The notes under the pieces: model-generated
What the model was told of the DNA's origin: nothing
The model's database searches: none
The model's input: the letters and a program-made list of their open reading frames with translations, nothing else
Position numbers and translations under genes: made by a program
Shown here: positions 1 through 64,000 of the stretch, piece by piece
How positions within the stretch are numbered: position 1 is the stretch's first letter
How the letters are laid out: each line of letters opens with the position of its first letter
Assembly (NCBI GenBank): GCA_049366815.1
Contig: JBMNCO010000087.1
Coordinates: 10,317-74,316, forward strand
Direction of reading: 5' to 3'
From: Desulfatiglandales bacterium
GTDB lineage: Bacteria > Desulfobacterota > DSM-4660 > Desulfatiglandales > HGW-15
Length of the DNA stretch: 64,000 nucleotides

Positions 1-1
1 A

Positions 2-1276
2 AACTTTGGAATCGCCGTTGATGTAGGGACCACGACAGTCGTCGCCCAGTTGATTGATCTGCGCACCGGGAAGATCCGGGGCGTGGACGGCACCCATAAC
101 ATGCAGTCCCAATATGGAGAGGACGTCATATCCAGGATGATCGTCGCCTGCAAGAGGGACGGACTTCCCCCTCTGCAGGAGGCCATTGTCAGGAACATCA
201 ACCAGTTGATAGAGAATCTCACCCGCAGAAACGGCCTTTTGCCGGAGGATATCGACGCCGTGGTGGCTGCGGGCAACACCACCATGAGCCACTTCCTGCT
301 GGGCCTGACGCCCTGCTCCATCAGGCTGGAACCCTATGTTCCCACAGCCGACATCTACCCGCAGATCCCGGCCGGTGATATAGGTATCCGCATCCATCCA
401 ATGGGCATCCTGGAGACCCTGCCGAGCGTCGCGTCTTATGTGGGTGGGGACATCGTGGCCGGCGTGATGTCCTGCGGGATTGCGGAACAATCCGGCGTGC
501 AGGGGTTGATCGATATCGGAACCAATGGAGAAATCGCCATAGGAAACAACGAATGGCTTGTCTGCTGTTCCGCCTCGGCCGGACCCTCTTTCGAGGGGGG
601 CGGAACCCGCTGCGGGATGCGTGCCACCCGGGGTGCCATCGAAAGGGTGGAGATAAGAAATGGAAAAGTGCATTATCAGACCATTGGAGGGGCCAGGCCC
701 AGGGGAATCTGCGGGTCCGGCCTGATCGACTGTATCTACGAACTGGTCAAGGGCGGCCTGATCGGGGCTATGGGAAAATTCAATCGGGACCTGAAGGACC
801 CCCGCTTGACCTTTGACGGGGATGTGCCCCAGTACGTCATTGCCTGGCCGGAGGAGAGCGAGACAGGCAGGCCCATCGTGTTCACCGAATCGGATATCGA
901 CAACCTGATAAAGTCCAAGGGGTCTGTGTTTGCAGCCATCAAATCCCTGGTGGATTATATCGGCCTTACGCTTGACCAACTGGAGACTTTCTATGTGGCG
1001 GGGGGCTTCGGCAATTATCTGAATATTGCCAAGGCGATCGCCATCGGACTTCTGCCGGATATACCACAGGAAAAGATCCGCTTCATCGGAAACAGTTCCC
1101 TCGCGGGGGCTCGGTGGGCCCTGGTCTCAGAGGCGGCCTTTGAGAAATGCCTCAGTATATCGCGGTCTATGACCAACGTGGAACTCTCCAATTATCAGCC
1201 TTATATGGATGAGTACATTGCCGCCCTGTTCCTTCCCCATACGGATCGGAGGCTTTTCCCTTCCGTGGACTATTGA
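2..1276 (+). CDS. ASKHA-fold (DUF4445-type) protein, C-terminal part of a RACo-like corrinoid reductive-activase family protein; 5' end lies outside the window
   Basis: Frame is open from the window edge (NFGIAVDVGTTTVVAQL, an actin/Hsp70-like phosphate-1 motif). Second nucleotide-binding motif IDIGTNGE and GGFGNYL follow. Same frame as track ORF 50..1276. Confidence 0.75.
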   Translation, partial: NFGIAVDVGTTTVVAQLIDLRTGKIRGVDGTHNMQSQYGEDVISRMIVACKRDGLPPLQEAIVRNINQLIENLTRRNGLLPEDIDAVVAAGNTTMSHFLLGLTPCSIRLEPYVPTADIYPQIPAGDIGIRIHPMGILETLPSVASYVGGDIVAGVMSCGIAEQSGVQGLIDIGTNGEIAIGNNEWLVCCSASAGPSFEGGGTRCGMRATRGAIERVEIRNGKVHYQTIGGARPRGICGSGLIDCIYELVKGGLIGAMGKFNRDLKDPRLTFDGDVPQYVIAWPEESETGRPIVFTESDIDNLIKSKGSVFAAIKSLVDYIGLTLDQLETFYVAGGFGNYLNIAKAIAIGLLPDIPQEKIRFIGNSSLAGARWALVSEAAFEKCLSISRSMTNVELSNYQPYMDEYIAALFLPHTDRRLFPSVDY

Positions 1277-1312
1277 TCGGCAAGAGGCCGACCTCCCGGC
1301 GTGTGTGTCAAC

Positions 1313-1352
1313 CCGGCTCAGGCATGTCCGGTCAGGATGATGCCGGTTTTTT
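1313..1352 (+). terminator. Possible rho-independent terminator after the ASKHA gene
   Basis: CCGGC (1313-1317) can pair with GCCGG (1342-1346), or GGCAT with ATGCC, followed by TTTTTT (1347-1352). The stem is weak. Confidence 0.35.
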
Positions 1353-1354
1353 CG

Positions 1355-1384
1355 TTGACAAATCAGCGGGTAATGGATTATTAA
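1355..1384 (+). promoter_or_regulatory. Sigma70-like promoter candidate for the rhodanese gene
   Basis: TTGACA (1355-1360), 18-nt spacer, TATTAA (1379-1384), about 100 nt upstream of ATG 1483. Confidence 0.3.
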
Positions 1385-1482
1385 CTTTTTGAAATATCAA
1401 GTTATAATAACCTTCAGCCATAAATGTCCGCCATGTCAGTGCGCTTTGCCTCCCGGCCAATTCTCTGATTGGAAACGTTAGG

Positions 1483-2109
1483 ATGACGAACACAAAGACT
1501 TTGTACCTGTACATTTTTATGCTCTTTTTTATCGGGATGTGTCTCGGTCAGAACAGGGCCGCCGAGGCCCAGGAACCCAAGAAAATCCTGAGTATTGAGG
1601 CCTATGACATGCTCAATACCGTCCCGGATACCTATCTCATAGATGTCAGAACACGCGCCGAATATCAGTTTGTCGGGCATCCTGTCCGGGCCTATCTCTT
1701 TCCCTATATGTTTTTGACCAACCAATTTGTAAAGGAAAACGGCAAATCCGGGTATCAGGTCGGGCAGAAGAACAAGGAATTCATCGCCGAGGTCAGCAAG
1801 GCATTCAAGAAGACGGACAACCTGTTGGTCATATGCCGGGACGGAGCGAGAAGCGCCCTGGCCGCCAAGGATCTCCTCCAAGCCGGGTTCAAAAAGGTCT
1901 TTGACGTGGAGGACGGTTTTGAAGGTGCGGAATTCCCCACATTTCAAGACGCGAATCAACACAAATTTTATCGGCAGCTTGCCAAAAGCAACAACATTTA
2001 CGGATTCGGCCACAGACGTTACTATGGCTGGCAGTGGTGGGGTATTGCGTGGACCTACGAGATGGACTCCAAGTACATCTATCCGCCGGATCTGAGTGAG
2101 TCCAAGTAA
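1483..2109 (+). CDS. Secreted rhodanese-domain sulfurtransferase-like protein with a Trp/Tyr-rich C-terminal extension
   Basis: N-terminal signal-like segment LYLYIFMLFFIGMCLG. Rhodanese fold (YLIDVRTRAEYQFVGH) with active-site loop CRDGARS. Confidence 0.8.
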   Translation: MTNTKTLYLYIFMLFFIGMCLGQNRAAEAQEPKKILSIEAYDMLNTVPDTYLIDVRTRAEYQFVGHPVRAYLFPYMFLTNQFVKENGKSGYQVGQKNKEFIAEVSKAFKKTDNLLVICRDGARSALAAKDLLQAGFKKVFDVEDGFEGAEFPTFQDANQHKFYRQLAKSNNIYGFGHRRYYGWQWWGIAWTYEMDSKYIYPPDLSESK

Positions 2110-2129
2110 CATTTGAAGGGAAAAATGCC

Positions 2130-2315
2130 ATGGAATCCGAAGAGCTTGTTCGACTCATGGAACTGGTGGAGGCAAAGGGCATCGGGTGGGATAAGGTGGA
2201 GGAAAAAACAAAGGTCTCCCATGACCTCTTGAACCTCTATGCGCGATCGGGCCCGGTTCCGGTTACGATCATCAATTCTCTCAAAAAACTGCTGGAAGAG
2301 AATCCGATGCAGTAA
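2130..2315 (+). CDS. Small hypothetical protein (61 aa)
   Basis: ORF starts 20 nt after the rhodanese stop and has a helical, acidic composition. No family recognised. Confidence 0.4.
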   Translation: MESEELVRLMELVEAKGIGWDKVEEKTKVSHDLLNLYARSGPVPVTIINSLKKLLEENPMQ

Positions 2316-2334
2316 GCGGGATTCCGGGCACGCG

Positions 2335-2880
2335 TCATGGGGTCGGTGTCCTGAGGGGCCGGTCGAAAAAGCCCATTATGGAGAGACCGATCAAAGTTTT
2401 TCCGTCCAGTATGGCGCCTTCCCTGATCAGGGCCTTTGCCCGTTCCATACTCACCCTCTCGACGGTGGCAATCTCCCTTTCGTCGATTTGATCCCGGACC
2501 CTCTTCAGGTTGTGACCCGCATAGATGTGAATCAATTCGTTGGAGTACCCGATGGCCGGGGCGTAGGTGTAAATCCAGTTGATCCTTTCGGCCGCATACC
2601 CTGTCTCTTCAAGCAATTCCCTTTTTATACACGCCTCCGGTCCTTCGCCCGGATCGACTTTCCCGGCCGGTATTTCCAGGGTTTCCCTGCCGAGTGCATA
2701 CCTGTACTGCCGAACCATAAGGATTTCCCGCTCTGAGACAAAGGGCAGAACGGCACAGGCCTCAGGATGATCGATCTTAATCCTTTTGCTGACGCTTCCG
2801 TCTCTCAGCCGGACCTCGTCAAGGGCGGCGGAAAAACTACGGGTGTTGATTGTCGCGAGCGTTTGTATTTTTTTCTCCAT
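2335..2880 (-). CDS. NUDIX hydrolase (ADP-ribose pyrophosphatase-like)
   Basis: Nudix box GKVDPGEGPEACIKRELLEETGY. Confidence 0.85.
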   Translation of the reverse strand: MEKKIQTLATINTRSFSAALDEVRLRDGSVSKRIKIDHPEACAVLPFVSEREILMVRQYRYALGRETLEIPAGKVDPGEGPEACIKRELLEETGYAAERINWIYTYAPAIGYSNELIHIYAGHNLKRVRDQIDEREIATVERVSMERAKALIREGAILDGKTLIGLSIMGFFDRPLRTPTP

Positions 2881-5800
2881 ACCTGCATATCACCTTTTGA
2901 CCGATTACGGCCTCCATTTCGCTGATCATTTCATGACAGGGCGAGACCCGGTAGTTGGCATGGGCCGATATAACGACCGCCTTTCCCTGACCGGAATCCA
3001 CCCTGAAAAAAACCGACGATTCACCGGGATACCGGAAGAGGATCTCCTTGATTTCTTCGAGCCGCTCTCTGTCGAGAACCTCCTGTTGGAGAGGGAGCTC
3101 GACGACCCTGATCAAACCCTGCCGCGCCTTTTCCAGGGAAAGGATCTGCTGGGCAATGACCTTTACCGCGCTTTCTTCAACTTCGGCCGTGCCGCGGATG
3201 AGGAGTGGCTCCTCACTCTTCAGGAGGGGAGAGTACTGGTTGAAGGCCTCAGGGAAAACGACCACTTCGATGGACCCGGTGGAATCCTCAAGGTTGAGAA
3301 TGGCCATCTTGTCTCCCTTCTTTGTCCTCTTGATCTTGATGGCCTCTATCAGTCCCGCCACATCCACTGTGGTCTTGTCCTTCAGATTAGACAGATCCTG
3401 TATGGAACCGGTGGTCAGTCGCTCAATCTCCCCGGAGAATCTTTCAAGGGGGTGGCCGGTGATATAGAAGCCCAACGCCTCCTTTTCTCTCCGGAGCCGT
3501 TCCTTTTCATCCCAGGGGTCCACCTCCGGCAGGTCCAATGTGCCGAAGGCCGCCAGACTGTCTCCGCCCAGCGACGCGAATATGTTGAGTTGATTAGTGT
3601 CGTGATTTGCGCCACAGACCTTGATCACATCATCCAGGGAGGCGAAAAGCCTGGCCCGCTCAACTGCGGTGAAATCAAAGGCTCCGCACTGGATCAGACC
3701 CTCCAGGACGCGGCGATTGACCTTGGATCCGTCGATACGTCGGCAGAAATCCATCAGATCCCTGTAGGGGCCGCCCTGGTCCCGTTCCTGGATCAGGAAC
3801 TCCACGGCCTTATGCCCGACGTTCTTGACCGCCGCCAGGCCGAAACGAATGCGATCGCCTACCACCGCGAAATCCGCCTGGCTTTCGTTCAGGTCCGGCT
3901 GGAGGATCTGAATTCCCATCTCTCTGCACTCTGCAATGTTCTTGATCGTCTTGTCCGGGTTACCCATATCCTGGGTGAGGAGCGCGGCCATGAATTCTAC
4001 GGGGTAGTGGGCCTTCAGATAGGCTGTTTGATAGGCGATAAGGGCGTAGGCCGCGGAGTGGGATTTGTTGAATCCGTATCCTCCAAACTTGTCGATCAAG
4101 TCAAAGAGGGTCTCAGACGCTTTTGTATCCACCCCATTCGCACCAGCCCCTTCGATAAAGCGGGCCCGGTGTTTCGCCATGACCTCGGGTTTCTTTTTCC
4201 CGATGGCCTTCCGGAGTTCGTCGGCCTCGGCCAGGGAATAATTGGCCAGGAGTTGCCCGATTTTCATGACCTGTTCCTGGTAGAGGATGACGCCGTAGGT
4301 CTCCTTCAGGATGGGTTCGAGCTGTGGGAGCGTGTATTTGATCTTTGTCTTGCCGTGTTTTCCGGCGATGAAATCCTCAACCATGTTACTCCCGAGGGGG
4401 CCGGGCCGGTAAAGGGCCACCAACGCCACCATGTCCTCGAAGACCTCGGGTTTGAGCCTCCGGAGGAGTTCTTTCATGCCGGAGCTTTCCAATTGGAAGA
4501 CCCCGGTTGTCCTTCCCTCGCTGCAGAGTCTGTAGGTCTCTGCGTCGTCAAGGGGGAGTTTGTCGACATCGATACGGACCTTTTGATTCTTTTCAATGAG
4601 CTGAAGGGCCTGTCTGATGACCGTGAGGGTCTTGAGCCCGAGAAAGTCGAACTTGATCAGTCCCAGCTTTTCAATCTGGTCCATGGTGAACTGGGTCATG
4701 ATTTCGTTGTTTGAACCCTTGTACAGGGGGAGATACTCCACGAGGGGCCGATCGGAAATAACGACCCCTGAGGCATGGGTCGAGGCGTGCCTGGAAAGCC
4801 CCTCCAGGGAACGGGCGATCTTGAGGAGTTTTTGCTGGTGGGCCTCGCCCTGCTCCAGTTTTTTGAGTTCCGGCTCTTCCAGCATGGCCTTTTCAAGGCT
4901 CACCCCGGGGCCGGCGGGGACCAGCTTGGCGATCTTGTCCACTTCGCCATAGGGAATGTTCAGGGTTCGCCCCACGTCCCGGATGACGCCCCGGGCCTTC
5001 ATGGTTCCGAAGGTGATGATTTGGCCCACACTGTCGCGGCCATACTTGTCCGCCACATAACGGATGACCTCGTCTCTGCCGTTGATGCAGAAGTCGATAT
5101 CAATATCAGGCATGCTGATGCGTTGTGGATTCAGAAATCGCTCAAAGATGAGCCCGTATTTGAGCGGATCAATATTGGTGATGGTCAGACAGTAGGCCAC
5201 AAGGGATCCGGCGGCGGAACCTCGCCCGGGCCCGACCGGGATGTCGGAGCGGCGTGCATAATCGATGAAGTCGGCCACGATCAGAAAGTAGCCGGCAAAT
5301 CCGATGTTGATGATGACATCCAGTTCATAGGCCAGCCGCTCCCTGTATTCCTTTCTCAATTCAGGGGGCAGGTCTCCTTCTTCCGATTCCTTTTGGGCCA
5401 GTCTTTTTTCAAGCCCCCTCTGGGCCTCCTGTGTGAGCATCTCATTAAGGCTGACACCTCCGGGAACCTGAAAAACGGGGTACTTGTAGTTCCCGAATTC
5501 CATCTCGTAGTGACAACGACGGGCGGCATCCCTTGTGTTGTCGAGGGCCTCCGAGAAATCTTCATCCCCGAGGGATGCCGTCATCTCGTCCCTTGACTTG
5601 AAATAGAATTCATCCATGGAGAACTTGAGGCGGTTTGGGTCATCGATCGTCTTGCCCGTCTGAATGCACAGGAGGGCGTCGTGCGCCTCTGCATCGTCCC
5701 TGTTGAGATAATGGCAGTCGTTCGTGGCGACCAGGGGGATCGAAAGTTCCCTGGAGAATTCCTTGAGTGTACGGTTGACGGCGTGTTGCTCCGGCAGCTT

Positions 5801-6349
5801 GTTTGCCTGTACTTCAAGGTAGAAGCGGTCCTTATCGAAAATGGAGGCCAGTTCGCTGGCCTTTTCCCTGGCCTCATCGATCCGGCCGGTGTTGATGAGA
5901 TAGGGCACATGCCCCTTGAGGCAGGCCGACAGGGCCATGAGACCTCTATTGTATTTTCTGAGCGATTCCATATCCACCCGGGGGTGGTAATAAAAACCCT
6001 CCAGGTGGCCCAGGGTGACCAGATAGCTGAGGTTTTTATACCCTTCGGCGTCCATCACGAGCAGGACCAGATGATAGGCGTTAGGCCCCCCGCCCGGCGG
6101 ATTTCCCCGATCACGTCGGTTTCCCGGGGCCACATAGACTTCGCACCCAAGGACCGGTTTGATGCCTGTTTTGGCGGCCTCCGTAAAGAGCTGAACGGCA
6201 CCGAAAATATTGCCATGGTCCGTTATGGTTACCGCCTCCATACCCAACTGAGCGGATTTCTTGAGCAACTGCTTGATTGTGATGGCGCCGTCAAGAAGGC
6301 TGTATTCGGTATGTACATGAAGGTGGACAAAGGATGAATGGGATGTCAC
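2837..6349 (-). CDS. dnaE: DNA polymerase III alpha subunit
   Basis: 1170-aa ORF with an N-terminal PHP domain (FVHLHVHTEYSLLDGA), polymerase core and C-terminal OB region. Typical DnaE length. Confidence 0.97.
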   Translation of the reverse strand: MTSHSSFVHLHVHTEYSLLDGAITIKQLLKKSAQLGMEAVTITDHGNIFGAVQLFTEAAKTGIKPVLGCEVYVAPGNRRDRGNPPGGGPNAYHLVLLVMDAEGYKNLSYLVTLGHLEGFYYHPRVDMESLRKYNRGLMALSACLKGHVPYLINTGRIDEAREKASELASIFDKDRFYLEVQANKLPEQHAVNRTLKEFSRELSIPLVATNDCHYLNRDDAEAHDALLCIQTGKTIDDPNRLKFSMDEFYFKSRDEMTASLGDEDFSEALDNTRDAARRCHYEMEFGNYKYPVFQVPGGVSLNEMLTQEAQRGLEKRLAQKESEEGDLPPELRKEYRERLAYELDVIINIGFAGYFLIVADFIDYARRSDIPVGPGRGSAAGSLVAYCLTITNIDPLKYGLIFERFLNPQRISMPDIDIDFCINGRDEVIRYVADKYGRDSVGQIITFGTMKARGVIRDVGRTLNIPYGEVDKIAKLVPAGPGVSLEKAMLEEPELKKLEQGEAHQQKLLKIARSLEGLSRHASTHASGVVISDRPLVEYLPLYKGSNNEIMTQFTMDQIEKLGLIKFDFLGLKTLTVIRQALQLIEKNQKVRIDVDKLPLDDAETYRLCSEGRTTGVFQLESSGMKELLRRLKPEVFEDMVALVALYRPGPLGSNMVEDFIAGKHGKTKIKYTLPQLEPILKETYGVILYQEQVMKIGQLLANYSLAEADELRKAIGKKKPEVMAKHRARFIEGAGANGVDTKASETLFDLIDKFGGYGFNKSHSAAYALIAYQTAYLKAHYPVEFMAALLTQDMGNPDKTIKNIAECREMGIQILQPDLNESQADFAVVGDRIRFGLAAVKNVGHKAVEFLIQERDQGGPYRDLMDFCRRIDGSKVNRRVLEGLIQCGAFDFTAVERARLFASLDDVIKVCGANHDTNQLNIFASLGGDSLAAFGTLDLPEVDPWDEKERLRREKEALGFYITGHPLERFSGEIERLTTGSIQDLSNLKDKTTVDVAGLIEAIKIKRTKKGDKMAILNLEDSTGSIEVVVFPEAFNQYSPLLKSEEPLLIRGTAEVEESAVKVIAQQILSLEKARQGLIRVVELPLQQEVLDRERLEEIKEILFRYPGESSVFFRVDSGQGKAVVISAHANYRVSPCHEMISEMEAVIGQKVICRYGEKNTNARDNQHP

Positions 6350-6577
6350 GATTTTACCTGAAAAATATGGCCTCCTGGGACTGTCTCAAGAGGTGGATTT
6401 TGATTTCTGTGTTGTCCGGCAAGGAGAAATTATGATACGTTATAAACCAATCATCAATCAAGTCCATTTTAGTGGAGCCAAAAAGGAAGGACGCCCTCTC
6501 CCCTTCCTCACCGACTTTCGAGCATTCGCCGTCGATCTCTTATCTCTCTAAGACACCATCACAACCGTAAGGACGCA

Positions 6578-7597
6578 ATGATCATCAAAGACAAGGAATA
6601 TCGGGATAAAGAACAGAAAAGACCGAGGAGTATAAATGTCCTGCACAGGAACGAACAGGATTGTCCGGAGGCAAAGGATAAGGACGGGCCTTCGGGGCAT
6701 GAGGGTGATCGATCCCATGTCACTCTATTTGATTTGAACGACGTGGTGCGGGATCTCGTCGCGCTGATCGGCCCGAAACTGGAGGACAGGGGCAGACTGC
6801 TGGGGGTGAACTACAATCTAAAGACCTTTTTGAGGTCTGGATCCCCGGTCAGGGGGAACCCGGAGGAGATAAGGGCTGTCATCACCGACATGATTGTGGA
6901 GGCCGTTGGGGCCATGCCCGAAGGGGGACACGTCTACCTGACCACGGAAGAAAACGAGGATCATGCCTTTATTTACATGCAGGACAGCGGTGAGGGCATC
7001 GCAGAACAGATCAACGGTCCGATTCTTGACACTTCTCTCTCCCCCGATGGTGAGGGAGGAAGCGGGCTCGGCCGGAGTCGTGCCCATGGGATTGTTCAGA
7101 GGCATCGCGGTGGCATGGAGGTCAAGCGCGGAAAAGGCAAGGGGGCTATCGTCACCATACGACTGCCCGTCGAAAGACAAAAACCGGAGGCGCGGGGCGG
7201 CACGCGAAGAGTAAGAATGAGAAACGCCAGGATCCTGATCATTGAAGCGCATCATATTTTGGGGGAACTTCTCCGCCAGGTTCTTCGGAGTAAGGGATGT
7301 AGGGCGGAAACGGCGGTGAGCCCTCTGGAAGGCCTGAATCGACTCAAGAGGAGGCGTTTCGATCTGTTGATCGCAGGGACGGCGGTGGCGGAAGCGAAGA
7401 TGAAATCCTTTGTCAAAAGGGCCAAGAAGATGGACGGCTCTCTGCCTGTAGTCCTCATTGTATCAGGGGATGGGAGCGAAAAGGCGGTGGAGATCAGAGG
7501 GACGGATGCCGATCTGGTGATCAAAAGGCCTTTGGAGATGGAGCATTTCGCCGGCCGGATATCCGATATCTTGAACAGAAATCAAAGACATCCATGA
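6578..7597 (+). CDS. Histidine-kinase-type ATPase (HATPase_c) fused to a degenerate receiver-like domain; no DHp/His-box
   Basis: G1 box DSGEGI and G2 box GGSGLGRS, then a CheY-like pattern RILIIEAHH / FDLLIAGT / VVLIVSG / IKRP. The acidic pocket and phospho-acceptor Asp are replaced. Confidence 0.7.
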   Translation: MIIKDKEYRDKEQKRPRSINVLHRNEQDCPEAKDKDGPSGHEGDRSHVTLFDLNDVVRDLVALIGPKLEDRGRLLGVNYNLKTFLRSGSPVRGNPEEIRAVITDMIVEAVGAMPEGGHVYLTTEENEDHAFIYMQDSGEGIAEQINGPILDTSLSPDGEGGSGLGRSRAHGIVQRHRGGMEVKRGKGKGAIVTIRLPVERQKPEARGGTRRVRMRNARILIIEAHHILGELLRQVLRSKGCRAETAVSPLEGLNRLKRRRFDLLIAGTAVAEAKMKSFVKRAKKMDGSLPVVLIVSGDGSEKAVEIRGTDADLVIKRPLEMEHFAGRISDILNRNQRHP

Positions 7598-8898
7598 ACC
7601 TGGTCACGGATCAATCCAAAAGGCCGCTTGCCGAGAGGATGAGGCCGCAACGGCTTGAAGACTTCGTAGGGCAAGAACACCTTGTCGGCGAAGGGACACC
7701 CCTTCGAAACGCATTGGAATCAGGGCGTCTTTTCCCCGTCATTTTCTGGGGGCCGCCCGGTTCCGGCAAGACCACCCTCGCCAGACTCATGTCGGGATAC
7801 GCCCGGAACCCCTTTCGTGCCTTTTCCGCCGTTACATCGGGAATAAAGGACCTTCGTCAGGTCATCGCCGAGGCCCGGGATGCGCTCAGGGTCTCAGGCA
7901 ATCCCACCGTCCTCTTTGTGGACGAAATCCACCGGTTCAACAAGGCCCAGCAGGATGCCTTTTTGCCCTATGTTGAACAAGGCCTGATCATCCTTGTCGG
8001 GGCCACGACTCAAAACCCCTCCTTCGAAGTCATTCCGCCCCTGCTTTCCAGGGCACGGGTCATGACCCTTCGTCCCCTGGAGAGGGAGGCCGTCAAGACT
8101 CTCCTGGACCGTGCCCTCAGGGATCGTGGGCGGGGCTTGGGGGACACCGGCATCAGGGTCCTGCCCGCCGCCCTTGACCATTTGATTGACCTGTCCTGCG
8201 GCGATGCCCGGGTCGCCCTAAACAATCTGGAAACAGCGGTATCCTATGTCCTCCAAGGACAAAAGGGAGAGGCCGTCCTGGACCTGGAGGGCGTGGAAAG
8301 GGTGCTTGACCGGAAGGCCCTTCCCTATGACAAGGACGGTGAAGAACACTATAATCTGATCTCAGCCTTCCACAAGAGCCTGCGAGGCGGGGATCCCGAT
8401 GCCTCCCTTTACTGGCTCTACAGGATGCTTGAGGCCGGGGAAGACCCCCTTTTTATCGGTAGAAGGATGATCCGCATGGCCTCCGAAGATATCGGACTGG
8501 CGGATCCCCAGGCCCTTCCGGTCGCCCTGGCCGCTTTTGATGCCTGGCAGAAGGTGGGCCCTCCCGAGGCGGAACTGGCCCTTGCTGAAGCGGCGGTCTA
8601 TCTGGCCTCGGCCCCCAAAAGCAATGCCCTCTATGTGGCTGAAAGGGAGGTCAAAGCGGAAATCCGCAAGTCCGGCCCGCAGCCCGTTCCCCTCCATATC
8701 CGGAATGCCCCGACCCGTTTGATGAAAAAACTGGGTTACGCCCGGGGATACCGCTACCCCCACAACTATCCGGGTGCATGGGTCCAACAGGCATACCTCC
8801 CTAAGGAACTGGAGGCCCGCATCTTTTACCGTCCTACGGGCAGGGGGTTTGAAAAGGAGATAAGAAGGCGGCTCTGGGAGCGCAAGCCCAGGCCCTAG
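7594..8898 (+). CDS. rarA: Replication-associated recombination protein A (AAA+ ATPase)
   Basis: Walker [10 protein letters not shown], Walker [10 protein letters not shown] and an MgsA-type C-terminal domain. ATGA start/stop overlap with the upstream gene. Confidence 0.93.
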
Positions 8899-8979
8899 AG
8901 GGTGGGCTTCCAGCCGTCGATCACGCTCCCGAGAAAATTCGGTTCCTGGTTTCCCGCTGCGTGATAAAACCGTTTCCTC

Positions 8980-9564
8980 CTACCCCCCGTCCAGTTCATC
9001 GAGCAATTTCTGCGAAGTCATGATCCTGAAAAGGGGAAAGAGGGCGTTACGTCGATACATATCCAGGGTGTTTTCATGAATCTCCTGGGTTGCGGCGGTG
9101 GTGCAGTCCTCAAGGATGACCGTCTTGAAGTCGGCGCACAGGGCATCCATGGCCGTAGTGAGGACGCAGAAATTGGTGGTAATCCCGGCCACGGCGCACA
9201 GGGTCACGCCCCTTTCCTTCAGCCACTGCTCAAGATCGGTCCTCCAAAAGGCCGAGAACCTGGGCTTCGGCACCCAGAGATCGGCCTCGGTTCGGATCAG
9301 GTCATCGGAGACCTGGGCACCCACAGTCCCTGTCAGGGAATGGGGCTTCATTTTTCCTTTGAAAATAAAATCATCCCGTTCAAAGGCATCCGTGGGAAAG
9401 ACGACGGGCCAACCCCTTTCCCTGAAGGCCTGCGTCAAGCGGTTGATCGGTGCCAGGAGTCTCTTTGCCAGGGGAGTGATCGGAAAACGATTTGTCTCAT
9501 CCAAATTGTCCTTGACCATATCGATGACCAGGACAGCTGGGATCTCTTTGTTATCATGATCCAT
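8980..9564 (-). CDS. Isochorismatase-family cysteine hydrolase
   Basis: VLVIDMVKD N-terminal strand and nucleophile-Cys motif TTNFCVLTTA. Confidence 0.85.
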   Translation of the reverse strand: MDHDNKEIPAVLVIDMVKDNLDETNRFPITPLAKRLLAPINRLTQAFRERGWPVVFPTDAFERDDFIFKGKMKPHSLTGTVGAQVSDDLIRTEADLWVPKPRFSAFWRTDLEQWLKERGVTLCAVAGITTNFCVLTTAMDALCADFKTVILEDCTTAATQEIHENTLDMYRRNALFPLFRIMTSQKLLDELDGG

Positions 9565-10696
9565 TTCTCATTTCCTTTATGCGTGCAATGATCATTGTGG
9601 CGGCTGTTTCGATCTGATCCGGGGTATTGGTCCTGCCCGTGGTCAATCTCAGGGTCCCCATTCCCACCTCCGGCGGTACCCCCATGGCGGCCAAGACGTG
9701 AGAAAGCCTGACCGTTCTATCGTGACAAGCGGCGCCTGTCGAGGCAAGAAGGGAGGGTAATCCTTCGAGGATTCCGGAACCCTCAATGTTCGGGGCCGAC
9801 ACATTCAGGGTGTTGGGCAGCCTGTGATCGGGATGTCCGTTAAAGACCAGATCCGCCAGGTTCTCCCGGAGCAGGTCCTCTAAACGATCCCGCAGCACCA
9901 TCATATGCGCGATGTCGTCTTCAAGATGTGCCTCCGCCCTGCGGCAGGCGGCACCGAGCCCTACGGCAAGGATGGTGTTTTCAGTGCCCGGCCTCAGGCC
10001 CCCTTCCTGTCCCGCACCGTGCAGAAGGGGGGTCAGAGCCGTGCCTTCCCGGATGAACAGGGCACCGATCCCCTTGGGTCCGTAAAGTTTGTGCCCGGCA
10101 ATGCTCAGGAAGTCAACGCCCAGTTCATCGACATGAACGGACATTTTGCCGACCGCCTGGGCGGCGTCCGTATGAAGGAGGACCCCGAATTCCTTTGCCG
10201 TCCCGGCGATCTCTCTTACAGGCTGCAGGGTGCCGGTCTCGTTGTTGGCCAGCATGATGGAAATCAGTCTGGTCTGAGGACGAATGGCCCTTCGGACATC
10301 CTCGGGATCCACCCGCCCGAAACGGTCCACCGGGAGGATGTCCACTTTTACGCCCTGTTCCAGGAGGTAAAGGGCGGGGTTCAGAACGGCGGGGTGTTCG
10401 ACAGACGAGGTGATCACGTGAAAATCCCCGGGACGTTTGAAGTCGATGACCCCCTTCAAGACGGCATTATTGGATTCGGTCCCTCCCGAGGTGAAAACCA
10501 CCTCCCGGGGGCGGCACCCGATGAGAAGGGCGACCTCTTTTCGTGCCCTTTCAACGGCATCCTTTGCCCGCACACCCAGGTCATAGGGGCTGGAAGGGTT
10601 GCCGAATTCCTGCGACATGAAAGGCATCATGGCCTCAGCCGCAGTCGGATCAAGGGGCGTGGTGGCATTGTGATCCAGATAGATAGGTCCGCTCAT
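9554..10696 (-). CDS. Cysteine desulfurase (class V aminotransferase, NifS/IscS-like)
   Basis: PLP-lysine motif SIAGHKLYGPKG and catalytic Cys loop STGAACHD. Confidence 0.9.
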   Translation of the reverse strand: MSGPIYLDHNATTPLDPTAAEAMMPFMSQEFGNPSSPYDLGVRAKDAVERARKEVALLIGCRPREVVFTSGGTESNNAVLKGVIDFKRPGDFHVITSSVEHPAVLNPALYLLEQGVKVDILPVDRFGRVDPEDVRRAIRPQTRLISIMLANNETGTLQPVREIAGTAKEFGVLLHTDAAQAVGKMSVHVDELGVDFLSIAGHKLYGPKGIGALFIREGTALTPLLHGAGQEGGLRPGTENTILAVGLGAACRRAEAHLEDDIAHMMVLRDRLEDLLRENLADLVFNGHPDHRLPNTLNVSAPNIEGSGILEGLPSLLASTGAACHDRTVRLSHVLAAMGVPPEVGMGTLRLTTGRTNTPDQIETAATMIIARIKEMRNGS

Positions 10697-10908
10697 CCTC
10701 TTCCTCCCTCGGAACGGGTATCAAGTAAGTCAGGCAGTTTAATACGCCGGATCGAGGAAGACAAGGGGGTTCCGGCTGATTCTCCATGAGCAATCCTATT
10801 GGCAATCTCAGAAGGCCACCGGACAGGAGGCCAAGGACCGGCGTGTGCGGAGATGGGCGAATGGCAAGGCTCCGGGACATTTTCGGGCCATGCAACGGGT
10901 TTTGTCAA

Positions 10909-10937
10909 TTGACAATACAGCTTTTTGATGTTAAATT
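10909..10937 (+). promoter_or_regulatory. Sigma70-like promoter candidate for ppsA
   Basis: TTGACA (10909-10914), 17-nt spacer, TAAATT (10932-10937), in an AT-rich divergent intergenic region. Confidence 0.4.
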
Positions 10938-11018
10938 TTTTTCTTTTTCAATCAAGCACTTTTTAGAATTCTTTGTGCGTCCCACCCCGAAAAAATTCTC
11001 AAGAAAGGGAGATGTCCG

Positions 11019-13493
11019 ATGGCATCTGATAAGAGCAAAAATTTTATTCTGTGGTTCAATGAAATCGGTATTCAGGATGTTCCCATGGTTGGAGGAAAGA
11101 ACGCCTCTCTGGGAGAGATGTATCGGAAACTCCACGATAAGGGCATCAATGTCCCTAACGGTTTTGCCATCACTGCCTATGCCTACCGCTATTTTATAAA
11201 ATATGCCGGGATCGAGGAGGAAATCAAAAAGGTTCTGAAAGATCTCGATACGAGCGACATGTACAACCTCATGAGAAAGGGCAGAGAGGTTCGGGATATC
11301 ATCCATCATGCAGAGTTCCCCCCGGATTTGATTCAGGCCATCTATGTGGCCTACGACAAGTTGGCGGAGGAATTCGGACAAAAAGGATTGGATGACCTGG
11401 ACGTCGCCATAAGGTCCTCGGCCACAGCGGAGGACCTTCCAGACGCCTCTTTTGCAGGACAACAGGACACCTACCTGAACATCAGGGGTAAAAGGCGTGT
11501 TCTGGATGCCTGCAGAAAATGCTTTGCCAGTCTCTTCACGAACCGGGCCATATCCTACCGGCATGACAAGGGATACGGGCAGTTTGATGTCTCCCTTTCC
11601 ATTGCCGTACAGAAGATGGTGAGGAGCGATTCCGCCTATTCCGGCGTCATATTTTCTATTGATACCGAGACCGGATTCAAGGATACCGTATTTATCACCG
11701 CAGCCTACGGCCTGGGGGAAAACGTGGTCCAGGGGACCGTGAATCCCGATGAATTCTATGTCTTTAAACCGACCCTCAAGATGGGAAAGCGTGCCATCAT
11801 CAGCCGCAAGGTTGGGGATCGGGATATCAAGATGGTCTACTCCATGGAAGATGAAGCCACGGTAAAGAATGTGGCCACCACGCTCAGTGAAAGGCACCGA
11901 TACGTCCTGGATGACGATGAAATCCTGAAGCTTGCCGAATGGGCCTGCATCATCGAAGACCATTACAGTAAAGAGGCGGGGTATTTCAAGCCCATGGACA
12001 TCGAGTGGGCCAAGGATGGAGACGGAGAGCATGTGGGCACGGGCGCGCTGTTCATCGTTCAGGCCCGACCGGAGACCATCCATTCCCAGAACACATCGAA
12101 TTCCTACGAGAATTACAGACTTCTGGAAAAAGGCGAAATCCTGGCAGTGGGAACGGCAGTGGGGACCAAGGTCGGAAAAGGTATAGCCAAACTCATTGAA
12201 ACATCGGCCGAGATCGAAAAATTCAAGAAGGGCGAGGTGCTCGTCACCAGCATGACGGACCCCGACTGGGAACCCATCATGAAGATCGCCTCGGCGATCG
12301 TCACCAACAAAGGCGGGCGTACCTGTCACGCGGCCATCGTGTCACGGGAATTGGGGATTCCCTGTGTCATAGGGACCGGCAACGCCGATGAGATCATAAA
12401 GACCGGGCAGGAAATCACCGTGAACTGCTGCGAGGGTGAGACAGGTTATGTCTATGACGGTCTCCTGAAATACGAGGTCGAGACCCTGGATCTGGAAGAA
12501 ATCCCAACGACCCGGACCAAGATCATGATGAATGTCGGGACACCCGAGAAGGCCTTTTCACAGGGAATGATTCCCAATGACGGGGTCGGGCTGGCCCGGG
12601 AGGAATTTATTATCAATTCCCATATCGGGATCCATCCCTTGGCCCTGATCGACTATGATGATCTGAGAAAGAAGGCGAAGAACGACCAGAAGATTGCCGG
12701 CGTTGTCTATCGCATTGACGAGGTGACCTCGGTCTATGACAGCAAGACCCAATTCTTTGTGGACAAGCTTTCCGAGGGCGTAGGACGCATCGCGGCAGGC
12801 TTCTATCCCAACGATGTGATCGTTCGACTCTCGGATTTCAAGACCAATGAATATGCCAACCTGACCGGAGGATACCTCTATGAACCGGAGGAGAGCAATC
12901 CCATGATCGGTTGGAGAGGGGCCTCCCGATACTACGATGAGAGATTCAAGGCGGCCTTTGAGCTGGAATGCCGGGCCCTTCGCAAGGCCCGCAGCGAGAT
13001 GGGATTGACCAACATCAAGCTGATGGTCCCCTTCTGCAGGACCCCTGAGGAGGGGAAAAAGGTCATCGCCCTGATGAAGGAGTTCGGGCTCGTGCAGGGC
13101 GAGGAAGATCTTGAGATTTATGTTATGTGTGAAATCCCGAGCAATGTCATCCTTGCCGATCAGTTCGCTGATATCTTTGACGGATTCTCCATCGGTTCCA
13201 ACGACCTGACCCAGCTGGCTCTCGGCCTTGACAGGGATTCCTTTCTGGTGGCGCACATTTATGATGAAAGGAGCGAAGCGGTCAAGAGGCTGGTGGCGGA
13301 TGTGATCAAGGTCGCCAAGTCCAAGGGACGAAAGATTGGAATATGCGGGCAGGCCCCCAGTGATTTCCCTGAATTCGCGGAGTTCCTTGTGGAATGCGGT
13401 ATTGATTCCATAAGCCTCATACCGGATACGGTCATAAAGACCAAGCTTGCTATTGCGGCAAAGGAAAAGGCCCTAGGGATTCCTCCCGTTTGA
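11019..13493 (+). CDS. ppsA: Phosphoenolpyruvate synthase (pyruvate, water dikinase)
   Basis: 824 aa with an ATP-grasp N-domain, phospho-His swivel motif GGRTCHAAIVSRELGIPCV and a PEP-utilising C-terminal barrel. Confidence 0.95.
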   Translation: MASDKSKNFILWFNEIGIQDVPMVGGKNASLGEMYRKLHDKGINVPNGFAITAYAYRYFIKYAGIEEEIKKVLKDLDTSDMYNLMRKGREVRDIIHHAEFPPDLIQAIYVAYDKLAEEFGQKGLDDLDVAIRSSATAEDLPDASFAGQQDTYLNIRGKRRVLDACRKCFASLFTNRAISYRHDKGYGQFDVSLSIAVQKMVRSDSAYSGVIFSIDTETGFKDTVFITAAYGLGENVVQGTVNPDEFYVFKPTLKMGKRAIISRKVGDRDIKMVYSMEDEATVKNVATTLSERHRYVLDDDEILKLAEWACIIEDHYSKEAGYFKPMDIEWAKDGDGEHVGTGALFIVQARPETIHSQNTSNSYENYRLLEKGEILAVGTAVGTKVGKGIAKLIETSAEIEKFKKGEVLVTSMTDPDWEPIMKIASAIVTNKGGRTCHAAIVSRELGIPCVIGTGNADEIIKTGQEITVNCCEGETGYVYDGLLKYEVETLDLEEIPTTRTKIMMNVGTPEKAFSQGMIPNDGVGLAREEFIINSHIGIHPLALIDYDDLRKKAKNDQKIAGVVYRIDEVTSVYDSKTQFFVDKLSEGVGRIAAGFYPNDVIVRLSDFKTNEYANLTGGYLYEPEESNPMIGWRGASRYYDERFKAAFELECRALRKARSEMGLTNIKLMVPFCRTPEEGKKVIALMKEFGLVQGEEDLEIYVMCEIPSNVILADQFADIFDGFSIGSNDLTQLALGLDRDSFLVAHIYDERSEAVKRLVADVIKVAKSKGRKIGICGQAPSDFPEFAEFLVECGIDSISLIPDTVIKTKLAIAAKEKALGIPPV

Positions 13494-13628
13494 ATGACGA
13501 CATAGTTTTTCCGGCCTGAGTCGATGCCTACAGCCTTCCCCGGCCGGAAGATTGTTAGCTGTCTGAAAAGCACAGCACTATGGAATACCGGTTGAAGAAT
13601 GAATCAAGATGTGGAGAAACTCGGATAG

Positions 13629-14618
13629 ATGAGCGCGATAGGAATACTCGGAACTGGTTCCTATGTCCCCCCTAAAGTCCTCAGCAACTTTGATCTTCAG
13701 GAGATGGGGCTTGATACCACGGATGAATGGATCACCCAACGGACGGGGGTCCGGGAAAGGAGGATGGCCGATCCGGATGTAACGACATCGGACCTGGCCC
13801 TGGAGGCCTCTCTGAGGGCCCTTGATATGGCGGGTTTGACTGCCAAGGATCTGGATCTGGTCATTGTTGGAACGATCACGCCCGACACCTGCTGTCCGTC
13901 GGCCGCAAACTGGCTCCAGGCAAAGCTGGAGGCCACCCGGGCCGCTACCTTTGATGTAACGGCCGCCTGTTCCGGTTTTATCTTTGCGATCAACGTCGCA
14001 ACCCAGTATCTCCTCACAGGGGCCTGCAAACATGTGCTGGTCGTGGGGTCCGAGGTGATGACCCGCACCCTTGACTGGAAGGACAGAAAGACCTGTATCC
14101 TGTGGGGTGACGGGGCCGGCGCCGCTGTCCTGACAGGAGGCGGGCAGGGCCACGAGATCCTGTCCTCCCACATACACACGGACGGATTCAACGGTCGAGA
14201 CCTGCTTTTACCGGGTGGTGGGTCGAAGACCACGCCCATCAGCCATGAAAGCGTGGACAAGGGTCTTCACACGCTCAATATGATCGAGGCCAATGCCAGC
14301 TTCAGGGTGGCGGTGCGTCACTTCGTTGAATCCATCAGAGAAGCGGCCGAGTTTAATCATGTCGCTATTGAGGACATCGACTGGTTTATCCCGCACCAGG
14401 CCAATTTTCGCATGTTCATCTCCATGGCCAAGAATCTCAATGTCCCCATAGAACGCTTTTATGTCACGCTCCACAAATACGGAAATATCTCCTCTGCATC
14501 ATGTGCCATTGCGCTCGACGAGGCCGTTCGGGACGGAAGCATCCACGAGGGGGACGTGATCTGCATGCCCGTTTTCGGCGGGGGATTGTCATGGGGTAGC
14601 GCCCTGATCAGGTGGTAG
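13629..14618 (+). CDS. fabH: Beta-ketoacyl-ACP synthase III
   Basis: Catalytic Cys in AACSGF, FIPHQANFRM and YGNISSAS motifs; 329 aa. Confidence 0.93.
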   Translation: MSAIGILGTGSYVPPKVLSNFDLQEMGLDTTDEWITQRTGVRERRMADPDVTTSDLALEASLRALDMAGLTAKDLDLVIVGTITPDTCCPSAANWLQAKLEATRAATFDVTAACSGFIFAINVATQYLLTGACKHVLVVGSEVMTRTLDWKDRKTCILWGDGAGAAVLTGGGQGHEILSSHIHTDGFNGRDLLLPGGGSKTTPISHESVDKGLHTLNMIEANASFRVAVRHFVESIREAAEFNHVAIEDIDWFIPHQANFRMFISMAKNLNVPIERFYVTLHKYGNISSASCAIALDEAVRDGSIHEGDVICMPVFGGGLSWGSALIRW

Positions 14619-14765
14619 AAGGGCTTGAGAAGAGAAAAAAGCGCCCCGTCATGACTGGAACCAAAGCGGTTTCATGCTCGGGGTCGTGCGCCCCTCGGTC
14701 TTTTCCCACAAGTTTGCTTGCCCGTCAGGCCTCCTGTTTTTGACCATAGTCTTTTAATCTTTTGT

Positions 14766-14898
14766 CGTAACACTTTAGCCCTTTGAAAAATTCGAAAGGA
14801 AATCATGCACCCTTTCTTACGTTCCGAAGCTCCCGCTGATCACTTCAGAAAGGGAGCATGATTTTCACACAGTTATTGGAAAGGGCTGAATTCATACC
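14766..14898 (+). mobile_element. MITE-like element, family 1, copy A (133 bp)
   Basis: Flanked by identical TTTTGT at 14760-14765 and 14899-14904. Imperfect terminal inverted repeats: CGTAACACTTTAGCCCTTT versus the reverse complement of the right end, GGTATGAATTCAGCCCTTT. Internal stem of about 20 bp. No ORF. Confidence 0.8.
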
Positions 14899-14921
14899 TT
14901 TTGTCTAATAGAGGAGGATGA

Positions 14922-15374
14922 ATGATGGCTGATAAATCATCGGCCCCCCTTATTAGAACAATGACACACAAAGATCTCGAACGCATTTTAGAGATCGACA
15001 AAAAGGTGCTCGGAAAATCACGACCTGAATACTGGGAATTAAAACTGATGATGGTCGAGCGGCGATCACCCGTGGTATCCCTGGTAGCCGAACTGGATGG
15101 AAAGATCGTCGGGTTTATCATCGGCGATGCGAGCGGTTGGAAATACGGGGCGCCCGACAATATTGGCTGGATCGATACGATCGGCGTGGATCCCGATTAT
15201 CAACGAAGGGGTATCGCCAAGATGCTCATGACGGAGATGGTTAACGACCTGAAAAAGTCAGGGGTCGATACCATATACACCTTTGTCAACTGGCGCGATT
15301 GGGACCTGCTGAAGTTTTTTGACGCCAACGGATTCCAGAGGGGTTCCATGATGAACCTGGAACTGAAGTCCTGA
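14922..15374 (+). CDS. GNAT-family N-acetyltransferase
   Basis: Acetyl-CoA binding motif QRRGIAKMLM. GGAGG RBS upstream. Confidence 0.85.
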   Translation: MMADKSSAPLIRTMTHKDLERILEIDKKVLGKSRPEYWELKLMMVERRSPVVSLVAELDGKIVGFIIGDASGWKYGAPDNIGWIDTIGVDPDYQRRGIAKMLMTEMVNDLKKSGVDTIYTFVNWRDWDLLKFFDANGFQRGSMMNLELKS

Positions 15375-15444
15375 GGGTCTTTTCCCTGGAATCGATGTCT
15401 GACCCGGCCCCTACCCTTTGTCCCATCCCTGAACCCCGGGGCGG

Positions 15445-17238
15445 TCAGGGGCCGGAACGGGTGTCGGACAGGGCGGGTCTTTCCAGCAGCCTTCTCGCCC
15501 TCTCAACGAACCGAGATTTGTCCAGGTAGGTCTCGGTTCTCAACGCCTCTTCTTCACCCCCGTATCGGTTGATAAAGATCAGGGTCGGAACACCTCTTAT
15601 CCCGTAGCGGCCCAGAATTTCATCCTGAGAAGCATGGTGCGTGGTCAGATCAAGACGCATCATGATTACCTTTCGGCTCAGGTCCAAGACCTCCGGAGAG
15701 GTGAAAACCGTTCTGTCCATGGCCCGGCATGGCCCACACCAATCCGCATAAAAGTCAAGGATCACAGGAAAATTTTCCTCCTTCGCCCTCCTGAGAATAG
15801 ATTCATCGTAAGGGACCCAGTGGACCCCTTCTTTTTTGGCGGTACCGAAGGTCATGTAGCTCATAGCCGCAACGAGCAGCAGCAGCCCGAATCCCTGCCT
15901 GAAAAGGCTGAATCTCCGCATGGCCCCGCCCGTCCGGTCGACCCAGCCAAGATGGATGCCGGCGAGAACCCCGAGACCTCCCAGCAGATGGGCCCTATCC
16001 AAATAGGATGAGAGCAGTGGACTGCATATATAGGCCGCCATTCCGACCAAGACCCAACCCATGACTTTCCTGATCCAGACCATCCACTCCCCTGACATGG
16101 GTAATCGGGTGGAGAGTCCTGAGAAGAAGGCAAGCACGGAAAGGGGAAGTCCGAGTCCGATACTGAGGACAAAAAAGTACAGAAAACCCAGAACCGGTTT
16201 CCCTGTATGCCCCACGTAGGTGAGGAGTCCCAGCAAAAAGGGCCCCAGGCAAGGAGCGGCCAGGATGCCCAGTGTAAGTCCCATGAAAAAGGTGCCGAAG
16301 TGACCACCGTAGTTGCGGGACGCCAGTCTGCTCAGCCCCGTGGGCAGGCGTATTTCCCAGAAACCCATGGAGCTGAATCCCAAGAAGAGCAGCACCGCCC
16401 CCATAGCCGTCAAGAGATAGGGGTTCTGGAGGGCAGATCCCAGCAGTTTCCCGGAGAGAGCGGCGGTCAAACCAAGCAGGGAATTGGTGAGTGCCAGCCC
16501 GACCATATAGAGGGAGCAGTGGATGAGCATGCGACGCCGTGAGTCCTGACTCTTTCCACTGAAATAGGAAACCGTTATGGGGATGAGAGGATAGATACAG
16601 GGAGTCAGGTTCAGGGCCAACCCTCCAAAGAAGATGGCTGCAAGGGACAATAAGAGCCCGGTATCAGGCCTCAGACCGAAGGGTCCGCCCTTTTTTTCGT
16701 TTTCCGTCGTCTTGGTGAGAAAAACCGATTGGTTCAATGCCTTGGCGATGACGCCTTCGGGACAGACCGGAAATGAAAGGGGGATAGAGATTTGCTCGGG
16801 CGGCAGGCACGCCGAGGGAGAACATGCCTGATAGGAGAGACGCCCTTCAAGGGATTGCCCCCCCGGTTGTACACGCTCTCCAACGATGAGTGCAGCCCCG
16901 ATCAGGATCTGTCCTGAAAACACTTCGAGTGGTTCAGAGGAGTAAGCAAAGGTCTCTATCCTGGGCGCCGGGAAGAGGAAATCTTGGACTGCAAGTTCGT
17001 CATGGTGGGAGAAGGAAAGCACCGTGGGGACAATATCCCTGCTCTTTTTTTCGGGGGTGTGGATTGCCCAGGGTCTGGATACCTCCAGGCGCAGGAGAAT
17101 GGGATACCGCCCCCCGGGTGCGTAACAGTCTTGAGAATGAATGACTTCCATCCTTACGGTGGAGGCACGGGAAAATGAGACGCTGGGGAAAAGGATGAAG
17201 ATGAGAAGCGCGGCGCAGAGGGATAGTATTTTTTCCAT
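15445..17238 (-). CDS. DsbD-type thiol:disulfide interchange protein (periplasmic N-domain, CcdA-like membrane core, thioredoxin domain)
   Basis: Membrane-core Cys motifs LTPCIYPLIP and AAPCLGPF, plus a C-terminal thioredoxin WCGPC. ATG at 17238 (MEKILSLCAALLIF signal) is preferred over the TTG-extended track ORF. Confidence 0.85.
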   Translation of the reverse strand: MEKILSLCAALLIFILFPSVSFSRASTVRMEVIHSQDCYAPGGRYPILLRLEVSRPWAIHTPEKKSRDIVPTVLSFSHHDELAVQDFLFPAPRIETFAYSSEPLEVFSGQILIGAALIVGERVQPGGQSLEGRLSYQACSPSACLPPEQISIPLSFPVCPEGVIAKALNQSVFLTKTTENEKKGGPFGLRPDTGLLLSLAAIFFGGLALNLTPCIYPLIPITVSYFSGKSQDSRRRMLIHCSLYMVGLALTNSLLGLTAALSGKLLGSALQNPYLLTAMGAVLLFLGFSSMGFWEIRLPTGLSRLASRNYGGHFGTFFMGLTLGILAAPCLGPFLLGLLTYVGHTGKPVLGFLYFFVLSIGLGLPLSVLAFFSGLSTRLPMSGEWMVWIRKVMGWVLVGMAAYICSPLLSSYLDRAHLLGGLGVLAGIHLGWVDRTGGAMRRFSLFRQGFGLLLLVAAMSYMTFGTAKKEGVHWVPYDESILRRAKEENFPVILDFYADWCGPCRAMDRTVFTSPEVLDLSRKVIMMRLDLTTHHASQDEILGRYGIRGVPTLIFINRYGGEEEALRTETYLDKSRFVERARRLLERPALSDTRSGP

Positions 17239-17309
17239 AGGCAAGATAGTTGACGGTGCGAGGCGAGCTCCGAGGTCCGGCAAAGGAAGGTCCGCTCTCT
17301 TCACCTGAC

Positions 17310-17516
17310 TCAAAGGGGTTTTCGATAGGGCGAGGGATCCTTACTGCCTTCGAGGACCTTGTGCATGCGATCTCTTTCAGTAACGGCCTTGCGGAGTTCA
17401 TCCTCCAAGGCGGCCCTTTGGTCGGGATGTGCCCTTTTCAGGAGATTTTCGAGCCTTTCCACCTCCTTTTGGAGACGGTAAAGATCCTGAGCAACCATGC
17501 GAATAGGTGCGGTCAT
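17310..17516 (-). CDS. Small coiled-coil hypothetical protein (68 aa)
   Basis: Heptad-like sequence LYRLQKEVERLENLLKRA. Same strand as the DsbD-type gene, just upstream of it. No family recognised. Confidence 0.45.
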   Translation of the reverse strand: MTAPIRMVAQDLYRLQKEVERLENLLKRAHPDQRAALEDELRKAVTERDRMHKVLEGSKDPSPYRKPL

Positions 17517-17525
17517 ACCGGCTGT

Positions 17526-18170
17526 TCACCTTTCCTGTGCCCAACCGGAAATGAGCATTCCCGATTGATGAACGGCAGCATTTCCTTCTGATATCTGTTT
17601 TTCACATCCCTTGCCAACCTTTTCATCTGAAAGGACCAGCCTTCGTACATCCCCGGGTCTGAATTTCAAGTGGCTGAAGATCTGTTTCTCGACCTCACCG
17701 GCCAATCGAAAATTTTGCCTGATCCGGGACCGGACAAGGCTCTTGTTCTTCCCGTATCGGATAAGAAGATCCCTGAGGCGTTCCTCAAGACTCACGATGG
17801 TGTCGTGATTGACCCTCTTGTCGGCGTAATAAACAATCTGGCTCTCCGAAATGCCGTCCCCGGGATTATAGGCCTTCAGGAGGACGTGCTGCCCCACAAT
17901 CTCCGCGATTTCATCAAATTGGTTCTCGATACATAGTCTCCGTCCCATAGCCGCGTGATCTTCCCCCGTCTTGAGACAGGTCGTTTTGGCGATGTCATGC
18001 ATAAGGGCACCGGCTCTTACAACATCAAGGGAAATCGATTCACCGGCCTCCTTCAACCCTTTGCCGATGATCGCGGCGACCTTTTCGACCATGACGGAGT
18101 GGGCCTTGATGTTATCCAACATTTCATACTTGTCCATGAGTGCATGACAGTCTTCGATGGAGGGAACCAT
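17526..18170 (-). CDS. HD/HDIG-domain metal-dependent phosphohydrolase
   Basis: HD motif ALMHDIAK. Start placed at MVPSIEDCH (GAGGA RBS 7 nt upstream), not at the longer track ORF reaching 18374. Confidence 0.75.
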   Translation of the reverse strand: MVPSIEDCHALMDKYEMLDNIKAHSVMVEKVAAIIGKGLKEAGESISLDVVRAGALMHDIAKTTCLKTGEDHAAMGRRLCIENQFDEIAEIVGQHVLLKAYNPGDGISESQIVYYADKRVNHDTIVSLEERLRDLLIRYGKNKSLVRSRIRQNFRLAGEVEKQIFSHLKFRPGDVRRLVLSDEKVGKGCEKQISEGNAAVHQSGMLISGWAQER

Positions 18171-18650
18171 ATCCTGATCCTCTTGTCTGACCCGCTGACA
18201 AGGCCGATCCTTTTGAACCGACAAACCCATCAGCCCTATGACGTCACAATAATGTGCACTTTTCCTCTCAAAGTCAATGAACAAAGGGCCCTGTGGCCAA
18301 GAAGGGCATCCCGTCTTATCAGGCCAAACCGAGGTGAACACGGTGTTCCCCAAAATACCAGTCAAGAAATTCAAGGTTTTGCCGATAATAACATTTGAAC
18401 ACCTCAGGAAATAATTTCAGGCAGTTAATGCAGGTTCATTCGTCCTAATCACAATAGAGAGGGATGTTTTTGGGGGCCTGCAGCAATGCAGCAAAACGGA
18501 ACAGACGTGCCCGGGGTCAGGATCGACGAATGCGGCGCAAAGATTTCGCTTTCCCAATGTGACGACCGGTTGTCCCTCCGCTTGCTTTTACAACACATCT
18601 TGGGAAAGAACTTGCCGGATACTTGGTATAAAATCCTTTGAGGTCCATTC

Positions 18651-19046
18651 ATGATGGCATTTACGGCGTTCATTATTTTGGAGGACCAAAGAAAAGAAGA
18701 CTGGGCCTCTTTCGAATCTCCCCAATTTTTCTGTGCGACCTTTAAATGGCCAAAGGACCCCCATGGGGAAGGCGGCCATGAATTAGGCATTCTCGACCAC
18801 TCCGCACAGGGATTGGCCCTTTTCCTTCCAAAGGAAAAACGTCGCCTTTTCGAGGACCTCGAACCCGGGGACAGGATTTCGGAAATTACGCTCTTTGCGG
18901 AACATGCACTGACGGTGGTGAATGGAGCCCTGACCAGTAAAAAAATTGTTGAAGATGGGATTTATCAAGGGAATTTCGTTATCGAACTGGAACTTGACAC
19001 GGGACTTGATCGCAGGGATGCGGGTCCCGGTTTTTTCAGTTCCTGA
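18651..19046 (+). CDS. PilZ-like domain protein with a degenerate N-terminal RxxxR motif
   Basis: DxSxxG motif present (ILDHSAQGLALF). The expected RxxxR position reads QRKEDW. Extended -10 (TGGTATAAA, 18624-18632) upstream. Confidence 0.5.
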   Translation: MMAFTAFIILEDQRKEDWASFESPQFFCATFKWPKDPHGEGGHELGILDHSAQGLALFLPKEKRRLFEDLEPGDRISEITLFAEHALTVVNGALTSKKIVEDGIYQGNFVIELELDTGLDRRDAGPGFFSS

Positions 19047-19154
19047 CAGGGGAATTTTTGTTCCCCCGGCACAGAACAGACAACCGTTTTCTTGCGAGAG
19101 GAAAGACCCCGTCACGTGGGTCAATCATAAAGTAAAAACGACTGGATCAATATT

Positions 19155-21404
19155 ATGTCAAAACCTGCTTTCAACGGTTCATCAAGATATCTCAAACCTA
19201 TCCCTCTCAAAAAGTCAAGCCTCAAGGCCACGGTCAAGGATCAGTCCGGTGCAGGAAAGACCCGGATTGGGGAGATCTTATGTAAGGAAGGACACATTAC
19301 CAGCCTGCAGCTTCAAGAGGCGCTGAACATTCAGAACAGGAGCGGAGGAAGGCTCGGGACCATACTCCTGAGGTGCGGTTATATAGAAGAAGAGACCATT
19401 GTTAACGTCCTGAGCCGAATCCACAACTATCCAGCCGCCCTCATCAAAAAGATGTCCCCGGACCCGGAGGCCATCAAGGCCGTTCCATATGAGACGGCGA
19501 AACAATATTTGGCCTTCCCCCTGGCTGTCAAGGAAAAGACCCTCGAGATCACCATGGCGGAGCCCACGGACACCGCTGCCGTCGAAGAGCTACAGACGGC
19601 CGTCCAGAAGGGATTGAGTGTCTTTGTTTCAAGTGAAAAGGATATTATTGAGGCCTACAAGAAATATTACAAGATCAGTGACGAAGAATACGACAGCTTC
19701 TTTGCCAAAACCGATGATGAAAAGATAGAAGAAGACCTTCCGGTCACCCCGATCGATGACATCGGCTCCTTGGTCTCCGAGGCCGCGGGTGACATGGAAT
19801 TGGATACCGGTTCCGAAGAACTGATCAAGGACGAATTCTCGGCAGGTGACGCGCCGATCATCAAACTCGTAAACGGCATCATGATCAAGGCGGTCAACGA
19901 CGAGGTGAGCGATATCCATATCGAACCCTTCGAGAAAGCATTGCAGGTCAGGTACCGTTTGGACGGTGCCCTATACAAATCCATGAATCTGCCCCTCACC
20001 ATCAAGAATGCCTTGATCTCGCGGATAAAAATTCTGGCCGGTCTGGACATATCAGAAAGGCGTGTCCCTCAGGACGGCCGGATAAAGCTGCGTCTGGGAA
20101 AGGCACGGGCGATTGACTTTCGTGTTTCAACCCTCCCCACTCTCTTTGGGGAGGGCGTTGTTATGCGTATCCTTGATCCAGGTGCCCTGAATGTCGACCT
20201 CACGAAACTGGGTTTTGAGGCGGAGACCTTCGAAGGGATCAGACGCTGTATTCACAGGCCCTATGGGCTGCTCCTCGTGACAGGGCCTACCGGCAGCGGC
20301 AAGACCACAACCCTTTACAGCATCCTCAATGCTCTCAATAAAGAAGAAACAAAGATCCTCACGGCCGAAGACCCGGTTGAGTTCAACTTCAGGGGAATCA
20401 ATCAGGTTAATGTGAAGAAGGAAGTCGGCATGACCTTTCCCGCCGCCCTCAGGGCCTTCCTCAGACAGGACCCCGATATCATTATGGTCGGTGAGATCCG
20501 GGACATGGAGACCGCAGAGATCGCCATCAAGGCAGCCATGACCGGTCACCTGGTTTTCAGCACCCTCCATACCAATGACTGTCCGTCCACGATCGGTCGT
20601 CTGGTGGATATCGGAATACCGTCTTATATGCTGGCCTCTTCCGTGACCATGGTCCTTTCCCAGCGTCTGGCCAGAAAGCTCTGCCCAAGATGTAAGAGCG
20701 TGCTCAACGGCTTTGACCCCAGGGAGCTGGAGGCCATGGGGTTTCATGAAAGTGAGATTCCGGACTTGACCTTTTACGGCCCCAGAGGATGCCCGGCCTG
20801 CAATGCCGGGTACAAGGGACGGGTAGGACTCTATGAGCTGATGGAGGTGACCGATGATGTTTCCAAGGCCATCAATGCGGGAGTTACAGAGGATCAGCTC
20901 AGGAAGACAGCCATCCAGGAGGGCATGGTAACCTTAAGGGAAGCGGGGCTTGAAAAGATCCGGCAAGGAACGACGTCTGTAGAAGAGATCCTCAAGCGAA
21001 CGGTGATCACCAGGGAGGCCATGCCGGCCTATCTCGTCAACCCAGACATCGAACACTACGAAGACAAGGACGTGATTATCAGGGAAGGCAACAAGGACAA
21101 GGACTTTTTCAAGCTCGTCCAGGGATCGCTCATGGTTGTAAAACAGGGCAAGAAGATCGCGGATATTGTGCAGCCCGGCGAATATTTCGGAGAGATGGCC
21201 GCCATCTCCGGAGAATCCCGATCGGCCAGTATCATTTCAAAGGGACGTTCCGTTATCAAACGTTTTCCAGGCGATAAGCTTGACGAGATTATTCAAAAAT
21301 ATCCGGAAGTGGCCAAACACCTCTTTGGAGAGATCGTGAATCGCCTGGACAGCTCCAACCGGATTAATGTCAGGCTGGTCGGCGAGCTCATGCAAAAGAA
21401 ATAA
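19155..21404 (+). CDS. GspE/PilB/MshE-family secretion ATPase with an N-terminal MshEN-type domain and a C-terminal cNMP-binding domain
   Basis: Walker A GPTGSGKTT, Walker B DPDIIMVGEIRD, His box TGHLVFSTLHTN, tetracysteine CPRC...CPAC. Tandem RLGxxLLxxGxL repeats at aa 37-89. CAP-type motif GEYFGEMAAISGESRSASI in the last 128 aa. Confidence 0.9.
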   Translation: MSKPAFNGSSRYLKPIPLKKSSLKATVKDQSGAGKTRIGEILCKEGHITSLQLQEALNIQNRSGGRLGTILLRCGYIEEETIVNVLSRIHNYPAALIKKMSPDPEAIKAVPYETAKQYLAFPLAVKEKTLEITMAEPTDTAAVEELQTAVQKGLSVFVSSEKDIIEAYKKYYKISDEEYDSFFAKTDDEKIEEDLPVTPIDDIGSLVSEAAGDMELDTGSEELIKDEFSAGDAPIIKLVNGIMIKAVNDEVSDIHIEPFEKALQVRYRLDGALYKSMNLPLTIKNALISRIKILAGLDISERRVPQDGRIKLRLGKARAIDFRVSTLPTLFGEGVVMRILDPGALNVDLTKLGFEAETFEGIRRCIHRPYGLLLVTGPTGSGKTTTLYSILNALNKEETKILTAEDPVEFNFRGINQVNVKKEVGMTFPAALRAFLRQDPDIIMVGEIRDMETAEIAIKAAMTGHLVFSTLHTNDCPSTIGRLVDIGIPSYMLASSVTMVLSQRLARKLCPRCKSVLNGFDPRELEAMGFHESEIPDLTFYGPRGCPACNAGYKGRVGLYELMEVTDDVSKAINAGVTEDQLRKTAIQEGMVTLREAGLEKIRQGTTSVEEILKRTVITREAMPAYLVNPDIEHYEDKDVIIREGNKDKDFFKLVQGSLMVVKQGKKIADIVQPGEYFGEMAAISGESRSASIISKGRSVIKRFPGDKLDEIIQKYPEVAKHLFGEIVNRLDSSNRINVRLVGELMQKK

Positions 21405-21608
21405 CCTGGATCGATCACCAAAACGCAGACCCGGCTCCGATCAAACCCCCAAAATAGACTCTGAATCTGTACCCCGATCAGATCCAACCGATTTTTAAAA
21501 AAGATGTTGAAAGCCTCTTAACATTCGGGCGCCCGCTTGATATACAGATGCTGGAGTTTTTGATCCCGCCACAGCCCATGAAGGTCGTATCACAAAGGAG
21601 AGAGAGTC

Positions 21609-21779
21609 GTGAAAAAAAAGGTACTCGAGGCCATGAAAAAGGCTGGGAAGCCAATGAAATCCGGGGAAATCGCGGAAATGATCGGAGCGGATGCCAAGGA
21701 GGTTTCCAAGGTGATCAACACCCTCAAGAAAGAGGGACTGGTTGCCTCGCCCAAACGGTGTTTTTATGCGCCCCTCTGA
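21609..21779 (+). CDS. Small winged-helix DNA-binding protein (56 aa, GTG start); absent from the ORF track
   Basis: AAAGGAGAGAGAG RBS just upstream of GTG 21609. Translation VKKKVLEAMKKAGKPMKSGEIAEMIGADAKEVSKVINTLKKEGLVASPKRCFYAPL is a MarR-like wHTH pattern. Confidence 0.65.
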   Translation: MKKKVLEAMKKAGKPMKSGEIAEMIGADAKEVSKVINTLKKEGLVASPKRCFYAPL

Positions 21780-22467
21780 AAGCCATTTTAACGAGAAAAG
21801 ATATTCCAACTGGTTTGTGATCGTTACTGCGGTATTCATCACCTGCCTGATTGCCGCCAATATTGCTGCGGTCAAGCTGATAGACCTGTTTGGGTTCATC
21901 CTGCCTGCGGCCATCCTGGTCTTTCCCCTGAGCTATATTGCAGGGGACGTACTGACGGAGGTCTATGGGTATCGACAGGCAAGGCGTGTCATCTGGCTCG
22001 GATTTCTTTGCAACGCGATTGCCGTGGGGGCCATCTGGATAGGGCAGATGCTGCCCCCGGCCTCCTTCTGGGACGCCCAGGGGGCATACGAAAGGATTCT
22101 CGGCTATACACCCCGTCTCTTGTTTGCCTCATTCTTCGCCTATCTTGTAGGAGAGTTCGCCAACTCATTCGTCCTCGCAAAGATGAAGATCGCCACAAAG
22201 GGAAGATGGTTGTGGATGCGAACGATTGGATCGACCCTTGTAGGCCAGGGGCTGGATTCGATGGTGTTCATAACCTTGGCATTCTGGGGCGCGATTCCCG
22301 GGCCGGCATTGATGGGGGCCGTCCTGACCCAGTGGGTGGCAAAATCGGGATACGAGGCGGCTGTTACGCCGCTCACCTATGCGGTCGTTAATTTTCTGAA
22401 AAAGAGGGAAGGTGTCGACGTATTTGATCATGGAACCAGGTTTAACCCACTCCTGATTGCAGAGTAG
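21766..22467 (+). CDS. Queuosine-precursor transporter (YhhQ/VUT family)
   Basis: Multi-TM protein with the VFPLSYIAGDVLTEVYGY motif typical of YhhQ. ATG 21766 overlaps the small wHTH gene by 14 nt. Confidence 0.85.
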   Translation: MRPSESHFNEKRYSNWFVIVTAVFITCLIAANIAAVKLIDLFGFILPAAILVFPLSYIAGDVLTEVYGYRQARRVIWLGFLCNAIAVGAIWIGQMLPPASFWDAQGAYERILGYTPRLLFASFFAYLVGEFANSFVLAKMKIATKGRWLWMRTIGSTLVGQGLDSMVFITLAFWGAIPGPALMGAVLTQWVAKSGYEAAVTPLTYAVVNFLKKREGVDVFDHGTRFNPLLIAE

Positions 22468-22572
22468 GGCCTCCCTGCAGGGATTCTTTGTGACCTGGGA
22501 ATGGCATGATCGAGAAACCGGCGGCCGATTCTTTTGTTTTTGTGCCGATGGGTTCCTTTTACCTGAAAAACA

Positions 22573-22601
22573 TTGACAAAATAGGGAGTTAAGGCTAATC
22601 T
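22573..22601 (+). promoter_or_regulatory. Sigma70-like promoter candidate for ihfA
   Basis: TTGACA (22573-22578), 17-nt spacer, TAATCT (22596-22601), 30 nt upstream of the ATG. Confidence 0.45.
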
Positions 22602-22631
22602 AGGACAAACCCTTCAAGAAAGGAGTTCCTC

Positions 22632-22919
22632 ATGACTCTCACCAAGGCCCATATCACGGAAAGTATCTATCACCAATGCGGCTTTTCCAAGAGCACGTCT
22701 ATCAGGTTGGTTGAGACTATTTTGGAGGTCATGAAAAACAAACTGGAAGCCGGCGAAGAGGTCCTCATCAGTGGGTTCGGGAAGTTTGCCGTAAAAGAAA
22801 AAAACGCCCGGAGGGGTAGGAATCCTGCAACAGGTGAGGATCTGACCCTGGATGCCCGGCGGGTGGTGACTTTTCGGTGTTCACCTGTTTTAAGGGCAAA
22901 GATGAACGGCGAGCGGTGA
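22632..22919 (+). CDS. ihfA: Integration host factor alpha subunit (HU/IHF family)
   Basis: LTKA...SGFGKF...RRGRNPATGEDLTLDARRVVTFR, collinear with E. coli IhfA. Confidence 0.88.
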   Translation: MTLTKAHITESIYHQCGFSKSTSIRLVETILEVMKNKLEAGEEVLISGFGKFAVKEKNARRGRNPATGEDLTLDARRVVTFRCSPVLRAKMNGER

Positions 22920-23388
22920 AGCCGAACCCCAAACAAGAATCTGGATACAGGCCAAGTTTGAGCAATCGTCGTGGTTCGATTTCCCCGGATGGCCTGTTCC
23001 GGTCGCCCTCACCTGCAGGGGCCCTATTGAGGGTCCTCCCGCCCCTTTCCAGCGAATTTCACACACCCTTTGAGCAGTGACCGTCCTGCTCTCAAAATTT
23101 AGGTCATTGTCTGCGCGGAAAATTTCGCGGTGCCCTCCTGTGCCGAGCCTGGTCAGGGTGTTGACCACTGAGTCCCCCAGACTCTCCTCCGTCCAAAAAT
23201 CAGCCTGCTGTATTTGCAGGCGGTACGCATTTCAATGTGTCCCATGGTGCAGTTGAAGGGTTGTGCGGTCCGGAAACTGGTTTTACGAATATTTTTGGCA
23301 TATCGGCGCCACCAATGATAATATCTGCGCGTTAGTGACCACAAACCGTCACGGTTCAGGGGATTTTTTAAAAATAGGCCTATTCACC

Positions 23389-24348
23389 ATGATCCAAGCG
23401 CATAACAAGACGGTCTGCCCTCAATGTGGGGAGCCGGTCAAAAAGACCTGGAAACACTGCCCAGCCTGTGAGACGCCCCTGACCCTGCTCCAGTGCCCAG
23501 TCTGTATGGCTCCTGTCAAGGAGCACTGGAAGAGATGTCCGGAATGTGAGGCCTCCCTTGTGTGCAAGACCTGTGGGGGCCGCATCCCGCCGGGATCTAC
23601 GAAATGTCCGGTGTGTGCCCCGCAGGAAACCGAAACCTGCCTGCAAAGAAAAGAAGTGACGGAGCCTGCCACGCAAATGACATTTCTTTATGTGCCGCCC
23701 GGAAGATTCATGATGGGCGATACCTTTGGAGATGGATTCGAAAACGAGCTTCCTGTGCATCCGGTTCAAATGGATGCCTTCTTTATGGGAAAATACCCGG
23801 TCACCCAGGCCCAATGGGAGGTCTTGATGGGAACGAATCCCTCAAAGTTCAAATCCCGTCTCCATCCAGTGGAGCAGGTCAGCTGGGCGGACACCCACCG
23901 CTTCATCGAGGAACTGACCAAGGCCGACAATGGCACCTTCCGCTTTTCACTCCCTACAGAGGCCCAGTGGGAATATGCGGCCCGGAGCGGAGGCAGAGAG
24001 GAACGTTACGCCGGAGGTGGGGATGTTGATGCCGTGGCCTGGTATGAGGATAACGCCGGCGAATCCACCCGGCCTGTGGGCCTGAAGGCCCCGAACGGCC
24101 TTGGCCTCCACGATATGAGCGGCAATGTTTGGGAATGGTGCCAGGACAATTTTCAGTCGGATGCCTATAGGAGACACCACCCTCAAAACCCCGTCTTCAC
24201 AGGGAAAGGCCCGGACCGGGTTATCCGCGGCGGCAGTTGGAATCTCGACGCCTGGAGTGTCCGGTGCGCAAGACGATTCAGTTTCAGGGAGGATTTCTTG
24301 GCACCCGGATTAGGGTTCAGGCTGGTTATGGCGGTCCAAGGGCCATGA
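23389..24348 (+). CDS. Formylglycine-generating-enzyme (SUMF1) family protein with three N-terminal zinc-ribbon repeats
   Basis: Three CxxC-N10-12-CxxC units (CPQCGEPVKKTWKHCPAC, CPVCMAPVKEHWKRCPEC, CKTCGGRIPPGSTKCPVC), then FGE motifs GNVWEWCQD and RGGSW. Start moved to ATG 23389. Confidence 0.85.
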   Translation: MIQAHNKTVCPQCGEPVKKTWKHCPACETPLTLLQCPVCMAPVKEHWKRCPECEASLVCKTCGGRIPPGSTKCPVCAPQETETCLQRKEVTEPATQMTFLYVPPGRFMMGDTFGDGFENELPVHPVQMDAFFMGKYPVTQAQWEVLMGTNPSKFKSRLHPVEQVSWADTHRFIEELTKADNGTFRFSLPTEAQWEYAARSGGREERYAGGGDVDAVAWYEDNAGESTRPVGLKAPNGLGLHDMSGNVWEWCQDNFQSDAYRRHHPQNPVFTGKGPDRVIRGGSWNLDAWSVRCARRFSFREDFLAPGLGFRLVMAVQGP

Positions 24349-24850
24349 CACCGCCCGGGGGCCGGGAGGCATCCTGCAGTGCCGTTTCGACCCCAATCAA
24401 ACCAGAGAGGAAACGAAAGGCAGAGTCTCATAAGAGACCCTGCCTTTATAGGGACTTCCCAGATGCCGTTCACTCTCTGGTCAATGTCTTGTAACCAAAA
24501 ACGATTTAGAAAAGACACGCCGATAATGAGGGTTTCGCGAGCACCCGAGAAGAATCTCTGATTATTCAAAAGGAGCCATTTCCCGCGCCTCGTGCAGGGC
24601 GGATATCTGAATAGCGTTCCCCCTATCACTCCGTGCTTTTTGAGGTCATGGAGCGATACCTCGTAGCCCCGGCTTCGTGCCAAGACAAAGGTCAGAGTCA
24701 GGGGCATCATGTGGAAATATGGTGCGACAATTCCAAGGCCTGTGTCCATAAGGCGTCAAATTTATTTCTCTGGGTGATTCCCCCATGGTGTGGGCGGTTT
24801 CCCCCGGGAAAGAATAAGGGCCGTCGGCCTGAAACAGGGATGACGACGTC

Positions 24851-24920
24851 CGGGAGCTTCGGAACGTAAGAAAGGGTGCATGATTTCCTTTCGAATTTTT
24901 CAAAGGGCTAAAATGTTACT
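24851..24920 (-). mobile_element. MITE-like family 1, copy B (left half only, 70 bp)
   Basis: 68/70 identical to the left half of copy A. Homology stops exactly at the CTCCCG site where copy C carries its nested insertion. Confidence 0.7.
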
Positions 24921-24940
24921 CAAAACAAAAGAGGAGGGTT

Positions 24941-25294
24941 ATGAAGGCGCTCACTGTTATGCTCATTGTTTCCGTATCCGTGATGAATGTGGCCCTCAAT
25001 CTCTGCCTCAAAAAGACGGCCGGGCTGGTGGCAGGGGGGTTTCGGGGGGCTGTCATGTCCTGGAGCTTCACGGGATGTTTCGTTATCGGTCTTATCTCCT
25101 TTGGCAGCCTTTTTGCTCTCTATTCAACGGGGATCACCCTTTCCAGGGGAATCCTGATGATGGGAGCGATTTCCATCCTGGGAGGCAGCCTCTACGGCGT
25201 GGTCGTTTATGGTGAAAGGCTTCATACGAGCGAATGGATCATCTTTGCGCTCCTGACGCTTCTGCTTGCCTACCGGTGGTTTTTAAAATCTTGA
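24941..25294 (+). CDS. Small 4-TM membrane protein (DMT superfamily, EamA/ArnE-like)
   Basis: Four predicted hydrophobic helices in 117 aa. GAGGAGGG RBS. Confidence 0.55.
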   Translation: MKALTVMLIVSVSVMNVALNLCLKKTAGLVAGGFRGAVMSWSFTGCFVIGLISFGSLFALYSTGITLSRGILMMGAISILGGSLYGVVVYGERLHTSEWIIFALLTLLLAYRWFLKS

Positions 25295-25308
25295 ACAGGT
25301 CAAAAAAT

Positions 25309-26409
25309 ATGAACGTAATCGGCAACTGGTTCAGACGGCATCTCTCAGACCCCCAGGTCGTTATACTCGGTGTTCTCCTGATCACCTGTTCTGTAGGACT
25401 CTTCATTTTGGGAGAAATGCTCGCCCCTGTTCTGGCCAGCGCCGTTATCGCGTACCTTCTGGAGGGACTGGTCAAATTTCTTGAGCGGCGGTGCAAGGTT
25501 CCACGGCTTTTGGCCGTGATTCTGGTTCTCCTGATCTTTACGGCATTCCTCCTCTTTTTGCTCCTCGGCCTGTTCCCCCTCCTCTGGAGGCAAGTGAGAC
25601 AATTGATTCATGAACTGCCGGCCATGATATCCTGGGCGCAACAGGAATTGATGCTTCTGCCTCAACGCTTTCCAGGGTTTGTTTCAGAACAGCAGGTGAT
25701 TGAAATAAGTAACGCATTGCGTTCGGAGTTGACATCCCTCGGGCAGCAGATTTTGTCTTTTTCCGTGGCTTCCATGCGCAGTCTTATCGCTATTCTGGTC
25801 TATATATTTCTCATGCCGCTTGTGGTCTTTTTCTTTCTCAAGGACAAACACCGCATTGTGGAATGGGTTTCCGGTTTTCTGCCGGAAGAGCGGGGCATGG
25901 CCGCCGAAGTCTGGCATGAGGCGAACCAGCAAGTGGGAAACTATGTGCGAGGAAAGTGTTGGGAGATTCTTATCGTGTGGTCTGCCAGTTTTGTGACCTT
26001 CAAACTCCTGGATCTGCAATATGCCATACTGGTGAGCCTCTTTGTCGGGTTGTCGGTCCTTATCCCGTATTTCGGGGCGGTCTTCATGGCTTTGCCCGTG
26101 GCTTCCATCGCCTTTTTCCAATGGGGGTGGGGTCCTCAGTTTGCCTATATGGTCGGGGCTTACATAATCATTCAGATTTTGGACGGAAACGTCCTTGTCG
26201 CACTTCTTTTCTCCGAGGCCGTCAACCTCCACCCCGTGGCCATTATCGTTGCGATCCTGGTATTCGGCGGCATGCTGGGCTTCTGGGGCGTATTTTTCGC
26301 CATACCTTTAGCCACATTGGTTCAGGCGATCATCAAGGCCTGGTCGAGAAACCGCAAAAAGAGGAAGGAGGAGTTGGATGCACTCAATCCTCAGGGGCAG
26401 GCGGTTTGA
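25309..26409 (+). CDS. AI-2E family transporter (PerM/YhhT-like permease)
   Basis: Multi-TM protein with an AI-2E-type architecture. Start placed at MNVIGNWFRRHL. Confidence 0.85.
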   Translation: MNVIGNWFRRHLSDPQVVILGVLLITCSVGLFILGEMLAPVLASAVIAYLLEGLVKFLERRCKVPRLLAVILVLLIFTAFLLFLLLGLFPLLWRQVRQLIHELPAMISWAQQELMLLPQRFPGFVSEQQVIEISNALRSELTSLGQQILSFSVASMRSLIAILVYIFLMPLVVFFFLKDKHRIVEWVSGFLPEERGMAAEVWHEANQQVGNYVRGKCWEILIVWSASFVTFKLLDLQYAILVSLFVGLSVLIPYFGAVFMALPVASIAFFQWGWGPQFAYMVGAYIIIQILDGNVLVALLFSEAVNLHPVAIIVAILVFGGMLGFWGVFFAIPLATLVQAIIKAWSRNRKKRKEELDALNPQGQAV

Positions 26410-26420
26410 GAAAAAGAAAT

Positions 26421-26509
26421 CGTATGAGTTTAGCCGTTGGAAAAAGCCCGGCGGTTTGGTCCGTGGACCCTACTCAATGGGATAATTTTCGAAAACCTGA
26501 AGTGTTGCA
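26421..26509 (+). mobile_element. MITE-like element, 89-bp subfamily, copy D
   Basis: Flanked by AGAAAT at 26415-26420 and 26510-26515. Termini CGTATGAGTTTAGCC...GTGTTGCA match family-1 termini. About 72 percent identical to copy E. Confidence 0.75.
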
Positions 26510-26530
26510 AGAAATCAATGGGGCGGCCTG

Positions 26531-27205
26531 TCATACCTCGCCTACTTGTTCAAACATGTCTTGTTTGTAAGTGTCATAATATTCGAAAACCTTTTTGATG
26601 TAATATATTGTTTCCTTAAAGGGCGGCACCCCTCCGTATCGCTTGACATTGCTCATGCCGGCGTTATAGGCGGCCAGGGTCAGTTGAATATCCCCATCAT
26701 AGCGCTTCAAAAGACCTTTGAGGTACTTTACTCCTCCGTTGATATTATACTCGGGATTGAAGCAGTCTCCGACCCCGAGGGCCTGCGCTGTTTTCGGCAT
26801 CAATTGCATGAGTCCCTTGGCACCCTGCCTGGAAACGGCTTTGGGATCATACCCGGACTCCGCCTTGATAACGGCCTTGACCAGCGCAGGGTCTATGCCA
26901 TATTGGTGTGCGGCCTTGAGGATAAGGCTATCGAACCGTTTTTCGGGAATCTTTTGGGATGTCGCTGCGGCCGTGCCTTTGTCATGGAAGACAGGCTCGA
27001 TCCAATCGGCTGTCAGGCGATCCGGGGGTTCTTGGTTTCCCTTTTCAGTCCCGATGGATGGCGCACTGAACCTGGGATTATTGAAGGCGGGCAGGGTTAG
27101 TAGAGATAAAACAAAAAAGGCAAAGAACCATTCTGCCATATTCTCCAGGAAAGACCGTGAGATCCGATGTGTATTTTTTTGACTCCGGTTTGCTGTGTCC
27201 TTCAT
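26531..27205 (-). CDS. Lytic transglycosylase (SLT domain)
   Basis: Catalytic Glu motif AVIKAESGYDP, plus GLMQLMP and AAYNAG. Start at MKDTANRSQK, followed by a hydrophobic signal segment. Confidence 0.85.
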   Translation of the reverse strand: MKDTANRSQKNTHRISRSFLENMAEWFFAFFVLSLLTLPAFNNPRFSAPSIGTEKGNQEPPDRLTADWIEPVFHDKGTAAATSQKIPEKRFDSLILKAAHQYGIDPALVKAVIKAESGYDPKAVSRQGAKGLMQLMPKTAQALGVGDCFNPEYNINGGVKYLKGLLKRYDGDIQLTLAAYNAGMSNVKRYGGVPPFKETIYYIKKVFEYYDTYKQDMFEQVGEV

Positions 27206-27248
27206 TTTTCTACCAAGTGCTTGGTGCGGGCATGTTTCTTCATATCGT

Positions 27249-27611
27249 TTACTTTTTGGTACATGTGCGGCGATGCAACCCTGGATCCATTTCCTTGAGT
27301 ATGGTATTGAATTGCTGAATCGCGGGCTGCCATGTCTCCCGGAAATGGCTCCAGAAGAAGGCCTTTGCCAGGACGAATCTGTTATGGGACGAGCCTGCAT
27401 GTCTCAGCCTATTGTCCCAGGATTCCTGAAGGGCTTTCAGCCTGTCTCTTTTCCCCGGATCCTCTATGCTGTTGAGGAACTCGTCGATGGTTTTTTTTCT
27501 CTCCCGCTCGAAGGCCAATCTGTCCTCGACAAACAGCCTGTGTAGCTGCGCATGTCTCTGCAATGCAGCTTCTCTGCGCCTGTCCTGTTCTTTTATGTTT
27601 TGCGTGTCCAT
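27249..27611 (-). CDS. Hypothetical helical protein (possibly DUF3135-like)
   Basis: 120-aa charged helical ORF. The family assignment is from memory only. Confidence 0.45.
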   Translation of the reverse strand: MDTQNIKEQDRRREAALQRHAQLHRLFVEDRLAFERERKKTIDEFLNSIEDPGKRDRLKALQESWDNRLRHAGSSHNRFVLAKAFFWSHFRETWQPAIQQFNTILKEMDPGLHRRTCTKK

Positions 27612-28032
27612 AATAACCGGGTCTTATGAAAAATCCGTACCAAAACGCAACCATTGAATTTAGTATGAAAATTCAGACCGTTAGATGCGTGGCGCATTAC
27701 ATGAAACACAATACTTGTAAAATCATTACATGCATGTGTGGAGCCGGGTGCGATTTATAGGAAAAAATTTTCACACTCAGAAGGAAGTGATCTTGTCGTC
27801 GGCGCCACAATGACACGCATTGTGTTGACTTGGAAGTGTTTCCAATCAGGATTCTGCGTCAACCCTTTTGAACGCAAAGAGCGTTCAGCATGACCCTAGA
27901 CAGGAATAATTTCCCTGTTCATACCCTATCACATCACGAGACCTTTGCAAAATTCCGGCTCTAACCTGCGACAACCTGGCAAAATAAGGCATGATATTCG
28001 GCACTTGAAATATTACCCAAGAAGGATTAACT

Positions 28033-29874
28033 TTGACCCAGTCGCATTGGTGTCTAAAACAAATGCCTCTTATCCTCCAGCCTCATATAACAACCATGGA
28101 ATGGATGTTTCGGAAAATGCCGTCAAATAAGATTGGAGATACAGGTTTGAATAGGAAACAGGTCGCTGGTGTCCGGGAAGACCGACCGGAATTACCTGGG
28201 GCAAATCAAGGGCAGATTCTTCTGAAGGAGCTCTACCCTCTCTCAGGCCAAGAGATCCTCCACCATATCCTGGATCAGGAAAAAGCGCAGGAACTGGTGC
28301 GGGCCATGCCCTATGAGGATTTTTTTTGGCTTATCAAAAAAATCGGTGAAGACGATTGCCTGCCTGTTCTGGAGCTTGCCTCTACAGGCCAGTGGGAGTA
28401 TTTGCTCGATCTTGAAATATGGGAAAGAGACAGTCTGGATATAGAAGCCTACGTTTCTTGGTTAAAGCGCTTTGAGGAGGCGGACGGTAAACGACTGGTG
28501 GAGTGGCTCTTCGAGGAGGGAGAATTCCTGGCCTCTTTCCATTTCTCCAAATCTCTTGAAGTGATCGTAGTCAGTGATAAAGACGAAGTCTATGACCTGC
28601 CGGAAGGATTTTTCAGTCTGGACGGCACCCTCCATATCCGGGCAAGAAACCCGGACCATCGAGAAACCCTTGAAAATCTCATCAGGACCATGGCTAACGT
28701 CAGTTTTGAACGTTATCGCGCCCTCATTCTGGGTTTGGCCGGCGTTCTTCCCGCCGAGACCGAAGAGGAGATGTACCGCCTGAGAAATGTGCGCCTGGCC
28801 GAGCACGGCTTCCTCCCCAGGGAAGAAGCCATTTCCATCTATGCACCCCTGGACCCCGAGGCGCTGGGCATCAAAGATGAATCACCCCGTGAGACCGTCG
28901 TTCTCGAAGAAGAGTCCAGGGCACTGGTTCCGATCCTGCCGCTTGATCTTGCCGCGGGAAAAAACAGGTTTGTGCAAACAGTCTTGGGGTTATCGGACCT
29001 CGTCCTTTTGGACAGAATCCGCCTGGAATTCGCCGGTCTTTGCAACCAGCTCCTGTCAGCGGATGGGCTTTTGCTGAGGGAGCTTGATATCCTGCTCAAG
29101 ACCTGCGAAAAGGCATCGGGATATTTAAGCCTGGCCTTGGAGAGACTGTCTGGAGAGGACATGACCAAGGCCGAAGAGACCCTGAGGCATCATTCTCTCC
29201 TTTCCCTTTTTCGTGTGGGAGTCGGCCTGACCATGAAACTGAAGTGGGAGGCCGAGCGTTGGATAGGCGGGAGCTGGTTTCTGAGCTCTGAACTGGATGT
29301 GGATTTTTGGGGTGAGTACTGGGGAGGCGTCTTAAGGGGTTTGCTGAAAAAGAGGCCTATGTATTATGCGGCCTATCACGAGGGGGAGGAGTATCGGGAT
29401 TTCCGGTCACTCTCCGAGGTGGGTGAATGTGCCGCGGCACTCCGGCGCCTGATGGCCCTGGATAGCCTTCTTGAACGTCTCTCAGTCCTGTTTCCGCCGA
29501 AGGAAGGCGGGATTGCCCTCTCGCCTGAACGGACATTCCGACCCCTCATCTTCAATCTTTGGAGTCGATCCGTGCTGGGTCTCGAGCCCTCTCTTTCAGG
29601 CCTATCTCTGGAACAGGCCAGAGACCTGTTCCAGAGACTCAGAGATGAGGAATCGGGGCCGCCCTACCGGATGTCTCGGTTCAAAGAGACCTTTTTGGCC
29701 GACCTGACGGCCTATACCTCTGACGTTGAACCTGAGATCTTGGGACTTGTCAGAGAGACCCTGGCACTGATTTGGCACGACTTCGAGAAGGCCCATCAAG
29801 GGGTTTCTTTGAAGGATCTGGATGCAAGGTTCTCGACTTTTCTTACCATCAGTCCTGTCTCTTCCCAGCGATAA
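28033..29874 (+). CDS. Large conserved hypothetical protein (up to 613 aa); start uncertain (ATG options at 28063 and 28096)
   Basis: Long uninterrupted ORF with coding-like composition. No catalytic motif recognised. Confidence 0.6.
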   Translation: MTQSHWCLKQMPLILQPHITTMEWMFRKMPSNKIGDTGLNRKQVAGVREDRPELPGANQGQILLKELYPLSGQEILHHILDQEKAQELVRAMPYEDFFWLIKKIGEDDCLPVLELASTGQWEYLLDLEIWERDSLDIEAYVSWLKRFEEADGKRLVEWLFEEGEFLASFHFSKSLEVIVVSDKDEVYDLPEGFFSLDGTLHIRARNPDHRETLENLIRTMANVSFERYRALILGLAGVLPAETEEEMYRLRNVRLAEHGFLPREEAISIYAPLDPEALGIKDESPRETVVLEEESRALVPILPLDLAAGKNRFVQTVLGLSDLVLLDRIRLEFAGLCNQLLSADGLLLRELDILLKTCEKASGYLSLALERLSGEDMTKAEETLRHHSLLSLFRVGVGLTMKLKWEAERWIGGSWFLSSELDVDFWGEYWGGVLRGLLKKRPMYYAAYHEGEEYRDFRSLSEVGECAAALRRLMALDSLLERLSVLFPPKEGGIALSPERTFRPLIFNLWSRSVLGLEPSLSGLSLEQARDLFQRLRDEESGPPYRMSRFKETFLADLTAYTSDVEPEILGLVRETLALIWHDFEKAHQGVSLKDLDARFSTFLTISPVSSQR

Positions 29875-30958
29875 AATCGTCGGTCAATCGTTGGGCCTCT
29901 GAATCGGTATATTGCCTGGGTGGATGTTTCATGAAATAGGATGAGGGGGAATAAAGGATTCCGCCCCGCCCCCGATCCATGGCAAGCTTGCAGCACCGGA
30001 CGGCATCTATGACGACGCCCCCTGAATTGGGGGAATCCTCGACAGAGAGACGCATATCCAGATTTATTTGAATGTCCCCGAAAAGTTTGCCTTCCATGCG
30101 TATGAAGCAGACCTTGTTATCCTTTTGCCACGCGACCCAGTCGCTTGGGCCGATGTGGATGTTTTCCTCGGGGAGCCGGTTTTCTCCCAGCTGAGACTGA
30201 ACCGCCTCTGTCTTGGACTCTCTTTTTGACACAAGACGGGAGCGGTCCAACATGTTCAGAAAATCCGTATTTCCTCCGGTGTTCAATTGATAGGTGCGAT
30301 CCAATTTTACACCCCTGCTCTTGAAAAGATTCGTGAGCACCCGGTGTACGATGGTCGCGCCCAGCTGGGACTTGATGTCGTCGCCGATAAGGGGCAGGTT
30401 CTCGGCTTGAAAGCGCTTTCCCCAGTCGGGATCACTGGCAATGAAGACAGGCATACAATTGACCAACCCCAGCCCGGCCTGCAGTGCACACTCCGCATAG
30501 AACCTGGCGGCCTGCTCGGATCCCACGGGAAGATAGTTTAAAAGAATCTGCGCACCGGATCCTTTCAGGACGTCTATGATGTCCTCTTTTTCGGGTTCTT
30601 TCTCATCGGAGAGCAGAAAGGAGTACTTCGTATCATAGTTCTTCATGTGTTCTGCAAATCCATCCAGGACCCTTCCCATTCTGACAATAACGCCTGTTTC
30701 TTCAATATTCGGAAAGATGGCCTTTGTACAATTCGGGAGCTGAAAGATCGCCTTCGACAGGTCTTGTCCCACCTTTCGTTTGTCTATGTCAAAGGCTACC
30801 ACCACGTCGATGTCGCCGGGCTTATATCCCCCGATATCCCAATGCATGAAACCGATGGCATCTGCTTCACTCCTCTGCCTGTAGTATTCGATTCCTTGGA
30901 TGAGTGCGCTAGCGCAGTTGCCGATCCCGACAATGGCAACCTTGATTTTGTCCATCAA
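29849..30958 (-). CDS. Inositol-3-phosphate synthase (myo-inositol-1-phosphate synthase)
   Basis: N-terminal Rossmann motif KVAIVGIGNCASALIQGIEYY. Length of about 369 aa, typical of the bacterial/archaeal enzyme. Confidence 0.88.
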   Translation of the reverse strand: MMDKIKVAIVGIGNCASALIQGIEYYRQRSEADAIGFMHWDIGGYKPGDIDVVVAFDIDKRKVGQDLSKAIFQLPNCTKAIFPNIEETGVIVRMGRVLDGFAEHMKNYDTKYSFLLSDEKEPEKEDIIDVLKGSGAQILLNYLPVGSEQAARFYAECALQAGLGLVNCMPVFIASDPDWGKRFQAENLPLIGDDIKSQLGATIVHRVLTNLFKSRGVKLDRTYQLNTGGNTDFLNMLDRSRLVSKRESKTEAVQSQLGENRLPEENIHIGPSDWVAWQKDNKVCFIRMEGKLFGDIQINLDMRLSVEDSPNSGGVVIDAVRCCKLAMDRGRGGILYSPSSYFMKHPPRQYTDSEAQRLTDDFIAGKRQD

Positions 30959-31187
30959 AGCCCTCCTCCTTTCATTTCAATCAGATCGACGCCCGGAAAA
31001 AAGTTGTGGCCCCGGTATGAAAACACGCAAAATACGGCTGGGATTTCAAGCCAAAGCACCCACGGACAATACACCGTGCCAGGCTATTACCATCTCCTTC
31101 CACATCAGTGATTACGGTCTGGGGGTAAGAGCAATATTCCACATTGTAGATATTCCGTCAAAGGAAATGTCATCGTACTCTAGGGAA

Positions 31188-31216
31188 TTGACACCGCAGG
31201 GGCTTTCCCCTATACT
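31188..31216 (+). promoter_or_regulatory. Strong sigma70-like promoter candidate for the nucleosidase-epimerase-ugd gene string
   Basis: TTGACA (31188-31193), exact 17-nt spacer, TATACT (31211-31216), 75 nt upstream of ATG 31292. Confidence 0.5.
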
Positions 31217-31291
31217 TATCCGAAAATCCTTGTTTTTGCAAAGAGTTAACAAGCTAAAATTGCTGAGGATCAAAGCTTAGAGGAGGCCCCG

Positions 31292-32077
31292 ATGATCCTG
31301 AAAGAACATGAATATGTCAGACAGACGCTGGAGAGATATACCAACTGTCCACTTGAAGACTTTTGCGACTATGTGCTCATAACCAACTTCAGACAATATG
31401 TTCAGGCCTTCAAGGAGAGAACGCAGGGGACCTATTCCGAGGGCAATTTTCGAATCGTCAACGCCAAGGACAAGAACTGCACCATGATTGACTTTGGAAT
31501 CGGTTCACCCCAGGCGGCCTTGGTCATCAACTGTCTGGCCTATCTCGACAATCTCAAATCGGTCATCGTGTTGGGCATGTGTGGGGGAATCGACGATATT
31601 CTCGAGGTCGGGGACTTTGTCATCGCATCCGCAGCCATCCGTGGTGAGGGAACGAGCAGACATTACCTTCCGAGGGAGTTTCCGGCCATACCCGCCTCTT
31701 CGGTCAACCTGTTCTGCATTGGTGCGGTCAGAAAGGCCGGGCTTGACCCGCGGTGCGGCATTGTTTACACCACGGACAGGCGATTGTGGGAGTTCGATGA
31801 TGAATTCATCTCGTATCTGAGGCAACAACGAATCCTGGCCATCGAGATGGAACTCGCAACACTTTTTTCCGTGGCCTATCGTTATGAGGTCCCCATCGGG
31901 TCCATTATGCTCGTCTCTGATATGCCTTTGCAGAGAAGGGGTATCAAGAGCAAGAAACTTCATGAGGAGATCTATACGAAGTACATGGAAACGCATCTGG
32001 AAATTGCCGAGGATGCCGTGAAGAATATCGGGGGAAAATGGGGAGAAGTGGAAAGGAAATTGACCAGTGAATGGTAA
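31292..32077 (+). CDS. Nucleoside phosphorylase family protein (AMP nucleosidase-like catalytic domain)
   Basis: PNP_UDP_1-type pattern: MIDFGIGSPQAA, VLGMCGG, AIEMELATLF. Confidence 0.8.
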   Translation: MILKEHEYVRQTLERYTNCPLEDFCDYVLITNFRQYVQAFKERTQGTYSEGNFRIVNAKDKNCTMIDFGIGSPQAALVINCLAYLDNLKSVIVLGMCGGIDDILEVGDFVIASAAIRGEGTSRHYLPREFPAIPASSVNLFCIGAVRKAGLDPRCGIVYTTDRRLWEFDDEFISYLRQQRILAIEMELATLFSVAYRYEVPIGSIMLVSDMPLQRRGIKSKKLHEEIYTKYMETHLEIAEDAVKNIGGKWGEVERKLTSEW

Positions 32078-32113
32078 GCCGAATGGTGACACACAGCGGG
32101 CTTGGAGGTAGGG

Positions 32114-33178
32114 ATGAAGGTTCTTGTGACAGGTACGGCCGGATTTATCGGATCATTTACGGCGATGCGGCTTGTGGAAAGAGGGGATGAAGTTGTCGGT
32201 ATCGACAATGTCAATGACTATTATGACGTGACCTTGAAATATGCCAGGCTTGAAAGGGCCGGGATCGACCCTTCAAAAGCGAAGACTGGGGAATGGGTCC
32301 AGAGTCAAAAATATCCGGGCTATCGCTTCAAAAGGACGGCCCTCGAAGATCTGTCCGGGCTTGAACGGATCTTTATCGAGGAAGACTTTGATGCCGTGTG
32401 TCATCTGGCAGCCCAGGCGGGTGTTCGATATTCCCTGACCAATCCCCACAGTTATATTGATTCCAATATCGCAGGGTTCCTTAATCTCCTGGAATGCCGC
32501 CGACATCACGGCAACGGGCACCTTGTCTTTGCATCTTCCAGCTCAGTATACGGGATGAACAGGAAATATCCCTTTTCGACCAGGGACAACGTGGACCACC
32601 CCGTCTCCCTGTATGCAGCCACCAAGAAATCCAATGAACTCATGGCACACTCCTATAGCCATCTGTTTTCCATACCTGTGACGGGGCTGCGGTTTTTTAC
32701 GGTCTACGGCCCCTGGGGTAGGCCTGATATGGCCCTGTTTCTTTTCACAAAGGCCATCCTTGAAGACAGGCCCATCGATGTCTTCAACCGGGGAGACATG
32801 AGAAGGGATTTCACCTATGTGGACGATATTGTCACCGGGATTGTCAAGGTCCTTGAGCGACCCCCTCAAGGCGATCCGGACTGGACCGGGGAGGATCCGG
32901 ACCCATCAAGATCCCGGGCGCCATACAGGCTTTACAATATTGGAAATAACAGCCCGGTCGGGCTTATGGATTTTATTGAGGCCATAGAGAGGGCACTGGG
33001 GAAAGAGGCGAAAAAAAATCTCCTGCCCATGCAACCGGGCGATGTTCCGGTATCATGGGCCGATGTGGATGATCTGGTGGAGGATATAGGCTATTCGCCG
33101 GCCATGCCGATCCAGGAAGGCATCAATAGATTTGTGGAATGGTACCTCGAATTTTACAGGGTGAAGGCCGGGACGTAG
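32114..33178 (+). CDS. NAD-dependent epimerase/dehydratase (UDP-glucuronate 4-epimerase type)
   Basis: MKVLVTGTAGFIGS Rossmann motif and YAATK catalytic motif. Directly upstream of ugd. Confidence 0.88.
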   Translation: MKVLVTGTAGFIGSFTAMRLVERGDEVVGIDNVNDYYDVTLKYARLERAGIDPSKAKTGEWVQSQKYPGYRFKRTALEDLSGLERIFIEEDFDAVCHLAAQAGVRYSLTNPHSYIDSNIAGFLNLLECRRHHGNGHLVFASSSSVYGMNRKYPFSTRDNVDHPVSLYAATKKSNELMAHSYSHLFSIPVTGLRFFTVYGPWGRPDMALFLFTKAILEDRPIDVFNRGDMRRDFTYVDDIVTGIVKVLERPPQGDPDWTGEDPDPSRSRAPYRLYNIGNNSPVGLMDFIEAIERALGKEAKKNLLPMQPGDVPVSWADVDDLVEDIGYSPAMPIQEGINRFVEWYLEFYRVKAGT

Positions 33179-33197
33179 GCCCCCCAGAAAGATTTTT

Positions 33198-33286
33198 CGT
33201 ATGAGTTTAGCCGTCTGAAAGAGCCCAGCAATTTCGGCCATGGCCCCTCCGTGATGGTGTAATTTATAAGAGCCTAAAGTGTTACG
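33198..33286 (+). mobile_element. MITE-like element, 89-bp subfamily, copy E
   Basis: Flanked by ATTTTT at 33192-33197 and 33287-33292. Right end reverse-complemented (CGTAACACTTTAGG) matches the left end of copy A at 13/14 positions. Confidence 0.75.
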
Positions 33287-33315
33287 ATTTTTCCTGCTTT
33301 CAAGGAGACTTAATT

Positions 33316-34692
33316 ATGCGTTTCGAAAAAAACATCCTCTGCATCGGTGCGGGATATGTCGGCGGACCCACGATGGCCGTTATCGCGGCCAAGTGCCCCC
33401 AGTACAAGGTGACGGTTGTGGATATCAACAAGGAGAAGATCGGGCAATGGAACAGTGATCATCTCCCTATCTATGAGCCGGGATTGGATGAGGTCGTCAA
33501 GGCGGCCAGGAACAGAAATCTCTTTTTCTCAACCGAGACTGAAAAGGGGATAAAAGAAGCGGAGATCATCTTTGTCTCCGTCAATACGCCCACCAAGACC
33601 TTCGGCCAGGGGGCCGGTAAGGCGGCGGACCTCCAATACTGGGAAAAGACGGCCAGACAGGTCCTTGACCACTCTGACCATTCTAAGGTCATCGTGGAAA
33701 AGTCCACGCTTCCCGTCCGTACGGCTTCCGCCATGGAACGCATCCTCAATGCCAACGGGAAGGGGCTTCATTTCGAGATCATCTCGAATCCCGAATTTCT
33801 CGCTGAAGGCACGGCCATCAGAGACCTCGAAAACCCGGATCGTGTCCTGATCGGTTCGAGGGAGACCACGGAGGGTCTCCAGGCAAGGGAGGAGATTGTT
33901 AAGATCTATGCCAACTGGGTGCCAAGGGACCGCATCATCGAGTCTAATGTCTGGAGTTCCGAGCTCTCCAAACTCACGGCCAATGCCTTTCTCGCGCAGA
34001 GGATATCATCCATCAACTCTCTTTCCGCCCTTTGCGAACAGACCGAGGCCGACATCGACGAGGTGGCCTATGCCATCGGCAGGGACTCCAGAATCGGAGA
34101 CAAATTTCTCAAGGCGAGCGTAGGCTTCGGGGGGTCCTGTTTCAAAAAGGACATCCTCAACCTGGTTTATATCTGTCAGAGTTACGGCCTTTACGATGTG
34201 GCCGAATACTGGGAATCGGTCGTTAAAATCAATGACTGGCAAGAGACCCGGTTTATCCGAAATATGCTCAGCAACATGTTCAACACCGTTGCAGGCAAAA
34301 AGATCGCCCTTTTTGGTTTTGCCTTTAAGGCCAACACGGGCGACACCCGAGAATCCCCGGCCATCTATGTGGCCAGGGGATTGTTGGAAGAACAGGCTGA
34401 GATCGTGATTTCCGATCCAAAGGCCCTGGAAAACGCCAAACTGGACCTGGAGGATGTGAGGGCGGGCCTGAGCTTTGAACTGGATCCCTACAGGGCGGCG
34501 GAAGGCGCCCATGCCATAGCTGTTCTTACCGAGTGGGATCTCTACAGGGATCTGGATTATGAGAGAATTTTTGAATCCATGGTCAAACCCGCCTCCATTT
34601 TCGACGGCCGGAATATCCTGGAGCGCAAAAGGCTTTTTGACTTGGGGTTTAATGTGTTTTCTATCGGCAAGACCCCACTGAAGCATTTTTGA
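33316..34692 (+). CDS. ugd: UDP-glucose 6-dehydrogenase
   Basis: CIGAGYVGGPTMAV NAD motif and catalytic Cys in GFGGSCFKKD; 458 aa. Confidence 0.93.
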   Translation: MRFEKNILCIGAGYVGGPTMAVIAAKCPQYKVTVVDINKEKIGQWNSDHLPIYEPGLDEVVKAARNRNLFFSTETEKGIKEAEIIFVSVNTPTKTFGQGAGKAADLQYWEKTARQVLDHSDHSKVIVEKSTLPVRTASAMERILNANGKGLHFEIISNPEFLAEGTAIRDLENPDRVLIGSRETTEGLQAREEIVKIYANWVPRDRIIESNVWSSELSKLTANAFLAQRISSINSLSALCEQTEADIDEVAYAIGRDSRIGDKFLKASVGFGGSCFKKDILNLVYICQSYGLYDVAEYWESVVKINDWQETRFIRNMLSNMFNTVAGKKIALFGFAFKANTGDTRESPAIYVARGLLEEQAEIVISDPKALENAKLDLEDVRAGLSFELDPYRAAEGAHAIAVLTEWDLYRDLDYERIFESMVKPASIFDGRNILERKRLFDLGFNVFSIGKTPLKHF

Positions 34693-34698
34693 AAAGGA

Positions 34699-35427
34699 TC
34701 ACCTTTCAGCGACCTTGTCGGGCCCTGTAACACGCAGGAACTGATCCGGTTCCAGGCGCGCAAAGATACAGGCCCCGGGGCAGGGCCTAATCAGCTTCTC
34801 AGGGTACTCAGCGCCGATTATTTGAAAGAGTTCAAGGCAGCATGAACAGAGATGAGCGCTCCGGTCGATAGAGTAGGGGATCATGCGATGGTCTTTCTCG
34901 ATGAAAAACCGGGGCACGACGAAATTGGCATGATTGGCGGTGTGCGTGAGGTATAGGAAATCATAATCGGCTACATCCGATCCCAGCCTTCCGGCCCAGC
35001 GCAGATAGATACGCTTTTCAAGGTCGTCAACATGAGTCCAGGCCCTCGGTATCTTTTCCGCAAAAGCGGGATCAAGAATCATCCGCCCTTTCTCCTCAGG
35101 GCCGGCCTGTCGTGGCGGGACAAAGTCCGACTTTGTGATCGTCGCGGTTTTTTTCTCCCCATATCCCTTGAGATCGAAGGAACTGATCACGAGATAAAGG
35201 CCGTTCTTTTCGGATGCCCTGTACCAACTGCCCTGCCTGGAACAAGTTTCCCCCCACACTTCCGGGGCCACGCTTGCTATTTTGTTGATTTCATCCAGAG
35301 GCGTGCATACAACGCCCTTGGCCGGTTTCAGTCTTGTTTTGGAGGCCTCAAGCATGCCCCTTAACTGGGTTTCTTCAGTCTTGGTAAGCCAGTAAACGTG
35401 TTTAATATAAGGACCCTTGGGTTTCAT
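34699..35427 (-). CDS. Hypothetical Cys-rich protein; start uncertain (track ORF extends to 35544)
   Basis: Continuous ORF with C-terminal Cys/His clusters HLCSCC and PCPGAC. No family recognised. Confidence 0.5.
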   Translation of the reverse strand: MKPKGPYIKHVYWLTKTEETQLRGMLEASKTRLKPAKGVVCTPLDEINKIASVAPEVWGETCSRQGSWYRASEKNGLYLVISSFDLKGYGEKKTATITKSDFVPPRQAGPEEKGRMILDPAFAEKIPRAWTHVDDLEKRIYLRWAGRLGSDVADYDFLYLTHTANHANFVVPRFFIEKDHRMIPYSIDRSAHLCSCCLELFQIIGAEYPEKLIRPCPGACIFARLEPDQFLRVTGPDKVAER

Positions 35428-35575
35428 TGTATTCTCACTTTCCATCCGCATAGCGATTATGGGGTAAGGAGCCTTTGAATGCAAGGGATATGCAGTATGG
35501 TTATCGAAGTCCTCTCTTTTGCCCGAAGAGTCGAGGAATGACAAGAACTATTGAATTTTTTAAAGAACATATGTG

Positions 35576-35604
35576 TTGTGAATTTATATCACTCATGATA
35601 TAAA
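35576..35604 (+). promoter_or_regulatory. moeA promoter candidate overlapped by a ModE-box-like perfect palindrome
   Basis: TTGTGA (35576-35581), 17-nt spacer, TATAAA (35599-35604). Perfect inverted repeat TTTATATCA-ctca-TGATATAAA at 35583-35604. Confidence 0.45.
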
Positions 35605-35677
35605 AATAGACCTTCACTCTTCCGGGTCTTGAGGAAGGGAAGAAGCATGTCGTTAAGAGATAAGGAGCTCGTGAGCA

Positions 35678-36904
35678 TTGTTTTTTAAGGTAAAGACGAC
35701 TGAAGAGGTACTGGAGATCCTCGACCAGTTTGAACCTGTCGGGATCGACGCCCTCCCGCTGATAAAGGCCTTCGGCCGAGTCCTGGGTGAGGACTTCATT
35801 TCACAGGAAAACCTGCCGGGGTTTTCAAGGACCTCTATGGACGGTTATGCCGTAAAGGCCAAGGACACTTACGGCGCAACGGAGAGCCTGCCTGCCCTCC
35901 TTGAGGTTGGAGGCGAGGTGCTCATGGGAGGGATTCCCTCTGTGGTCGTTCGCCCGGGGCAGGCCGTGAGGATATCAACGGGCGGGATGCTTCCTGAAGG
36001 GGCCGACGCCGTAGTTATGATAGAATACTGTCACGCCCTGGACGAAAAAACCATTGAGGTGAGCCGGGCTGTGTCCCCGCAAGAAAACATCATTCAATTC
36101 GATGATGATATCAGAAAGGACGCCCTTGTCCTCCCAAAAGGCCGTAAGCTGAGATCTCAGGACCTGGGAGTCATGGCAGCTCTGGGGCAATCCGAGGTAT
36201 CGGTTTACCGTAGGCCCAGGATAGCTATTGTCTCAACCGGAGATGAAGTGGTCCCGATTGATCAGAGCCCGGGCCCGGGTCAGGTTCGAGACATCAACAC
36301 CTACACCTTGAGTGCGTTTTGTGAACTAAACGGGGCGGAGCCTGTTGCACTCGGGTTGTGCGGCGATGATTTTGATGAACTGCAGGAGATGGTTGTAAAA
36401 GGGCTTGAGGAGGCGGACTCGGTCTGGATATCCGGCGGCAGCTCCGTCGGTACTCGGGATCTGACTGTAAAGGTCTTCGAATCCCTTGATTCTGTGGACA
36501 CCCTGGTTCACGGTATTTCCATAAGTCCAGGGAAACCGACCATCATCGCCCGGTCAAAGTCACAGGCCATTTTCGGCCTTCCCGGGCATGCGGCCTCGGC
36601 CATGGTGGTGGCAGAGGTCTTTCTGACGCCATTCTTGGCCAAACTGGCAGGCAAAAGGGATCCCTTCAAAGAACGCCACCAGATCCTCAATGCAAAGCTG
36701 AGCAGGAACATCGAGTCCGCCGGCGGCCGGGATGACTACATTCGGGTCAAACTGATAAGGGCTGATGACGAATGGATGGCAGATCCCATTTTCGGAAAGT
36801 CCGCTCTTATCTCCACCCTCGTGGAGGCCGACGGATTGCTCCGGGTGGACAGGAATACGGAAGGCCTGTATCAGGATCAGATCGTTCAGGTTATGGTCAT
36901 ATAG
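35678..36904 (+). CDS. moeA: Molybdopterin molybdotransferase MoeA (TTG start)
   Basis: MoeA N- and C-domain pattern: SMDGYAV, ISTGGMLPEGADAVV, VSTGDEV, ISGGSSVG, PGKP. AAGGAG RBS 10 nt upstream. Confidence 0.9.
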   Translation: MFFKVKTTEEVLEILDQFEPVGIDALPLIKAFGRVLGEDFISQENLPGFSRTSMDGYAVKAKDTYGATESLPALLEVGGEVLMGGIPSVVVRPGQAVRISTGGMLPEGADAVVMIEYCHALDEKTIEVSRAVSPQENIIQFDDDIRKDALVLPKGRKLRSQDLGVMAALGQSEVSVYRRPRIAIVSTGDEVVPIDQSPGPGQVRDINTYTLSAFCELNGAEPVALGLCGDDFDELQEMVVKGLEEADSVWISGGSSVGTRDLTVKVFESLDSVDTLVHGISISPGKPTIIARSKSQAIFGLPGHAASAMVVAEVFLTPFLAKLAGKRDPFKERHQILNAKLSRNIESAGGRDDYIRVKLIRADDEWMADPIFGKSALISTLVEADGLLRVDRNTEGLYQDQIVQVMVI

Positions 36905-36915
36905 GTATAGAGCGT

Positions 36916-36969
36916 GCCCATCCGGAAATGGGCATTTCCGGAGTTGCGCAGACAGCCGTCAGCGATCAG
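36916..36969 (-). repeat. Hairpin repeat family 2, copy S1
   Basis: ATCCGGAAAT-gggc-ATTTCCGGA (36920-36942), plus adjacent block GACAGCCGTCAGCGATCAG (36951-36969). The reverse complement of that block matches 49857-49875 at 18/19 positions. Confidence 0.65.
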
Positions 36970-37035
36970 GTGTCAGCAAGGGCTATGCAAAGACAAGGCA
37001 TGAGACTGAGCGCTGAATGCCGACAGCAGACCGTT

Positions 37036-37064
37036 CCATCCAGAAATCGTGTATTTCCGGATGG
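37036..37064 (+). repeat. Hairpin repeat family 2, copy S2
   Basis: CCATCCAGAAAT-cgtgt-ATTTCCGGATGG, a 12-bp stem with one mismatch, 31 nt upstream of the next gene's start. Confidence 0.6.
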
Positions 37065-37094
37065 AAACATGGAATGTAAAACAGGAGCGTTCCC

Positions 37095-39032
37095 TTGAAA
37101 AAGAGAAATATATTTTTGGAGATGAAAGGCCTGGAAGAGGCGCAGGCTATCTTCAGAGGACGTTTTGGTCCAGGGCTGAGAACAGTGCCTGAAGAAATCC
37201 CGGCGGAGGAATCACTCGACAGGGTGACGGCGGAACCCGTGTTTGCACGTTTTTCCGCACCCACCTATCACTCAGCGGCCATGGACGGCATCGTGGTCCG
37301 CGCAAAGGAGACTTACGGTACCAATGAAAGGAACCCGAAGACACTGGAAATTGGGAAGGATGCCCTTTGGGTCAACACCGGGCAGGCCCTTCCCGAGGGA
37401 TATGATTCGGTCATCATGGTGGAGAAACTCCACCAGCGAGACGAAAAGACTGTGGAGATTCGATCTCCTTCCTATCCCTGGCAAAATATCAGAAAGGTGG
37501 GCGAAGATATCGTCACGACCCAATTACTCTTTCCCCAGGACCATCGTATCCGGCCCTATGACATAGGCGCGCTGATCTCCGCGGGCGTCTTCGCCCTGCA
37601 GGTCTGGCAAAAACCAAGGGTCGCCATCATCCCTACGGGATCCGAACTCATCCACCTCCGCGATATTCAGTCCCAGGCTGAGATCAAGGCGGGTCAGATC
37701 ATCGAATACAATTCCCTCATTCTTGCAGGGCTTGTGCGGGAATGCATGGCGGAACCCGTCATTTATGATATTGTCTCGGATGTTGAAAACAATATTCGAG
37801 AGACCCTGAAAAACGCGGTGGAATCGGAGGCAGACGTGGTTCTCATCAACGCGGGTTCCTCGGCGGGGAGCAAAGATTTTACGGCCATGACCGTCAGGGA
37901 ACTGGGGGAGATCCTCGTGCACGGCGTAGCCATGATGCCCGGCAAACCCACCATACTGGGCACTGTGGCAGGCAAGCCCGTCATAGGCAATCCAGGCTAT
38001 ACGGTTTCAGCGACCCTTTCCTTCACCCAATTCGTCCGCCCCCTGCTCTTCAGTCTTCAGGGGTTGAGGCAGCCGGAGGTCAAGAAGATCAAGGTACGGC
38101 CTTCACGGGATATTCCCTCCAAGCTGGGCATTGAAGAGTTTCTGCGTGTAAATATTGGAAGGGTGGGGGAAAAGAGCGTGGCCACACCTCTCCCCAGGGC
38201 GGCGGGCTCCATAACCACTCTGACCAGATCCGAAGGCATTCTCCGAATTCCGGCCCTCACCGAGGGGATCAACCAGGAAAATGAAGTGGATGCAGAACTC
38301 CTCGTGGATGAGGAAGCCCTCCTCAACACTATTTCCATTATCGGAAGCCACGACATAACCATCGACATCCTGGCCGACGAAATCCGCAGAACCGGACATG
38401 ATATCCGCATCTCTTCCGGAAATGTCGGAAGTCTGGGAGGGCTTATGGCCATCAGGAAGGGTACTTGCCACATGGCCGGGTCCCATCTTTTAGATACCGT
38501 AACCGGAGAATACAATATCGCTTACATCAAAAGATACCTCAAGGGGATCAAAGTCTGCATTTTCAATCTGGTCCAGAGAGACCAGGGCCTGATCGTGGCA
38601 AAAGGCAACCCCAAAGGAATCAAAGACATCCACGATCTTTGCAGAGAGGATGTGACATTTGTCAATCGCCAGGCCGGCGCGGGCACACGGGTCCTTCTCG
38701 ACTACAAGCTGGATCAACTCGGGGTCAAATCTGAATCCATTACAGGGTATGACCACGATGAATTTACCCATATGGCCGTAGCCGTTGATGTCCTCAGCGG
38801 CGCAGCCGATTGTGGCATGGGTATTTTTGCCGCGGCAAAGGCCCTTGACCTGGATTTCATCCCGGTCGCGCAGGAACAGTATGATCTGATTATGCCTGCA
38901 TCAGTACTCGATATGCCCAATATTCAGACCGTCATGGAGGTTATCAGGTCTCGGGCCTTTCGTGACAGGGTGTCTCTTCTTGGGGGCTATGATCCCACAA
39001 AAAGCGGCGATTTCTGGATGGAACTGGACTGA
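37095..39032 (+). CDS. MoeA-family molybdopterin molybdotransferase fused to a C-terminal periplasmic-binding-protein-like domain (TTG start)
   Basis: MoeA motifs AMDGIVV, IPTGSEL, INAGSSAGSKD, PGKPT, followed by about 230 aa of PBP-like fold. AGGAG RBS 7 nt upstream. Confidence 0.88.
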   Translation: MKKRNIFLEMKGLEEAQAIFRGRFGPGLRTVPEEIPAEESLDRVTAEPVFARFSAPTYHSAAMDGIVVRAKETYGTNERNPKTLEIGKDALWVNTGQALPEGYDSVIMVEKLHQRDEKTVEIRSPSYPWQNIRKVGEDIVTTQLLFPQDHRIRPYDIGALISAGVFALQVWQKPRVAIIPTGSELIHLRDIQSQAEIKAGQIIEYNSLILAGLVRECMAEPVIYDIVSDVENNIRETLKNAVESEADVVLINAGSSAGSKDFTAMTVRELGEILVHGVAMMPGKPTILGTVAGKPVIGNPGYTVSATLSFTQFVRPLLFSLQGLRQPEVKKIKVRPSRDIPSKLGIEEFLRVNIGRVGEKSVATPLPRAAGSITTLTRSEGILRIPALTEGINQENEVDAELLVDEEALLNTISIIGSHDITIDILADEIRRTGHDIRISSGNVGSLGGLMAIRKGTCHMAGSHLLDTVTGEYNIAYIKRYLKGIKVCIFNLVQRDQGLIVAKGNPKGIKDIHDLCREDVTFVNRQAGAGTRVLLDYKLDQLGVKSESITGYDHDEFTHMAVAVDVLSGAADCGMGIFAAAKALDLDFIPVAQEQYDLIMPASVLDMPNIQTVMEVIRSRAFRDRVSLLGGYDPTKSGDFWMELD

Positions 39033-39062
39033 GGAATCGGCGGGTGAGGACATTGAAAATTT

Positions 39063-39309
39063 TGTAATACTTTAGCCCTTTGAAAAATTCGAAAGGAAAT
39101 CATGCACCCTTTCTTACGTTCCGAAGCTCCCGGGCTGGTCTTTTTTGCGATTTATCCATGGGGGAGTTCTGCCCCCTCCCCATTCTCGACTTGGTCGAGC
39201 TGGGGTTTCCCCCACGCATAAATCGCAAAAAGACGGCGTCCTCCCGCTGGTCACTTCAGAAAGGCAGCATGATTTCCACACAGTTATTGGAAAGGGCTAA
39301 ATTCATACA
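39063..39309 (+). mobile_element. MITE-like family 1, copy C (133-bp element carrying a 108-bp nested element)
   Basis: Flanked by AAATTT at 39057-39062 and 39310-39315. 126/133 identical to copy A once the nested insertion and one CTCCCG copy are removed. Confidence 0.8.
39133..39240 (+). mobile_element. Nested second-family MITE-like element (108 bp) inside copy C
   Basis: Flanked by CTCCCG (39127-39132 and 39241-39246), which is single-copy at the same position in copy A. About 23-bp terminal inverted repeats ending in a perfect TTTTTGCGATTTAT / ATAAATCGCAAAAA. Internal hairpin CTCGAC-ttg-GTCGAG. Confidence 0.7.
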
Positions 39310-39352
39310 AAATTTCGTGTTTCAGAATAATGAACATAAGGAGAGGGCAAAA

Positions 39353-39682
39353 ATGGCGTCTCTGCGGCTGAAATCGCGACATTGGATCGTCAACGAGGAC
39401 GGAAAGATCATTATCGGTGAAGGGCGGAAAAAAATACTTGAAAACATCAGGAAAACAGGATCGATAAACCAGACGGCCAAGATTATGAAGATGTCCTATA
39501 AGGCTGTCTGGAGTAAGATCAAGGCCACAGAAGAGGCCTTCCAGGTCCGTATTGTAGATACAAACCGTAAAAAGGGTTCCCACCTGACCAAGGAGGGGGA
39601 TGAACTCCTGGAAAACTATATCAAGATGGAAAAAAGCTGTGTGCAATCCGACGACCGGTTATTCAACAAAATATTCAAGTAG
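39353..39682 (+). CDS. ModE N-terminal-domain-like winged-helix regulator (109 aa, no Mop/molybdate-binding domains)
   Basis: GSINQTAKIMKMSYKAVWSKIKATEE...RKKGSHLTKEGDELLENY parallels E. coli ModE GSISQGAKDAGISYKSAWDAINEMN...GGAVLTRYGQRLIQLY. AAGGAGAGG RBS. The upstream part of track ORF 39080..39682 is repeat-derived. Confidence 0.75.
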   Translation: MASLRLKSRHWIVNEDGKIIIGEGRKKILENIRKTGSINQTAKIMKMSYKAVWSKIKATEEAFQVRIVDTNRKKGSHLTKEGDELLENYIKMEKSCVQSDDRLFNKIFK

Positions 39683-39748
39683 CCTTGCCCGGATCCCCCG
39701 GGACATTTTCAATGGTTCATTTTCCCGATGATACAGATCCACAGAGTC

Positions 39749-39777
39749 CGGCGCCCCAGAAGGGGTGCCGTTTTTTT
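39749..39777 (+). terminator. Rho-independent terminator after the modE-like gene
   Basis: CGGCGCCCC-agaa-GGGGTGCCG stem (9 bp including one G-U pair), followed by TTTTTTT (39771-39777). Confidence 0.7.
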
Positions 39778-39911
39778 GTGGAGGGGATCTCAGGGCAGGG
39801 CGTTTGGGAAGACATTTATCTTTTCAAATAATTCTTGCAAGCGCGGCTCGGTGATTATAGAAATAGGGCATCGTATTTCTAGAAATTTTTACCTTTTTCA
39901 AGGATACCATA

Positions 39912-40679
39912 ATGAACACGATCTTTCTGTTGACCGCCTTGCAGGGGGCCGTCTCAATTGAAACGGCCTTCACCAATGATATTGTCCAGATGATTTTACA
40001 TGCCGGACTGATGGTCAAATTTGTCATGTGCATTCTCTTTTTGTTTTCAATCATCTCCTGGACCATCATCTTCATGAAATGGAGATATTTTCGTCTGGCA
40101 AGGCAGGAGACTGAATACTTTTTTGACCTCTTTTGGGAAGACACCGCCCTGGACAAGATAAAAGGGGAATGTGACGATTTGGCTTACAGTCCCGTTGCAC
40201 ATCTGTTCAGATCCGGCTATGCTGAACTCAAAAGAATCGGAAAGGTGTTGCATTTCCCCACATCGGAAGAACGTATATCGGACCTCCAGACCGCGCTCTT
40301 TAATGTTGAAAGGTCCTTGAAAAAGACCTCGATCGAACAGAGCAACAGGGTTGAAAGGGCCTTATCCTTTCTGGCGACAACCGGAAATACCGCACCTTTC
40401 ATCGGTCTTTTCGGTACGGTCTGGGGCATCATGGAATCCTTCAGGGGCATCGGGATGAAGGGTTCTGCCAGTCTGGCCGTAGTCGCCCCCGGAATATCCG
40501 AGGCGCTTATCGCCACGGCTGCGGGATTGGCGGCGGCTATCCCGGCGGTCGTCGCTTTCAACCATTTCAATCACAAGGCCATGGTCGCCAGATCCGAGAT
40601 GGACACTTTTACATCAGATTTTCTGAACCTTCTGGAAAGACAGGTCTTCAAGAAGAAAACAACACCCAAGACGGCTTGA
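39912..40679 (+). CDS. tolQ: Tol-Pal system protein TolQ (MotA/TolQ/ExbB proton channel)
   Basis: TAPFIGLFGTVWGIM motif and 3-TM topology. First gene of the tol-pal string. Confidence 0.9.
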   Translation: MNTIFLLTALQGAVSIETAFTNDIVQMILHAGLMVKFVMCILFLFSIISWTIIFMKWRYFRLARQETEYFFDLFWEDTALDKIKGECDDLAYSPVAHLFRSGYAELKRIGKVLHFPTSEERISDLQTALFNVERSLKKTSIEQSNRVERALSFLATTGNTAPFIGLFGTVWGIMESFRGIGMKGSASLAVVAPGISEALIATAAGLAAAIPAVVAFNHFNHKAMVARSEMDTFTSDFLNLLERQVFKKKTTPKTA

Positions 40680-40786
40680 GCCGTTTTGACTGGGCGTGGG
40701 ACCCATCCCCCAGGCCCTGGGAAAAAATGTGTCGCCAACCCTGAGAACAGATCTTCAGGTCAGCGGTTTAAGGAGCGAGATCCACA

Positions 40787-41194
40787 ATGATGCCCAACGG
40801 TGGAAATGGAAAAAGCTTCATGTCGGATATCAACGTCACGCCCCTTGTGGATGTGATGCTTGTGCTGTTGATCATCTTCATGGTCACAGCCCCGATGATG
40901 ATGCAGGGGGTTGAGGTCAACCTGCCCCAGACCACGACTCAGAACATCAAGACCAGGGAAGATCCTCTGATCCTGACCGTCACAAAGCAAAGAGAAATAC
41001 TCCTCGAAAACCACAAAATCAAACTGGAGGACCTTGAAAACAAGGCCAAAAATATCTTTAAGTATCGAAAGGATAAGGAAGTTCTCCTAAGGGCGGACAA
41101 GGATGTCCCCTATGGGTTTGTCGTCGAGGTGATGGCCGCGGCAAAAAGGGCTGGCATTGATAAATTAGGCATGGTCACCGAGCCATTGGAGTAG
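40787..41194 (+). CDS. tolR: Tol-Pal system protein TolR (ExbD/TolR)
   Basis: INVTPLVDVMLVLLIIFM anchor with the conserved Asp. AAGGAG RBS. Confidence 0.9.
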   Translation: MMPNGGNGKSFMSDINVTPLVDVMLVLLIIFMVTAPMMMQGVEVNLPQTTTQNIKTREDPLILTVTKQREILLENHKIKLEDLENKAKNIFKYRKDKEVLLRADKDVPYGFVVEVMAAAKRAGIDKLGMVTEPLE

Positions 41195-41333
41195 ATGGGA
41201 AATGCCGGGGGATTCGGTTTCGGGACGGGCACTCTCCGTTTGCCAAAAGAGAGGGTGCCTGGGGCCGTTACTCCGGCCTTTTTGCAACGGGGTCACCGGT
41301 CTTTTCTTGCAGACCTCACGGGGATGTCCATTG

Positions 41334-42158
41334 ATGATGGCCGCCGGGATAGAAAACACAGACAGTTCCAGACAGATCCGATGGGGTTCCATGGTCGCCC
41401 TTTCTGTGTGTTTCCATGTGGCGATCTTTTCTTTATTTCTCTTTTTCCCGAACGCGTTACCCCACAGAAGGTCTTTTGAAGGCACGGTGTATCAAGTCGA
41501 TCTTGTTGAGATGCCCGTAAGAGGCATTCAAAAGCCGGCATCCACAAAACCCGTCGAAACGACCAAGTCTGAAACGGCAAGCAAGACTGATACCATGGCA
41601 AAGCGGATTGCCCCCCCGGCCCAGAAGACCAAGCCCCTGGTCATCGCCAAAAGGACGCTCGATAAGAAGCCGGTGCCTGCCAAGGAGGCAACAAAATCGA
41701 CCTCCCAGATGATCGAAAACGCCATTTCCAAAATTGAGAGAAAGGTCCGGTCTGACCAACCATCCCAAGCGTCCCACGTGGAAACGGCCATCTCCAGGTT
41801 GGAAAAAAGGGTCGGTGCCCAGGAACAGGCCGGGGGCGACGGTCACGGATCTCAAGGCGGTGTGCCCATGCAGATTTACAGGATGGAGGTGGAAAGCTGG
41901 ATCAAGAGCAATTGGGCCTATCCAGTGGCCATGGGAGAATCCAAGGATCTGGAAGCTATCGTGGTTTTGAGGGTGAATGCAGCAGGGGCTGTTTTGAAGA
42001 CCCATTTTTTAAGACGTTCGAACAACGATCTATTCGATCAATCCGTCCTGAAGGCCATAGAAAGGTCGGATCCTCTACCTCCGTTTCCGGAGACTTACAG
42101 GAAAAGTTATGAGGACTTCGAGATCAAATTCAATCTCAGTGAGCTTAATCGTTTATAG
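41334..42158 (+). CDS. tolA: TolA-like protein (TonB_C-type C-terminal domain); start uncertain
   Basis: N-terminal anchor VALSVCFHVAIFSLFLFF, a Lys/Pro/Ala/Glu-rich linker, and a TonB/TolA C-domain. Sits between tolR and tolB. Confidence 0.7.
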   Translation: MMAAGIENTDSSRQIRWGSMVALSVCFHVAIFSLFLFFPNALPHRRSFEGTVYQVDLVEMPVRGIQKPASTKPVETTKSETASKTDTMAKRIAPPAQKTKPLVIAKRTLDKKPVPAKEATKSTSQMIENAISKIERKVRSDQPSQASHVETAISRLEKRVGAQEQAGGDGHGSQGGVPMQIYRMEVESWIKSNWAYPVAMGESKDLEAIVVLRVNAAGAVLKTHFLRRSNNDLFDQSVLKAIERSDPLPPFPETYRKSYEDFEIKFNLSELNRL

Positions 42159-43455
42159 TATCGCCCTTTTCTGGGGCGCGATGGTTTATCATGTTTCACT
42201 GCCGCCGGTCGTTCTCGGCAGGATCTATATCGATATCAATGCCCCGACTATTCAAAAAATGAAGATCGCCATCCCGGACTTCCATGATCTTTCCGATGGG
42301 CGGGAAAATGCGGGTCTGAGTGGCGCATTGCCGGTTGTACTATCCAATGACCTGGATCTGAGCGGGTATTTCACTCCCATGGAAAAGGGGGCCTTCCTCG
42401 GAGGCAACAATGCTTCCGCCTATTCGGACAATGTCCGGTTAAGGGACTGGTCGGTTATCGGCGCCGATTTTCTCTTGCTGGGGCGTTACAGTTGTATCGG
42501 GCGAAGCATCGAGGTGGAGGCCAGGCTTTTCGATATATTCAGAGGACGACAGATCCTGGGGAAGAGGTTTCTCGGGAAGACCGGCGAATACAGAGATCTG
42601 ATGCATCGCCTTTCCAACGAGATCATCTACGCATTGACCGGTCAGCAGGGAATGTTTCTTTCTAAAATTGCCTTTACAGGGACGGCAACGGGCCACAAGG
42701 AAATTTACCTGTGTGATATTGACGGGGAAAATATAAAAAGGATTACTTCGGACGAGAGCCTCGCGCTGTTCCCTCGCTGGTGCCCTCAGGGGGACAGGCT
42801 CCTTTTCAATTCCTACATAGAAGGGGGCGCAATGCTGTATCACAAGGACATGCGTAACGGCAAAGTCAAGCGGATCTCGGCCCGGAAGGGGTTGAATATC
42901 GGCGCGTCCTGGGCACCGGACGGAAAAAGCGCAGCGCTGACCTTGAGCCATGGCAGCAACCCCGACATTTTCAGGATCGACCTGGAGGGCAAGATCCTGG
43001 AAAAGATCACCGATCATTGGGGCATTGACGTCTCTCCCAGCTTTTCTCCGGATGGAAAGAAAATTGCGTTTGTTTCCAATCGATCCGGCAACCCCCAAAT
43101 CTATGTTCGGCAGCTATTGACCGGAAAGGCGGAGAGGATCACCTTTGATCCGGATCTGAAATACAATACCTCACCGACCTGGTCTTCACAGAACCGTATC
43201 GCCTTTTCGGGAATGAATCAAGGACACTTTGATATATTCAGCATAGACCCCGACGGGAGTAAGTTGAGACAATTGACTTCCAATCAGGGGAATAATGAGG
43301 ATCCTTGCTGGTCGCCTGATGGGAGGTACATTCTTTTCAGTTCGAACAGGACCGGCAGATACCACCTCTACATCATGAATGCAAACGGCCTCAATCAGAG
43401 AAGGATTACATCCCTCAATGGTGACCAGACGGCACCTTCATGGTCCCCTTTTTAG
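42109..43455 (+). CDS. tolB: Tol-Pal system beta-propeller protein TolB
   Basis: Repeated PD40 motifs: SFSPDGKKIAFVSNRSG, CWSPDGRYILFSSNRTG. Confidence 0.92.
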   Translation: MRTSRSNSISVSLIVYSIALFWGAMVYHVSLPPVVLGRIYIDINAPTIQKMKIAIPDFHDLSDGRENAGLSGALPVVLSNDLDLSGYFTPMEKGAFLGGNNASAYSDNVRLRDWSVIGADFLLLGRYSCIGRSIEVEARLFDIFRGRQILGKRFLGKTGEYRDLMHRLSNEIIYALTGQQGMFLSKIAFTGTATGHKEIYLCDIDGENIKRITSDESLALFPRWCPQGDRLLFNSYIEGGAMLYHKDMRNGKVKRISARKGLNIGASWAPDGKSAALTLSHGSNPDIFRIDLEGKILEKITDHWGIDVSPSFSPDGKKIAFVSNRSGNPQIYVRQLLTGKAERITFDPDLKYNTSPTWSSQNRIAFSGMNQGHFDIFSIDPDGSKLRQLTSNQGNNEDPCWSPDGRYILFSSNRTGRYHLYIMNANGLNQRRITSLNGDQTAPSWSPF

Positions 43456-43507
43456 AGGCCTTCTCCATAATGATTTCAGCAAAAAAAAATTCAGAAAATC
43501 TAAATCC

Positions 43508-43537
43508 TTGATATTTGAATAACACCTTGGTTATAAT
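43508..43537 (+). promoter_or_regulatory. Internal sigma70-like promoter candidate for pal
   Basis: TTGATA (43508-43513), 18-nt spacer, TATAAT (43532-43537), in an AT-rich tolB-pal spacer. Confidence 0.4.
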
Positions 43538-43615
43538 AAATGGTTAAAGAGCACCATGTGGATGCTATACGTTTTTAATTTGAATCTTTTTTTGAATTCA
43601 GGAGGGAAGAGCAGA

Positions 43616-44185
43616 ATGATGAAGAAAATGATGATCATCTTGGCGGTCTTGGCATTTTGTGGTGGTTCATTGCTGACAATGGCATCCTGTGCGAAGAAAG
43701 GAGTCATATCGGAAGAGGTGGCCACACCTGCCGAACCGGTCGCCACGCCCGAAGAGCCGGTGAAACCCGTCGTCCAGCCGCCTACGGGGGAAGAGCGGGC
43801 AGCCGCATTGGAGAGACAGCGGCAGGAGCAGCTCCGGAGAGAAATTCAGGCATTCGAGTCCGGCAATATCTATTTTGATTTTGACAAATCCGAGTTAAGG
43901 CCTGAGGCACGGGCCATACTGGAAAAAAAGGCGGCCTGGCTCAATGACAATCCGGAATTTTCTGTTCGCATCGAAGGCCATTGCGATGAAAGAGGCACGA
44001 ACGAGTACAATCTGGCCCTGGGAGAAAGAAGGGCCAATGCGGCCATGAAGTACCTCAATGCCTTGGGCGTAGCCGGGGACAGAATGATTACGGTGAGTTA
44101 CGGCGAGGAGCGGCCGGCCGTCCCAGGCAGCAATGAAGCGGCCTGGGCGAAAAACCGCAGGGATGAATTCAAATTGATAAGGTAA
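43616..44185 (+). CDS. pal: Peptidoglycan-associated lipoprotein Pal (OmpA family)
   Basis: Lipobox LTMASC and OmpA-like motif NEYNLALGERRA. AGGAGGG RBS. Confidence 0.93.
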   Translation: MMKKMMIILAVLAFCGGSLLTMASCAKKGVISEEVATPAEPVATPEEPVKPVVQPPTGEERAAALERQRQEQLRREIQAFESGNIYFDFDKSELRPEARAILEKKAAWLNDNPEFSVRIEGHCDERGTNEYNLALGERRANAAMKYLNALGVAGDRMITVSYGEERPAVPGSNEAAWAKNRRDEFKLIR

Positions 44186-44348
44186 GTTGAGCAGGGAAGG
44201 GATTCAGCAGGACCTTTTCATGTCCTGCGTGAACCACATGATATAAGGGTGTCGGGGTCAAGATCTCGACACAGATCACGAAGAATGCCGCGGCAAGCCG
44301 AGCTTTTAACCGGGTCGGCTTGCCAGCGATTTAAGATAATATCAAGGA

Positions 44349-45239
44349 ATGAAGAGCGGATGGTGCAAAATGATTCACAATAAATTTTATCCTCTCTTTT
44401 TTGTTTCTGCTGTCTTTCTGCTTTCCTCCTGTGTCTATGACAAGGAACTGACTGTTTTAAACGATCAGGTGAACGCCCTGAACAGGCGGGTCACGGCACT
44501 CCAGGATGCTACGGATACCGCCCTTGCGAGAGATCTGGAACAAATTAGGTCCAACCAGGCCAATGTCAGGTTGGAGATAGACGAATTGAAGGGAGAGGTG
44601 CAGGATCTGTCCGGTCGGATAGAAGATAATGAACACCTTGTAAAAAAAGTGGTTGAACGGGACATTGGGGGGCAGGACGCCCTAAGGTCCTCAGTCGACG
44701 ATTTTTCCCGAAGATTGGCGGTGCTCGAATCAGCAGTCAAGCGTCATCAGGAATACCTGAACCTCGGTCCCCTGGAGACCCGCCTCAGCCCCGGTGAGGA
44801 CAGGGCCCAATCCGACCAGAGACGCCAATCCTCCATACCTTCTGAGGCGACCCTTGATCCGGCGGTCCAGGAGCAAATATTGTATGATAAGGCCCTGGCA
44901 TCTTATAAAGAAGGAAGATATGAGGACGCTATCGAAGGCTTTAATGGTTTTCTGAAGCGCTACCCGAAATCTGATCGTGCAGACAATGCCCACTTCTGGA
45001 TCGGCGAGTGCCATATGAATCTCAAACAATACGAACAGGCCATCTTGGCTTACCAGAATGTCATTAAAGACTTTCCAAAGGGAAACAAGGTTCCCAGTGC
45101 ACTTTTGAGACAGGCGGCCGCCTTTGGGGAGATCAAGGACAAGACCAGTTCAAGACTCCTGTTGAAAAAAATCATTAACAATTATCCTAAATCCAATGAG
45201 GCAAAAATAGCCCAGAAAAGGCTGGAAACCATAAAGTAA
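44349..45239 (+). CDS. cpoB: Tol-Pal system protein CpoB/YbgF (coiled coil plus TPR)
   Basis: Lipobox-like LLSSC, N-terminal coiled coil and C-terminal TPR repeats (YPKSDRADNAHFWIGECH). Last gene of the tol-pal string. Confidence 0.85.
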   Translation: MKSGWCKMIHNKFYPLFFVSAVFLLSSCVYDKELTVLNDQVNALNRRVTALQDATDTALARDLEQIRSNQANVRLEIDELKGEVQDLSGRIEDNEHLVKKVVERDIGGQDALRSSVDDFSRRLAVLESAVKRHQEYLNLGPLETRLSPGEDRAQSDQRRQSSIPSEATLDPAVQEQILYDKALASYKEGRYEDAIEGFNGFLKRYPKSDRADNAHFWIGECHMNLKQYEQAILAYQNVIKDFPKGNKVPSALLRQAAAFGEIKDKTSSRLLLKKIINNYPKSNEAKIAQKRLETIK

Positions 45240-45268
45240 CATAAGCGCCCAATCCCACTTAATTTAAA

Positions 45269-47029
45269 GTGAATAGAGAAAATTCCTCCAAATTTGCGTC
45301 TGTTCTTTCTCTCCTTTCTATTAATGAACAAGCAATCATGGCCATACTGGGAACGTTTGTCGGGCTTGCCGGCGGCTTTGGTGCGATCGGCTTCCGGTAT
45401 CTCATCGAATTTTTCCAGTCCATTTCCTATGGGAGCGGAGGAAATCTGCTGGAGATGGTCCTGGCCAAGCCCTGGTATCTGACGGTCTGGGTCCCTGCCG
45501 CCGGAGGACTCTTTGTGGGTCCCCTTGTGTATTTTTTTGCCAGGGAAGCCAAGGGGCACGGCGTCCCGGAGGTGATGGAGGCCGTCGTGCTCCGCAAGGG
45601 CGTCATCAGGAAGAGAGTCGTACTCATCAAAACCCTGGCGTCCGCGGTGAGCATCGGGACCGGGGGATCCGTCGGACGGGAAGGGCCGATTGTCCAGATC
45701 GGGTCAGCCATCGGATCGGTCATCGGGTGGTTACTGAGGATTTCAGGAGACAGAACCAAGACCCTTGTGGGTTGCGGCGCCGCCGCAGGAATCGCAGCCA
45801 CCTTCAATGCCCCCATCGCCGGATCCATGTTCGCGCTTGAAATTATCCTCGGCGATTTCGGCCTGGCAACCTTTAGCCCCATCGTGATCTCCGCTGTGAC
45901 GGCAACCGCTGTTTCCCGCCACTTTCTAGGCAATACGCCTGCCTTTATCGTCCCCGCCTACCAACTTGTCAGCCCTTGGGAACTCTTCCTCTATGTGGGG
46001 TTAGGCCTCTTTTGCGCCCTGGTGGCCGTGGCCTTTACCAAGACCCTCTACTGGACGGAAGATTTCTTCGGCCGCATCAAATTCCCTGAATACCTGAAGG
46101 CCGTTTTGGGCGGCCTGATTCTCGGTTGTCTCGCCCTGGCCTTTCCCCATGTACTGGGTGTGGGCTACCCCGCCATTGACCTCGTCCTCATGGAAGAGCT
46201 GTCCTGGGCGTTCATGTTCATGCTGATCATTGTCAAGATCTTGGCCACCTCTATTACGATTGGATCCGGAGGATCCGGAGGGGTCTTCGCCCCATCCCTT
46301 TTCCTCGGCGCTATGGCAGGGGGATTCTTTGGATCCGTCGTCCACACCGTCTTACCCGGGGTGACGGCCTCTCCGGGTGCATACAGCATCGTCGGCATGG
46401 CCGCAGTCGTAGGGGGCACCACTTTCGGGCCCCTGAGCGCCATCCTCATCCTTTTTGAGATGACCGGGAATTACAGGATCATTCTTCCCCTCATGATTGC
46501 GTGCATTATCAGTTCGGTGGCAGCCGGTCAAATCTTCAAGGAGTCGATCTATACCCTAAAACTCGCAAGAAGAGGGATCAATATCAGGGCCGGTAAAGAG
46601 GTCAATGTGCTGAGATCCATCCCCGTCAGGGAGGTTATGAATCCCAATGTAGAGACGATCCCGCAAAACCTCACCCTGGGCAAGTTTGCTCGAACGATTG
46701 GAGAGAGCAAATACAATAGCTTTCCTGTCGTGGATGAGGCAGGCCGTTTGGCAGGGATTCTGTCATTTATTGATTACCATGACGTCATCCATAACGAAGA
46801 CCTGCAAGACCTGATCGTGGCACAGGAGCTGGCCACACAGGATGTTGTAACTGTATCCATTGATGACAACCTCTTTAATGCCTTGGAAAAGATCACCTCC
46901 AAGGATTTTTCCATCCTTCCTGTTGTCGGCTCCGATGATCCTTATGAGTTGCTGGGTGTCCTTACGCGGCGGGACATCTTGGGTGCCTATGATAAGGCTG
47001 TGATCAAGAAATCGGTTCTTCAAGGATAG
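45269..47029 (+). CDS. ClC-family chloride channel/antiporter with a C-terminal CBS pair
   Basis: Selectivity motifs GHGVPE, GREGP and GGVFAPS. Two CBS domains at the C-terminus. GTG start. Confidence 0.9.
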   Translation: MNRENSSKFASVLSLLSINEQAIMAILGTFVGLAGGFGAIGFRYLIEFFQSISYGSGGNLLEMVLAKPWYLTVWVPAAGGLFVGPLVYFFAREAKGHGVPEVMEAVVLRKGVIRKRVVLIKTLASAVSIGTGGSVGREGPIVQIGSAIGSVIGWLLRISGDRTKTLVGCGAAAGIAATFNAPIAGSMFALEIILGDFGLATFSPIVISAVTATAVSRHFLGNTPAFIVPAYQLVSPWELFLYVGLGLFCALVAVAFTKTLYWTEDFFGRIKFPEYLKAVLGGLILGCLALAFPHVLGVGYPAIDLVLMEELSWAFMFMLIIVKILATSITIGSGGSGGVFAPSLFLGAMAGGFFGSVVHTVLPGVTASPGAYSIVGMAAVVGGTTFGPLSAILILFEMTGNYRIILPLMIACIISSVAAGQIFKESIYTLKLARRGINIRAGKEVNVLRSIPVREVMNPNVETIPQNLTLGKFARTIGESKYNSFPVVDEAGRLAGILSFIDYHDVIHNEDLQDLIVAQELATQDVVTVSIDDNLFNALEKITSKDFSILPVVGSDDPYELLGVLTRRDILGAYDKAVIKKSVLQG

Positions 47030-47196
47030 TTCCGGGACTGCAAGAGCCCTTTCCGACCCGACGGTGATCAACCGCCCTTTCCACTCAGGCACCGCCGTTT
47101 TGGGGCACGTACCATCAAGCTCGGAAACAAAGCGATTTTCTGCTTCGGCGGTATCGGTTTTGTACAAGATTGAAGGACTTGTTGGTTTGGATCACC

Positions 47197-47817
47197 CTAT
47201 GGTTTGCATGTGCGACAGGGACTGTATCCTTCCCAGAAGGCGTCTTTGCGGCTCTTAAAACGTATCAGATTATTGGCATGGATGTTTTTGGAGTGGGGGC
47301 ATGTGGGTCTGTGGAATCGGTGAGACCGGGAGTTTCCGAGGTAGCCTTTTTCGGGTTTTGCGGGAGTTGCCTTCCAGATACCGATTCCTTTCCTCATAGC
47401 CTCTCGCTGGTTTTCAAGCAGGAGAGGAAAGTGCATGAGATTGGGCCGTTTGAGCATGACAAAAGCGAGTCCCTCCCTTACCATGATGGCGTTTACCATC
47501 TCTCCGTTTTCAAGGTAGACATAGGCCAGTAGACGGCCGTATCTGTCTTCCCTTTCCCGGTCAAATTCCAGCCTCACCTTTGCCTGTCCAGTCAACCGTT
47601 GATTGAAAGCCTTGGAAGCCAGGGCCATGTATTCGCTCTTTTCCCCATTATGCCCTATTTCGGGTGCGTCAATGCCCAGATATCGCACCATGCGTCCGTC
47701 CTTGAGGCATATCGTATCACCATCGCAAACCCATTTCACCGGGTGACAGGGCGATGGAATCCGGGACAAACCGAGAAAGGTGATACAGGCGAAGAGCAAA
47801 AGACTTTTGCGTTTCAT
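47197..47817 (-). CDS. Thermonuclease (SNase-like) with a C-terminal Ada-type zinc-binding tail
   Basis: DGDTI...RYLGIDAPE...DRYGRLLAYV SNase motifs. C-terminal FHRPTCPH...SPCRTCKP. Confidence 0.85.
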   Translation of the reverse strand: MKRKSLLLFACITFLGLSRIPSPCHPVKWVCDGDTICLKDGRMVRYLGIDAPEIGHNGEKSEYMALASKAFNQRLTGQAKVRLEFDREREDRYGRLLAYVYLENGEMVNAIMVREGLAFVMLKRPNLMHFPLLLENQREAMRKGIGIWKATPAKPEKGYLGNSRSHRFHRPTCPHSKNIHANNLIRFKSRKDAFWEGYSPCRTCKP

Positions 47818-47921
47818 GACTTACGATCATCCTTAATTTTTTAGAATGAAGTTTGGTGATAGGCAATACAAATTAAATTTACAAAGATAAGATACTTTTG
47901 TTTACTGTTAATAGGTTTTCG

Positions 47922-47950
47922 TTGACTTCACAGGTTTTAGGTATTATAAG
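47922..47950 (+). promoter_or_regulatory. Sigma70-like promoter candidate for the small HTH gene
   Basis: TTGACT (47922-47927), 17-nt spacer, TATAAG (47945-47950), in a strongly AT-rich spacer. Confidence 0.35.
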
Positions 47951-48010
47951 GAACAATAGCATGTGAATGATTAGAACACAAAATTCGAAAAAGATATTGA
48001 GGAGTTGACC

Positions 48011-48181
48011 ATGCCACAGATAATGACGACAAAGGAATTGGCGAAATATTTAAAGCTGCATGAAATAACGATCTGCAAGTATGCTGCGGAGGGAAAAATC
48101 CCTGCAATCAGGATCGGTCGGGTCTGGAGATTTGACAAAGAAGCTATTGACAAGTGGATCAGCGGCGGACAGAAGAAATAA
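48011..48181 (+). CDS. Excisionase-family (MerR-like) helix-turn-helix DNA-binding protein (56 aa); absent from the ORF track
   Basis: GAGGAG RBS 6 nt upstream. MPQIMTTKELAKYLKLHEITICKYAAEGKIPAIRIGRVWRFDKEAIDKWISGGQKK has the typical excisionase-type HTH with the RFxxxxxxxW tail. Confidence 0.65.
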   Translation: MPQIMTTKELAKYLKLHEITICKYAAEGKIPAIRIGRVWRFDKEAIDKWISGGQKK

Positions 48182-48429
48182 GCGAAGAGGGACGATGAAA
48201 ACTTGTCAGGGATTGGAGCATTTATCTGGATCAACATGGACCTGTTCATGCTGCGGCAAAGGGAACCGGATGCGCCGGTGTAAACGATTGGATTTTCATC
48301 CCGGAGGCTGGGCCTCCAGGGGTTGGAAGCAAAACAATTTGGAAGCGGATGCACTGTAATCACTTGAAAATCGCTTGTGTAAGGGAAGTAAATCTGAGCT
48401 TCTCAGGGCCAGGCGTCGTGCGGCCGTTC

Positions 48430-49611
48430 CTAGTCATAGAGGAGGAAGGTCTTTCGATGCTCCTGAAAGCCCTCCAGATCTGTAAGCCATTGTTGTTTGA
48501 TGTGAGATAGGTCCTCGCCCATTTCCAATCTTCTTCTCAGGTACGAATCACCCAATATCAGATCGATCGGCATTTTGTCGAATTCATATTCATAAGGAGG
48601 CCTTTTCCACAGAAATTGATCTCTATGGAGGGAAATCACCGCCTGCAACAGGGCCAGAGCGGTAAGATAGGGCTGGTAGAGGTGCACATCCAGGATGTGA
48701 ATCATGAAACCGTGGCAGATTTTCCCCTCCCATTTATGGAAAGTCGGACGGAAGGTCAAATCCCGGAGATAACATCCGGACATGTGTTCCGAGGCCAGAC
48801 GGCCTCTGATCCCCTGTGTGTCTAGAAAAGGTGCTCCGAAGATCTCAAACGGGCGACACGTCCCCCTGCCCTCGGACAGATTGGTCGCCTCCCACATGAC
48901 CTGCCCCGGATAGACCTGGGCGGATTCGACGACGGGCATATTGGGGGAAGGCATAATCCACCTCAGACCGGTATCCTGCCAGAGCATCCGCCGTCGCCAT
49001 CCGTTCATGGGCAAGATCTCAAGATCACATCCCAGATCAAAGACCGCGTTGAAGAGAAGGGCGAGTTCACCCATGGTCAGACCGTGACGCATAGGGATGG
49101 CACAGGGGCCTACAAAGGAATAGAGATCCGCCCTCAGAAGATTGCCTTCGACGACCTCTCCCCCAAGGGGATTGGGCCGATCGAGAATGAGCACCTTTAT
49201 TTTGGCCTTTGCCGCGACCCTGAGACAGCCGAGCATTGTAGAGGCAAAGGTGTATACTCTCGTCCCTACATCCTGAAGATCAATAAGCAGGATCTCTATC
49301 TCTTCAAACATCTCGCGGGCAGGCTCTCTTGTTTCGGCGTAGAGGCTGAGTATGGGAATATCCAGATCCCTGTCTCGGGCATGATCTGTCTCCACCATGT
49401 TGTCCTGGTCTTCTCCACCGAATCCGTGCTGCGGGCCGAAAAGCAACCTAAGTCGGCCCGGAAGTCGCTCGGTGATCACCTGTTTGCCCGGCCTGAGGCG
49501 GCTGTCAACAGAGGCCTGGTTACAGAGATAACCCAATCGGTGACCCTTCAGTTTGCGCCAGTAGGTGTCCCTCAAAACATCGAGTCCGGTGGCGACTCTG
49601 TGCGTCATCAT
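48430..49611 (-). CDS. DUF1343-family protein (NamZ-like exo-beta-N-acetylmuramidase family)
   Basis: 393 aa. Conserved stretch LFGPQHGFGGEDQDNM, plus length and architecture typical of DUF1343. Confidence 0.8.
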   Translation of the reverse strand: MMTHRVATGLDVLRDTYWRKLKGHRLGYLCNQASVDSRLRPGKQVITERLPGRLRLLFGPQHGFGGEDQDNMVETDHARDRDLDIPILSLYAETREPAREMFEEIEILLIDLQDVGTRVYTFASTMLGCLRVAAKAKIKVLILDRPNPLGGEVVEGNLLRADLYSFVGPCAIPMRHGLTMGELALLFNAVFDLGCDLEILPMNGWRRRMLWQDTGLRWIMPSPNMPVVESAQVYPGQVMWEATNLSEGRGTCRPFEIFGAPFLDTQGIRGRLASEHMSGCYLRDLTFRPTFHKWEGKICHGFMIHILDVHLYQPYLTALALLQAVISLHRDQFLWKRPPYEYEFDKMPIDLILGDSYLRRRLEMGEDLSHIKQQWLTDLEGFQEHRKTFLLYD

Positions 49612-49856
49612 CTCTCCCCTCTGTCAGACTGGTTGGCCTTTAGGTATCCTTTACGTATTTTGGGTCAAGGCAAGATCCGCTATACCGGTCCCTCACGGCC
49701 GGTGTCCGGATCAGTTTCACCCCTTCGTGCCATGCCCTGCTGAGAAGTCCATCTCTGTGAAGTGGAAGCTACCAGATGGAGGCCGGCAGGTCAACAGACA
49801 TGTCATGGGGGGATGAAGGGATCGATGCCTCGTTTTTTCATAGTGTTTGCTGATAA

Positions 49857-49911
49857 CTGACCGCTGACGGCTGTCAGGGAAGGGCGAATCCGGATATGCT
49901 CATTTCCGGAT
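49857..49911 (+). repeat. Hairpin repeat family 2, copy S3
   Basis: CTGACCGCTGACGGCTGTC (49857-49875), then ATCCGGATAT-gctc-ATTTCCGGAT (49888-49911). Matches copy S1 in inverted orientation. Confidence 0.65.
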
Positions 49912-50205
49912 AAGCATTCCCTTATTTCGCTTACAAGATTTAGGGGGACAGACTCGAATCTGACGTCATTCTGCCCCTTCTCTATTGCATGAATTCCCTT
50001 TTTTGCTTAAACTCCTTTCATAGCCGTTACAGGCCCCTTCGATGGCGTGCGGGGGAAAAGGGCGCCTCGGGAGTTCTCCGCGTTAAAGCGGGGTGTAGAG
50101 TCTCTTGTCCCGGAAAAGAATGGATAAGGACATGAATTTCGACCTGTCGCGTAAGTCACGGTATCTTATGGCAGCCCGATCCAAGGAAAGGATTCGAATG
50201 ATCGC

Positions 50206-51684
50206 ATGAGCCCTTCCCAAAACCCCGTCTTGATCCATGTCGCCCGGTTTTTCCTCTATGGGATTCTCCTCTTTTCAGGATGCACCCCAACAGAAAGATA
50301 TACCTATGAGCGAATCAGGGCGGCCCACGGCGGCGCCGAAACGCTTTCCCTTCAGAAGGCACAAGGATCGCCCTGTTCCGAATTTCCCGATCTTTCCGGT
50401 CCCCTGGGCCTCTGGGATGCCGTTGCAGTAGCCCTGAAGAACAATCCGGACATGGACCGGACCCTTGCGCGCATCCATCAAGCAGAAGCGATGATTGACC
50501 GGGCCCTGGCCTCATTCTGGCCGACATTTTCAGTCTACGGAGAGTACCTGCAGGGAAATGCCCCTTCGTCCTATCTTTTTAAGACCATAGACCAGAGAAG
50601 ACTCCCGCCTCAGGTCGATTTCAATGATCCCGGCTGGTTTGAAAATGTTGAAACAGGTATTCAGGGCCAGATCAATCTCTTCAAGGGTGGTCGTGATCTG
50701 CTGCGCAAAAAAATGGCTGAGACAGAGCTCAAGATCCAACAGACCGACAGGGAAAGTGTGGAAAACGCCCTCATCGCTTCAGTCATCCAGGCCTATTTCA
50801 ACGCCCTGGCCGCCGGGGAATTCATCCGGATAGCCAAGACCTCGGTGAACACGATCGAGACGCAGTTACGTATCATGCAGGTCCGTTACGAGGGCGGTGG
50901 GGCACTGAGATCCGATATCCTGTCCCTGAAGGTACATCTGGCGCAGGCAAAGGAAGACCTGTTGCGCATAGAGAACAACTACAACCTTTCTCTTGCGGCC
51001 ATGGCCGATCTTTTGGGCCTGGATCCGGATTCCCCGATCCTCCTGAAGAGGTACGAGGAACGCTTGATGGATCTGCTTCCCGAATACGGGGACGGCCTCG
51101 TCTACGCCCTGGCCCATCGTCCGGAGCTCAAAAAGATCAGGCAGCAGATCGTCCATTCCCGCATGGCCGTGGACATGGCCTGTTCCCAGTACCTTCCCCG
51201 GATGGATGCCCGAATGAAGGTCTATTTCGACGATGAACACCTGGATTTTGAGGCGGAAAGGAAAAATTGGACGGTGGGGGTATTGCTGAACTGGGATCTA
51301 TTCACGGGGCTGAGCACCAGAGCGGAAAAGAACAGGGCACAGGCGATTCTCAATGAGATGATGGCAGGGGATCGCTTGTTGACGAATACCGTGCGGCTGG
51401 ATCTGAAAACTGGGTATCTGAGGCTGGAGGAGGCCGCAGCCAGGCTGAAAGTAGCCCATGCGAGCGTGGAGGAGTCCCGGGAGTCCTTTCATCTTGTAAA
51501 AAGGCAATACGAAGGCGGTTCAGCGACCATCACCCGATATCTGGACGCTGAACTGGCCTGGAACAGGGCACGGTTTCGTTATGCCGCCGCCTGTTACGAC
51601 CGGGAAAAGGCCTCTGCGGCACTCGGACGTGCATTGGGCTTCTGGGTCAACCACGTTCGGGAGGTGTTCGGGGATCATGAGTGA
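50206..51684 (+). CDS. TolC-family outer-membrane efflux lipoprotein
   Basis: Lipobox LLFSGC. Two OEP repeats with the long coiled helices typical of this family. Confidence 0.9.
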   Translation: MSPSQNPVLIHVARFFLYGILLFSGCTPTERYTYERIRAAHGGAETLSLQKAQGSPCSEFPDLSGPLGLWDAVAVALKNNPDMDRTLARIHQAEAMIDRALASFWPTFSVYGEYLQGNAPSSYLFKTIDQRRLPPQVDFNDPGWFENVETGIQGQINLFKGGRDLLRKKMAETELKIQQTDRESVENALIASVIQAYFNALAAGEFIRIAKTSVNTIETQLRIMQVRYEGGGALRSDILSLKVHLAQAKEDLLRIENNYNLSLAAMADLLGLDPDSPILLKRYEERLMDLLPEYGDGLVYALAHRPELKKIRQQIVHSRMAVDMACSQYLPRMDARMKVYFDDEHLDFEAERKNWTVGVLLNWDLFTGLSTRAEKNRAQAILNEMMAGDRLLTNTVRLDLKTGYLRLEEAAARLKVAHASVEESRESFHLVKRQYEGGSATITRYLDAELAWNRARFRYAAACYDREKASAALGRALGFWVNHVREVFGDHE

Positions 51685-52846
51685 TCATTCGAAAAAGGAT
51701 TGGCGGGTTCTCTCCTGGGTCGGCGGCGGTATGGCCCTGATCCTTCTCATGCTCTATATGGGCGGTTTTTTTACGCCCAACAAGATCGGACCCGGCGACC
51801 GGCTTCCTATGTCCGGTGAAGCGGTTATACCCGAAAAGGCGGTTCTGGCCACAGTGGAAACCATCACCGAATATTATGAGGCCGTGGGCACGGTGCGCCC
51901 TAAGAGGGAGGCCAACATCGAGTCCCAGGTGACCGCGAAGGTCCTCGAGGTTCGCGTTCGACCGGGCGACAGGGTAGTAAAGGGTGATGTCCTCATTGTC
52001 CTTGACAGTCGGGAATCCCAAGCCCGCCTCGGTCAGGCGGCGGAAGGCCTCATGTCCGCAAAGGCCCGTCGTTCCCAGGCCGCTCGCGTTGTTTCAGCGG
52101 CTGAGGCCGCCCACGACCAGGCGAGCTCGGCCTACAGGCGTGTAAAGGGCTATTTTTTATCCGAGGCGGCGACCTCCCAGGATCTCGAACAGGCCGAATC
52201 CGCTTTTGTTCAGGCCGAGGCCGGCATGAAACGGGCAAAGGACGGGCTCACGGAGGCCGATGCCGGCGTGAATCAGGCCCAGAAGGTCGTGGAACAGGCC
52301 AGGATAGATTTGGGTTATGCCGAAATCCTGGCGACCGAAGAGGGTGAAGTCGTAAAACGCCTTACAGAACCAGGGGATCTGGCCCGGCCCGGCAAAACGC
52401 TGGTGGTTGTGCAGACACGGGATACCCTCAGGCTGGAGGCGCTGGTCAGGGAGGGGCTGATCAGCCGTGTTTCGAGAGGTACGCCACTTCAGGTCGTGCT
52501 GACAGCTCAGGGCAAGACCCTGCAGGGCCGGGTGGAGGAGGTGGTTCCTTCCGCCGACCCCATGACTCGGACCTTTCTGGTCAAGGTTGGGTTGCCTCCC
52601 GCGCCGGAGCTCTTTCCAGGCATGTTCGGTCGGCTCAGGGTCCCGGTAGCCGAACGCAGCGTGGTGCTCGTCCCAAAGGAGGCCCTATCACAAATCGGTC
52701 AACTGGAGGTCGTGACGGTCCATGAACAAGGGGTGTGGCTGAGGATTTTTGTCAAAACGGGCCGCGAGATCCATGGGAAGGTCGAAATCCTTTCCGGCCT
52801 CAAGGGTGGAGAAACCTTGGCCCTGAGGGGAGGGCGTGATGCCTGA
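51677..52846 (+). CDS. Efflux RND periplasmic adaptor (HlyD/MFP family)
   Basis: N-terminal anchor, alpha-hairpin (Ala/Gln/Glu-rich) and beta-barrel domains. ATG 51677 overlaps the upstream stop by 8 nt. Confidence 0.9.
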   Translation: MSDHSKKDWRVLSWVGGGMALILLMLYMGGFFTPNKIGPGDRLPMSGEAVIPEKAVLATVETITEYYEAVGTVRPKREANIESQVTAKVLEVRVRPGDRVVKGDVLIVLDSRESQARLGQAAEGLMSAKARRSQAARVVSAAEAAHDQASSAYRRVKGYFLSEAATSQDLEQAESAFVQAEAGMKRAKDGLTEADAGVNQAQKVVEQARIDLGYAEILATEEGEVVKRLTEPGDLARPGKTLVVVQTRDTLRLEALVREGLISRVSRGTPLQVVLTAQGKTLQGRVEEVVPSADPMTRTFLVKVGLPPAPELFPGMFGRLRVPVAERSVVLVPKEALSQIGQLEVVTVHEQGVWLRIFVKTGREIHGKVEILSGLKGGETLALRGGRDA

Positions 52847-55800
52847 CCATGATCCCGGACCCACCGGCCTGATTCCCCGCATTGTTCAAAGGTTCATCAC
52901 CTCGAAATTCCCCATCCTCCTCATCCTTGTTTCACTTTCCATGGGTGCGGCCTCTCTTGTGCTGACCCCCCGTGAAGAAGAGCCCCAGATCGTCGTTCCC
53001 CTGGCAGATGTCCTGATCCAGGCACCCGGTGCGAGTGCTGAAGAGGTGGAAAAACTCGTGGCCAATCCCTTGGAAAGACTCCTGTGGCAGGTGGACGGCG
53101 TAGAATATGTCTATTCAACATCCCGACGGGATATGGCCGTCGTAACGGTCCGTTTCCATGTGGGTGAGGACAGGGAACGCTCCCTGGTCAAGCTGCACAA
53201 CAAGATCACCATGAATAAGGACCAGGTGCCGCCCCTGGTCAGGGGTTGGGTGGTCAAACCCGTGGAGATCGACGATGTGCCCATCGTGAACCTGACTTTC
53301 TATTCAGACAGATACAGTGATCACGAACTCCGCCGTGTTGGCGAGGAAGTCCTGGCACGACTGTCCGAGGTGGAAGATATTTCCAAGACGTCTATCGTGA
53401 GTGGGAGAAGACGGGAAGTCCGGGTTGAATTGATTCCTGAAATGATGGCAGGTCTTGCGGTTTCAAAGCCGGAGGTCTACGAAGCCCTGCGCAGCACCAA
53501 CGCGTCCATCACGGCCGGTACCTTCAGCAGAGGAAACCGGGAAATCACCGTATCCAGTGACTCCTTCGTGGCCACAGCCAAGGATATCGAAGATCTGGTT
53601 GTGGGTGTGCATCAGGGGCGCCCGATCCATCTGCGGGATATCGCCCGGGTGTTGGACGGTCCGGAGGAGGCGCTGAATTATTCCCGAATAGGGTTTTCCC
53701 GATTTTATTTACAGCAACGCGGCCTTGAGCCGGAACCCTCCACGTTCCCCGCCGTGACCCTGGCCGTGGCCAAAAAAAAAGGGACCAATGCGGTCCTGGT
53801 TGCGGAGAATGTCCTTTTGAAGCTGAGCGAACTCAAGAGAGACGTCATCCCGGCGGATATCCAGGTTGAGATAACCAGAAATTACGGTCAAACGGCCCAA
53901 GAGAAAGTAAGCGATCTGATCAAGTCCCTGGCCTTTGCCATTCTGATCGTGGTGGCCCTTCTGGCCTTGACCATGGGTTGGCGGGAGGCCCTTGTAGTGG
54001 CCGTGGCCGTTCCCATCAGCTTTTCTCTGGCCCTCTTTGTCAATTATCTCTTTGGTTACACCGTCAATCGTGTGACCCTCTTCGCCCTCATCCTGTCCCT
54101 GGGGCTCGTGGTGGATGATCCCATCACCAATGTGGACAACATCCAGCGCCATATCCTCATGGGCAAGAGGAAACCTTTGCAAGCCACCCTCTTTGCCGTT
54201 AACGAGGTCCTGCCTCCGGTGATCATGTCCACCCTGGCGATTATCGTCTCCTTTACCCCTATGTTTTTTATCACCGGCATGATGGGACCCTACATGGCGC
54301 CCATGGCGGCCAACGTTCCACTGACCGTATCCTTTTCCACCCTTTGTGCACTGACGATCGTGCCCTGGTTGTCCTATTATTTGATGAGGCGACTCGCTCC
54401 CGAGGACAGCTCGGCGGGAAACGACCACGTCCGGCGACAAGCGACCTCCCCATGGATCAGGCGGGCCTATCGTTCGGTAGTGAATCCCTTCCTGGAGTCC
54501 GCCACAAAACGGGTCCTGCTCCTTATCCTGGTCCTTTTCCTCCTGGCCGGATCCCTGTCGCTTGCCCTGTTCCGTTTTGTACCCCTGAAGATGCTGCCCT
54601 TTGACAACAAAAACGAATTCCAGATCGTTGTGGACATGCCTGAAGGGACACCGCTCGAGGCTACGGACCGGGTGATCAGGCATTTCGAAAACTATCTGAG
54701 AGGGGTTCCTGAGGTCACCCATTTCGTCTCCTATGTAGGCACGGCCTCTCCCATGGATTTTAACGGGATGGTGCGCCATGACTACCTCCGGGAAAGCGGG
54801 AATCTGGCCGACATCCGGGTCAACCTTGCAGACAAAAGGGTGCGGGAATACCAGAGTCACGAAATTCTGCTCAGGCTTCGAAAGGACCTGGAAGGCATTG
54901 GAAGGTCCCTGGGGACACGGGTAAAGATTGTGGAAGTCCCGCCCGGTCCACCCGTCCTCTCCACCCTCGTGGCAGAGGTCTACGGGGACCCTTCCAAGAC
55001 CTATGCGGAACTCATTGAGACGGCCGAGGTCATCACGGCGCTTATGGGGCGTGAGCCCTTTGTCGTGGACATCGACAATACGGTGGAGGAGAAGAGAGAC
55101 CGGCTCGATTTTGTCCTGGACAAGGAAAAGGCCGCCCTCCACGGTATTTCCTCCGAGGAGGTCCTGCAGACCCTGCAATTGGCACTGACCTGTGGACACG
55201 CCATAGTCCATGCCCCCGGAGAGCGCCAGTGCCTGCCCCTGCGACTGACCTTTCCGAGGGAAAATCGCACGGACGTGATCGCCCTCTCTCAGATTCCGCT
55301 CAAGACCCGGGGAGGTCATATGGTTCCTCTGGCCGAGATTGGCCGCTTTGCCGAGGTGCCGGAAGAGCAACCTATCTATCACAAGAATCTCGAACGGGTC
55401 GTGTATGTCCTTGGGGAAATGGCCGGCAGGGCCCCGGCCGAAGCCGTACTGGATATGCAAAAGCGACTTCGAAATTCCCCGCCACCTTCCGGTATCCGTG
55501 TCGACTGGGCGGGGGAAGGGGAGTGGAAGATCACGCTTCGGGTGTTCCGAGATCTGGGGGTGGCGAACCTGGCCGCCATGATGGGGATCTATATTTTACT
55601 CGTGCTCCAGATGAACTCTTTTTTCATGCCCCTCCTGATCATGGTGGCCGTTCCAATGACCCTCATCGGCGTCATGCCCGGGTTCTGGATCTTTAATGTC
55701 CTTTTTGCAGAGCCTATCGGTGGATTCCAAAATCCGGTATTCTTTACGGCCACCGGCATGATCGGGATGATTGCCCTGGGCGGGATCGTCATCAGGAACG

Positions 55801-56081
55801 CGCTGGTTCTCGTGGAATTCATCCAGGACGCCCTCAAAGAGAAGGTCCCCCTCAAAGAGGCCATACTGGAAAGCGGAGCCATTCGTTTTCGGCCCATTGT
55901 ATTGACGGCCCTGACGACCGCCATGGGGGCGTGGCCCATCACACTGGATCCGGTTTTCTCCGGCCTTGCCTGGGCCCTGATTTTCGGGTTGCTTGCCTCG
56001 ACACTCTTTACCCTGATCCTTGTGCCTGTGGCCTATTATGCCCTCAATCGCAGAAAGGAGGCCTTCGTCAGCTCAACGTGA
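52836..56081 (+). CDS. Efflux RND transporter permease (AcrB/CzcA superfamily)
   Basis: 1081 aa. Twelve-TM architecture with two large periplasmic loops. Overlaps the adaptor gene by 11 nt. Confidence 0.95.
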   Translation: MMPDHDPGPTGLIPRIVQRFITSKFPILLILVSLSMGAASLVLTPREEEPQIVVPLADVLIQAPGASAEEVEKLVANPLERLLWQVDGVEYVYSTSRRDMAVVTVRFHVGEDRERSLVKLHNKITMNKDQVPPLVRGWVVKPVEIDDVPIVNLTFYSDRYSDHELRRVGEEVLARLSEVEDISKTSIVSGRRREVRVELIPEMMAGLAVSKPEVYEALRSTNASITAGTFSRGNREITVSSDSFVATAKDIEDLVVGVHQGRPIHLRDIARVLDGPEEALNYSRIGFSRFYLQQRGLEPEPSTFPAVTLAVAKKKGTNAVLVAENVLLKLSELKRDVIPADIQVEITRNYGQTAQEKVSDLIKSLAFAILIVVALLALTMGWREALVVAVAVPISFSLALFVNYLFGYTVNRVTLFALILSLGLVVDDPITNVDNIQRHILMGKRKPLQATLFAVNEVLPPVIMSTLAIIVSFTPMFFITGMMGPYMAPMAANVPLTVSFSTLCALTIVPWLSYYLMRRLAPEDSSAGNDHVRRQATSPWIRRAYRSVVNPFLESATKRVLLLILVLFLLAGSLSLALFRFVPLKMLPFDNKNEFQIVVDMPEGTPLEATDRVIRHFENYLRGVPEVTHFVSYVGTASPMDFNGMVRHDYLRESGNLADIRVNLADKRVREYQSHEILLRLRKDLEGIGRSLGTRVKIVEVPPGPPVLSTLVAEVYGDPSKTYAELIETAEVITALMGREPFVVDIDNTVEEKRDRLDFVLDKEKAALHGISSEEVLQTLQLALTCGHAIVHAPGERQCLPLRLTFPRENRTDVIALSQIPLKTRGGHMVPLAEIGRFAEVPEEQPIYHKNLERVVYVLGEMAGRAPAEAVLDMQKRLRNSPPPSGIRVDWAGEGEWKITLRVFRDLGVANLAAMMGIYILLVLQMNSFFMPLLIMVAVPMTLIGVMPGFWIFNVLFAEPIGGFQNPVFFTATGMIGMIALGGIVIRNALVLVEFIQDALKEKVPLKEAILESGAIRFRPIVLTALTTAMGAWPITLDPVFSGLAWALIFGLLASTLFTLILVPVAYYALNRRKEAFVSST

Positions 56082-56163
56082 AAACGCAAATTCCAATGGA
56101 CATGCCGGATTGAACATGTTATAGGCTTGAAAACATTGCCGGAAAGAATGATTTTTTAAAATT

Positions 56164-56197
56164 GTCCTCCCTTTGTTTGTCTGAAGGGAGGACTTTA
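56164..56197 (+). terminator. Possible terminator after the RND operon
   Basis: GTCCTCCCTT-N10-AAGGGAGGAC 10-bp stem followed by TTTA. The T-tract is short. Confidence 0.45.
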
Positions 56198-56227
56198 CGC
56201 ATTAAAGCGCTTGGGAGGGCAGTCTGA

Positions 56228-58129
56228 ATGTTACTCAGTTTGATGAGAAAGCACGCAAAGTCCTATCTGATCAAATTTTTGATCGCCATCATCGCGATCG
56301 TTTTCATCTTTTATTTCGGATATTCCTTTACGTCCCACGAAGGGATGAGGATTGCGACCGTAAACGGTGAGCCGATCAGCGGGGTCGAATATCAAAAGGC
56401 ATACAGGACTCTGCTGGAGGCCCTCCAAAAACAGTACAAGGACTTTTGGAACGAAAATCTGATTAAGACCTTCGACCTCAAGAACAGGGCCTTGGAGGGC
56501 CTCATCCAGGAAAAGCTGATCAGCCAGGAGGCCATGAGGATGGGGCTTGAAGTCACCGACAAAGAGGTTCAGGATCAAATCCTCTCCTACCCGTCCTTCC
56601 AGTTCAACGGGCGATTTGACGAGTCTCGGTATCGTATGCTCCTTGCCAACAACCATATGAAACCTGAGGAATTCGAAGAGGAGATCGCCCGGCAGTTGCT
56701 CCGGAGAAAAATCGAGCAGTTTTTGTCCGCATTCTTGCCGATCACCGATCAAGAGGTCGCGGATTTCTTTACCCTATCCAAGGAACGGGTAAAGATCAGC
56801 TTTGTCCGGTTTAACCCAGAGGACTTTAAATCATCCGTCACCATCGATGAATCGGCCTTGGAGACGTATTTCAAGGAGAATCAGGAGAGTTACAGGATCC
56901 CTAAAAAATTAAAGATCAGATATATCCTTATCGATTCTGACCAGTTCAAGGACGTGGTCTCCGTCTCTGAGCAACAGGTCAGGGATTTTTACGAAGAAAA
57001 TATTGAGATCTATAAAGAAAAGAAACAGGTCAAGGCCCGCCATATCCTTTTCAGGCTGGACCAGAACGCCACGGAAGAAGCCGAGAAGACGACGAAGGAA
57101 GCGGCCGAGAAGGTCCTCGAAAAGGCGCGTAAGGGTGAGGATTTCGCCGCCTTGGCCAAAGAGTACTCGGAAGGCCCGACAAAGGAAAAGGGTGGAGACC
57201 TGGGGTATTTTTCACAGGGACAGATGGTTCAACCCTTTGAGGAAGCGGCCTTTGATCTGAAAAAGGGTGAGGTGAGCGATCTGGTCAAGACCCAATTTGG
57301 GTACCACATCATCAAGGTTGAGGATACCAAGGAGGCCAGGACAAAGGGGTTAGAGGAGGTCCGGGACCAAATTGCGGAAAATCTGGCCAAAACGGTACGG
57401 GCCGATCTTGCACACGAGAAGGCCCTCTCTCTCATCGACCAGATGCCCTATGACGTGGATCTGGCAAAATACGCAGCAGAGCAGGGTGTGACGATAAATG
57501 AAACGGGCTATTTTACACAAGATGAATCCATTCCAGAGGTCGGAGGGGATCAAAGACTCCTGGAATCCCTGTTCTCTCTGGAGAAGAACGAAGTCAGTGA
57601 ATTGATGGAAATCGGAGAGAATTTTTATATCATTCAGGTATCGGATCTAAAGGCCTCCTATTTGCCTGAGTTGGAGGAGGTCCGTGATAAAGCAGCGGAA
57701 AATTTCAAGACAGAGCTGGCCAGAAAGGAGGCCAGAAAGGCCGCGGAGGAATTTCTCTCGGAAGTGCGGGAAGAGGGCAAGGTCTGGGCGGAAATAGCCA
57801 AGACCCGAGGCTTGAGTCCCGAAACAGGCGACTTTTTTTCGCGATCGGATCCCATTCCTCAGATTGGGAATGTGCCTGGACTACGGGAAGCGGCCTTTAC
57901 ACTTGGTGAGGATGGACGCTATCCAGAGAAGGTCTTTGAAGACGGTGACGGCGCCTATGTCATCAGGTGGGAGGGATATGAAGGTATCGATCTGGAAGAA
58001 TTAAAGGAGCAAAAGGACAACTATCGCGATTCACTGTTCCAGGTGAGGCACCGCACCCTCATTTCGGACTGGGTGGCCCATTTGAGGAGTAAGGCCGAAA
58101 TTGAGATTGTGACTCCTGTGGACAATTAA
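56228..58129 (+). CDS. ppiD: Periplasmic chaperone/peptidyl-prolyl isomerase PpiD
   Basis: N-terminal membrane anchor, SurA_N-like region and a parvulin domain (ARHILF...FGYHIIKV). Confidence 0.88.
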
Positions 58130-58141
58130 TTTTGTTCCTGT

Positions 58142-58615
58142 TTAGGTCTCACCTTTTTCAATCTTGATCGCATATCTTTGGCCTTTCAGGGTGAGATAGA
58201 ATACGCTCTTTTCCTCTTCAATATGTTCCGCTAACTGGTAGTAGGCGGGTCGGCTGAACCGGGCAGGGAAGGCCCCATTTCTGACTCTGCAATAGAGAAC
58301 GTTCCCGGCTCCGACCATGAGGGTATAGGGATCCAGGTCTTCCCGGCTGTCGTCGCTGAGATGTAATGAAAAGCGGGGGCCTGTCTTGTCATCATCTGTG
58401 ACTGCAGTCCTCCAGACCACAAATGGGGTGTCTTCCACATCCACATAACATTGATCTCCGGCCAGAGTGATTACATATCTCCCCCGTGAATCCACCTTCA
58501 TGTTTTGGTAAAACAGTTTGACAAACTCCCGGTGAATCATTTCAAGCCCCTTGTGAAACCAGCGCCCCTCCTTGTCAATCAAGATCATGCAAGGGGGGAT
58601 ATCACTGCGGCACAT
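58142..58615 (-). CDS. DUF1285-family protein
   Basis: IDKEGRWFHKG...YVDVEDTPFVV pattern typical of DUF1285. Start placed at MCRSD. Confidence 0.7.
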   Translation of the reverse strand: MCRSDIPPCMILIDKEGRWFHKGLEMIHREFVKLFYQNMKVDSRGRYVITLAGDQCYVDVEDTPFVVWRTAVTDDDKTGPRFSLHLSDDSREDLDPYTLMVGAGNVLYCRVRNGAFPARFSRPAYYQLAEHIEEEKSVFYLTLKGQRYAIKIEKGET

Positions 58616-58680
58616 GTCAGTTTTCTCCTTTCTTTTCAGTCCTAAAAAAAATATCATATCAGAGAGTGGAATGAAATACC

Positions 58681-59304
58681 ATGAATCAGCTGAAAGATAA
58701 AGGCACCATCAAATATCTTTGCCATTGGAACCCCTCCGGCCCCCTCGACCCGGAGGAGATAGATGAGATCAACGCCTGGCGGGGCAGACTCTATCGTCTC
58801 GGGCTCATAGGGGCCTATGAGAACGGGATCGGTTATGGGAATCTCAGCATCAGGAAGGGGCAATCCGATGCCTTTATCATTACCGGTTCAGGGACCGGGC
58901 GATTGAGGTCCCTGGATGAGACCCACTACACACGCGTCACAAGTGTTGACTTCGAGGCAAACAGCCTCACCTGCAGGGGACCTGTAAGGGCCTCCTCGGA
59001 ATCATTGACCCATGCGGCCGTGTATGTATCCCATAGGGCAACAGGCGGTGTCATCCATATTCATCATATGGGCCTGTGGAAAAACCTGATGGATTGCGTC
59101 CCCACTACATCTCCGAAAGCTGGATATGGAACTCCGGAAATGGCTTTTGAGGTCATGCGGTTGTTGCGGGAATCGAATTTTAGGGGGAAGAACGTCCTGG
59201 TGATGGGCGGCCATGAAGAGGGGCTCATCGCCTTCGGAAAAGGCATTTCAGAAGCAGGGGGTCTTCTTCTCAAGCTCTACGGAGACCTGGGCGCGGGAGG
59301 GTAG
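58681..59304 (+). CDS. Class II aldolase/adducin-family protein
   Basis: ITGSGTG and SESLTHAAVY...GGVIHIHH metal-binding His pattern. Confidence 0.8.
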   Translation: MNQLKDKGTIKYLCHWNPSGPLDPEEIDEINAWRGRLYRLGLIGAYENGIGYGNLSIRKGQSDAFIITGSGTGRLRSLDETHYTRVTSVDFEANSLTCRGPVRASSESLTHAAVYVSHRATGGVIHIHHMGLWKNLMDCVPTTSPKAGYGTPEMAFEVMRLLRESNFRGKNVLVMGGHEEGLIAFGKGISEAGGLLLKLYGDLGAGG

Positions 59305-59514
59305 AAATTTGTGCATGGCCGGAGCGACACCCCAGCGGAAACAAGTTTTGTTTTCATTGACGGCGATCAGGGTGATTGGTAAGATGGGCGTCTCTTGAGA
59401 CAGCCCTCAAGAAATGCTTGTTCCCCTGAATAACCAAGCCAATGCCCGATTATTTGATGAGCCGATTCCCATCTAGAGGCAATCAATGAATTGAATGAGC
59501 CATGGAGGTTGACA

Positions 59515-60810
59515 ATGTCACACTTCAAACAAAAAGCGTCTCCGGAATTTGAAAAGGCCCTTGAAATCGGACGACCCCCCAATATCGTTCAACTTTTTCC
59601 CCATTCCAGGGCACTGATTGTGAGCGGCAAGATTATCGACCGGGCATTGTCGGCAAAAGGCAAGGCCATGACCATTGCCGCCAACGGGAGAAATCATTTT
59701 GTCATCCGAGGAGTCCTGGCGGCCGCGCAGAGGGCCAATGCCGCCATCATCATCGAGATAGCAAAATCAGAAGGCGGGCAGAGCGCCTATTGCGCCGTCA
59801 ATTTCTGGAATATTGCCGCCCAAGTGGATGCGGTCTGCAACGAACTGGGCATTACCGTGCCGGTGGCCGTTCACGCGGATCATTACGGCATCAAGAGCAG
59901 TAAGGACGTGGAATCGGCAAAGACCGAAATCCCTTCCATGTTTGATGCGGGCATTACATCCATCGCGATCGATGCCTCTCATCTGAATGATGCCGACAAC
60001 CTTCTGGCCAATCTTACCCTCAATCCCTATATTCCCAAGTGGGCGGGGTATGAAACCGAGGTTGGGGAGATTAAGGGCAAGGAGGGGCTTTCAACGGTGG
60101 AAGAGGCCCTTTTCTTGATCAAGGGACTGAATGCACATGACATATTCCCGGACTGGATCGCTCTGAATAACGGCACCACCCACGGGATTGAAGCAAGTGA
60201 TAAGGGCATCCAGGTTGATTTGACTCGACGGATTCATGAGGCATTGGCACCCTATAAAATATCCGGGGCCCAACACGGCACCTCCGGGAACAACTCTGAA
60301 AGACTACGGCAGATTGCCGAAGAGACCGCCACGACCAAGGCCAACGTGGCCACGGCCCTTCAGATGATCACTTGGGGCGTGCAGGTGAATGAGTTTGGCA
60401 ATGCCTATCTGGATCAGAACGGCGAGTTTGTCAAGATCTCCGAGCAGGGAGTAACCGACGAACTCTGGAAAGAGATGGTGGCCTACGCCGGATCAAAGGA
60501 ATTAAAAGGCGGCAACTACAAAAAATTGAACCTGCCCTTTGAAAACAAGCTCTTTGCTCAACCAAGAGAGATTCGCGAACGGATGGCGAAAGGGGTTGAA
60601 GACTTTGTCTATGAACTTCTGATCCACGTGTTTCATGCAGGGGATACAGCACCACTGGCCATAGATGCCATTGTCCGGACGGGATCCTATGATGTAGGCC
60701 CCAAGGCCGGCCGTATCGAAGATCCCGCCGATTGGACAAAGGAAAAAATCCTGGGAAAGGCCGCTCAAATCAACCAGGACAAGGGGCCGGAAGGCAATTT
60801 TGACGATTAG
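59515..60810 (+). CDS. Class II fructose-bisphosphate aldolase family protein (long form)
   Basis: VAVHADHYG, IAIDASH and NGTTHG motifs of the F_bP_aldolase fold. GGAGG RBS 7 nt upstream of ATG 59515. Confidence 0.8.
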   Translation: MSHFKQKASPEFEKALEIGRPPNIVQLFPHSRALIVSGKIIDRALSAKGKAMTIAANGRNHFVIRGVLAAAQRANAAIIIEIAKSEGGQSAYCAVNFWNIAAQVDAVCNELGITVPVAVHADHYGIKSSKDVESAKTEIPSMFDAGITSIAIDASHLNDADNLLANLTLNPYIPKWAGYETEVGEIKGKEGLSTVEEALFLIKGLNAHDIFPDWIALNNGTTHGIEASDKGIQVDLTRRIHEALAPYKISGAQHGTSGNNSERLRQIAEETATTKANVATALQMITWGVQVNEFGNAYLDQNGEFVKISEQGVTDELWKEMVAYAGSKELKGGNYKKLNLPFENKLFAQPREIRERMAKGVEDFVYELLIHVFHAGDTAPLAIDAIVRTGSYDVGPKAGRIEDPADWTKEKILGKAAQINQDKGPEGNFDD

Positions 60811-61022
60811 GTCGTCGTAGCACCCGAAGTCAAGGCCTGAAAAAAGCTGAGCGGAAATGCCGTCCGTCTTGTGTGATCGTGCTGGTGGGACATCGCGGGC
60901 CGTCCTGCGGTCCAGGACAGAGGGGGAAGAGCCGGAGGTGGAAGGGCACTGAAATCTGCGCTCCCTCAATGCGAGGGATAAAAGAGGCATGTGTTGGCGC
61001 ATAGAGCAGCGGACTGGGGGAT

Positions 61023-62060
61023 ATGAATACGGACACCTCGGAGACGACACCGCACCAGTGGGTCAAGGACATAAAAGAGAACGACCGAATACACGGACTC
61101 TATCTGGTAAAGACCAAAAAAACGGGGAGGACGAGGAAGGGTAGTCCCTTTTTGACTCTCACTCTGGCGGACAAAACCGGCGAACTTGAGGCCAAGGTGT
61201 GGGACAGGGCGGAGGCGGTTTCCCCCCTTTTTAGAGAGGGGGACATTCTGGTGGTGGAGGGATATGCCGGATCCTACCGCAATGAAATTCAATTGACCCT
61301 CTCCAATCTGTATGTGCCGGAACAAGTCACCGACAGGGGCCTCTTTCTGGAAACAACGCCCAATGATGCTGCTGAAATGATGAGGCGTCTCAGGGAGGTC
61401 CTCAGCAGCATAGAAGAGAGACATCTCAAAGGACTTATTGACCGGTTTCTTTCGGACCGGATGTTTCTATCACTCTTCAAACAGGCCCCGGCCGCAAAAA
61501 AATTTCATCATGCCTATCTCGGCGGATTGCTTGAACACACCCACTCCGTCTGTCGTTTGGCCCAAGCCGTAGCAGACCACTATCCGGATCTGGACAGGGA
61601 TTTGCTCTTGGCCGGGGCATTTCTCCATGATATCGGCAAAATCCGAGAATTCCAATATGAACGCCAGATCGACTACACAGGGGAGGGTAGACTGCTTGGA
61701 CACCTCATGTTGGGTGTGGAGATGCTGGAGGAAAGGGTCGGGGCAATAAGAGGCTTTCCCAAGGAACTGGCGCTGAGGCTGAAACACCTGATTTTGAGCC
61801 ATCACGGAGAACTTGAATACGGTTCACCAAAACGTCCCAAGTTCCCGGAGGCCTTCGCTCTGCATCTCATCGACGATCTGGACGCCAAAATGAACGGATT
61901 GGCCCGCATTATGGAGAAGGATCTCCAGGAAGGTGCCTGGACGGATTTCAACCGATTGTTCGATCGTTATTTACTCAAGCGGAGTATGCCGGACATGGAG
62001 GCAGAATCTGAAGCCGTCCCCGCCGGACACGATAAACAGAAGGCCTTGTTTTCTCCATGA
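61023..62060 (+). CDS. YhaM-like 3'-5' exoribonuclease (OB fold plus HD domain)
   Basis: N-terminal OB fold (FLTLTLADKTGELEAKVWD). HD motifs HSVCRL, AGAFLHDIGK and HHGELEYGSPK. Confidence 0.85.
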   Translation: MNTDTSETTPHQWVKDIKENDRIHGLYLVKTKKTGRTRKGSPFLTLTLADKTGELEAKVWDRAEAVSPLFREGDILVVEGYAGSYRNEIQLTLSNLYVPEQVTDRGLFLETTPNDAAEMMRRLREVLSSIEERHLKGLIDRFLSDRMFLSLFKQAPAAKKFHHAYLGGLLEHTHSVCRLAQAVADHYPDLDRDLLLAGAFLHDIGKIREFQYERQIDYTGEGRLLGHLMLGVEMLEERVGAIRGFPKELALRLKHLILSHHGELEYGSPKRPKFPEAFALHLIDDLDAKMNGLARIMEKDLQEGAWTDFNRLFDRYLLKRSMPDMEAESEAVPAGHDKQKALFSP

Positions 62061-62080
62061 CGAACCGATATCAACGGCCT

Positions 62081-63037
62081 TCACGGTTTGTCGTCCCCGA
62101 ATCCCTCCATGAGCGAACGCAATGCATTGACGGTGTCCCCCAAGGCTTCGAATTCATATGTGCAGGTCGGAGATTCAATGACTCCCATCTCAGACAGGGC
62201 GGTCTTGAGCATGGGCGGGGCCATGGTCTGGTACAGGGTCATAAGACTTCGCAGATAGCTTCCTGCTTCCCAGATCTGGTATTGATAATCGGGATATGTA
62301 TCCTCACCTTCATTGCTTCCGATGGAGGAGGCGGTGATTTTGCTCCAGACCTTGGGGGAGAGATTTGCTCCCGCCGACACCACCCCGCTGAGGCTGGGAT
62401 AACTGAGGAAGCGCGATTCGTCTCCGTCATAGATCCTAAAATCGCTCCTGGTCCTCACGGCCTTTTGATAGTGATTCGCCCGATCCAGCGAGCCTTGAAA
62501 AATCAGTCCTTTGACCGCCGGGATCCTTGAAAGGTCTTTGAGCACACTTGTTCGAATATTGTTCCTCTTAAGAGGCGTTGCGAGCATCCTGATCAAATCC
62601 GGATGATTAAGGAGAAGGACGGGCCTGTCCGGCTCTGAGAACAATTCCCTGTAAAATTTGGGTAACCCCCGGTTACTGTGATAAAGAAGAGGCGCATCGA
62701 CCCAGAAGACCTGCCCGGGATAGTTGCGTGACCGGACCTTTTTTTCCAGCAGCAAAAGGGTGTCGATGGTTCTTTCTTCCGTCTCGCGGCTTATCCATAC
62801 CAGGACCGGGATCCTGCCACGGATCACGACAAGGGCCTTTTCCAGAAGTTCTTCTCTTTGAGAGCTGTCCAGGTTTCTCCCCTCTCCCGTAAAGGGGCTT
62901 GCGAGCAGCAATCCCTGCGCGTGTGGAAGCACCCTGTCAAGGTGTCGCCCGAGACCCCTCCCGTCGATCTCTCCGTTCTTTTTAAGAGGGGTGATCAGAT
63001 CAAGTATGAGTCCGCGGGGTAAGTTTGTTTCCGCCAT
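62081..63037 (-). CDS. Dihydrodipicolinate synthase/N-acetylneuraminate lyase family protein
   Basis: TGEG motif (SPFTGEGRNLDSSQREELL) and TIM-barrel-like periodicity. Divergent member, so specificity is unknown. Confidence 0.65.
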   Translation of the reverse strand: MAETNLPRGLILDLITPLKKNGEIDGRGLGRHLDRVLPHAQGLLLASPFTGEGRNLDSSQREELLEKALVVIRGRIPVLVWISRETEERTIDTLLLLEKKVRSRNYPGQVFWVDAPLLYHSNRGLPKFYRELFSEPDRPVLLLNHPDLIRMLATPLKRNNIRTSVLKDLSRIPAVKGLIFQGSLDRANHYQKAVRTRSDFRIYDGDESRFLSYPSLSGVVSAGANLSPKVWSKITASSIGSNEGEDTYPDYQYQIWEAGSYLRSLMTLYQTMAPPMLKTALSEMGVIESPTCTYEFEALGDTVNALRSLMEGFGDDKP

Positions 63038-64000
63038 TTAGCCTAAATTCCTCTCTACCCAATAAGTCATGAAGATGAACCACACCTTTGACATGGTTTT
63101 CTCTATCCACGATGCAAAGGTGAGTAATGCCGTACAACTCCATAATGCCCAAAGCCTCTGCAGCGGTCTGGGTTTCACCCACAGTCCTGGGGGATGATGA
63201 CATGATCTCCTCCGCCCTGAGTCTGTCCATATGATCGCGCTGAAGGAGGGCTCTTCGGAGGTCGCCGTCGGTGAGAATACCCGCGAGCCTCCACGTTCGG
63301 TCCACCACAAGAGTAGCCCCGATCCCCTTTGCATCTATCTCCTTGATGGCGTCCCTCAAAGTGGTGCCCAGTAGGACTATGGGGATGTGGTCTCCTGTTA
63401 ACATCACTTCCTTGATCTGGACACCGAGTCTTTCACCAAGATGGCCTCCGGGATGAAATCGCTGAAAATCTTTCTTACTAAAACGCCGGGAATTGATCAG
63501 GACCACCGCCAGGGCGTCACCCATAGCGAGGGCCGCCGTCGTACTCGCAGTGGGCGCCAGGCCCATGGGGCAGGCTTCCCTTTCGACACCTGCGTCGATA
63601 ACCACGTCACTGGCCTCGGCCATGGGAGAGTCAAGACGTCCCACGAAGGAGATAATTTTTGCACCCATGTTGCGGATGATGGGCAGGATGTTATTGATCT
63701 CGGCCGTTTGGCCGCTGTTGGAAATGGCCAGGACGATGTCGTCTGGGGTCACCATGCCCAGATCCCCATGGATGGCCTCTGCAGGATGGAGGAAAAGTGA
63801 CGGTGTCCCCGTGCTGTTAAGGGTGGCGGATATCTTCCTTCCAACCAGTCCGGATTTTCCCATGCCCGTCAGAATGACGCGTCCCTTGGATTCCAGGATC
63901 ATCGCCACGGCCTTCTCAAAGTCCGGCCCGATGCGGTCCAGAAGATCAAGAATCGCCTGGGCCTCGATTTTCAAGACTTCCTTTACCTGTTCAATAACCA
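63000..64000 (-). CDS. kpsF: Arabinose-5-phosphate isomerase (KpsF/GutQ; SIS plus tandem CBS); N-terminus lies beyond the window end
   Basis: SIS motif LTGMGKSG and a C-terminal CBS pair. The frame stays open to nt 64000 (VIEQVKEVLKIEAQAI). Confidence 0.9.
   Translation of the reverse strand, partial: VIEQVKEVLKIEAQAILDLLDRIGPDFEKAVAMILESKGRVILTGMGKSGLVGRKISATLNSTGTPSLFLHPAEAIHGDLGMVTPDDIVLAISNSGQTAEINNILPIIRNMGAKIISFVGRLDSPMAEASDVVIDAGVEREACPMGLAPTASTTAALAMGDALAVVLINSRRFSKKDFQRFHPGGHLGERLGVQIKEVMLTGDHIPIVLLGTTLRDAIKEIDAKGIGATLVVDRTWRLAGILTDGDLRRALLQRDHMDRLRAEEIMSSSPRTVGETQTAAEALGIMELYGITHLCIVDRENHVKGVVHLHDLLGREEFRLNGGNKLTPRTHT

Follow-up and report, generated by a model that had tools for sequence, protein, structure and literature searches.

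Bacterial MITEs such as MITEPsy1/2 of P. syringae and the IS982-derived MITE of Cardinium are small, non-coding, intergenic and multi-copy, with inverted, IS-like ends and target duplications (PMC3189936, PMC9769881). The family described here has all of these features in common with them but combines constant ends with a number of hairpin interiors that are unrelated to each other. Our literature search returned no MITE tied to the IS66 family of insertion sequences, the family to which the present ends point.

The inverted repeats of IS66 start with GTAAGCG and are accompanied by 8-bp direct repeats (PMC11946415). The canonical element carries three ORFs (tnpA-tnpB-tnpC). The MITE shares the GTAA start and the 8-bp duplications with these canonical elements, while its ends are nearer to the ISBst12-group consensus GTAACT…CAG. 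ISDge4, a member of the ISBst12 group, has the ends GTGACTACTCAGCA / GTAACTGCTCAGCA and an 8-bp repeat, and the chemistry of IS66-family transposition has been described as poorly characterised (PMC12898284).

In this study, we analysed a stretch of 64,000 nucleotides from a Desulfatiglandales bacterium, referred to as the window. The element from which the analysis started, copy A, is located 149 nt past the stop codon of fabH and 24 nt ahead of the ATG (14922) of a GNAT acetyltransferase gene.

Copy A and its relatives in the window

The original prediction had placed copy A between two TTTTGT hexamers (14760-14765 and 14899-14904) and had given its ends as CGTAAC / GGTATG. Both hexamers were seen in the sequence. 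However, the identical flanks reach one base further on each side, which lengthens the duplication to 8 bp and makes the element 2 bp shorter than first described. The same 8 bp were obtained when the flanks of all copies were read in one register, and the ends are corrected to GTAAC / GTATG, both boundaries having been misplaced by a single base. Copy A thus spans 131 bp (14767-14897), with GTAAC…CATAC ends and the 8-bp duplication CTTTTGTC on both sides. The imperfect inverted ends and the interior stem of about 20 bp were both seen as first quoted. Six-frame translation of copy A gave short frames only, with stops in each of the six, as expected from the lack of coding capacity assigned to it. 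The features of the window are as follows.

14759-14766, no strand: left target-site duplication of copy A, CTTTTGTC, identical to 14898-14905
14767-14897, plus strand: copy A, A-type MITE of 131 bp with left end (L) GTAACACTTTAGCC and right end (R, reverse complement) GTATGAATTCAGCC; a long imperfect palindrome
14898-14905, no strand: right target-site duplication of copy A, CTTTTGTC
24851-24919, minus strand: half copy, L half of an A-type element, matching positions 1-69 of copy A at 98.6% identity; it ends exactly at the central CTCCCG
26422-26508, minus strand: S-type copy of 87 bp; duplication AAGAAATC at 26414-26421 and 26509-26516 (8/8)
33199-33285, minus strand: S-type copy of 87 bp with a different interior; duplication GATTTTTC (plus strand) at 33191-33198 and 33286-33293 (8/8)
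39064-39308, plus strand: A-type copy of 245 bp with a second element inside; flanks AAAATTTT (39056-39063) and AAAATTTC (39309-39316) (7/8)
39133-39240, plus strand: palindromic element of 108 bp in the exact centre of the 245-bp A-type copy, with inverted ends GGCTGGTCTTTTTTGCGATTTAT and (reverse complement) GACGCCGTCTTTTTGCGATTTAT

All the related copies that had been predicted were found again, at 39063-39309, 26421-26509 and 33198-33286 for those with both ends and at 24851-24919 for the half copy. Their relationship had to be revised in two cases. The 87-bp S-type copies share with copy A only the ends, over about 14-24 nt, and not the interior. The 39063-39309 copy is indeed related to copy A, but it is actually copy A plus a second element of 108 bp, as judged by the repeat finder: 39064-39132 corresponds to copy A positions 1-69 with 99% identity, and 39241-39308 to positions 64-131 with 94%. 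By the same tool, the two S-type copies are 72% identical to each other (26409-26506 compared to 33186-33283).

The S-type copy at 26422-26508 sits between convergent AI-2E transporter and SLT genes, the one at 33199-33285 between an epimerase stop (33178) and the ATG of a UDP-glucose dehydrogenase gene (33316), and the half copy lies 21 nt upstream of an ATG at 24941. Measured distances between the window copies and a flanking gene start or stop were 12-44 nt in all cases, in agreement with the limit of about 45 nt given initially, and both orientations relative to the flanking genes were observed. Between fabH and the insertion point of copy A, there is a pair of hairpins with T-runs that resemble terminators (14680-14730). 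No promoter-like site was found in 14500-15000.

Across the ten good copies retrieved in the window and elsewhere (see below), the L consensus is GTAACACTTTAGCCTTTTGAAA and the R consensus GTATGAnTTTAGCC. The two ends, GTAACACTTTAGCC(n)TTTGAAA on the L side and GTATGARTTTAGCC on the R side, are conserved and asymmetric. Over their 14 terminal nucleotides, GTAACACTTTAGCC and GTATGAATTTAGCC are complementary at 11/14 positions. Both ends are conserved in all copies, and L starts with GTAAC in most of them. The ends differ at positions 4-7 (ACAC vs TGAA), a difference kept in the intact copies. This maintained asymmetry argues for recognition of each end by a protein and not for selection on RNA pairing. 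The same two 14-nt ends enclose unrelated interiors in elements of 87, 94, 110, 124 and 131 bp, which come from the window, two Desulfobacteraceae MAGs and metagenome contigs. Overall, family members measure 81-131 bp (245 bp for the copy that holds the nested insert) and have no coding capacity.

Target duplications and distribution of the family

A two-terminus pattern was scanned over 185,579 species genomes and pointed to two Desulfobacteraceae MAG contigs; the same pattern over JGI metagenomes gave four contigs. The copies retained outside the window are the following.

L001: three copies of 94 bp, duplications 8/8, 7/8 and 7/8
L002: one copy, duplication 6/8
L005 (OMKS01032161.1): one copy of 87 bp, 91% identical to the 33.2k copy of the window, duplication 7/8
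L006: one copy of 124 bp, duplication 8/8

With these six copies, carried by four Desulfobacteraceae or metagenome contigs, and the four of the window, ten copies with both ends were available. Their 8-bp flanks agree at 8/8 positions in five copies, at 7/8 in four and at 6/8 in one. In the window background, octamers at the spacings of the copies agreed at 8/8 for 0-9e-5 of positions and at 7/8 or better for 5-8e-4; as a general background for 8/8 agreement, about 3-9e-5 per position can be taken. Moreover, the 14-nt terminal motifs were found within the window only at MITE copies, and the two-terminus pattern had no match in 100 shuffles of the window. A chance repeat is therefore excluded, because of both the absence of shuffle matches and the low octamer background. 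The duplicated octamers are A/T-rich in a window of 54% G+C, and the insertions occurred in short intergenic spacers.

Other matches to the pattern were rejected. An 81-nt match at L003 12614-12694, identical to L010 10951-11031 (the contig is also listed as viral in IMG/VR), has no duplication, and neither has the match in L004; both were treated as chance or decayed matches, the one in L003 being probably a chance match. BLAST of copy A and an S-type copy against the plasmid collection gave nothing meaningful, and viral contigs, scanned twice with single termini, had no match.

At L005 1-172, two family members are arranged head to tail with one shared octamer. The first, starting with GTAACACTTTAGTT, is cut off by the contig start after 77 nt, and a palindromic partner for it is lacking. 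This truncated member may represent the left end of an element that is longer or autonomous.

We then considered related strains and species at the orthologous loci. A Logan contig (L007), 99.4% identical to the window over 12,135 bp, carries both S-type copies and the half copy. Since it shares the three copies that it covers, those insertions predate the split and no current activity is shown by them. More distant relatives gave a different picture. In L008 (UGDH 83% identical), the spacers are other ones, and those corresponding to 33.2k and 39.0k hold no element; its moeA-HTH spacer measures 68 bp, compared to about 70 bp in the window after subtraction of the element and one octamer. In L037 (FabH 85% identical), the gene order fabH-GNAT-dsbD is the same, with a spacer of 323 bp that includes a sigma-70-like promoter and no element; a convincing alignment to the window begins only at the right-hand octamer and continues into the GNAT gene. 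In L011 (87% identical), the GNAT gene and the element are both absent (L011 1377-1478 compared to window 14922-15374). Between fabH and dsbD, the GNAT acetyltransferase gene is thus present in the window and in L037 and absent in L011.

In these relatives, at 83-87% protein identity, the element is absent; their intergenic DNA has diverged so far that it could not be aligned across the insertion point to give an empty site exact to the base. The absence at orthologous sites indicates that the element is not ancient conserved spacer sequence. All six copies outside the window are flanked by duplications of 8/8 to 6/8. The initial proposal of real transposition rather than chance is borne out by the duplications of the copies in other genomes, together with the relatives that have no element at orthologous sites. 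The family is therefore confirmed as genuine MITE-like, non-coding DNA spread by real transposition.

A different MITE-like element was met downstream of fabH in three contigs (L033 5094-5283). It is 190 bp long, has the ends GAGACCTTTGAAAAA and a 5-bp duplication, GCAAA. It is cleanly absent from a fourth contig with an identical FabH, where a single GCAAA remains (L036, about 1913), giving a filled/empty pair in an 84% relative. One end of this 190-bp element shares CCTTTGAAAAA with a subterminal block of copy A.

Terminal sequences and the IS66 family

The 8-bp duplication and the GTAA-type ends point to the IS66 family, and within it to the ISBst12 group. One element measured for comparison is the IS66-like element of G. 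kaustophilus pHTA426 (NC_006509: 14107-15741), which is 1635 bp long, encodes one transposase of 485 aa and has the 8-bp duplication GACGAGTT on both sides. Its ends are GTAACTATTCAGCC / GTATCTATTCAGCC; in transposase orientation, these correspond to IRL GTAACTATTCAGCCC and IRR GTATCTATTCAGCCC. The MITE L end GTAACACTTTAGCCC agrees with IRL at 11/14 positions and the copy A R end GTATGAATTCAGCCC with IRR at 12/14, and the GTAAC / GTAT asymmetry is common to the MITE ends and the pHTA426 element. In shuffles, matches with at most 3 mismatches to either IS end occurred at about 3 per 128,000 positions (~2-3e-5 per position). As both ends match independently at such a rate, chance agreement is very unlikely.

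Single-ORF homologues in G. thermoleovorans, B. thuringiensis, Acaryochloris and Bradyrhizobium have ends of the form GTAAC/GTTAC…CAG(C/G). Their 8-bp duplications are perfect in three of the four, and 5/8 in B. thuringiensis. An abundant environmental relative of the ISBst12 group has the ends GTAACTACTCAGGCT, with CGATATTC on both sides of one cleanly assembled copy. Taken together, GTAAC/GTTAC…CAG is common to all six ISBst12-group elements examined (6/6), and duplications of 8/8 were measured for the references pHTA426, L013, L016, L018 and L020. Homologues of the ISBst12-group query carry PF03050 (DDE_Tnp_IS66), and one of them is named ISBst12 by its source. In the environmental element (L019-L032), the transposase stop lies 4 nt from the right end, which places the right terminal repeat inside the coding sequence. 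Many metagenome contigs with this element join different flanks on its two sides, probably as a result of chimeric assembly.

The MITE has in common with the pHTA426 element and ISDge4 the 8-bp duplication and terminal repeats of the type GTAAC…(T/C)AG(C/G). It differs from the ISBst12 group by the absence of a transposase gene and by its size (81-245 bp vs 1.5-1.7 kb). Positions 6-8 of its ends also differ consistently (ACT / GAA vs TAT / TAC), and an extra conserved block, TTTGAAA, is present at positions 16-22. Finally, the hosts are not the same: the MITE is found in Desulfatiglandales / Desulfobacteraceae, whereas the ISBst12-group comparisons come from Bacillota, Deinococcus or cyanobacteria.

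No IS66-type transposase was detected by tblastn with seven ISBst12-group transposases in the window or in L001-L011, in agreement with the original prediction, which had placed no transposase in the window. An autonomous element with the exact ends of the MITE was likewise not found in the window or in the fetched loci. A profile search with the seven transposases gave mostly unnamed environmental proteins; the two that were looked up have the ends GTAACTACTCAGGCT and were rejected as partner. The original prediction had left the autonomous partner unnamed. None was found here, but its family level (IS66 / ISBst12) is now indicated. From the similarity of the ends and the length of the duplication, the parent is likely to be a member of the IS66 family with a single ORF, from the ISBst12 group.

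Several IS families produce 8-bp duplications, although the ends of the MITE probably set it apart from the others. The MITE might have been moved by one of these other families (ISL3, IS256, IS1595, IS6 or three-ORF IS66), its likeness to ISBst12 ends being coincidental. The missing partner would agree with this, as would an end identity to the pHTA426 ends of 11-12 of 14 that is not exact. Nevertheless, this origin seems unlikely, as the two MITE ends match those of pHTA426 independently and include the rare GTAAC / GTAT asymmetry. In addition, GTAAC/GTTAC…CAG recurs in every ISBst12-group element examined, while the canonical IS66 start GTAAGCG fits worse (PMC11946415).

We therefore retain the ISBst12 group as the candidate source of the transposase and propose the following mechanism as a probable one on the basis of the terminal sequences. 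The 81-131-bp non-coding segments would carry only the two IS terminal recognition sequences and would be moved in trans by an ISBst12-type transposase encoded elsewhere. This DDE transposase, encoded elsewhere in the genome, would bind both ends and join them to cuts staggered by 8 bp in A/T-rich intergenic DNA. Repair of the gaps would then yield the 8-bp direct repeats. We infer that such a transposase mobilises the family and that this genome encodes it.

Hairpin interiors and the nested element

Folded as RNA, copy A (14767-14897) reaches -44.6 kcal/mol, compared to -24.5±3.5 for shuffles (z -5.84). A large excess of folding over shuffles is thus seen in copy A and in several relatives (z -5.8, -6.4 and -3.1); the S-type copies fold like shuffles (z -0.7 to -1.3). 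If copy A is transcribed, a strong hairpin would stand in the 5' leader of the GNAT gene 24 nt downstream; an effect on this gene is speculative.

The strong folds of copy A and several relatives, and the location of all copies less than 45 nt from gene ends, could also be expected of a conserved structured RNA or a regulatory hairpin of the flanking genes (terminator, attenuator or sRNA) that is not mobile DNA. This explanation, already raised with the original prediction, appears very improbable. Rfam gave 0 matches at gathering over the window, and in 14000-40000 no match at E<=1 fell on a copy. The S-type copies show no excess of folding over shuffles, the interiors are unrelated between subfamilies and both orientations occur. 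Moreover, such an RNA leaves the exact 8-bp duplications unexplained, and the element is absent from orthologous spacers.

REP-type elements are short palindromes of 20-40 nt and generally have no target duplication. Dispersal of a REP/BIME-type repeat by a RAYT (Y1) transposase, like a chance repeat, is the least probable of the readings considered in spite of the palindromic, intergenic and multi-copy character of the family, since the elements measure 81-245 bp with 8-bp duplications and chance is excluded by the shuffles and the octamer background. Integron attC sites were rejected as well, since the ends deviate from RYYYAAC / GTTRRRY and housekeeping genes surround the dispersed copies.

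In the 245-bp A-type copy, the nested 108-bp element is bounded by CTCCCG on both sides (39127-39132 and 39241-39246), while copy A has a single CTCCCG (14830-14835). Its arms of 24 nt are 92% identical, and it folds at -51.4 kcal/mol (z -5.45). No second copy of it was found in the window or in any locus examined. Either it is a second MITE whose insertion duplicated 6 bp, or the 245-bp state is ancestral and a deletion between the CTCCCG repeats produced copy A. The 9-mer adjoining the half copy (reverse complement GACGTCGTC) matches the other end of the nested element at 8/9 positions. The 100 bp beyond the half copy (24751-24850) start with GGCGTC and end with GACGTC. Homology of this segment to the nested element was rejected, as the score of 28, compared to 20±3.4 in shuffles, is not significant.

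The R-side interior of the S-type (GCCGTCTGAAAGAGCCCAGCAAT, window 33199-33285) resembles the L-side interior of the L001-type (GCCTTGTGAAAGCCGGGCAAT, L001 7340-7433). Possibly, the core has been inverted with respect to the asymmetric ends between the two types. One could imagine that the family goes beyond a decayed IS, that its asymmetric ends form a portable 'frame' in which unrelated hairpin cores were captured or exchanged several times (five interiors), and that the second palindrome targets the CTCCCG apex in a structure-directed or site-specific insertion of one MITE into another. Targeting of the apex is proposed because the insert at 39.1k lies at CTCCCG and the half copy at 24.9k breaks off at this hexamer too, beside the 9-mer that agrees with the other end of the insert at 8/9. 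We regard this scenario as doubtful.

Taken together, these results describe a genuine MITE family that belongs to a common type of mobile DNA in bacteria. The claim that it is new was upheld: neither Rfam nor the literature gave a match, and a literature search for the terminal sequences or for MITEs in Desulfobacter-type bacteria returned nothing relevant. The understanding of transposition is unchanged by this family. Short intergenic repeats at several places in this genome are accounted for by it, as are, probably, assembly breaks in related MAGs. It also flags sites where a strong hairpin now stands 12-44 nt from gene ends, such as the one 24 nt upstream of the GNAT gene. Finally, it adds to the sulfate-reducer-related Thermodesulfobacteriota a MITE family with a testable assignment to a transposase family (IS66 / ISBst12 group).

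Follow-up and report, generated by a model that had tools for sequence, protein, structure and literature searches.

Fusion of a predicted cyclic-nucleotide-binding domain to the type IV pilus assembly ATPase PilB in a clade of Desulfobacterota

The stretch of DNA analyzed here (referred to as the window, 64 kb in length) originates from a Desulfatiglandales bacterium and contains a single, uninterrupted open reading frame at 19155..21404 of the plus strand, the translated product of which has 749 aa. After a 36-residue N-terminal leader the protein comprises three parts: a two-motif MshEN module of the c-di-GMP-binding type, a secretion-superfamily ATPase core and a C-terminal domain of the cyclic-nucleotide-binding (CNB) type. 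The features of the locus are as follows:

18651..19046, plus strand, 131-aa ORF of no known family, included as a neighbor only (ORF list)
19155..21404, plus strand, pilB-CNB gene (ORF, translation and TIGR02538 match)
19263..19421, plus strand, predicted c-di-GMP module of the MshE type, residues 37-89 (NF053729, 5HTL alignment)
19263-19334, plus strand, MshEN motif 1, RIGEILCKEGHITSLQLQEALNIQ, residues 37-60
between motifs 1 and 2, plus strand, 5-residue spacer NRSGG, residues 61-65
19350-19421, plus strand, MshEN motif 2, RLGTILLRCGYIEEETIVNVLSRI, residues 66-89
19425..19682, plus strand, rest of the MshEN/GSPII N1 domain, residues 91-176 (Pfam PF05157, 53.5 bits against 23.1)
19842..20993, plus strand, T2SSE secretion-superfamily ATPase core (N2 domain and CTD), residues 230-613 (Pfam PF00437, E 8.6e-137)
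20283-20309, plus strand, Walker A GPTGSGKTT, residues 377-385 (motif coordinates)
20469-20504, plus strand, Walker B DPDIIMVGEIRD, residues 439-450 (motif coordinates)
20541-20576, plus strand, His box TGHLVFSTLHTN, residues 463-474 (motif coordinates)
20682-20693 and 20790-20801, plus strand, Cys pairs of the Zn site, CPRC (residues 510-513) and CPAC (residues 546-549)
21006..21050, plus strand, conserved junction ITREAMPAYLVNPDI from the last ATPase helix to the CNB beta-barrel, residues 618-632 (family alignment)
21051..21302, plus strand, predicted cyclic-nucleotide-binding beta-barrel of the CAP/CRP type, residues 633-716 (Pfam PF00027)
21186-21230, plus strand, phosphate-binding cassette FGEMAAISGESRSAS, residues 678-692 (family alignment, alignment with PKG/PKA cassettes)
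21303..21401, plus strand, C-terminal helix, presumed B/C "lid" helix of the CNB domain, residues 717-749 (AF2, HCN/SthK alignments)

An architecture of MshEN, ATPase and C-terminal cNMP domains had been proposed in an initial annotation of this DNA and is supported by HMMs in all its parts, with MshEN, T2SSE and cNMP_binding each above the curated cut-off; the ATPase core, described there as intact, was located motif by motif. The PilB equivalog of NCBIfam, TIGR02538, matches residues 38-617 with 733.7 bits (cut-off 675.65), whereas the whole protein fails the GspE equivalog TIGR02533 (562.6 against 630.25 bits), NF007755 (440 against 617) and the TfpB, ComGA and PilT models. Pfam gives no match to the GSPE_N1E domain in the 749 aa. 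On these profiles the protein is a type IV pilus assembly ATPase PilB. Identification as GspE or MshE was discarded, both the HMM cut-offs and the genomic context being against it.

The N-terminal module has the two-motif layout of MshEN, as defined in work on MshE (PMC5013675). It reaches 61.3 bits with NF053729 "c-di-GMP_motif" (cut-off 38, residues 37-88), and among solved structures the N-terminus aligns with Vibrio cholerae MshE (5HTL, E 1e-16) and Myxococcus xanthus PilB. In the family alignment, R37, I38, G39, L53, L57 and Q60 of motif 1 are present and conserved. Motif 2 retains R66, L67, G68, I82 and L86 and ends in Ile89 in place of the terminal Gln, a position occupied in the family by Ile (82), Leu (23), Val (13), Thr (10) or Gln (7). 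Two 24-residue repeats had been noted earlier, and their coordinates, spacer and HMM support were borne out; the exception is the last residue of the second repeat, which is not Gln. Compared with MshE (5HTL, PMC5013675), the 53-residue module with its 5-residue spacer aligns residue for residue; the differences are the replacement by Ile of Gln61, which in MshE forms hydrogen bonds with the ribose and phosphate (PMC5013675), the departure of C43 and H47 from the hydrophobic consensus, the added CNB domain and a location outside any msh operon. Even in its relaxed form, the published pattern is violated at three positions, C43, H47 and I89. Binding of c-di-GMP has been established for MshE (PMC5013675) and for PilB MshEN domains (PMC6957770). 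As motif 2 is devoid of its terminal Gln, binding by the fused PilB is plausible, not assured, and I89 together with the deviations at C43 and H47 may lower the affinity.

At the other end of the protein, P624, Y626 and P630 of the junction are essentially invariant (142-sequence family alignment). The domain that follows matches Pfam cNMP_binding (PF00027) with 59.7 bits (gathering score 27.5) over profile positions 2-89 of 89, and sequence and profile searches of the PDB relate it to the solved cNMP domains of PKG, PKA-R, HCN, SthK and CRP. For PKG the profile E-value is 6e-28 over the whole chain and 5e-11 for the best single CNB domain, the HCN and SthK CNBD alignments span residues ~624-736, and the cassette aligns with those of PKG and PKA. 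F678, G679, E680 and R689 are invariant among 141 family sequences (64-100% identity), position 690 is Ser or Thr in 132 of them and A691 occurs in 133; the barrel glycines G645 and G657 are likewise conserved, and flanking positions vary. Conserved pocket residues between variable flanks argue for selection on ligand binding, and the persistence of the FGE...R[ST]A cassette throughout the 141 sequences suggests that the CNB domain has probably kept its capacity to bind cyclic nucleotides. The sequence, Ser690 included, does not discriminate between cAMP and cGMP. The earlier call of a CAP-type cNMP domain is upheld by the Pfam score and by a cassette that is present, canonical and family-invariant in its pocket residues. 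An AF2 model of residues 596-749 built with 18 family fragments has a mean pLDDT of 44.4 and is unusable for fold or pocket geometry; in this poor model the stretch that scores best is a single helix corresponding to residues 717-748 of the protein (122-153 of the model), whose means over blocks of 10 residues are 55, 66, 81 and 72.

Some CNB domains bind ligands other than cAMP, including c-di-GMP in Xanthomonas Clp, cCMP/cUMP in Pycsar effectors and a nucleoside in trypanosome PKA. The pocket described here might work on a ligand of this kind, with no integration of cAMP/cGMP and c-di-GMP, a reading favored by the presence of PycTIR CNB structures among the matches (8jsj, E 1e-8 to 4e-10), by the non-discriminating Ser or Thr at position 690 and by the literature on trypanosome PKA and Clp. 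It is nevertheless improbable: the best matches are the cAMP/cGMP binders listed above, the cassette is of the standard FGE...R[ST]A form, and a conserved housekeeping gene, flanked by no defense genes at any locus inspected, is an unlikely Pycsar component.

The fusion occurs in 120 of the 120 close homologs among the matches listed (90%-identity clusters) and also in 22 GTDB species genomes, isolates included; carriers include Desulfobacter, Desulfotignum, Desulfobulbus, Desulfocapsa and Desulfurivibrio. The fused PilBs are monophyletic in a neighbor-joining (NJ) tree. Ordinary PilBs from Nitrospinota, Gemmatimonadota, Myxococcota and Geobacter are their nearest relatives lacking the fusion, and these stop at the equivalent of residues ~616-620. 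The fusion is already deposited in databases, labeled simply PilB (e.g., NCBI MFZ7111216.1, a cluster member of the same length from a Desulfatiglandales MAG, named "type IV-A pilus assembly ATPase PilB"). A query with the CNB domain alone returned 136 matches at E<=1e-30, many of them named PilB and none longer than 235 aa, these being short contig-end fragments that give no total family size. Within that search, this CNB subtype was met only on PilB fragments. Judged by its distribution among these sequences, MshEN-PilB-CNB is the standard form of PilB in a Desulfobacterota clade comprising Desulfobacterales, Desulfobulbales and Desulfatiglandales. The motor, first regarded as unusual, is so only in comparison with the model PilBs that have been studied. 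Common as the fusion is in this clade, no paper describing or characterizing a T2SSE-cNMP fusion was found in the literature searched, and sensing of cyclic mononucleotides by the motor itself is absent from a 2024 review of PilB (PMC11656802) and from the same literature.

The same distribution bears on whether an assembly or gene-calling error has joined pilB to a separate cNMP-binding gene. The contig is of metagenomic origin, and nothing else speaks for such an error. Against it stand the uninterrupted reading frame and the fact that upwards of 140 independent sequences, some from complete chromosomes and some from isolates (Desulfobacter latus AcRS2, Desulfurivibrio sp. C05AmB), share both the architecture and the junction. 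An artifact has next to no probability and is refuted by this conservation across independent sequences.

The genomic context offers few clues to partners. Pfam scans of ~50 ORFs of the 64-kb window identified no pilC, pilT, pilM-Q, pilin, gsp or msh genes and no nucleotide cyclase, and BLAST with pil-cluster genes from other phyla found no pil genes; the lack of pil, gsp and msh genes first noted for the flanks holds across the whole window. Pil partner genes are also not found beside the fused gene in most relatives, where it lies among housekeeping genes as well. Clustering of all ORFs against all from 24 fused loci left as conserved neighbors only an ABC-F ATPase, PPDK, NifS/NifU, ThyX and FTHFS, among which no partner or cyclase, and no functional linkage, was found, and tblastn of the neighboring genes of the window against 80 genome loci detected no synteny past the closest relatives. 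Other cNMP_binding genes, which speak for cNMP signaling in relatives, occur within 10 kb of the fused gene at one locus (L086). In some relatives a second, paralogous ATPase (GAF-MshEN-T2SSE) is located directly upstream, hence the fused PilB may not be the sole extension motor in every genome. The type IVa pilus (T4aP) genes of Desulfobacterales and related orders are separated from each other (PMC6060248), and this dispersal, together with the housekeeping context in relatives, indicates that the isolated setting is normal. In a sister lineage the fused gene (P0130) is directly followed by a PilM_2 (pilM-type) gene. To describe the gene as an orphan with unknown partner machinery was therefore to over-read its surroundings, in view of the PilB equivalog score, the dispersed T4aP genes, the similar setting in relatives and the pilM-type neighbor of P0130.

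The gene upstream of the fused pilB (18651..19046) had been called PilZ-like. It has no match to PilZ (PF07238) or any other Pfam family at E<=10, and a PDB profile search found nothing at the same threshold; the only three homologs found are all annotated as hypothetical. A homolog with 50% identity lies upstream of pilB at another locus (L081) and carries RRKEER...NYSMRG where the window copy reads QRKEDW...DHSAQG, i.e., the RxxxR motif of PilZ is lost in the window copy (QRKEDW) and (D/N)xSxxG is kept (DHSAQG). AF2 with three sequences gave a pLDDT of 52.9, too poor for fold comparison, and a hairpin resembling a terminator lies at 19015-19028. The PilZ label has only partial motif resemblance as its basis, and with no match at E<=10 and a degenerate RxxxR it was not sustained.

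Related junction and CNB sequences are also found on a second kind of motor. P0131 (locus L083) is a GspE-type ATPase encoded between gspD and gspF, inside a complete gspCDEFGHIJKLM cluster. It resembles the fused PilB in having a CNB domain after the ATPase CTD, an intact cassette (FGE...RSA) and a closely similar junction, KEALPAYLLNPD; it differs in possessing a GspE-type N1E domain and no MshEN motifs. Occurrence of a related junction-CNB unit on both PilB and GspE suggests that the module acts generically on the ATPase CTD.

A CNB module on a bona fide GspE also raises the prospect that the fused ATPase powers a machine other than the T4aP (e.g., an MSHA-like pilus, a type II secretion system (T2SS) or a competence pilus) or that it mainly signals. 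The lack of partner genes within 64 kb and the tandem paralogous ATPases of some relatives are in line with this, and in M. xanthus PilB reportedly signals in the regulation of EPS (PMC5544727). Such a role appears unlikely, since TIGR02538 was passed and the GspE, TfpB, ComGA and PilT models were failed, the protein groups in the NJ tree with PilBs of Myxococcota and Geobacter while P0131 groups with other ATPases, the copy in the sister lineage adjoins pilM, and T4aP genes are in any case dispersed in these orders.

In P0152, a divergent lineage with the fusion, the cassette is degenerate (FFCE...HTA), showing that the module can be retained in the absence of a canonical pocket. The CNB domain might accordingly be a structural or oligomerization module independent of ligand, the terminal helix of which staples the subunits of the hexamer or recruits a partner. 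The CNB-homology domains of KCNH channels provide a ligand-independent precedent, no part of the poor AF2 model scores better than the helix at residues 717-749 (block means 55-81), and the 64-kb window contains no cyclase. On the other hand, the ribose contacts of the cassette (G679, E680) and R689 of its phosphate-contacting R-[ST]-A are invariant in the 141 sequences, and [ST]690 and A691 are nearly so, as a working pocket would lead one to expect, which makes a purely structural role improbable.

Known control of PilB is exerted by c-di-GMP on the MshEN domain, by accessory proteins (FimX/PilZ) or by transcription through cAMP-Vfr. PilBs with MshEN domains (M. xanthus; Chloracidobacterium thermophilum, PMC6957770; Geobacter metallireducens, PDB 5TSG/6OLJ) share the N1, N2 and CTD motifs with the fused PilB, which has 44-47% identity with those of Myxococcota and Geobacter and is distinguished by the additional C-terminal CNB domain of ~130 residues, the 36-residue leader, the Ile at the end of motif 2 and a gene outside any pil cluster. 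With CNB effectors of the CAP/CRP family (PKA-R, PKG, HCN/SthK/MloK1, CRP/Vfr) it shares the FGE-x9-R[ST]A cassette and the presumed lid helix, and like them it would be an allosteric sensor attached to an output domain, but here the output is a hexameric ATPase of the secretion superfamily, the CNB domain is C-terminal, and a junction of ~15 residues takes the place of a separate N-terminal helical bundle. Other fusions of CNB domains to effectors include the cAMP-regulated acetyltransferase Mt-Pat and the cNMP-EAL protein Bd1971. No CNB domain on a secretion-superfamily ATPase was encountered among the solved structures matched or in the literature searched. In Pseudomonas aeruginosa, Pil-Chp, CyaB, cAMP and Vfr control type IV pili transcriptionally, by way of a separate CRP-like factor (PMC11656802). 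Like that route, the fused PilB would tie a cyclic mononucleotide to pilus production; unlike in the Vfr route, the motor of the fused PilB carries the sensor, and control would thus be direct and post-translational.

The best explanation of these observations, and one we consider fairly probable, is that the protein is the T4aP extension ATPase PilB in the form standard for its clade, gated by c-di-GMP and by a cyclic mononucleotide. The hexameric motor would drive pilin polymerization through PilC and PilM encoded elsewhere in the genome, where the remaining partner proteins and the source of the signal are likewise assumed to be encoded. The MshEN domain would sense c-di-GMP, as it does in MshE and in the PilBs of M. 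xanthus and Chloracidobacterium, and the CNB domain would bind a 3',5'-cyclic mononucleotide (cAMP or cGMP). Because the barrel begins almost immediately after the last CTD helix, no separate N-terminal helical bundle intervening, a shift of the cassette and lid helix upon binding would be relayed directly to the ATPase CTD. The ligand would in this way tune ATP turnover, the conformation of the hexamer or the binding of partners, and two second messengers would gate pilus extension post-translationally. Of this scheme, the gene with its domains and motifs, their conservation across the family, the PilB equivalog score, the distribution and the genomic context are observed; that a ligand binds, which ligand it is, in which direction it regulates and which machinery the motor serves are inferred.

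There is perhaps an even chance that a sulfate-reducing clade gates its T4aP motor by both a cyclic mononucleotide and c-di-GMP, with the CNB domain as a plug-in that is also carried by a T2SS ATPase, and that these motors represent a new class of ATPases. If so, a single motor polypeptide would contain a coincidence detector for two messengers, and the proteins would constitute an undescribed class of cNMP-gated ATPases of the secretion superfamily. Should the CNB domain bind cAMP or cGMP and tune the ATPase, this would be a new regulatory input to the motors of type IV pili and T2SS. It would also offer mechanistic studies a naturally occurring secretion ATPase that can be switched by a ligand, and give a simple biochemical handle on the surface behavior of environmentally important sulfate reducers and the relatives of cable bacteria.

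The fused pilB gene is one uninterrupted ORF which, on translation of the window, yields a 749-aa product (19155-21404, + strand), and both this ORF and every motif position proposed in the initial annotation were confirmed from the translation and motif coordinates. The three parts attributed to the protein were likewise recovered with profile models, namely the N-terminal c-di-GMP-type part (MshEN and NF053729), the secretion-ATPase core (T2SSE) and the cyclic-nucleotide-binding domain at the C-terminus (CNB).

Table. Motifs and profile matches of the fused PilB
Residues 37-60 and 66-89: MshEN-type 24-residue repeats, with the spacer NRSGG between them
Residues 37-88: NCBIfam NF053729 'c-di-GMP_motif', 61.3 bits (cut-off 38)
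Residues 377-385: Walker A
Residues 439-450: Walker B
Residues 463-474: His box
Residues 510-513: CPRC
Residues 546-549: CPAC
Residues 678-692: phosphate-binding cassette of the CNB, FGEMAAISGESRSAS
Pfam MshEN: 53.5 bits (cut-off 23.1)
Pfam T2SSE: E 8.6e-137
Pfam cNMP_binding: 59.7 bits (cut-off 27.5)

Among solved structures, V. cholerae MshE (5HTL, E 1e-16), the PilB of M. xanthus and the PilF of T. thermophilus can each be aligned to the N-terminus residue by residue, and the cNMP domains of PKG, PKA-R, HCN, SthK, and CRP align with the C-terminus. The TIGR02538 PilB equivalog model is passed (733.7 bits, cut-off 675.65), the GspE model is failed (562.6, cut-off 630.25) and the scores for the TfpB, ComGA, and PilT models all lie below the cut-off. 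When one genome per GTDB species was scanned, the relatives matching through the whole C-terminal domain were all Desulfobacterota (Desulfobacter latus AcRS2, D. postgatei, Desulfotignum, Desulfurivibrio sp. C05AmB, Desulfobulbus propionicus, Desulfocapsa, and a variety of MAGs from Desulfobacteraceae and Desulfobulbaceae). The relatives ranking next (Nitrospinota, Gemmatimonadota, Acidobacteriota, Myxococcota, and Geobacter; 41-53% identical) end at residues ~616-620 and are therefore ordinary PilBs lacking the extra domain. All fused sequences from Desulfobacterota form a single clade when the ATPase cores are compared in a neighbour-joining tree. Given the PilB-model score, the end point of the next-best relatives and this tree, the protein is best interpreted as the orthologue of PilB in a Desulfobacterota clade, with a domain added at the C-terminus.

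The architecture is neither rare nor confined to the window locus. MshEN, T2SSE, and cNMP_binding occur together in all 120 of the 90%-identity clusters listed (72-100% identical to the query), of which the named ones are called 'type IV(-A) pilus assembly (ATPase/protein) PilB'; a member of the same length is NCBI MFZ7111216.1, 'MAG: type IV-A pilus assembly ATPase PilB [Desulfatiglandales bacterium]'. The notion that the fusion is an artefact is refuted by these conservation data and is given practically no credence. A search with residues 560-749 covered the representatives of 1.84 billion proteins clustered at 50%, and about 16 of the best 150 span the ATPase-CNB junction, five of these at full or near-full length (P0123, P0130, P0131, P0152, and P0161). 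The CNB queried by itself retrieved 136 proteins at E<=1e-30, all of them 235 aa or shorter and truncated at a contig end, many of which bear the name PilB, among them one from Candidatus Electrothrix. The fusion is thus common within the Desulfobacterota clade and rare elsewhere, and the description 'unusual' holds against every studied PilB but not for database frequency. The architecture is common in the clade, yet no characterization was found: the literature search returned no publication pairing T2SSE with cNMP_binding, and for PilB with cNMP it returned unrelated work only. A 2024 review of PilB regulation treats cAMP solely as a transcriptional input via Vfr and does not mention a CNB domain on PilB (PMC11656802). 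Motor and sensor domains are known; their combination is widespread in databases and uncharacterized in the literature found.

Pfam scans of about 50 ORFs identified only housekeeping genes in the window, including DnaE, PPDK, FabH, DsbD, an HD protein, HU, a Tol-Pal cluster, MoeA, an RND efflux system and, as the downstream neighbour correctly annotated as a transporter, a Vut_1/queuosine-precursor transporter. The same scans of the 64 kb found no pil, gsp, or msh genes and no nucleotide cyclase or GGDEF/EAL genes. When every PilB-flanking ORF of 58 non-fused loci, including full Myxococcota and Geobacter pil clusters, was compared with the window by BLAST, the sole pilus-related match was pilB itself. 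The term 'orphan' is accurate as to the missing pil/gsp/msh neighbours but not as an oddity: the fused gene of relatives is likewise isolated amid housekeeping genes, and such placement is normal in this clade. In a sister lineage, P0130 (774 aa) is directly followed by a PilM_2/FtsA-like gene (L084:10001-13490), and a weakly T2SSC-like gene is found 6.6 kb downstream. A published comparison describes T4aP genes as scattered in Desulfobacterales and related orders (PMC6060248). Since isolation is usual in relatives and P0130 adjoins PilM_2, the partner machinery is not mysterious, and calling it unknown was an over-reading. That the fused ATPase serves a non-T4aP machine, or has a purely signalling role, is considered unlikely. 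Other features of the window are as follows.

2786-4714, 4775-5596, and 5681-6337, + strand: consecutive ORFs with no Pfam match, shadows of the following gene
2837-6349, - strand: DNA polymerase III alpha, 1170 aa (PHP, DNA_pol3_alpha, finger, HHH_6, OB)
11019-13493, + strand: PPDK/PEP-synthase-like gene, upstream of the fused pilB by no more than ~10 kb
17526-18374, - strand: HD/HDIG-domain protein, matching the DVU_1551-family NTP transferase model in its C-terminal part only; same position kept in the close relative L081
17310-17516: 68-aa coiled-coil-like ORF, coming after the HD/HDIG gene
18651-19046, + strand: 131-aa ORF upstream of pilB
19015-19037, + strand: terminator-like hairpin, GGGATGCGGGTCCC then GGTTTTTT, overlapping the 3' end of the 131-aa ORF
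23263-24348, + strand: FGE-sulfatase (SUMF1-like) domain with an N-terminal double zinc ribbon
35678-39032, + strand: two adjoining MoeA paralogues; the second one, at 37095-39032, carries a fused PBP_like domain

At least seven related loci (L002, L005, L007, L008, L014, L018, and L081) also have a PPDK-like gene upstream of their fused pilB at a distance of no more than ~10 kb; this synteny is loosely conserved, and no functional link is apparent. The 131-aa ORF, labelled 'PilZ-like' in the initial annotation, matched neither a Pfam model at a threshold as loose as E<=10 nor a PDB profile; only three close homologues were found, each 'hypothetical' or unnamed. It shares 50% identity with the ORF ahead of pilB in L081 (the 86%-identical relative) and is not present in more distant fused loci. 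In L081 the copy has RRKEER and NYSMRG, similar to the PilZ motifs RxxxR and (D/N)xSxxG; the corresponding stretches in the window are QRKEDW and DHSAQG. The label counts as a lead and not as a finding. The hairpin at the 3' end of the 131-aa ORF points to different transcription units for pilB and this ORF.

In the family alignment, motif 1 of the MshEN part retains R/K37, I38, G39, L42, G46, L53, L57, and Q60, and motif 2 retains R66, L67, G68, L71, G75, I82, and L86. The terminal Gln of motif 2 is replaced by Ile in the window protein and by I/L/V in most members; this Ile89 is the counterpart of Gln61 of V. cholerae MshE, which hydrogen-bonds to the ribose 3'-OH and a phosphate oxygen (PMC5013675). 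Even the relaxed form of the published search pattern does not accommodate C43, H47, and I89. As charged or polar changes in MshEN, including Gln32, shift affinity less than fivefold and mutations of hydrophobic residues lower it more than tenfold (PMC5013675), c-di-GMP binding is still plausible despite Ile89.

Within the CNB, F678, G679, E680, and R689 of the cassette are invariant across the 142-sequence alignment. Position 690 is Ser/Thr in 132 of 141 sequences, A691 is kept in 133 of 141, and the barrel glycines G645 and G657 are conserved among variable positions. This pattern is as expected for a functional pocket; that the CNB is a ligand-free structural or oligomerization module appears improbable. 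Ser690 does not discriminate cAMP from cGMP, and a non-canonical ligand is given a small chance. The 15-residue junction ITREAMPAYLVNPDI is nearly invariant in the family and no distinct N-terminal helical bundle precedes the barrel, so that the CNB would have to pack tightly on the ATPase CTD. AF2 models of the C-terminal 154 residues (pLDDT 44.4) and of the 131-aa ORF (pLDDT 52.9) were unusable. A divergent MshEN-T2SSE-CNB protein (P0152, L085:10001-12004), in which the cassette is degenerate (FFCE...VHTAS instead of FGE...R[ST]A) and the N-terminal c-di-GMP motif pair is missing, possibly represents a sensor in decay.

The CNB module is not confined to PilB, since P0131 (L083:10001-11938), a GspE-type ATPase (GSPE_N1E and T2SSE, without MshEN motifs), has the same junction (KEALPAYLLNPD) and an intact cassette. 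It lies between gspD and gspF in a complete gspC-D-E-F-G-H-I-J-K-L-M cluster (flanks L083:7009-17849), has a PilZ gene some 7 kb downstream, and branches apart from the PilB-CNB clade in the neighbour-joining tree; the module was therefore either acquired twice or transferred between ATPase types. In two further loci (L087:7695-10004 and L012:7462-9834) a GAF-MshEN-T2SSE paralogue (769-790 aa) is directly upstream of the CNB-fused gene, overlapping it by 4 bp in L087, so as to form a tandem of secretion ATPases each with a candidate cyclic-nucleotide sensor. Two Desulfobacterota genomes have CheD and Zn-ribbon-HDOD-HD genes 2-3 kb upstream of the fused pilB (L086:6662-8204 and L082:6523-8056); in L086, genes for cNMP_binding-PAS and cNMP_binding-FHA proteins also occur at 7-9 kb downstream (19670-21994).

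The fused protein is probably the pilus extension motor of the clade, in which MshEN would sense c-di-GMP, as it does in MshE and in the PilBs of M. xanthus and Chloracidobacterium (PMC5013675, PMC6957770), and the CNB would bind a 3',5'-cyclic mononucleotide. Movement of the cassette and lid helix would reach the ATPase CTD through a short and rigid junction and, whichever the sign of the regulation, may alter ATP turnover, ring conformation or the binding of putative partners. The fusion points to a mode of control, described in no paper found and directly testable, for both pilus and T2SS motors.
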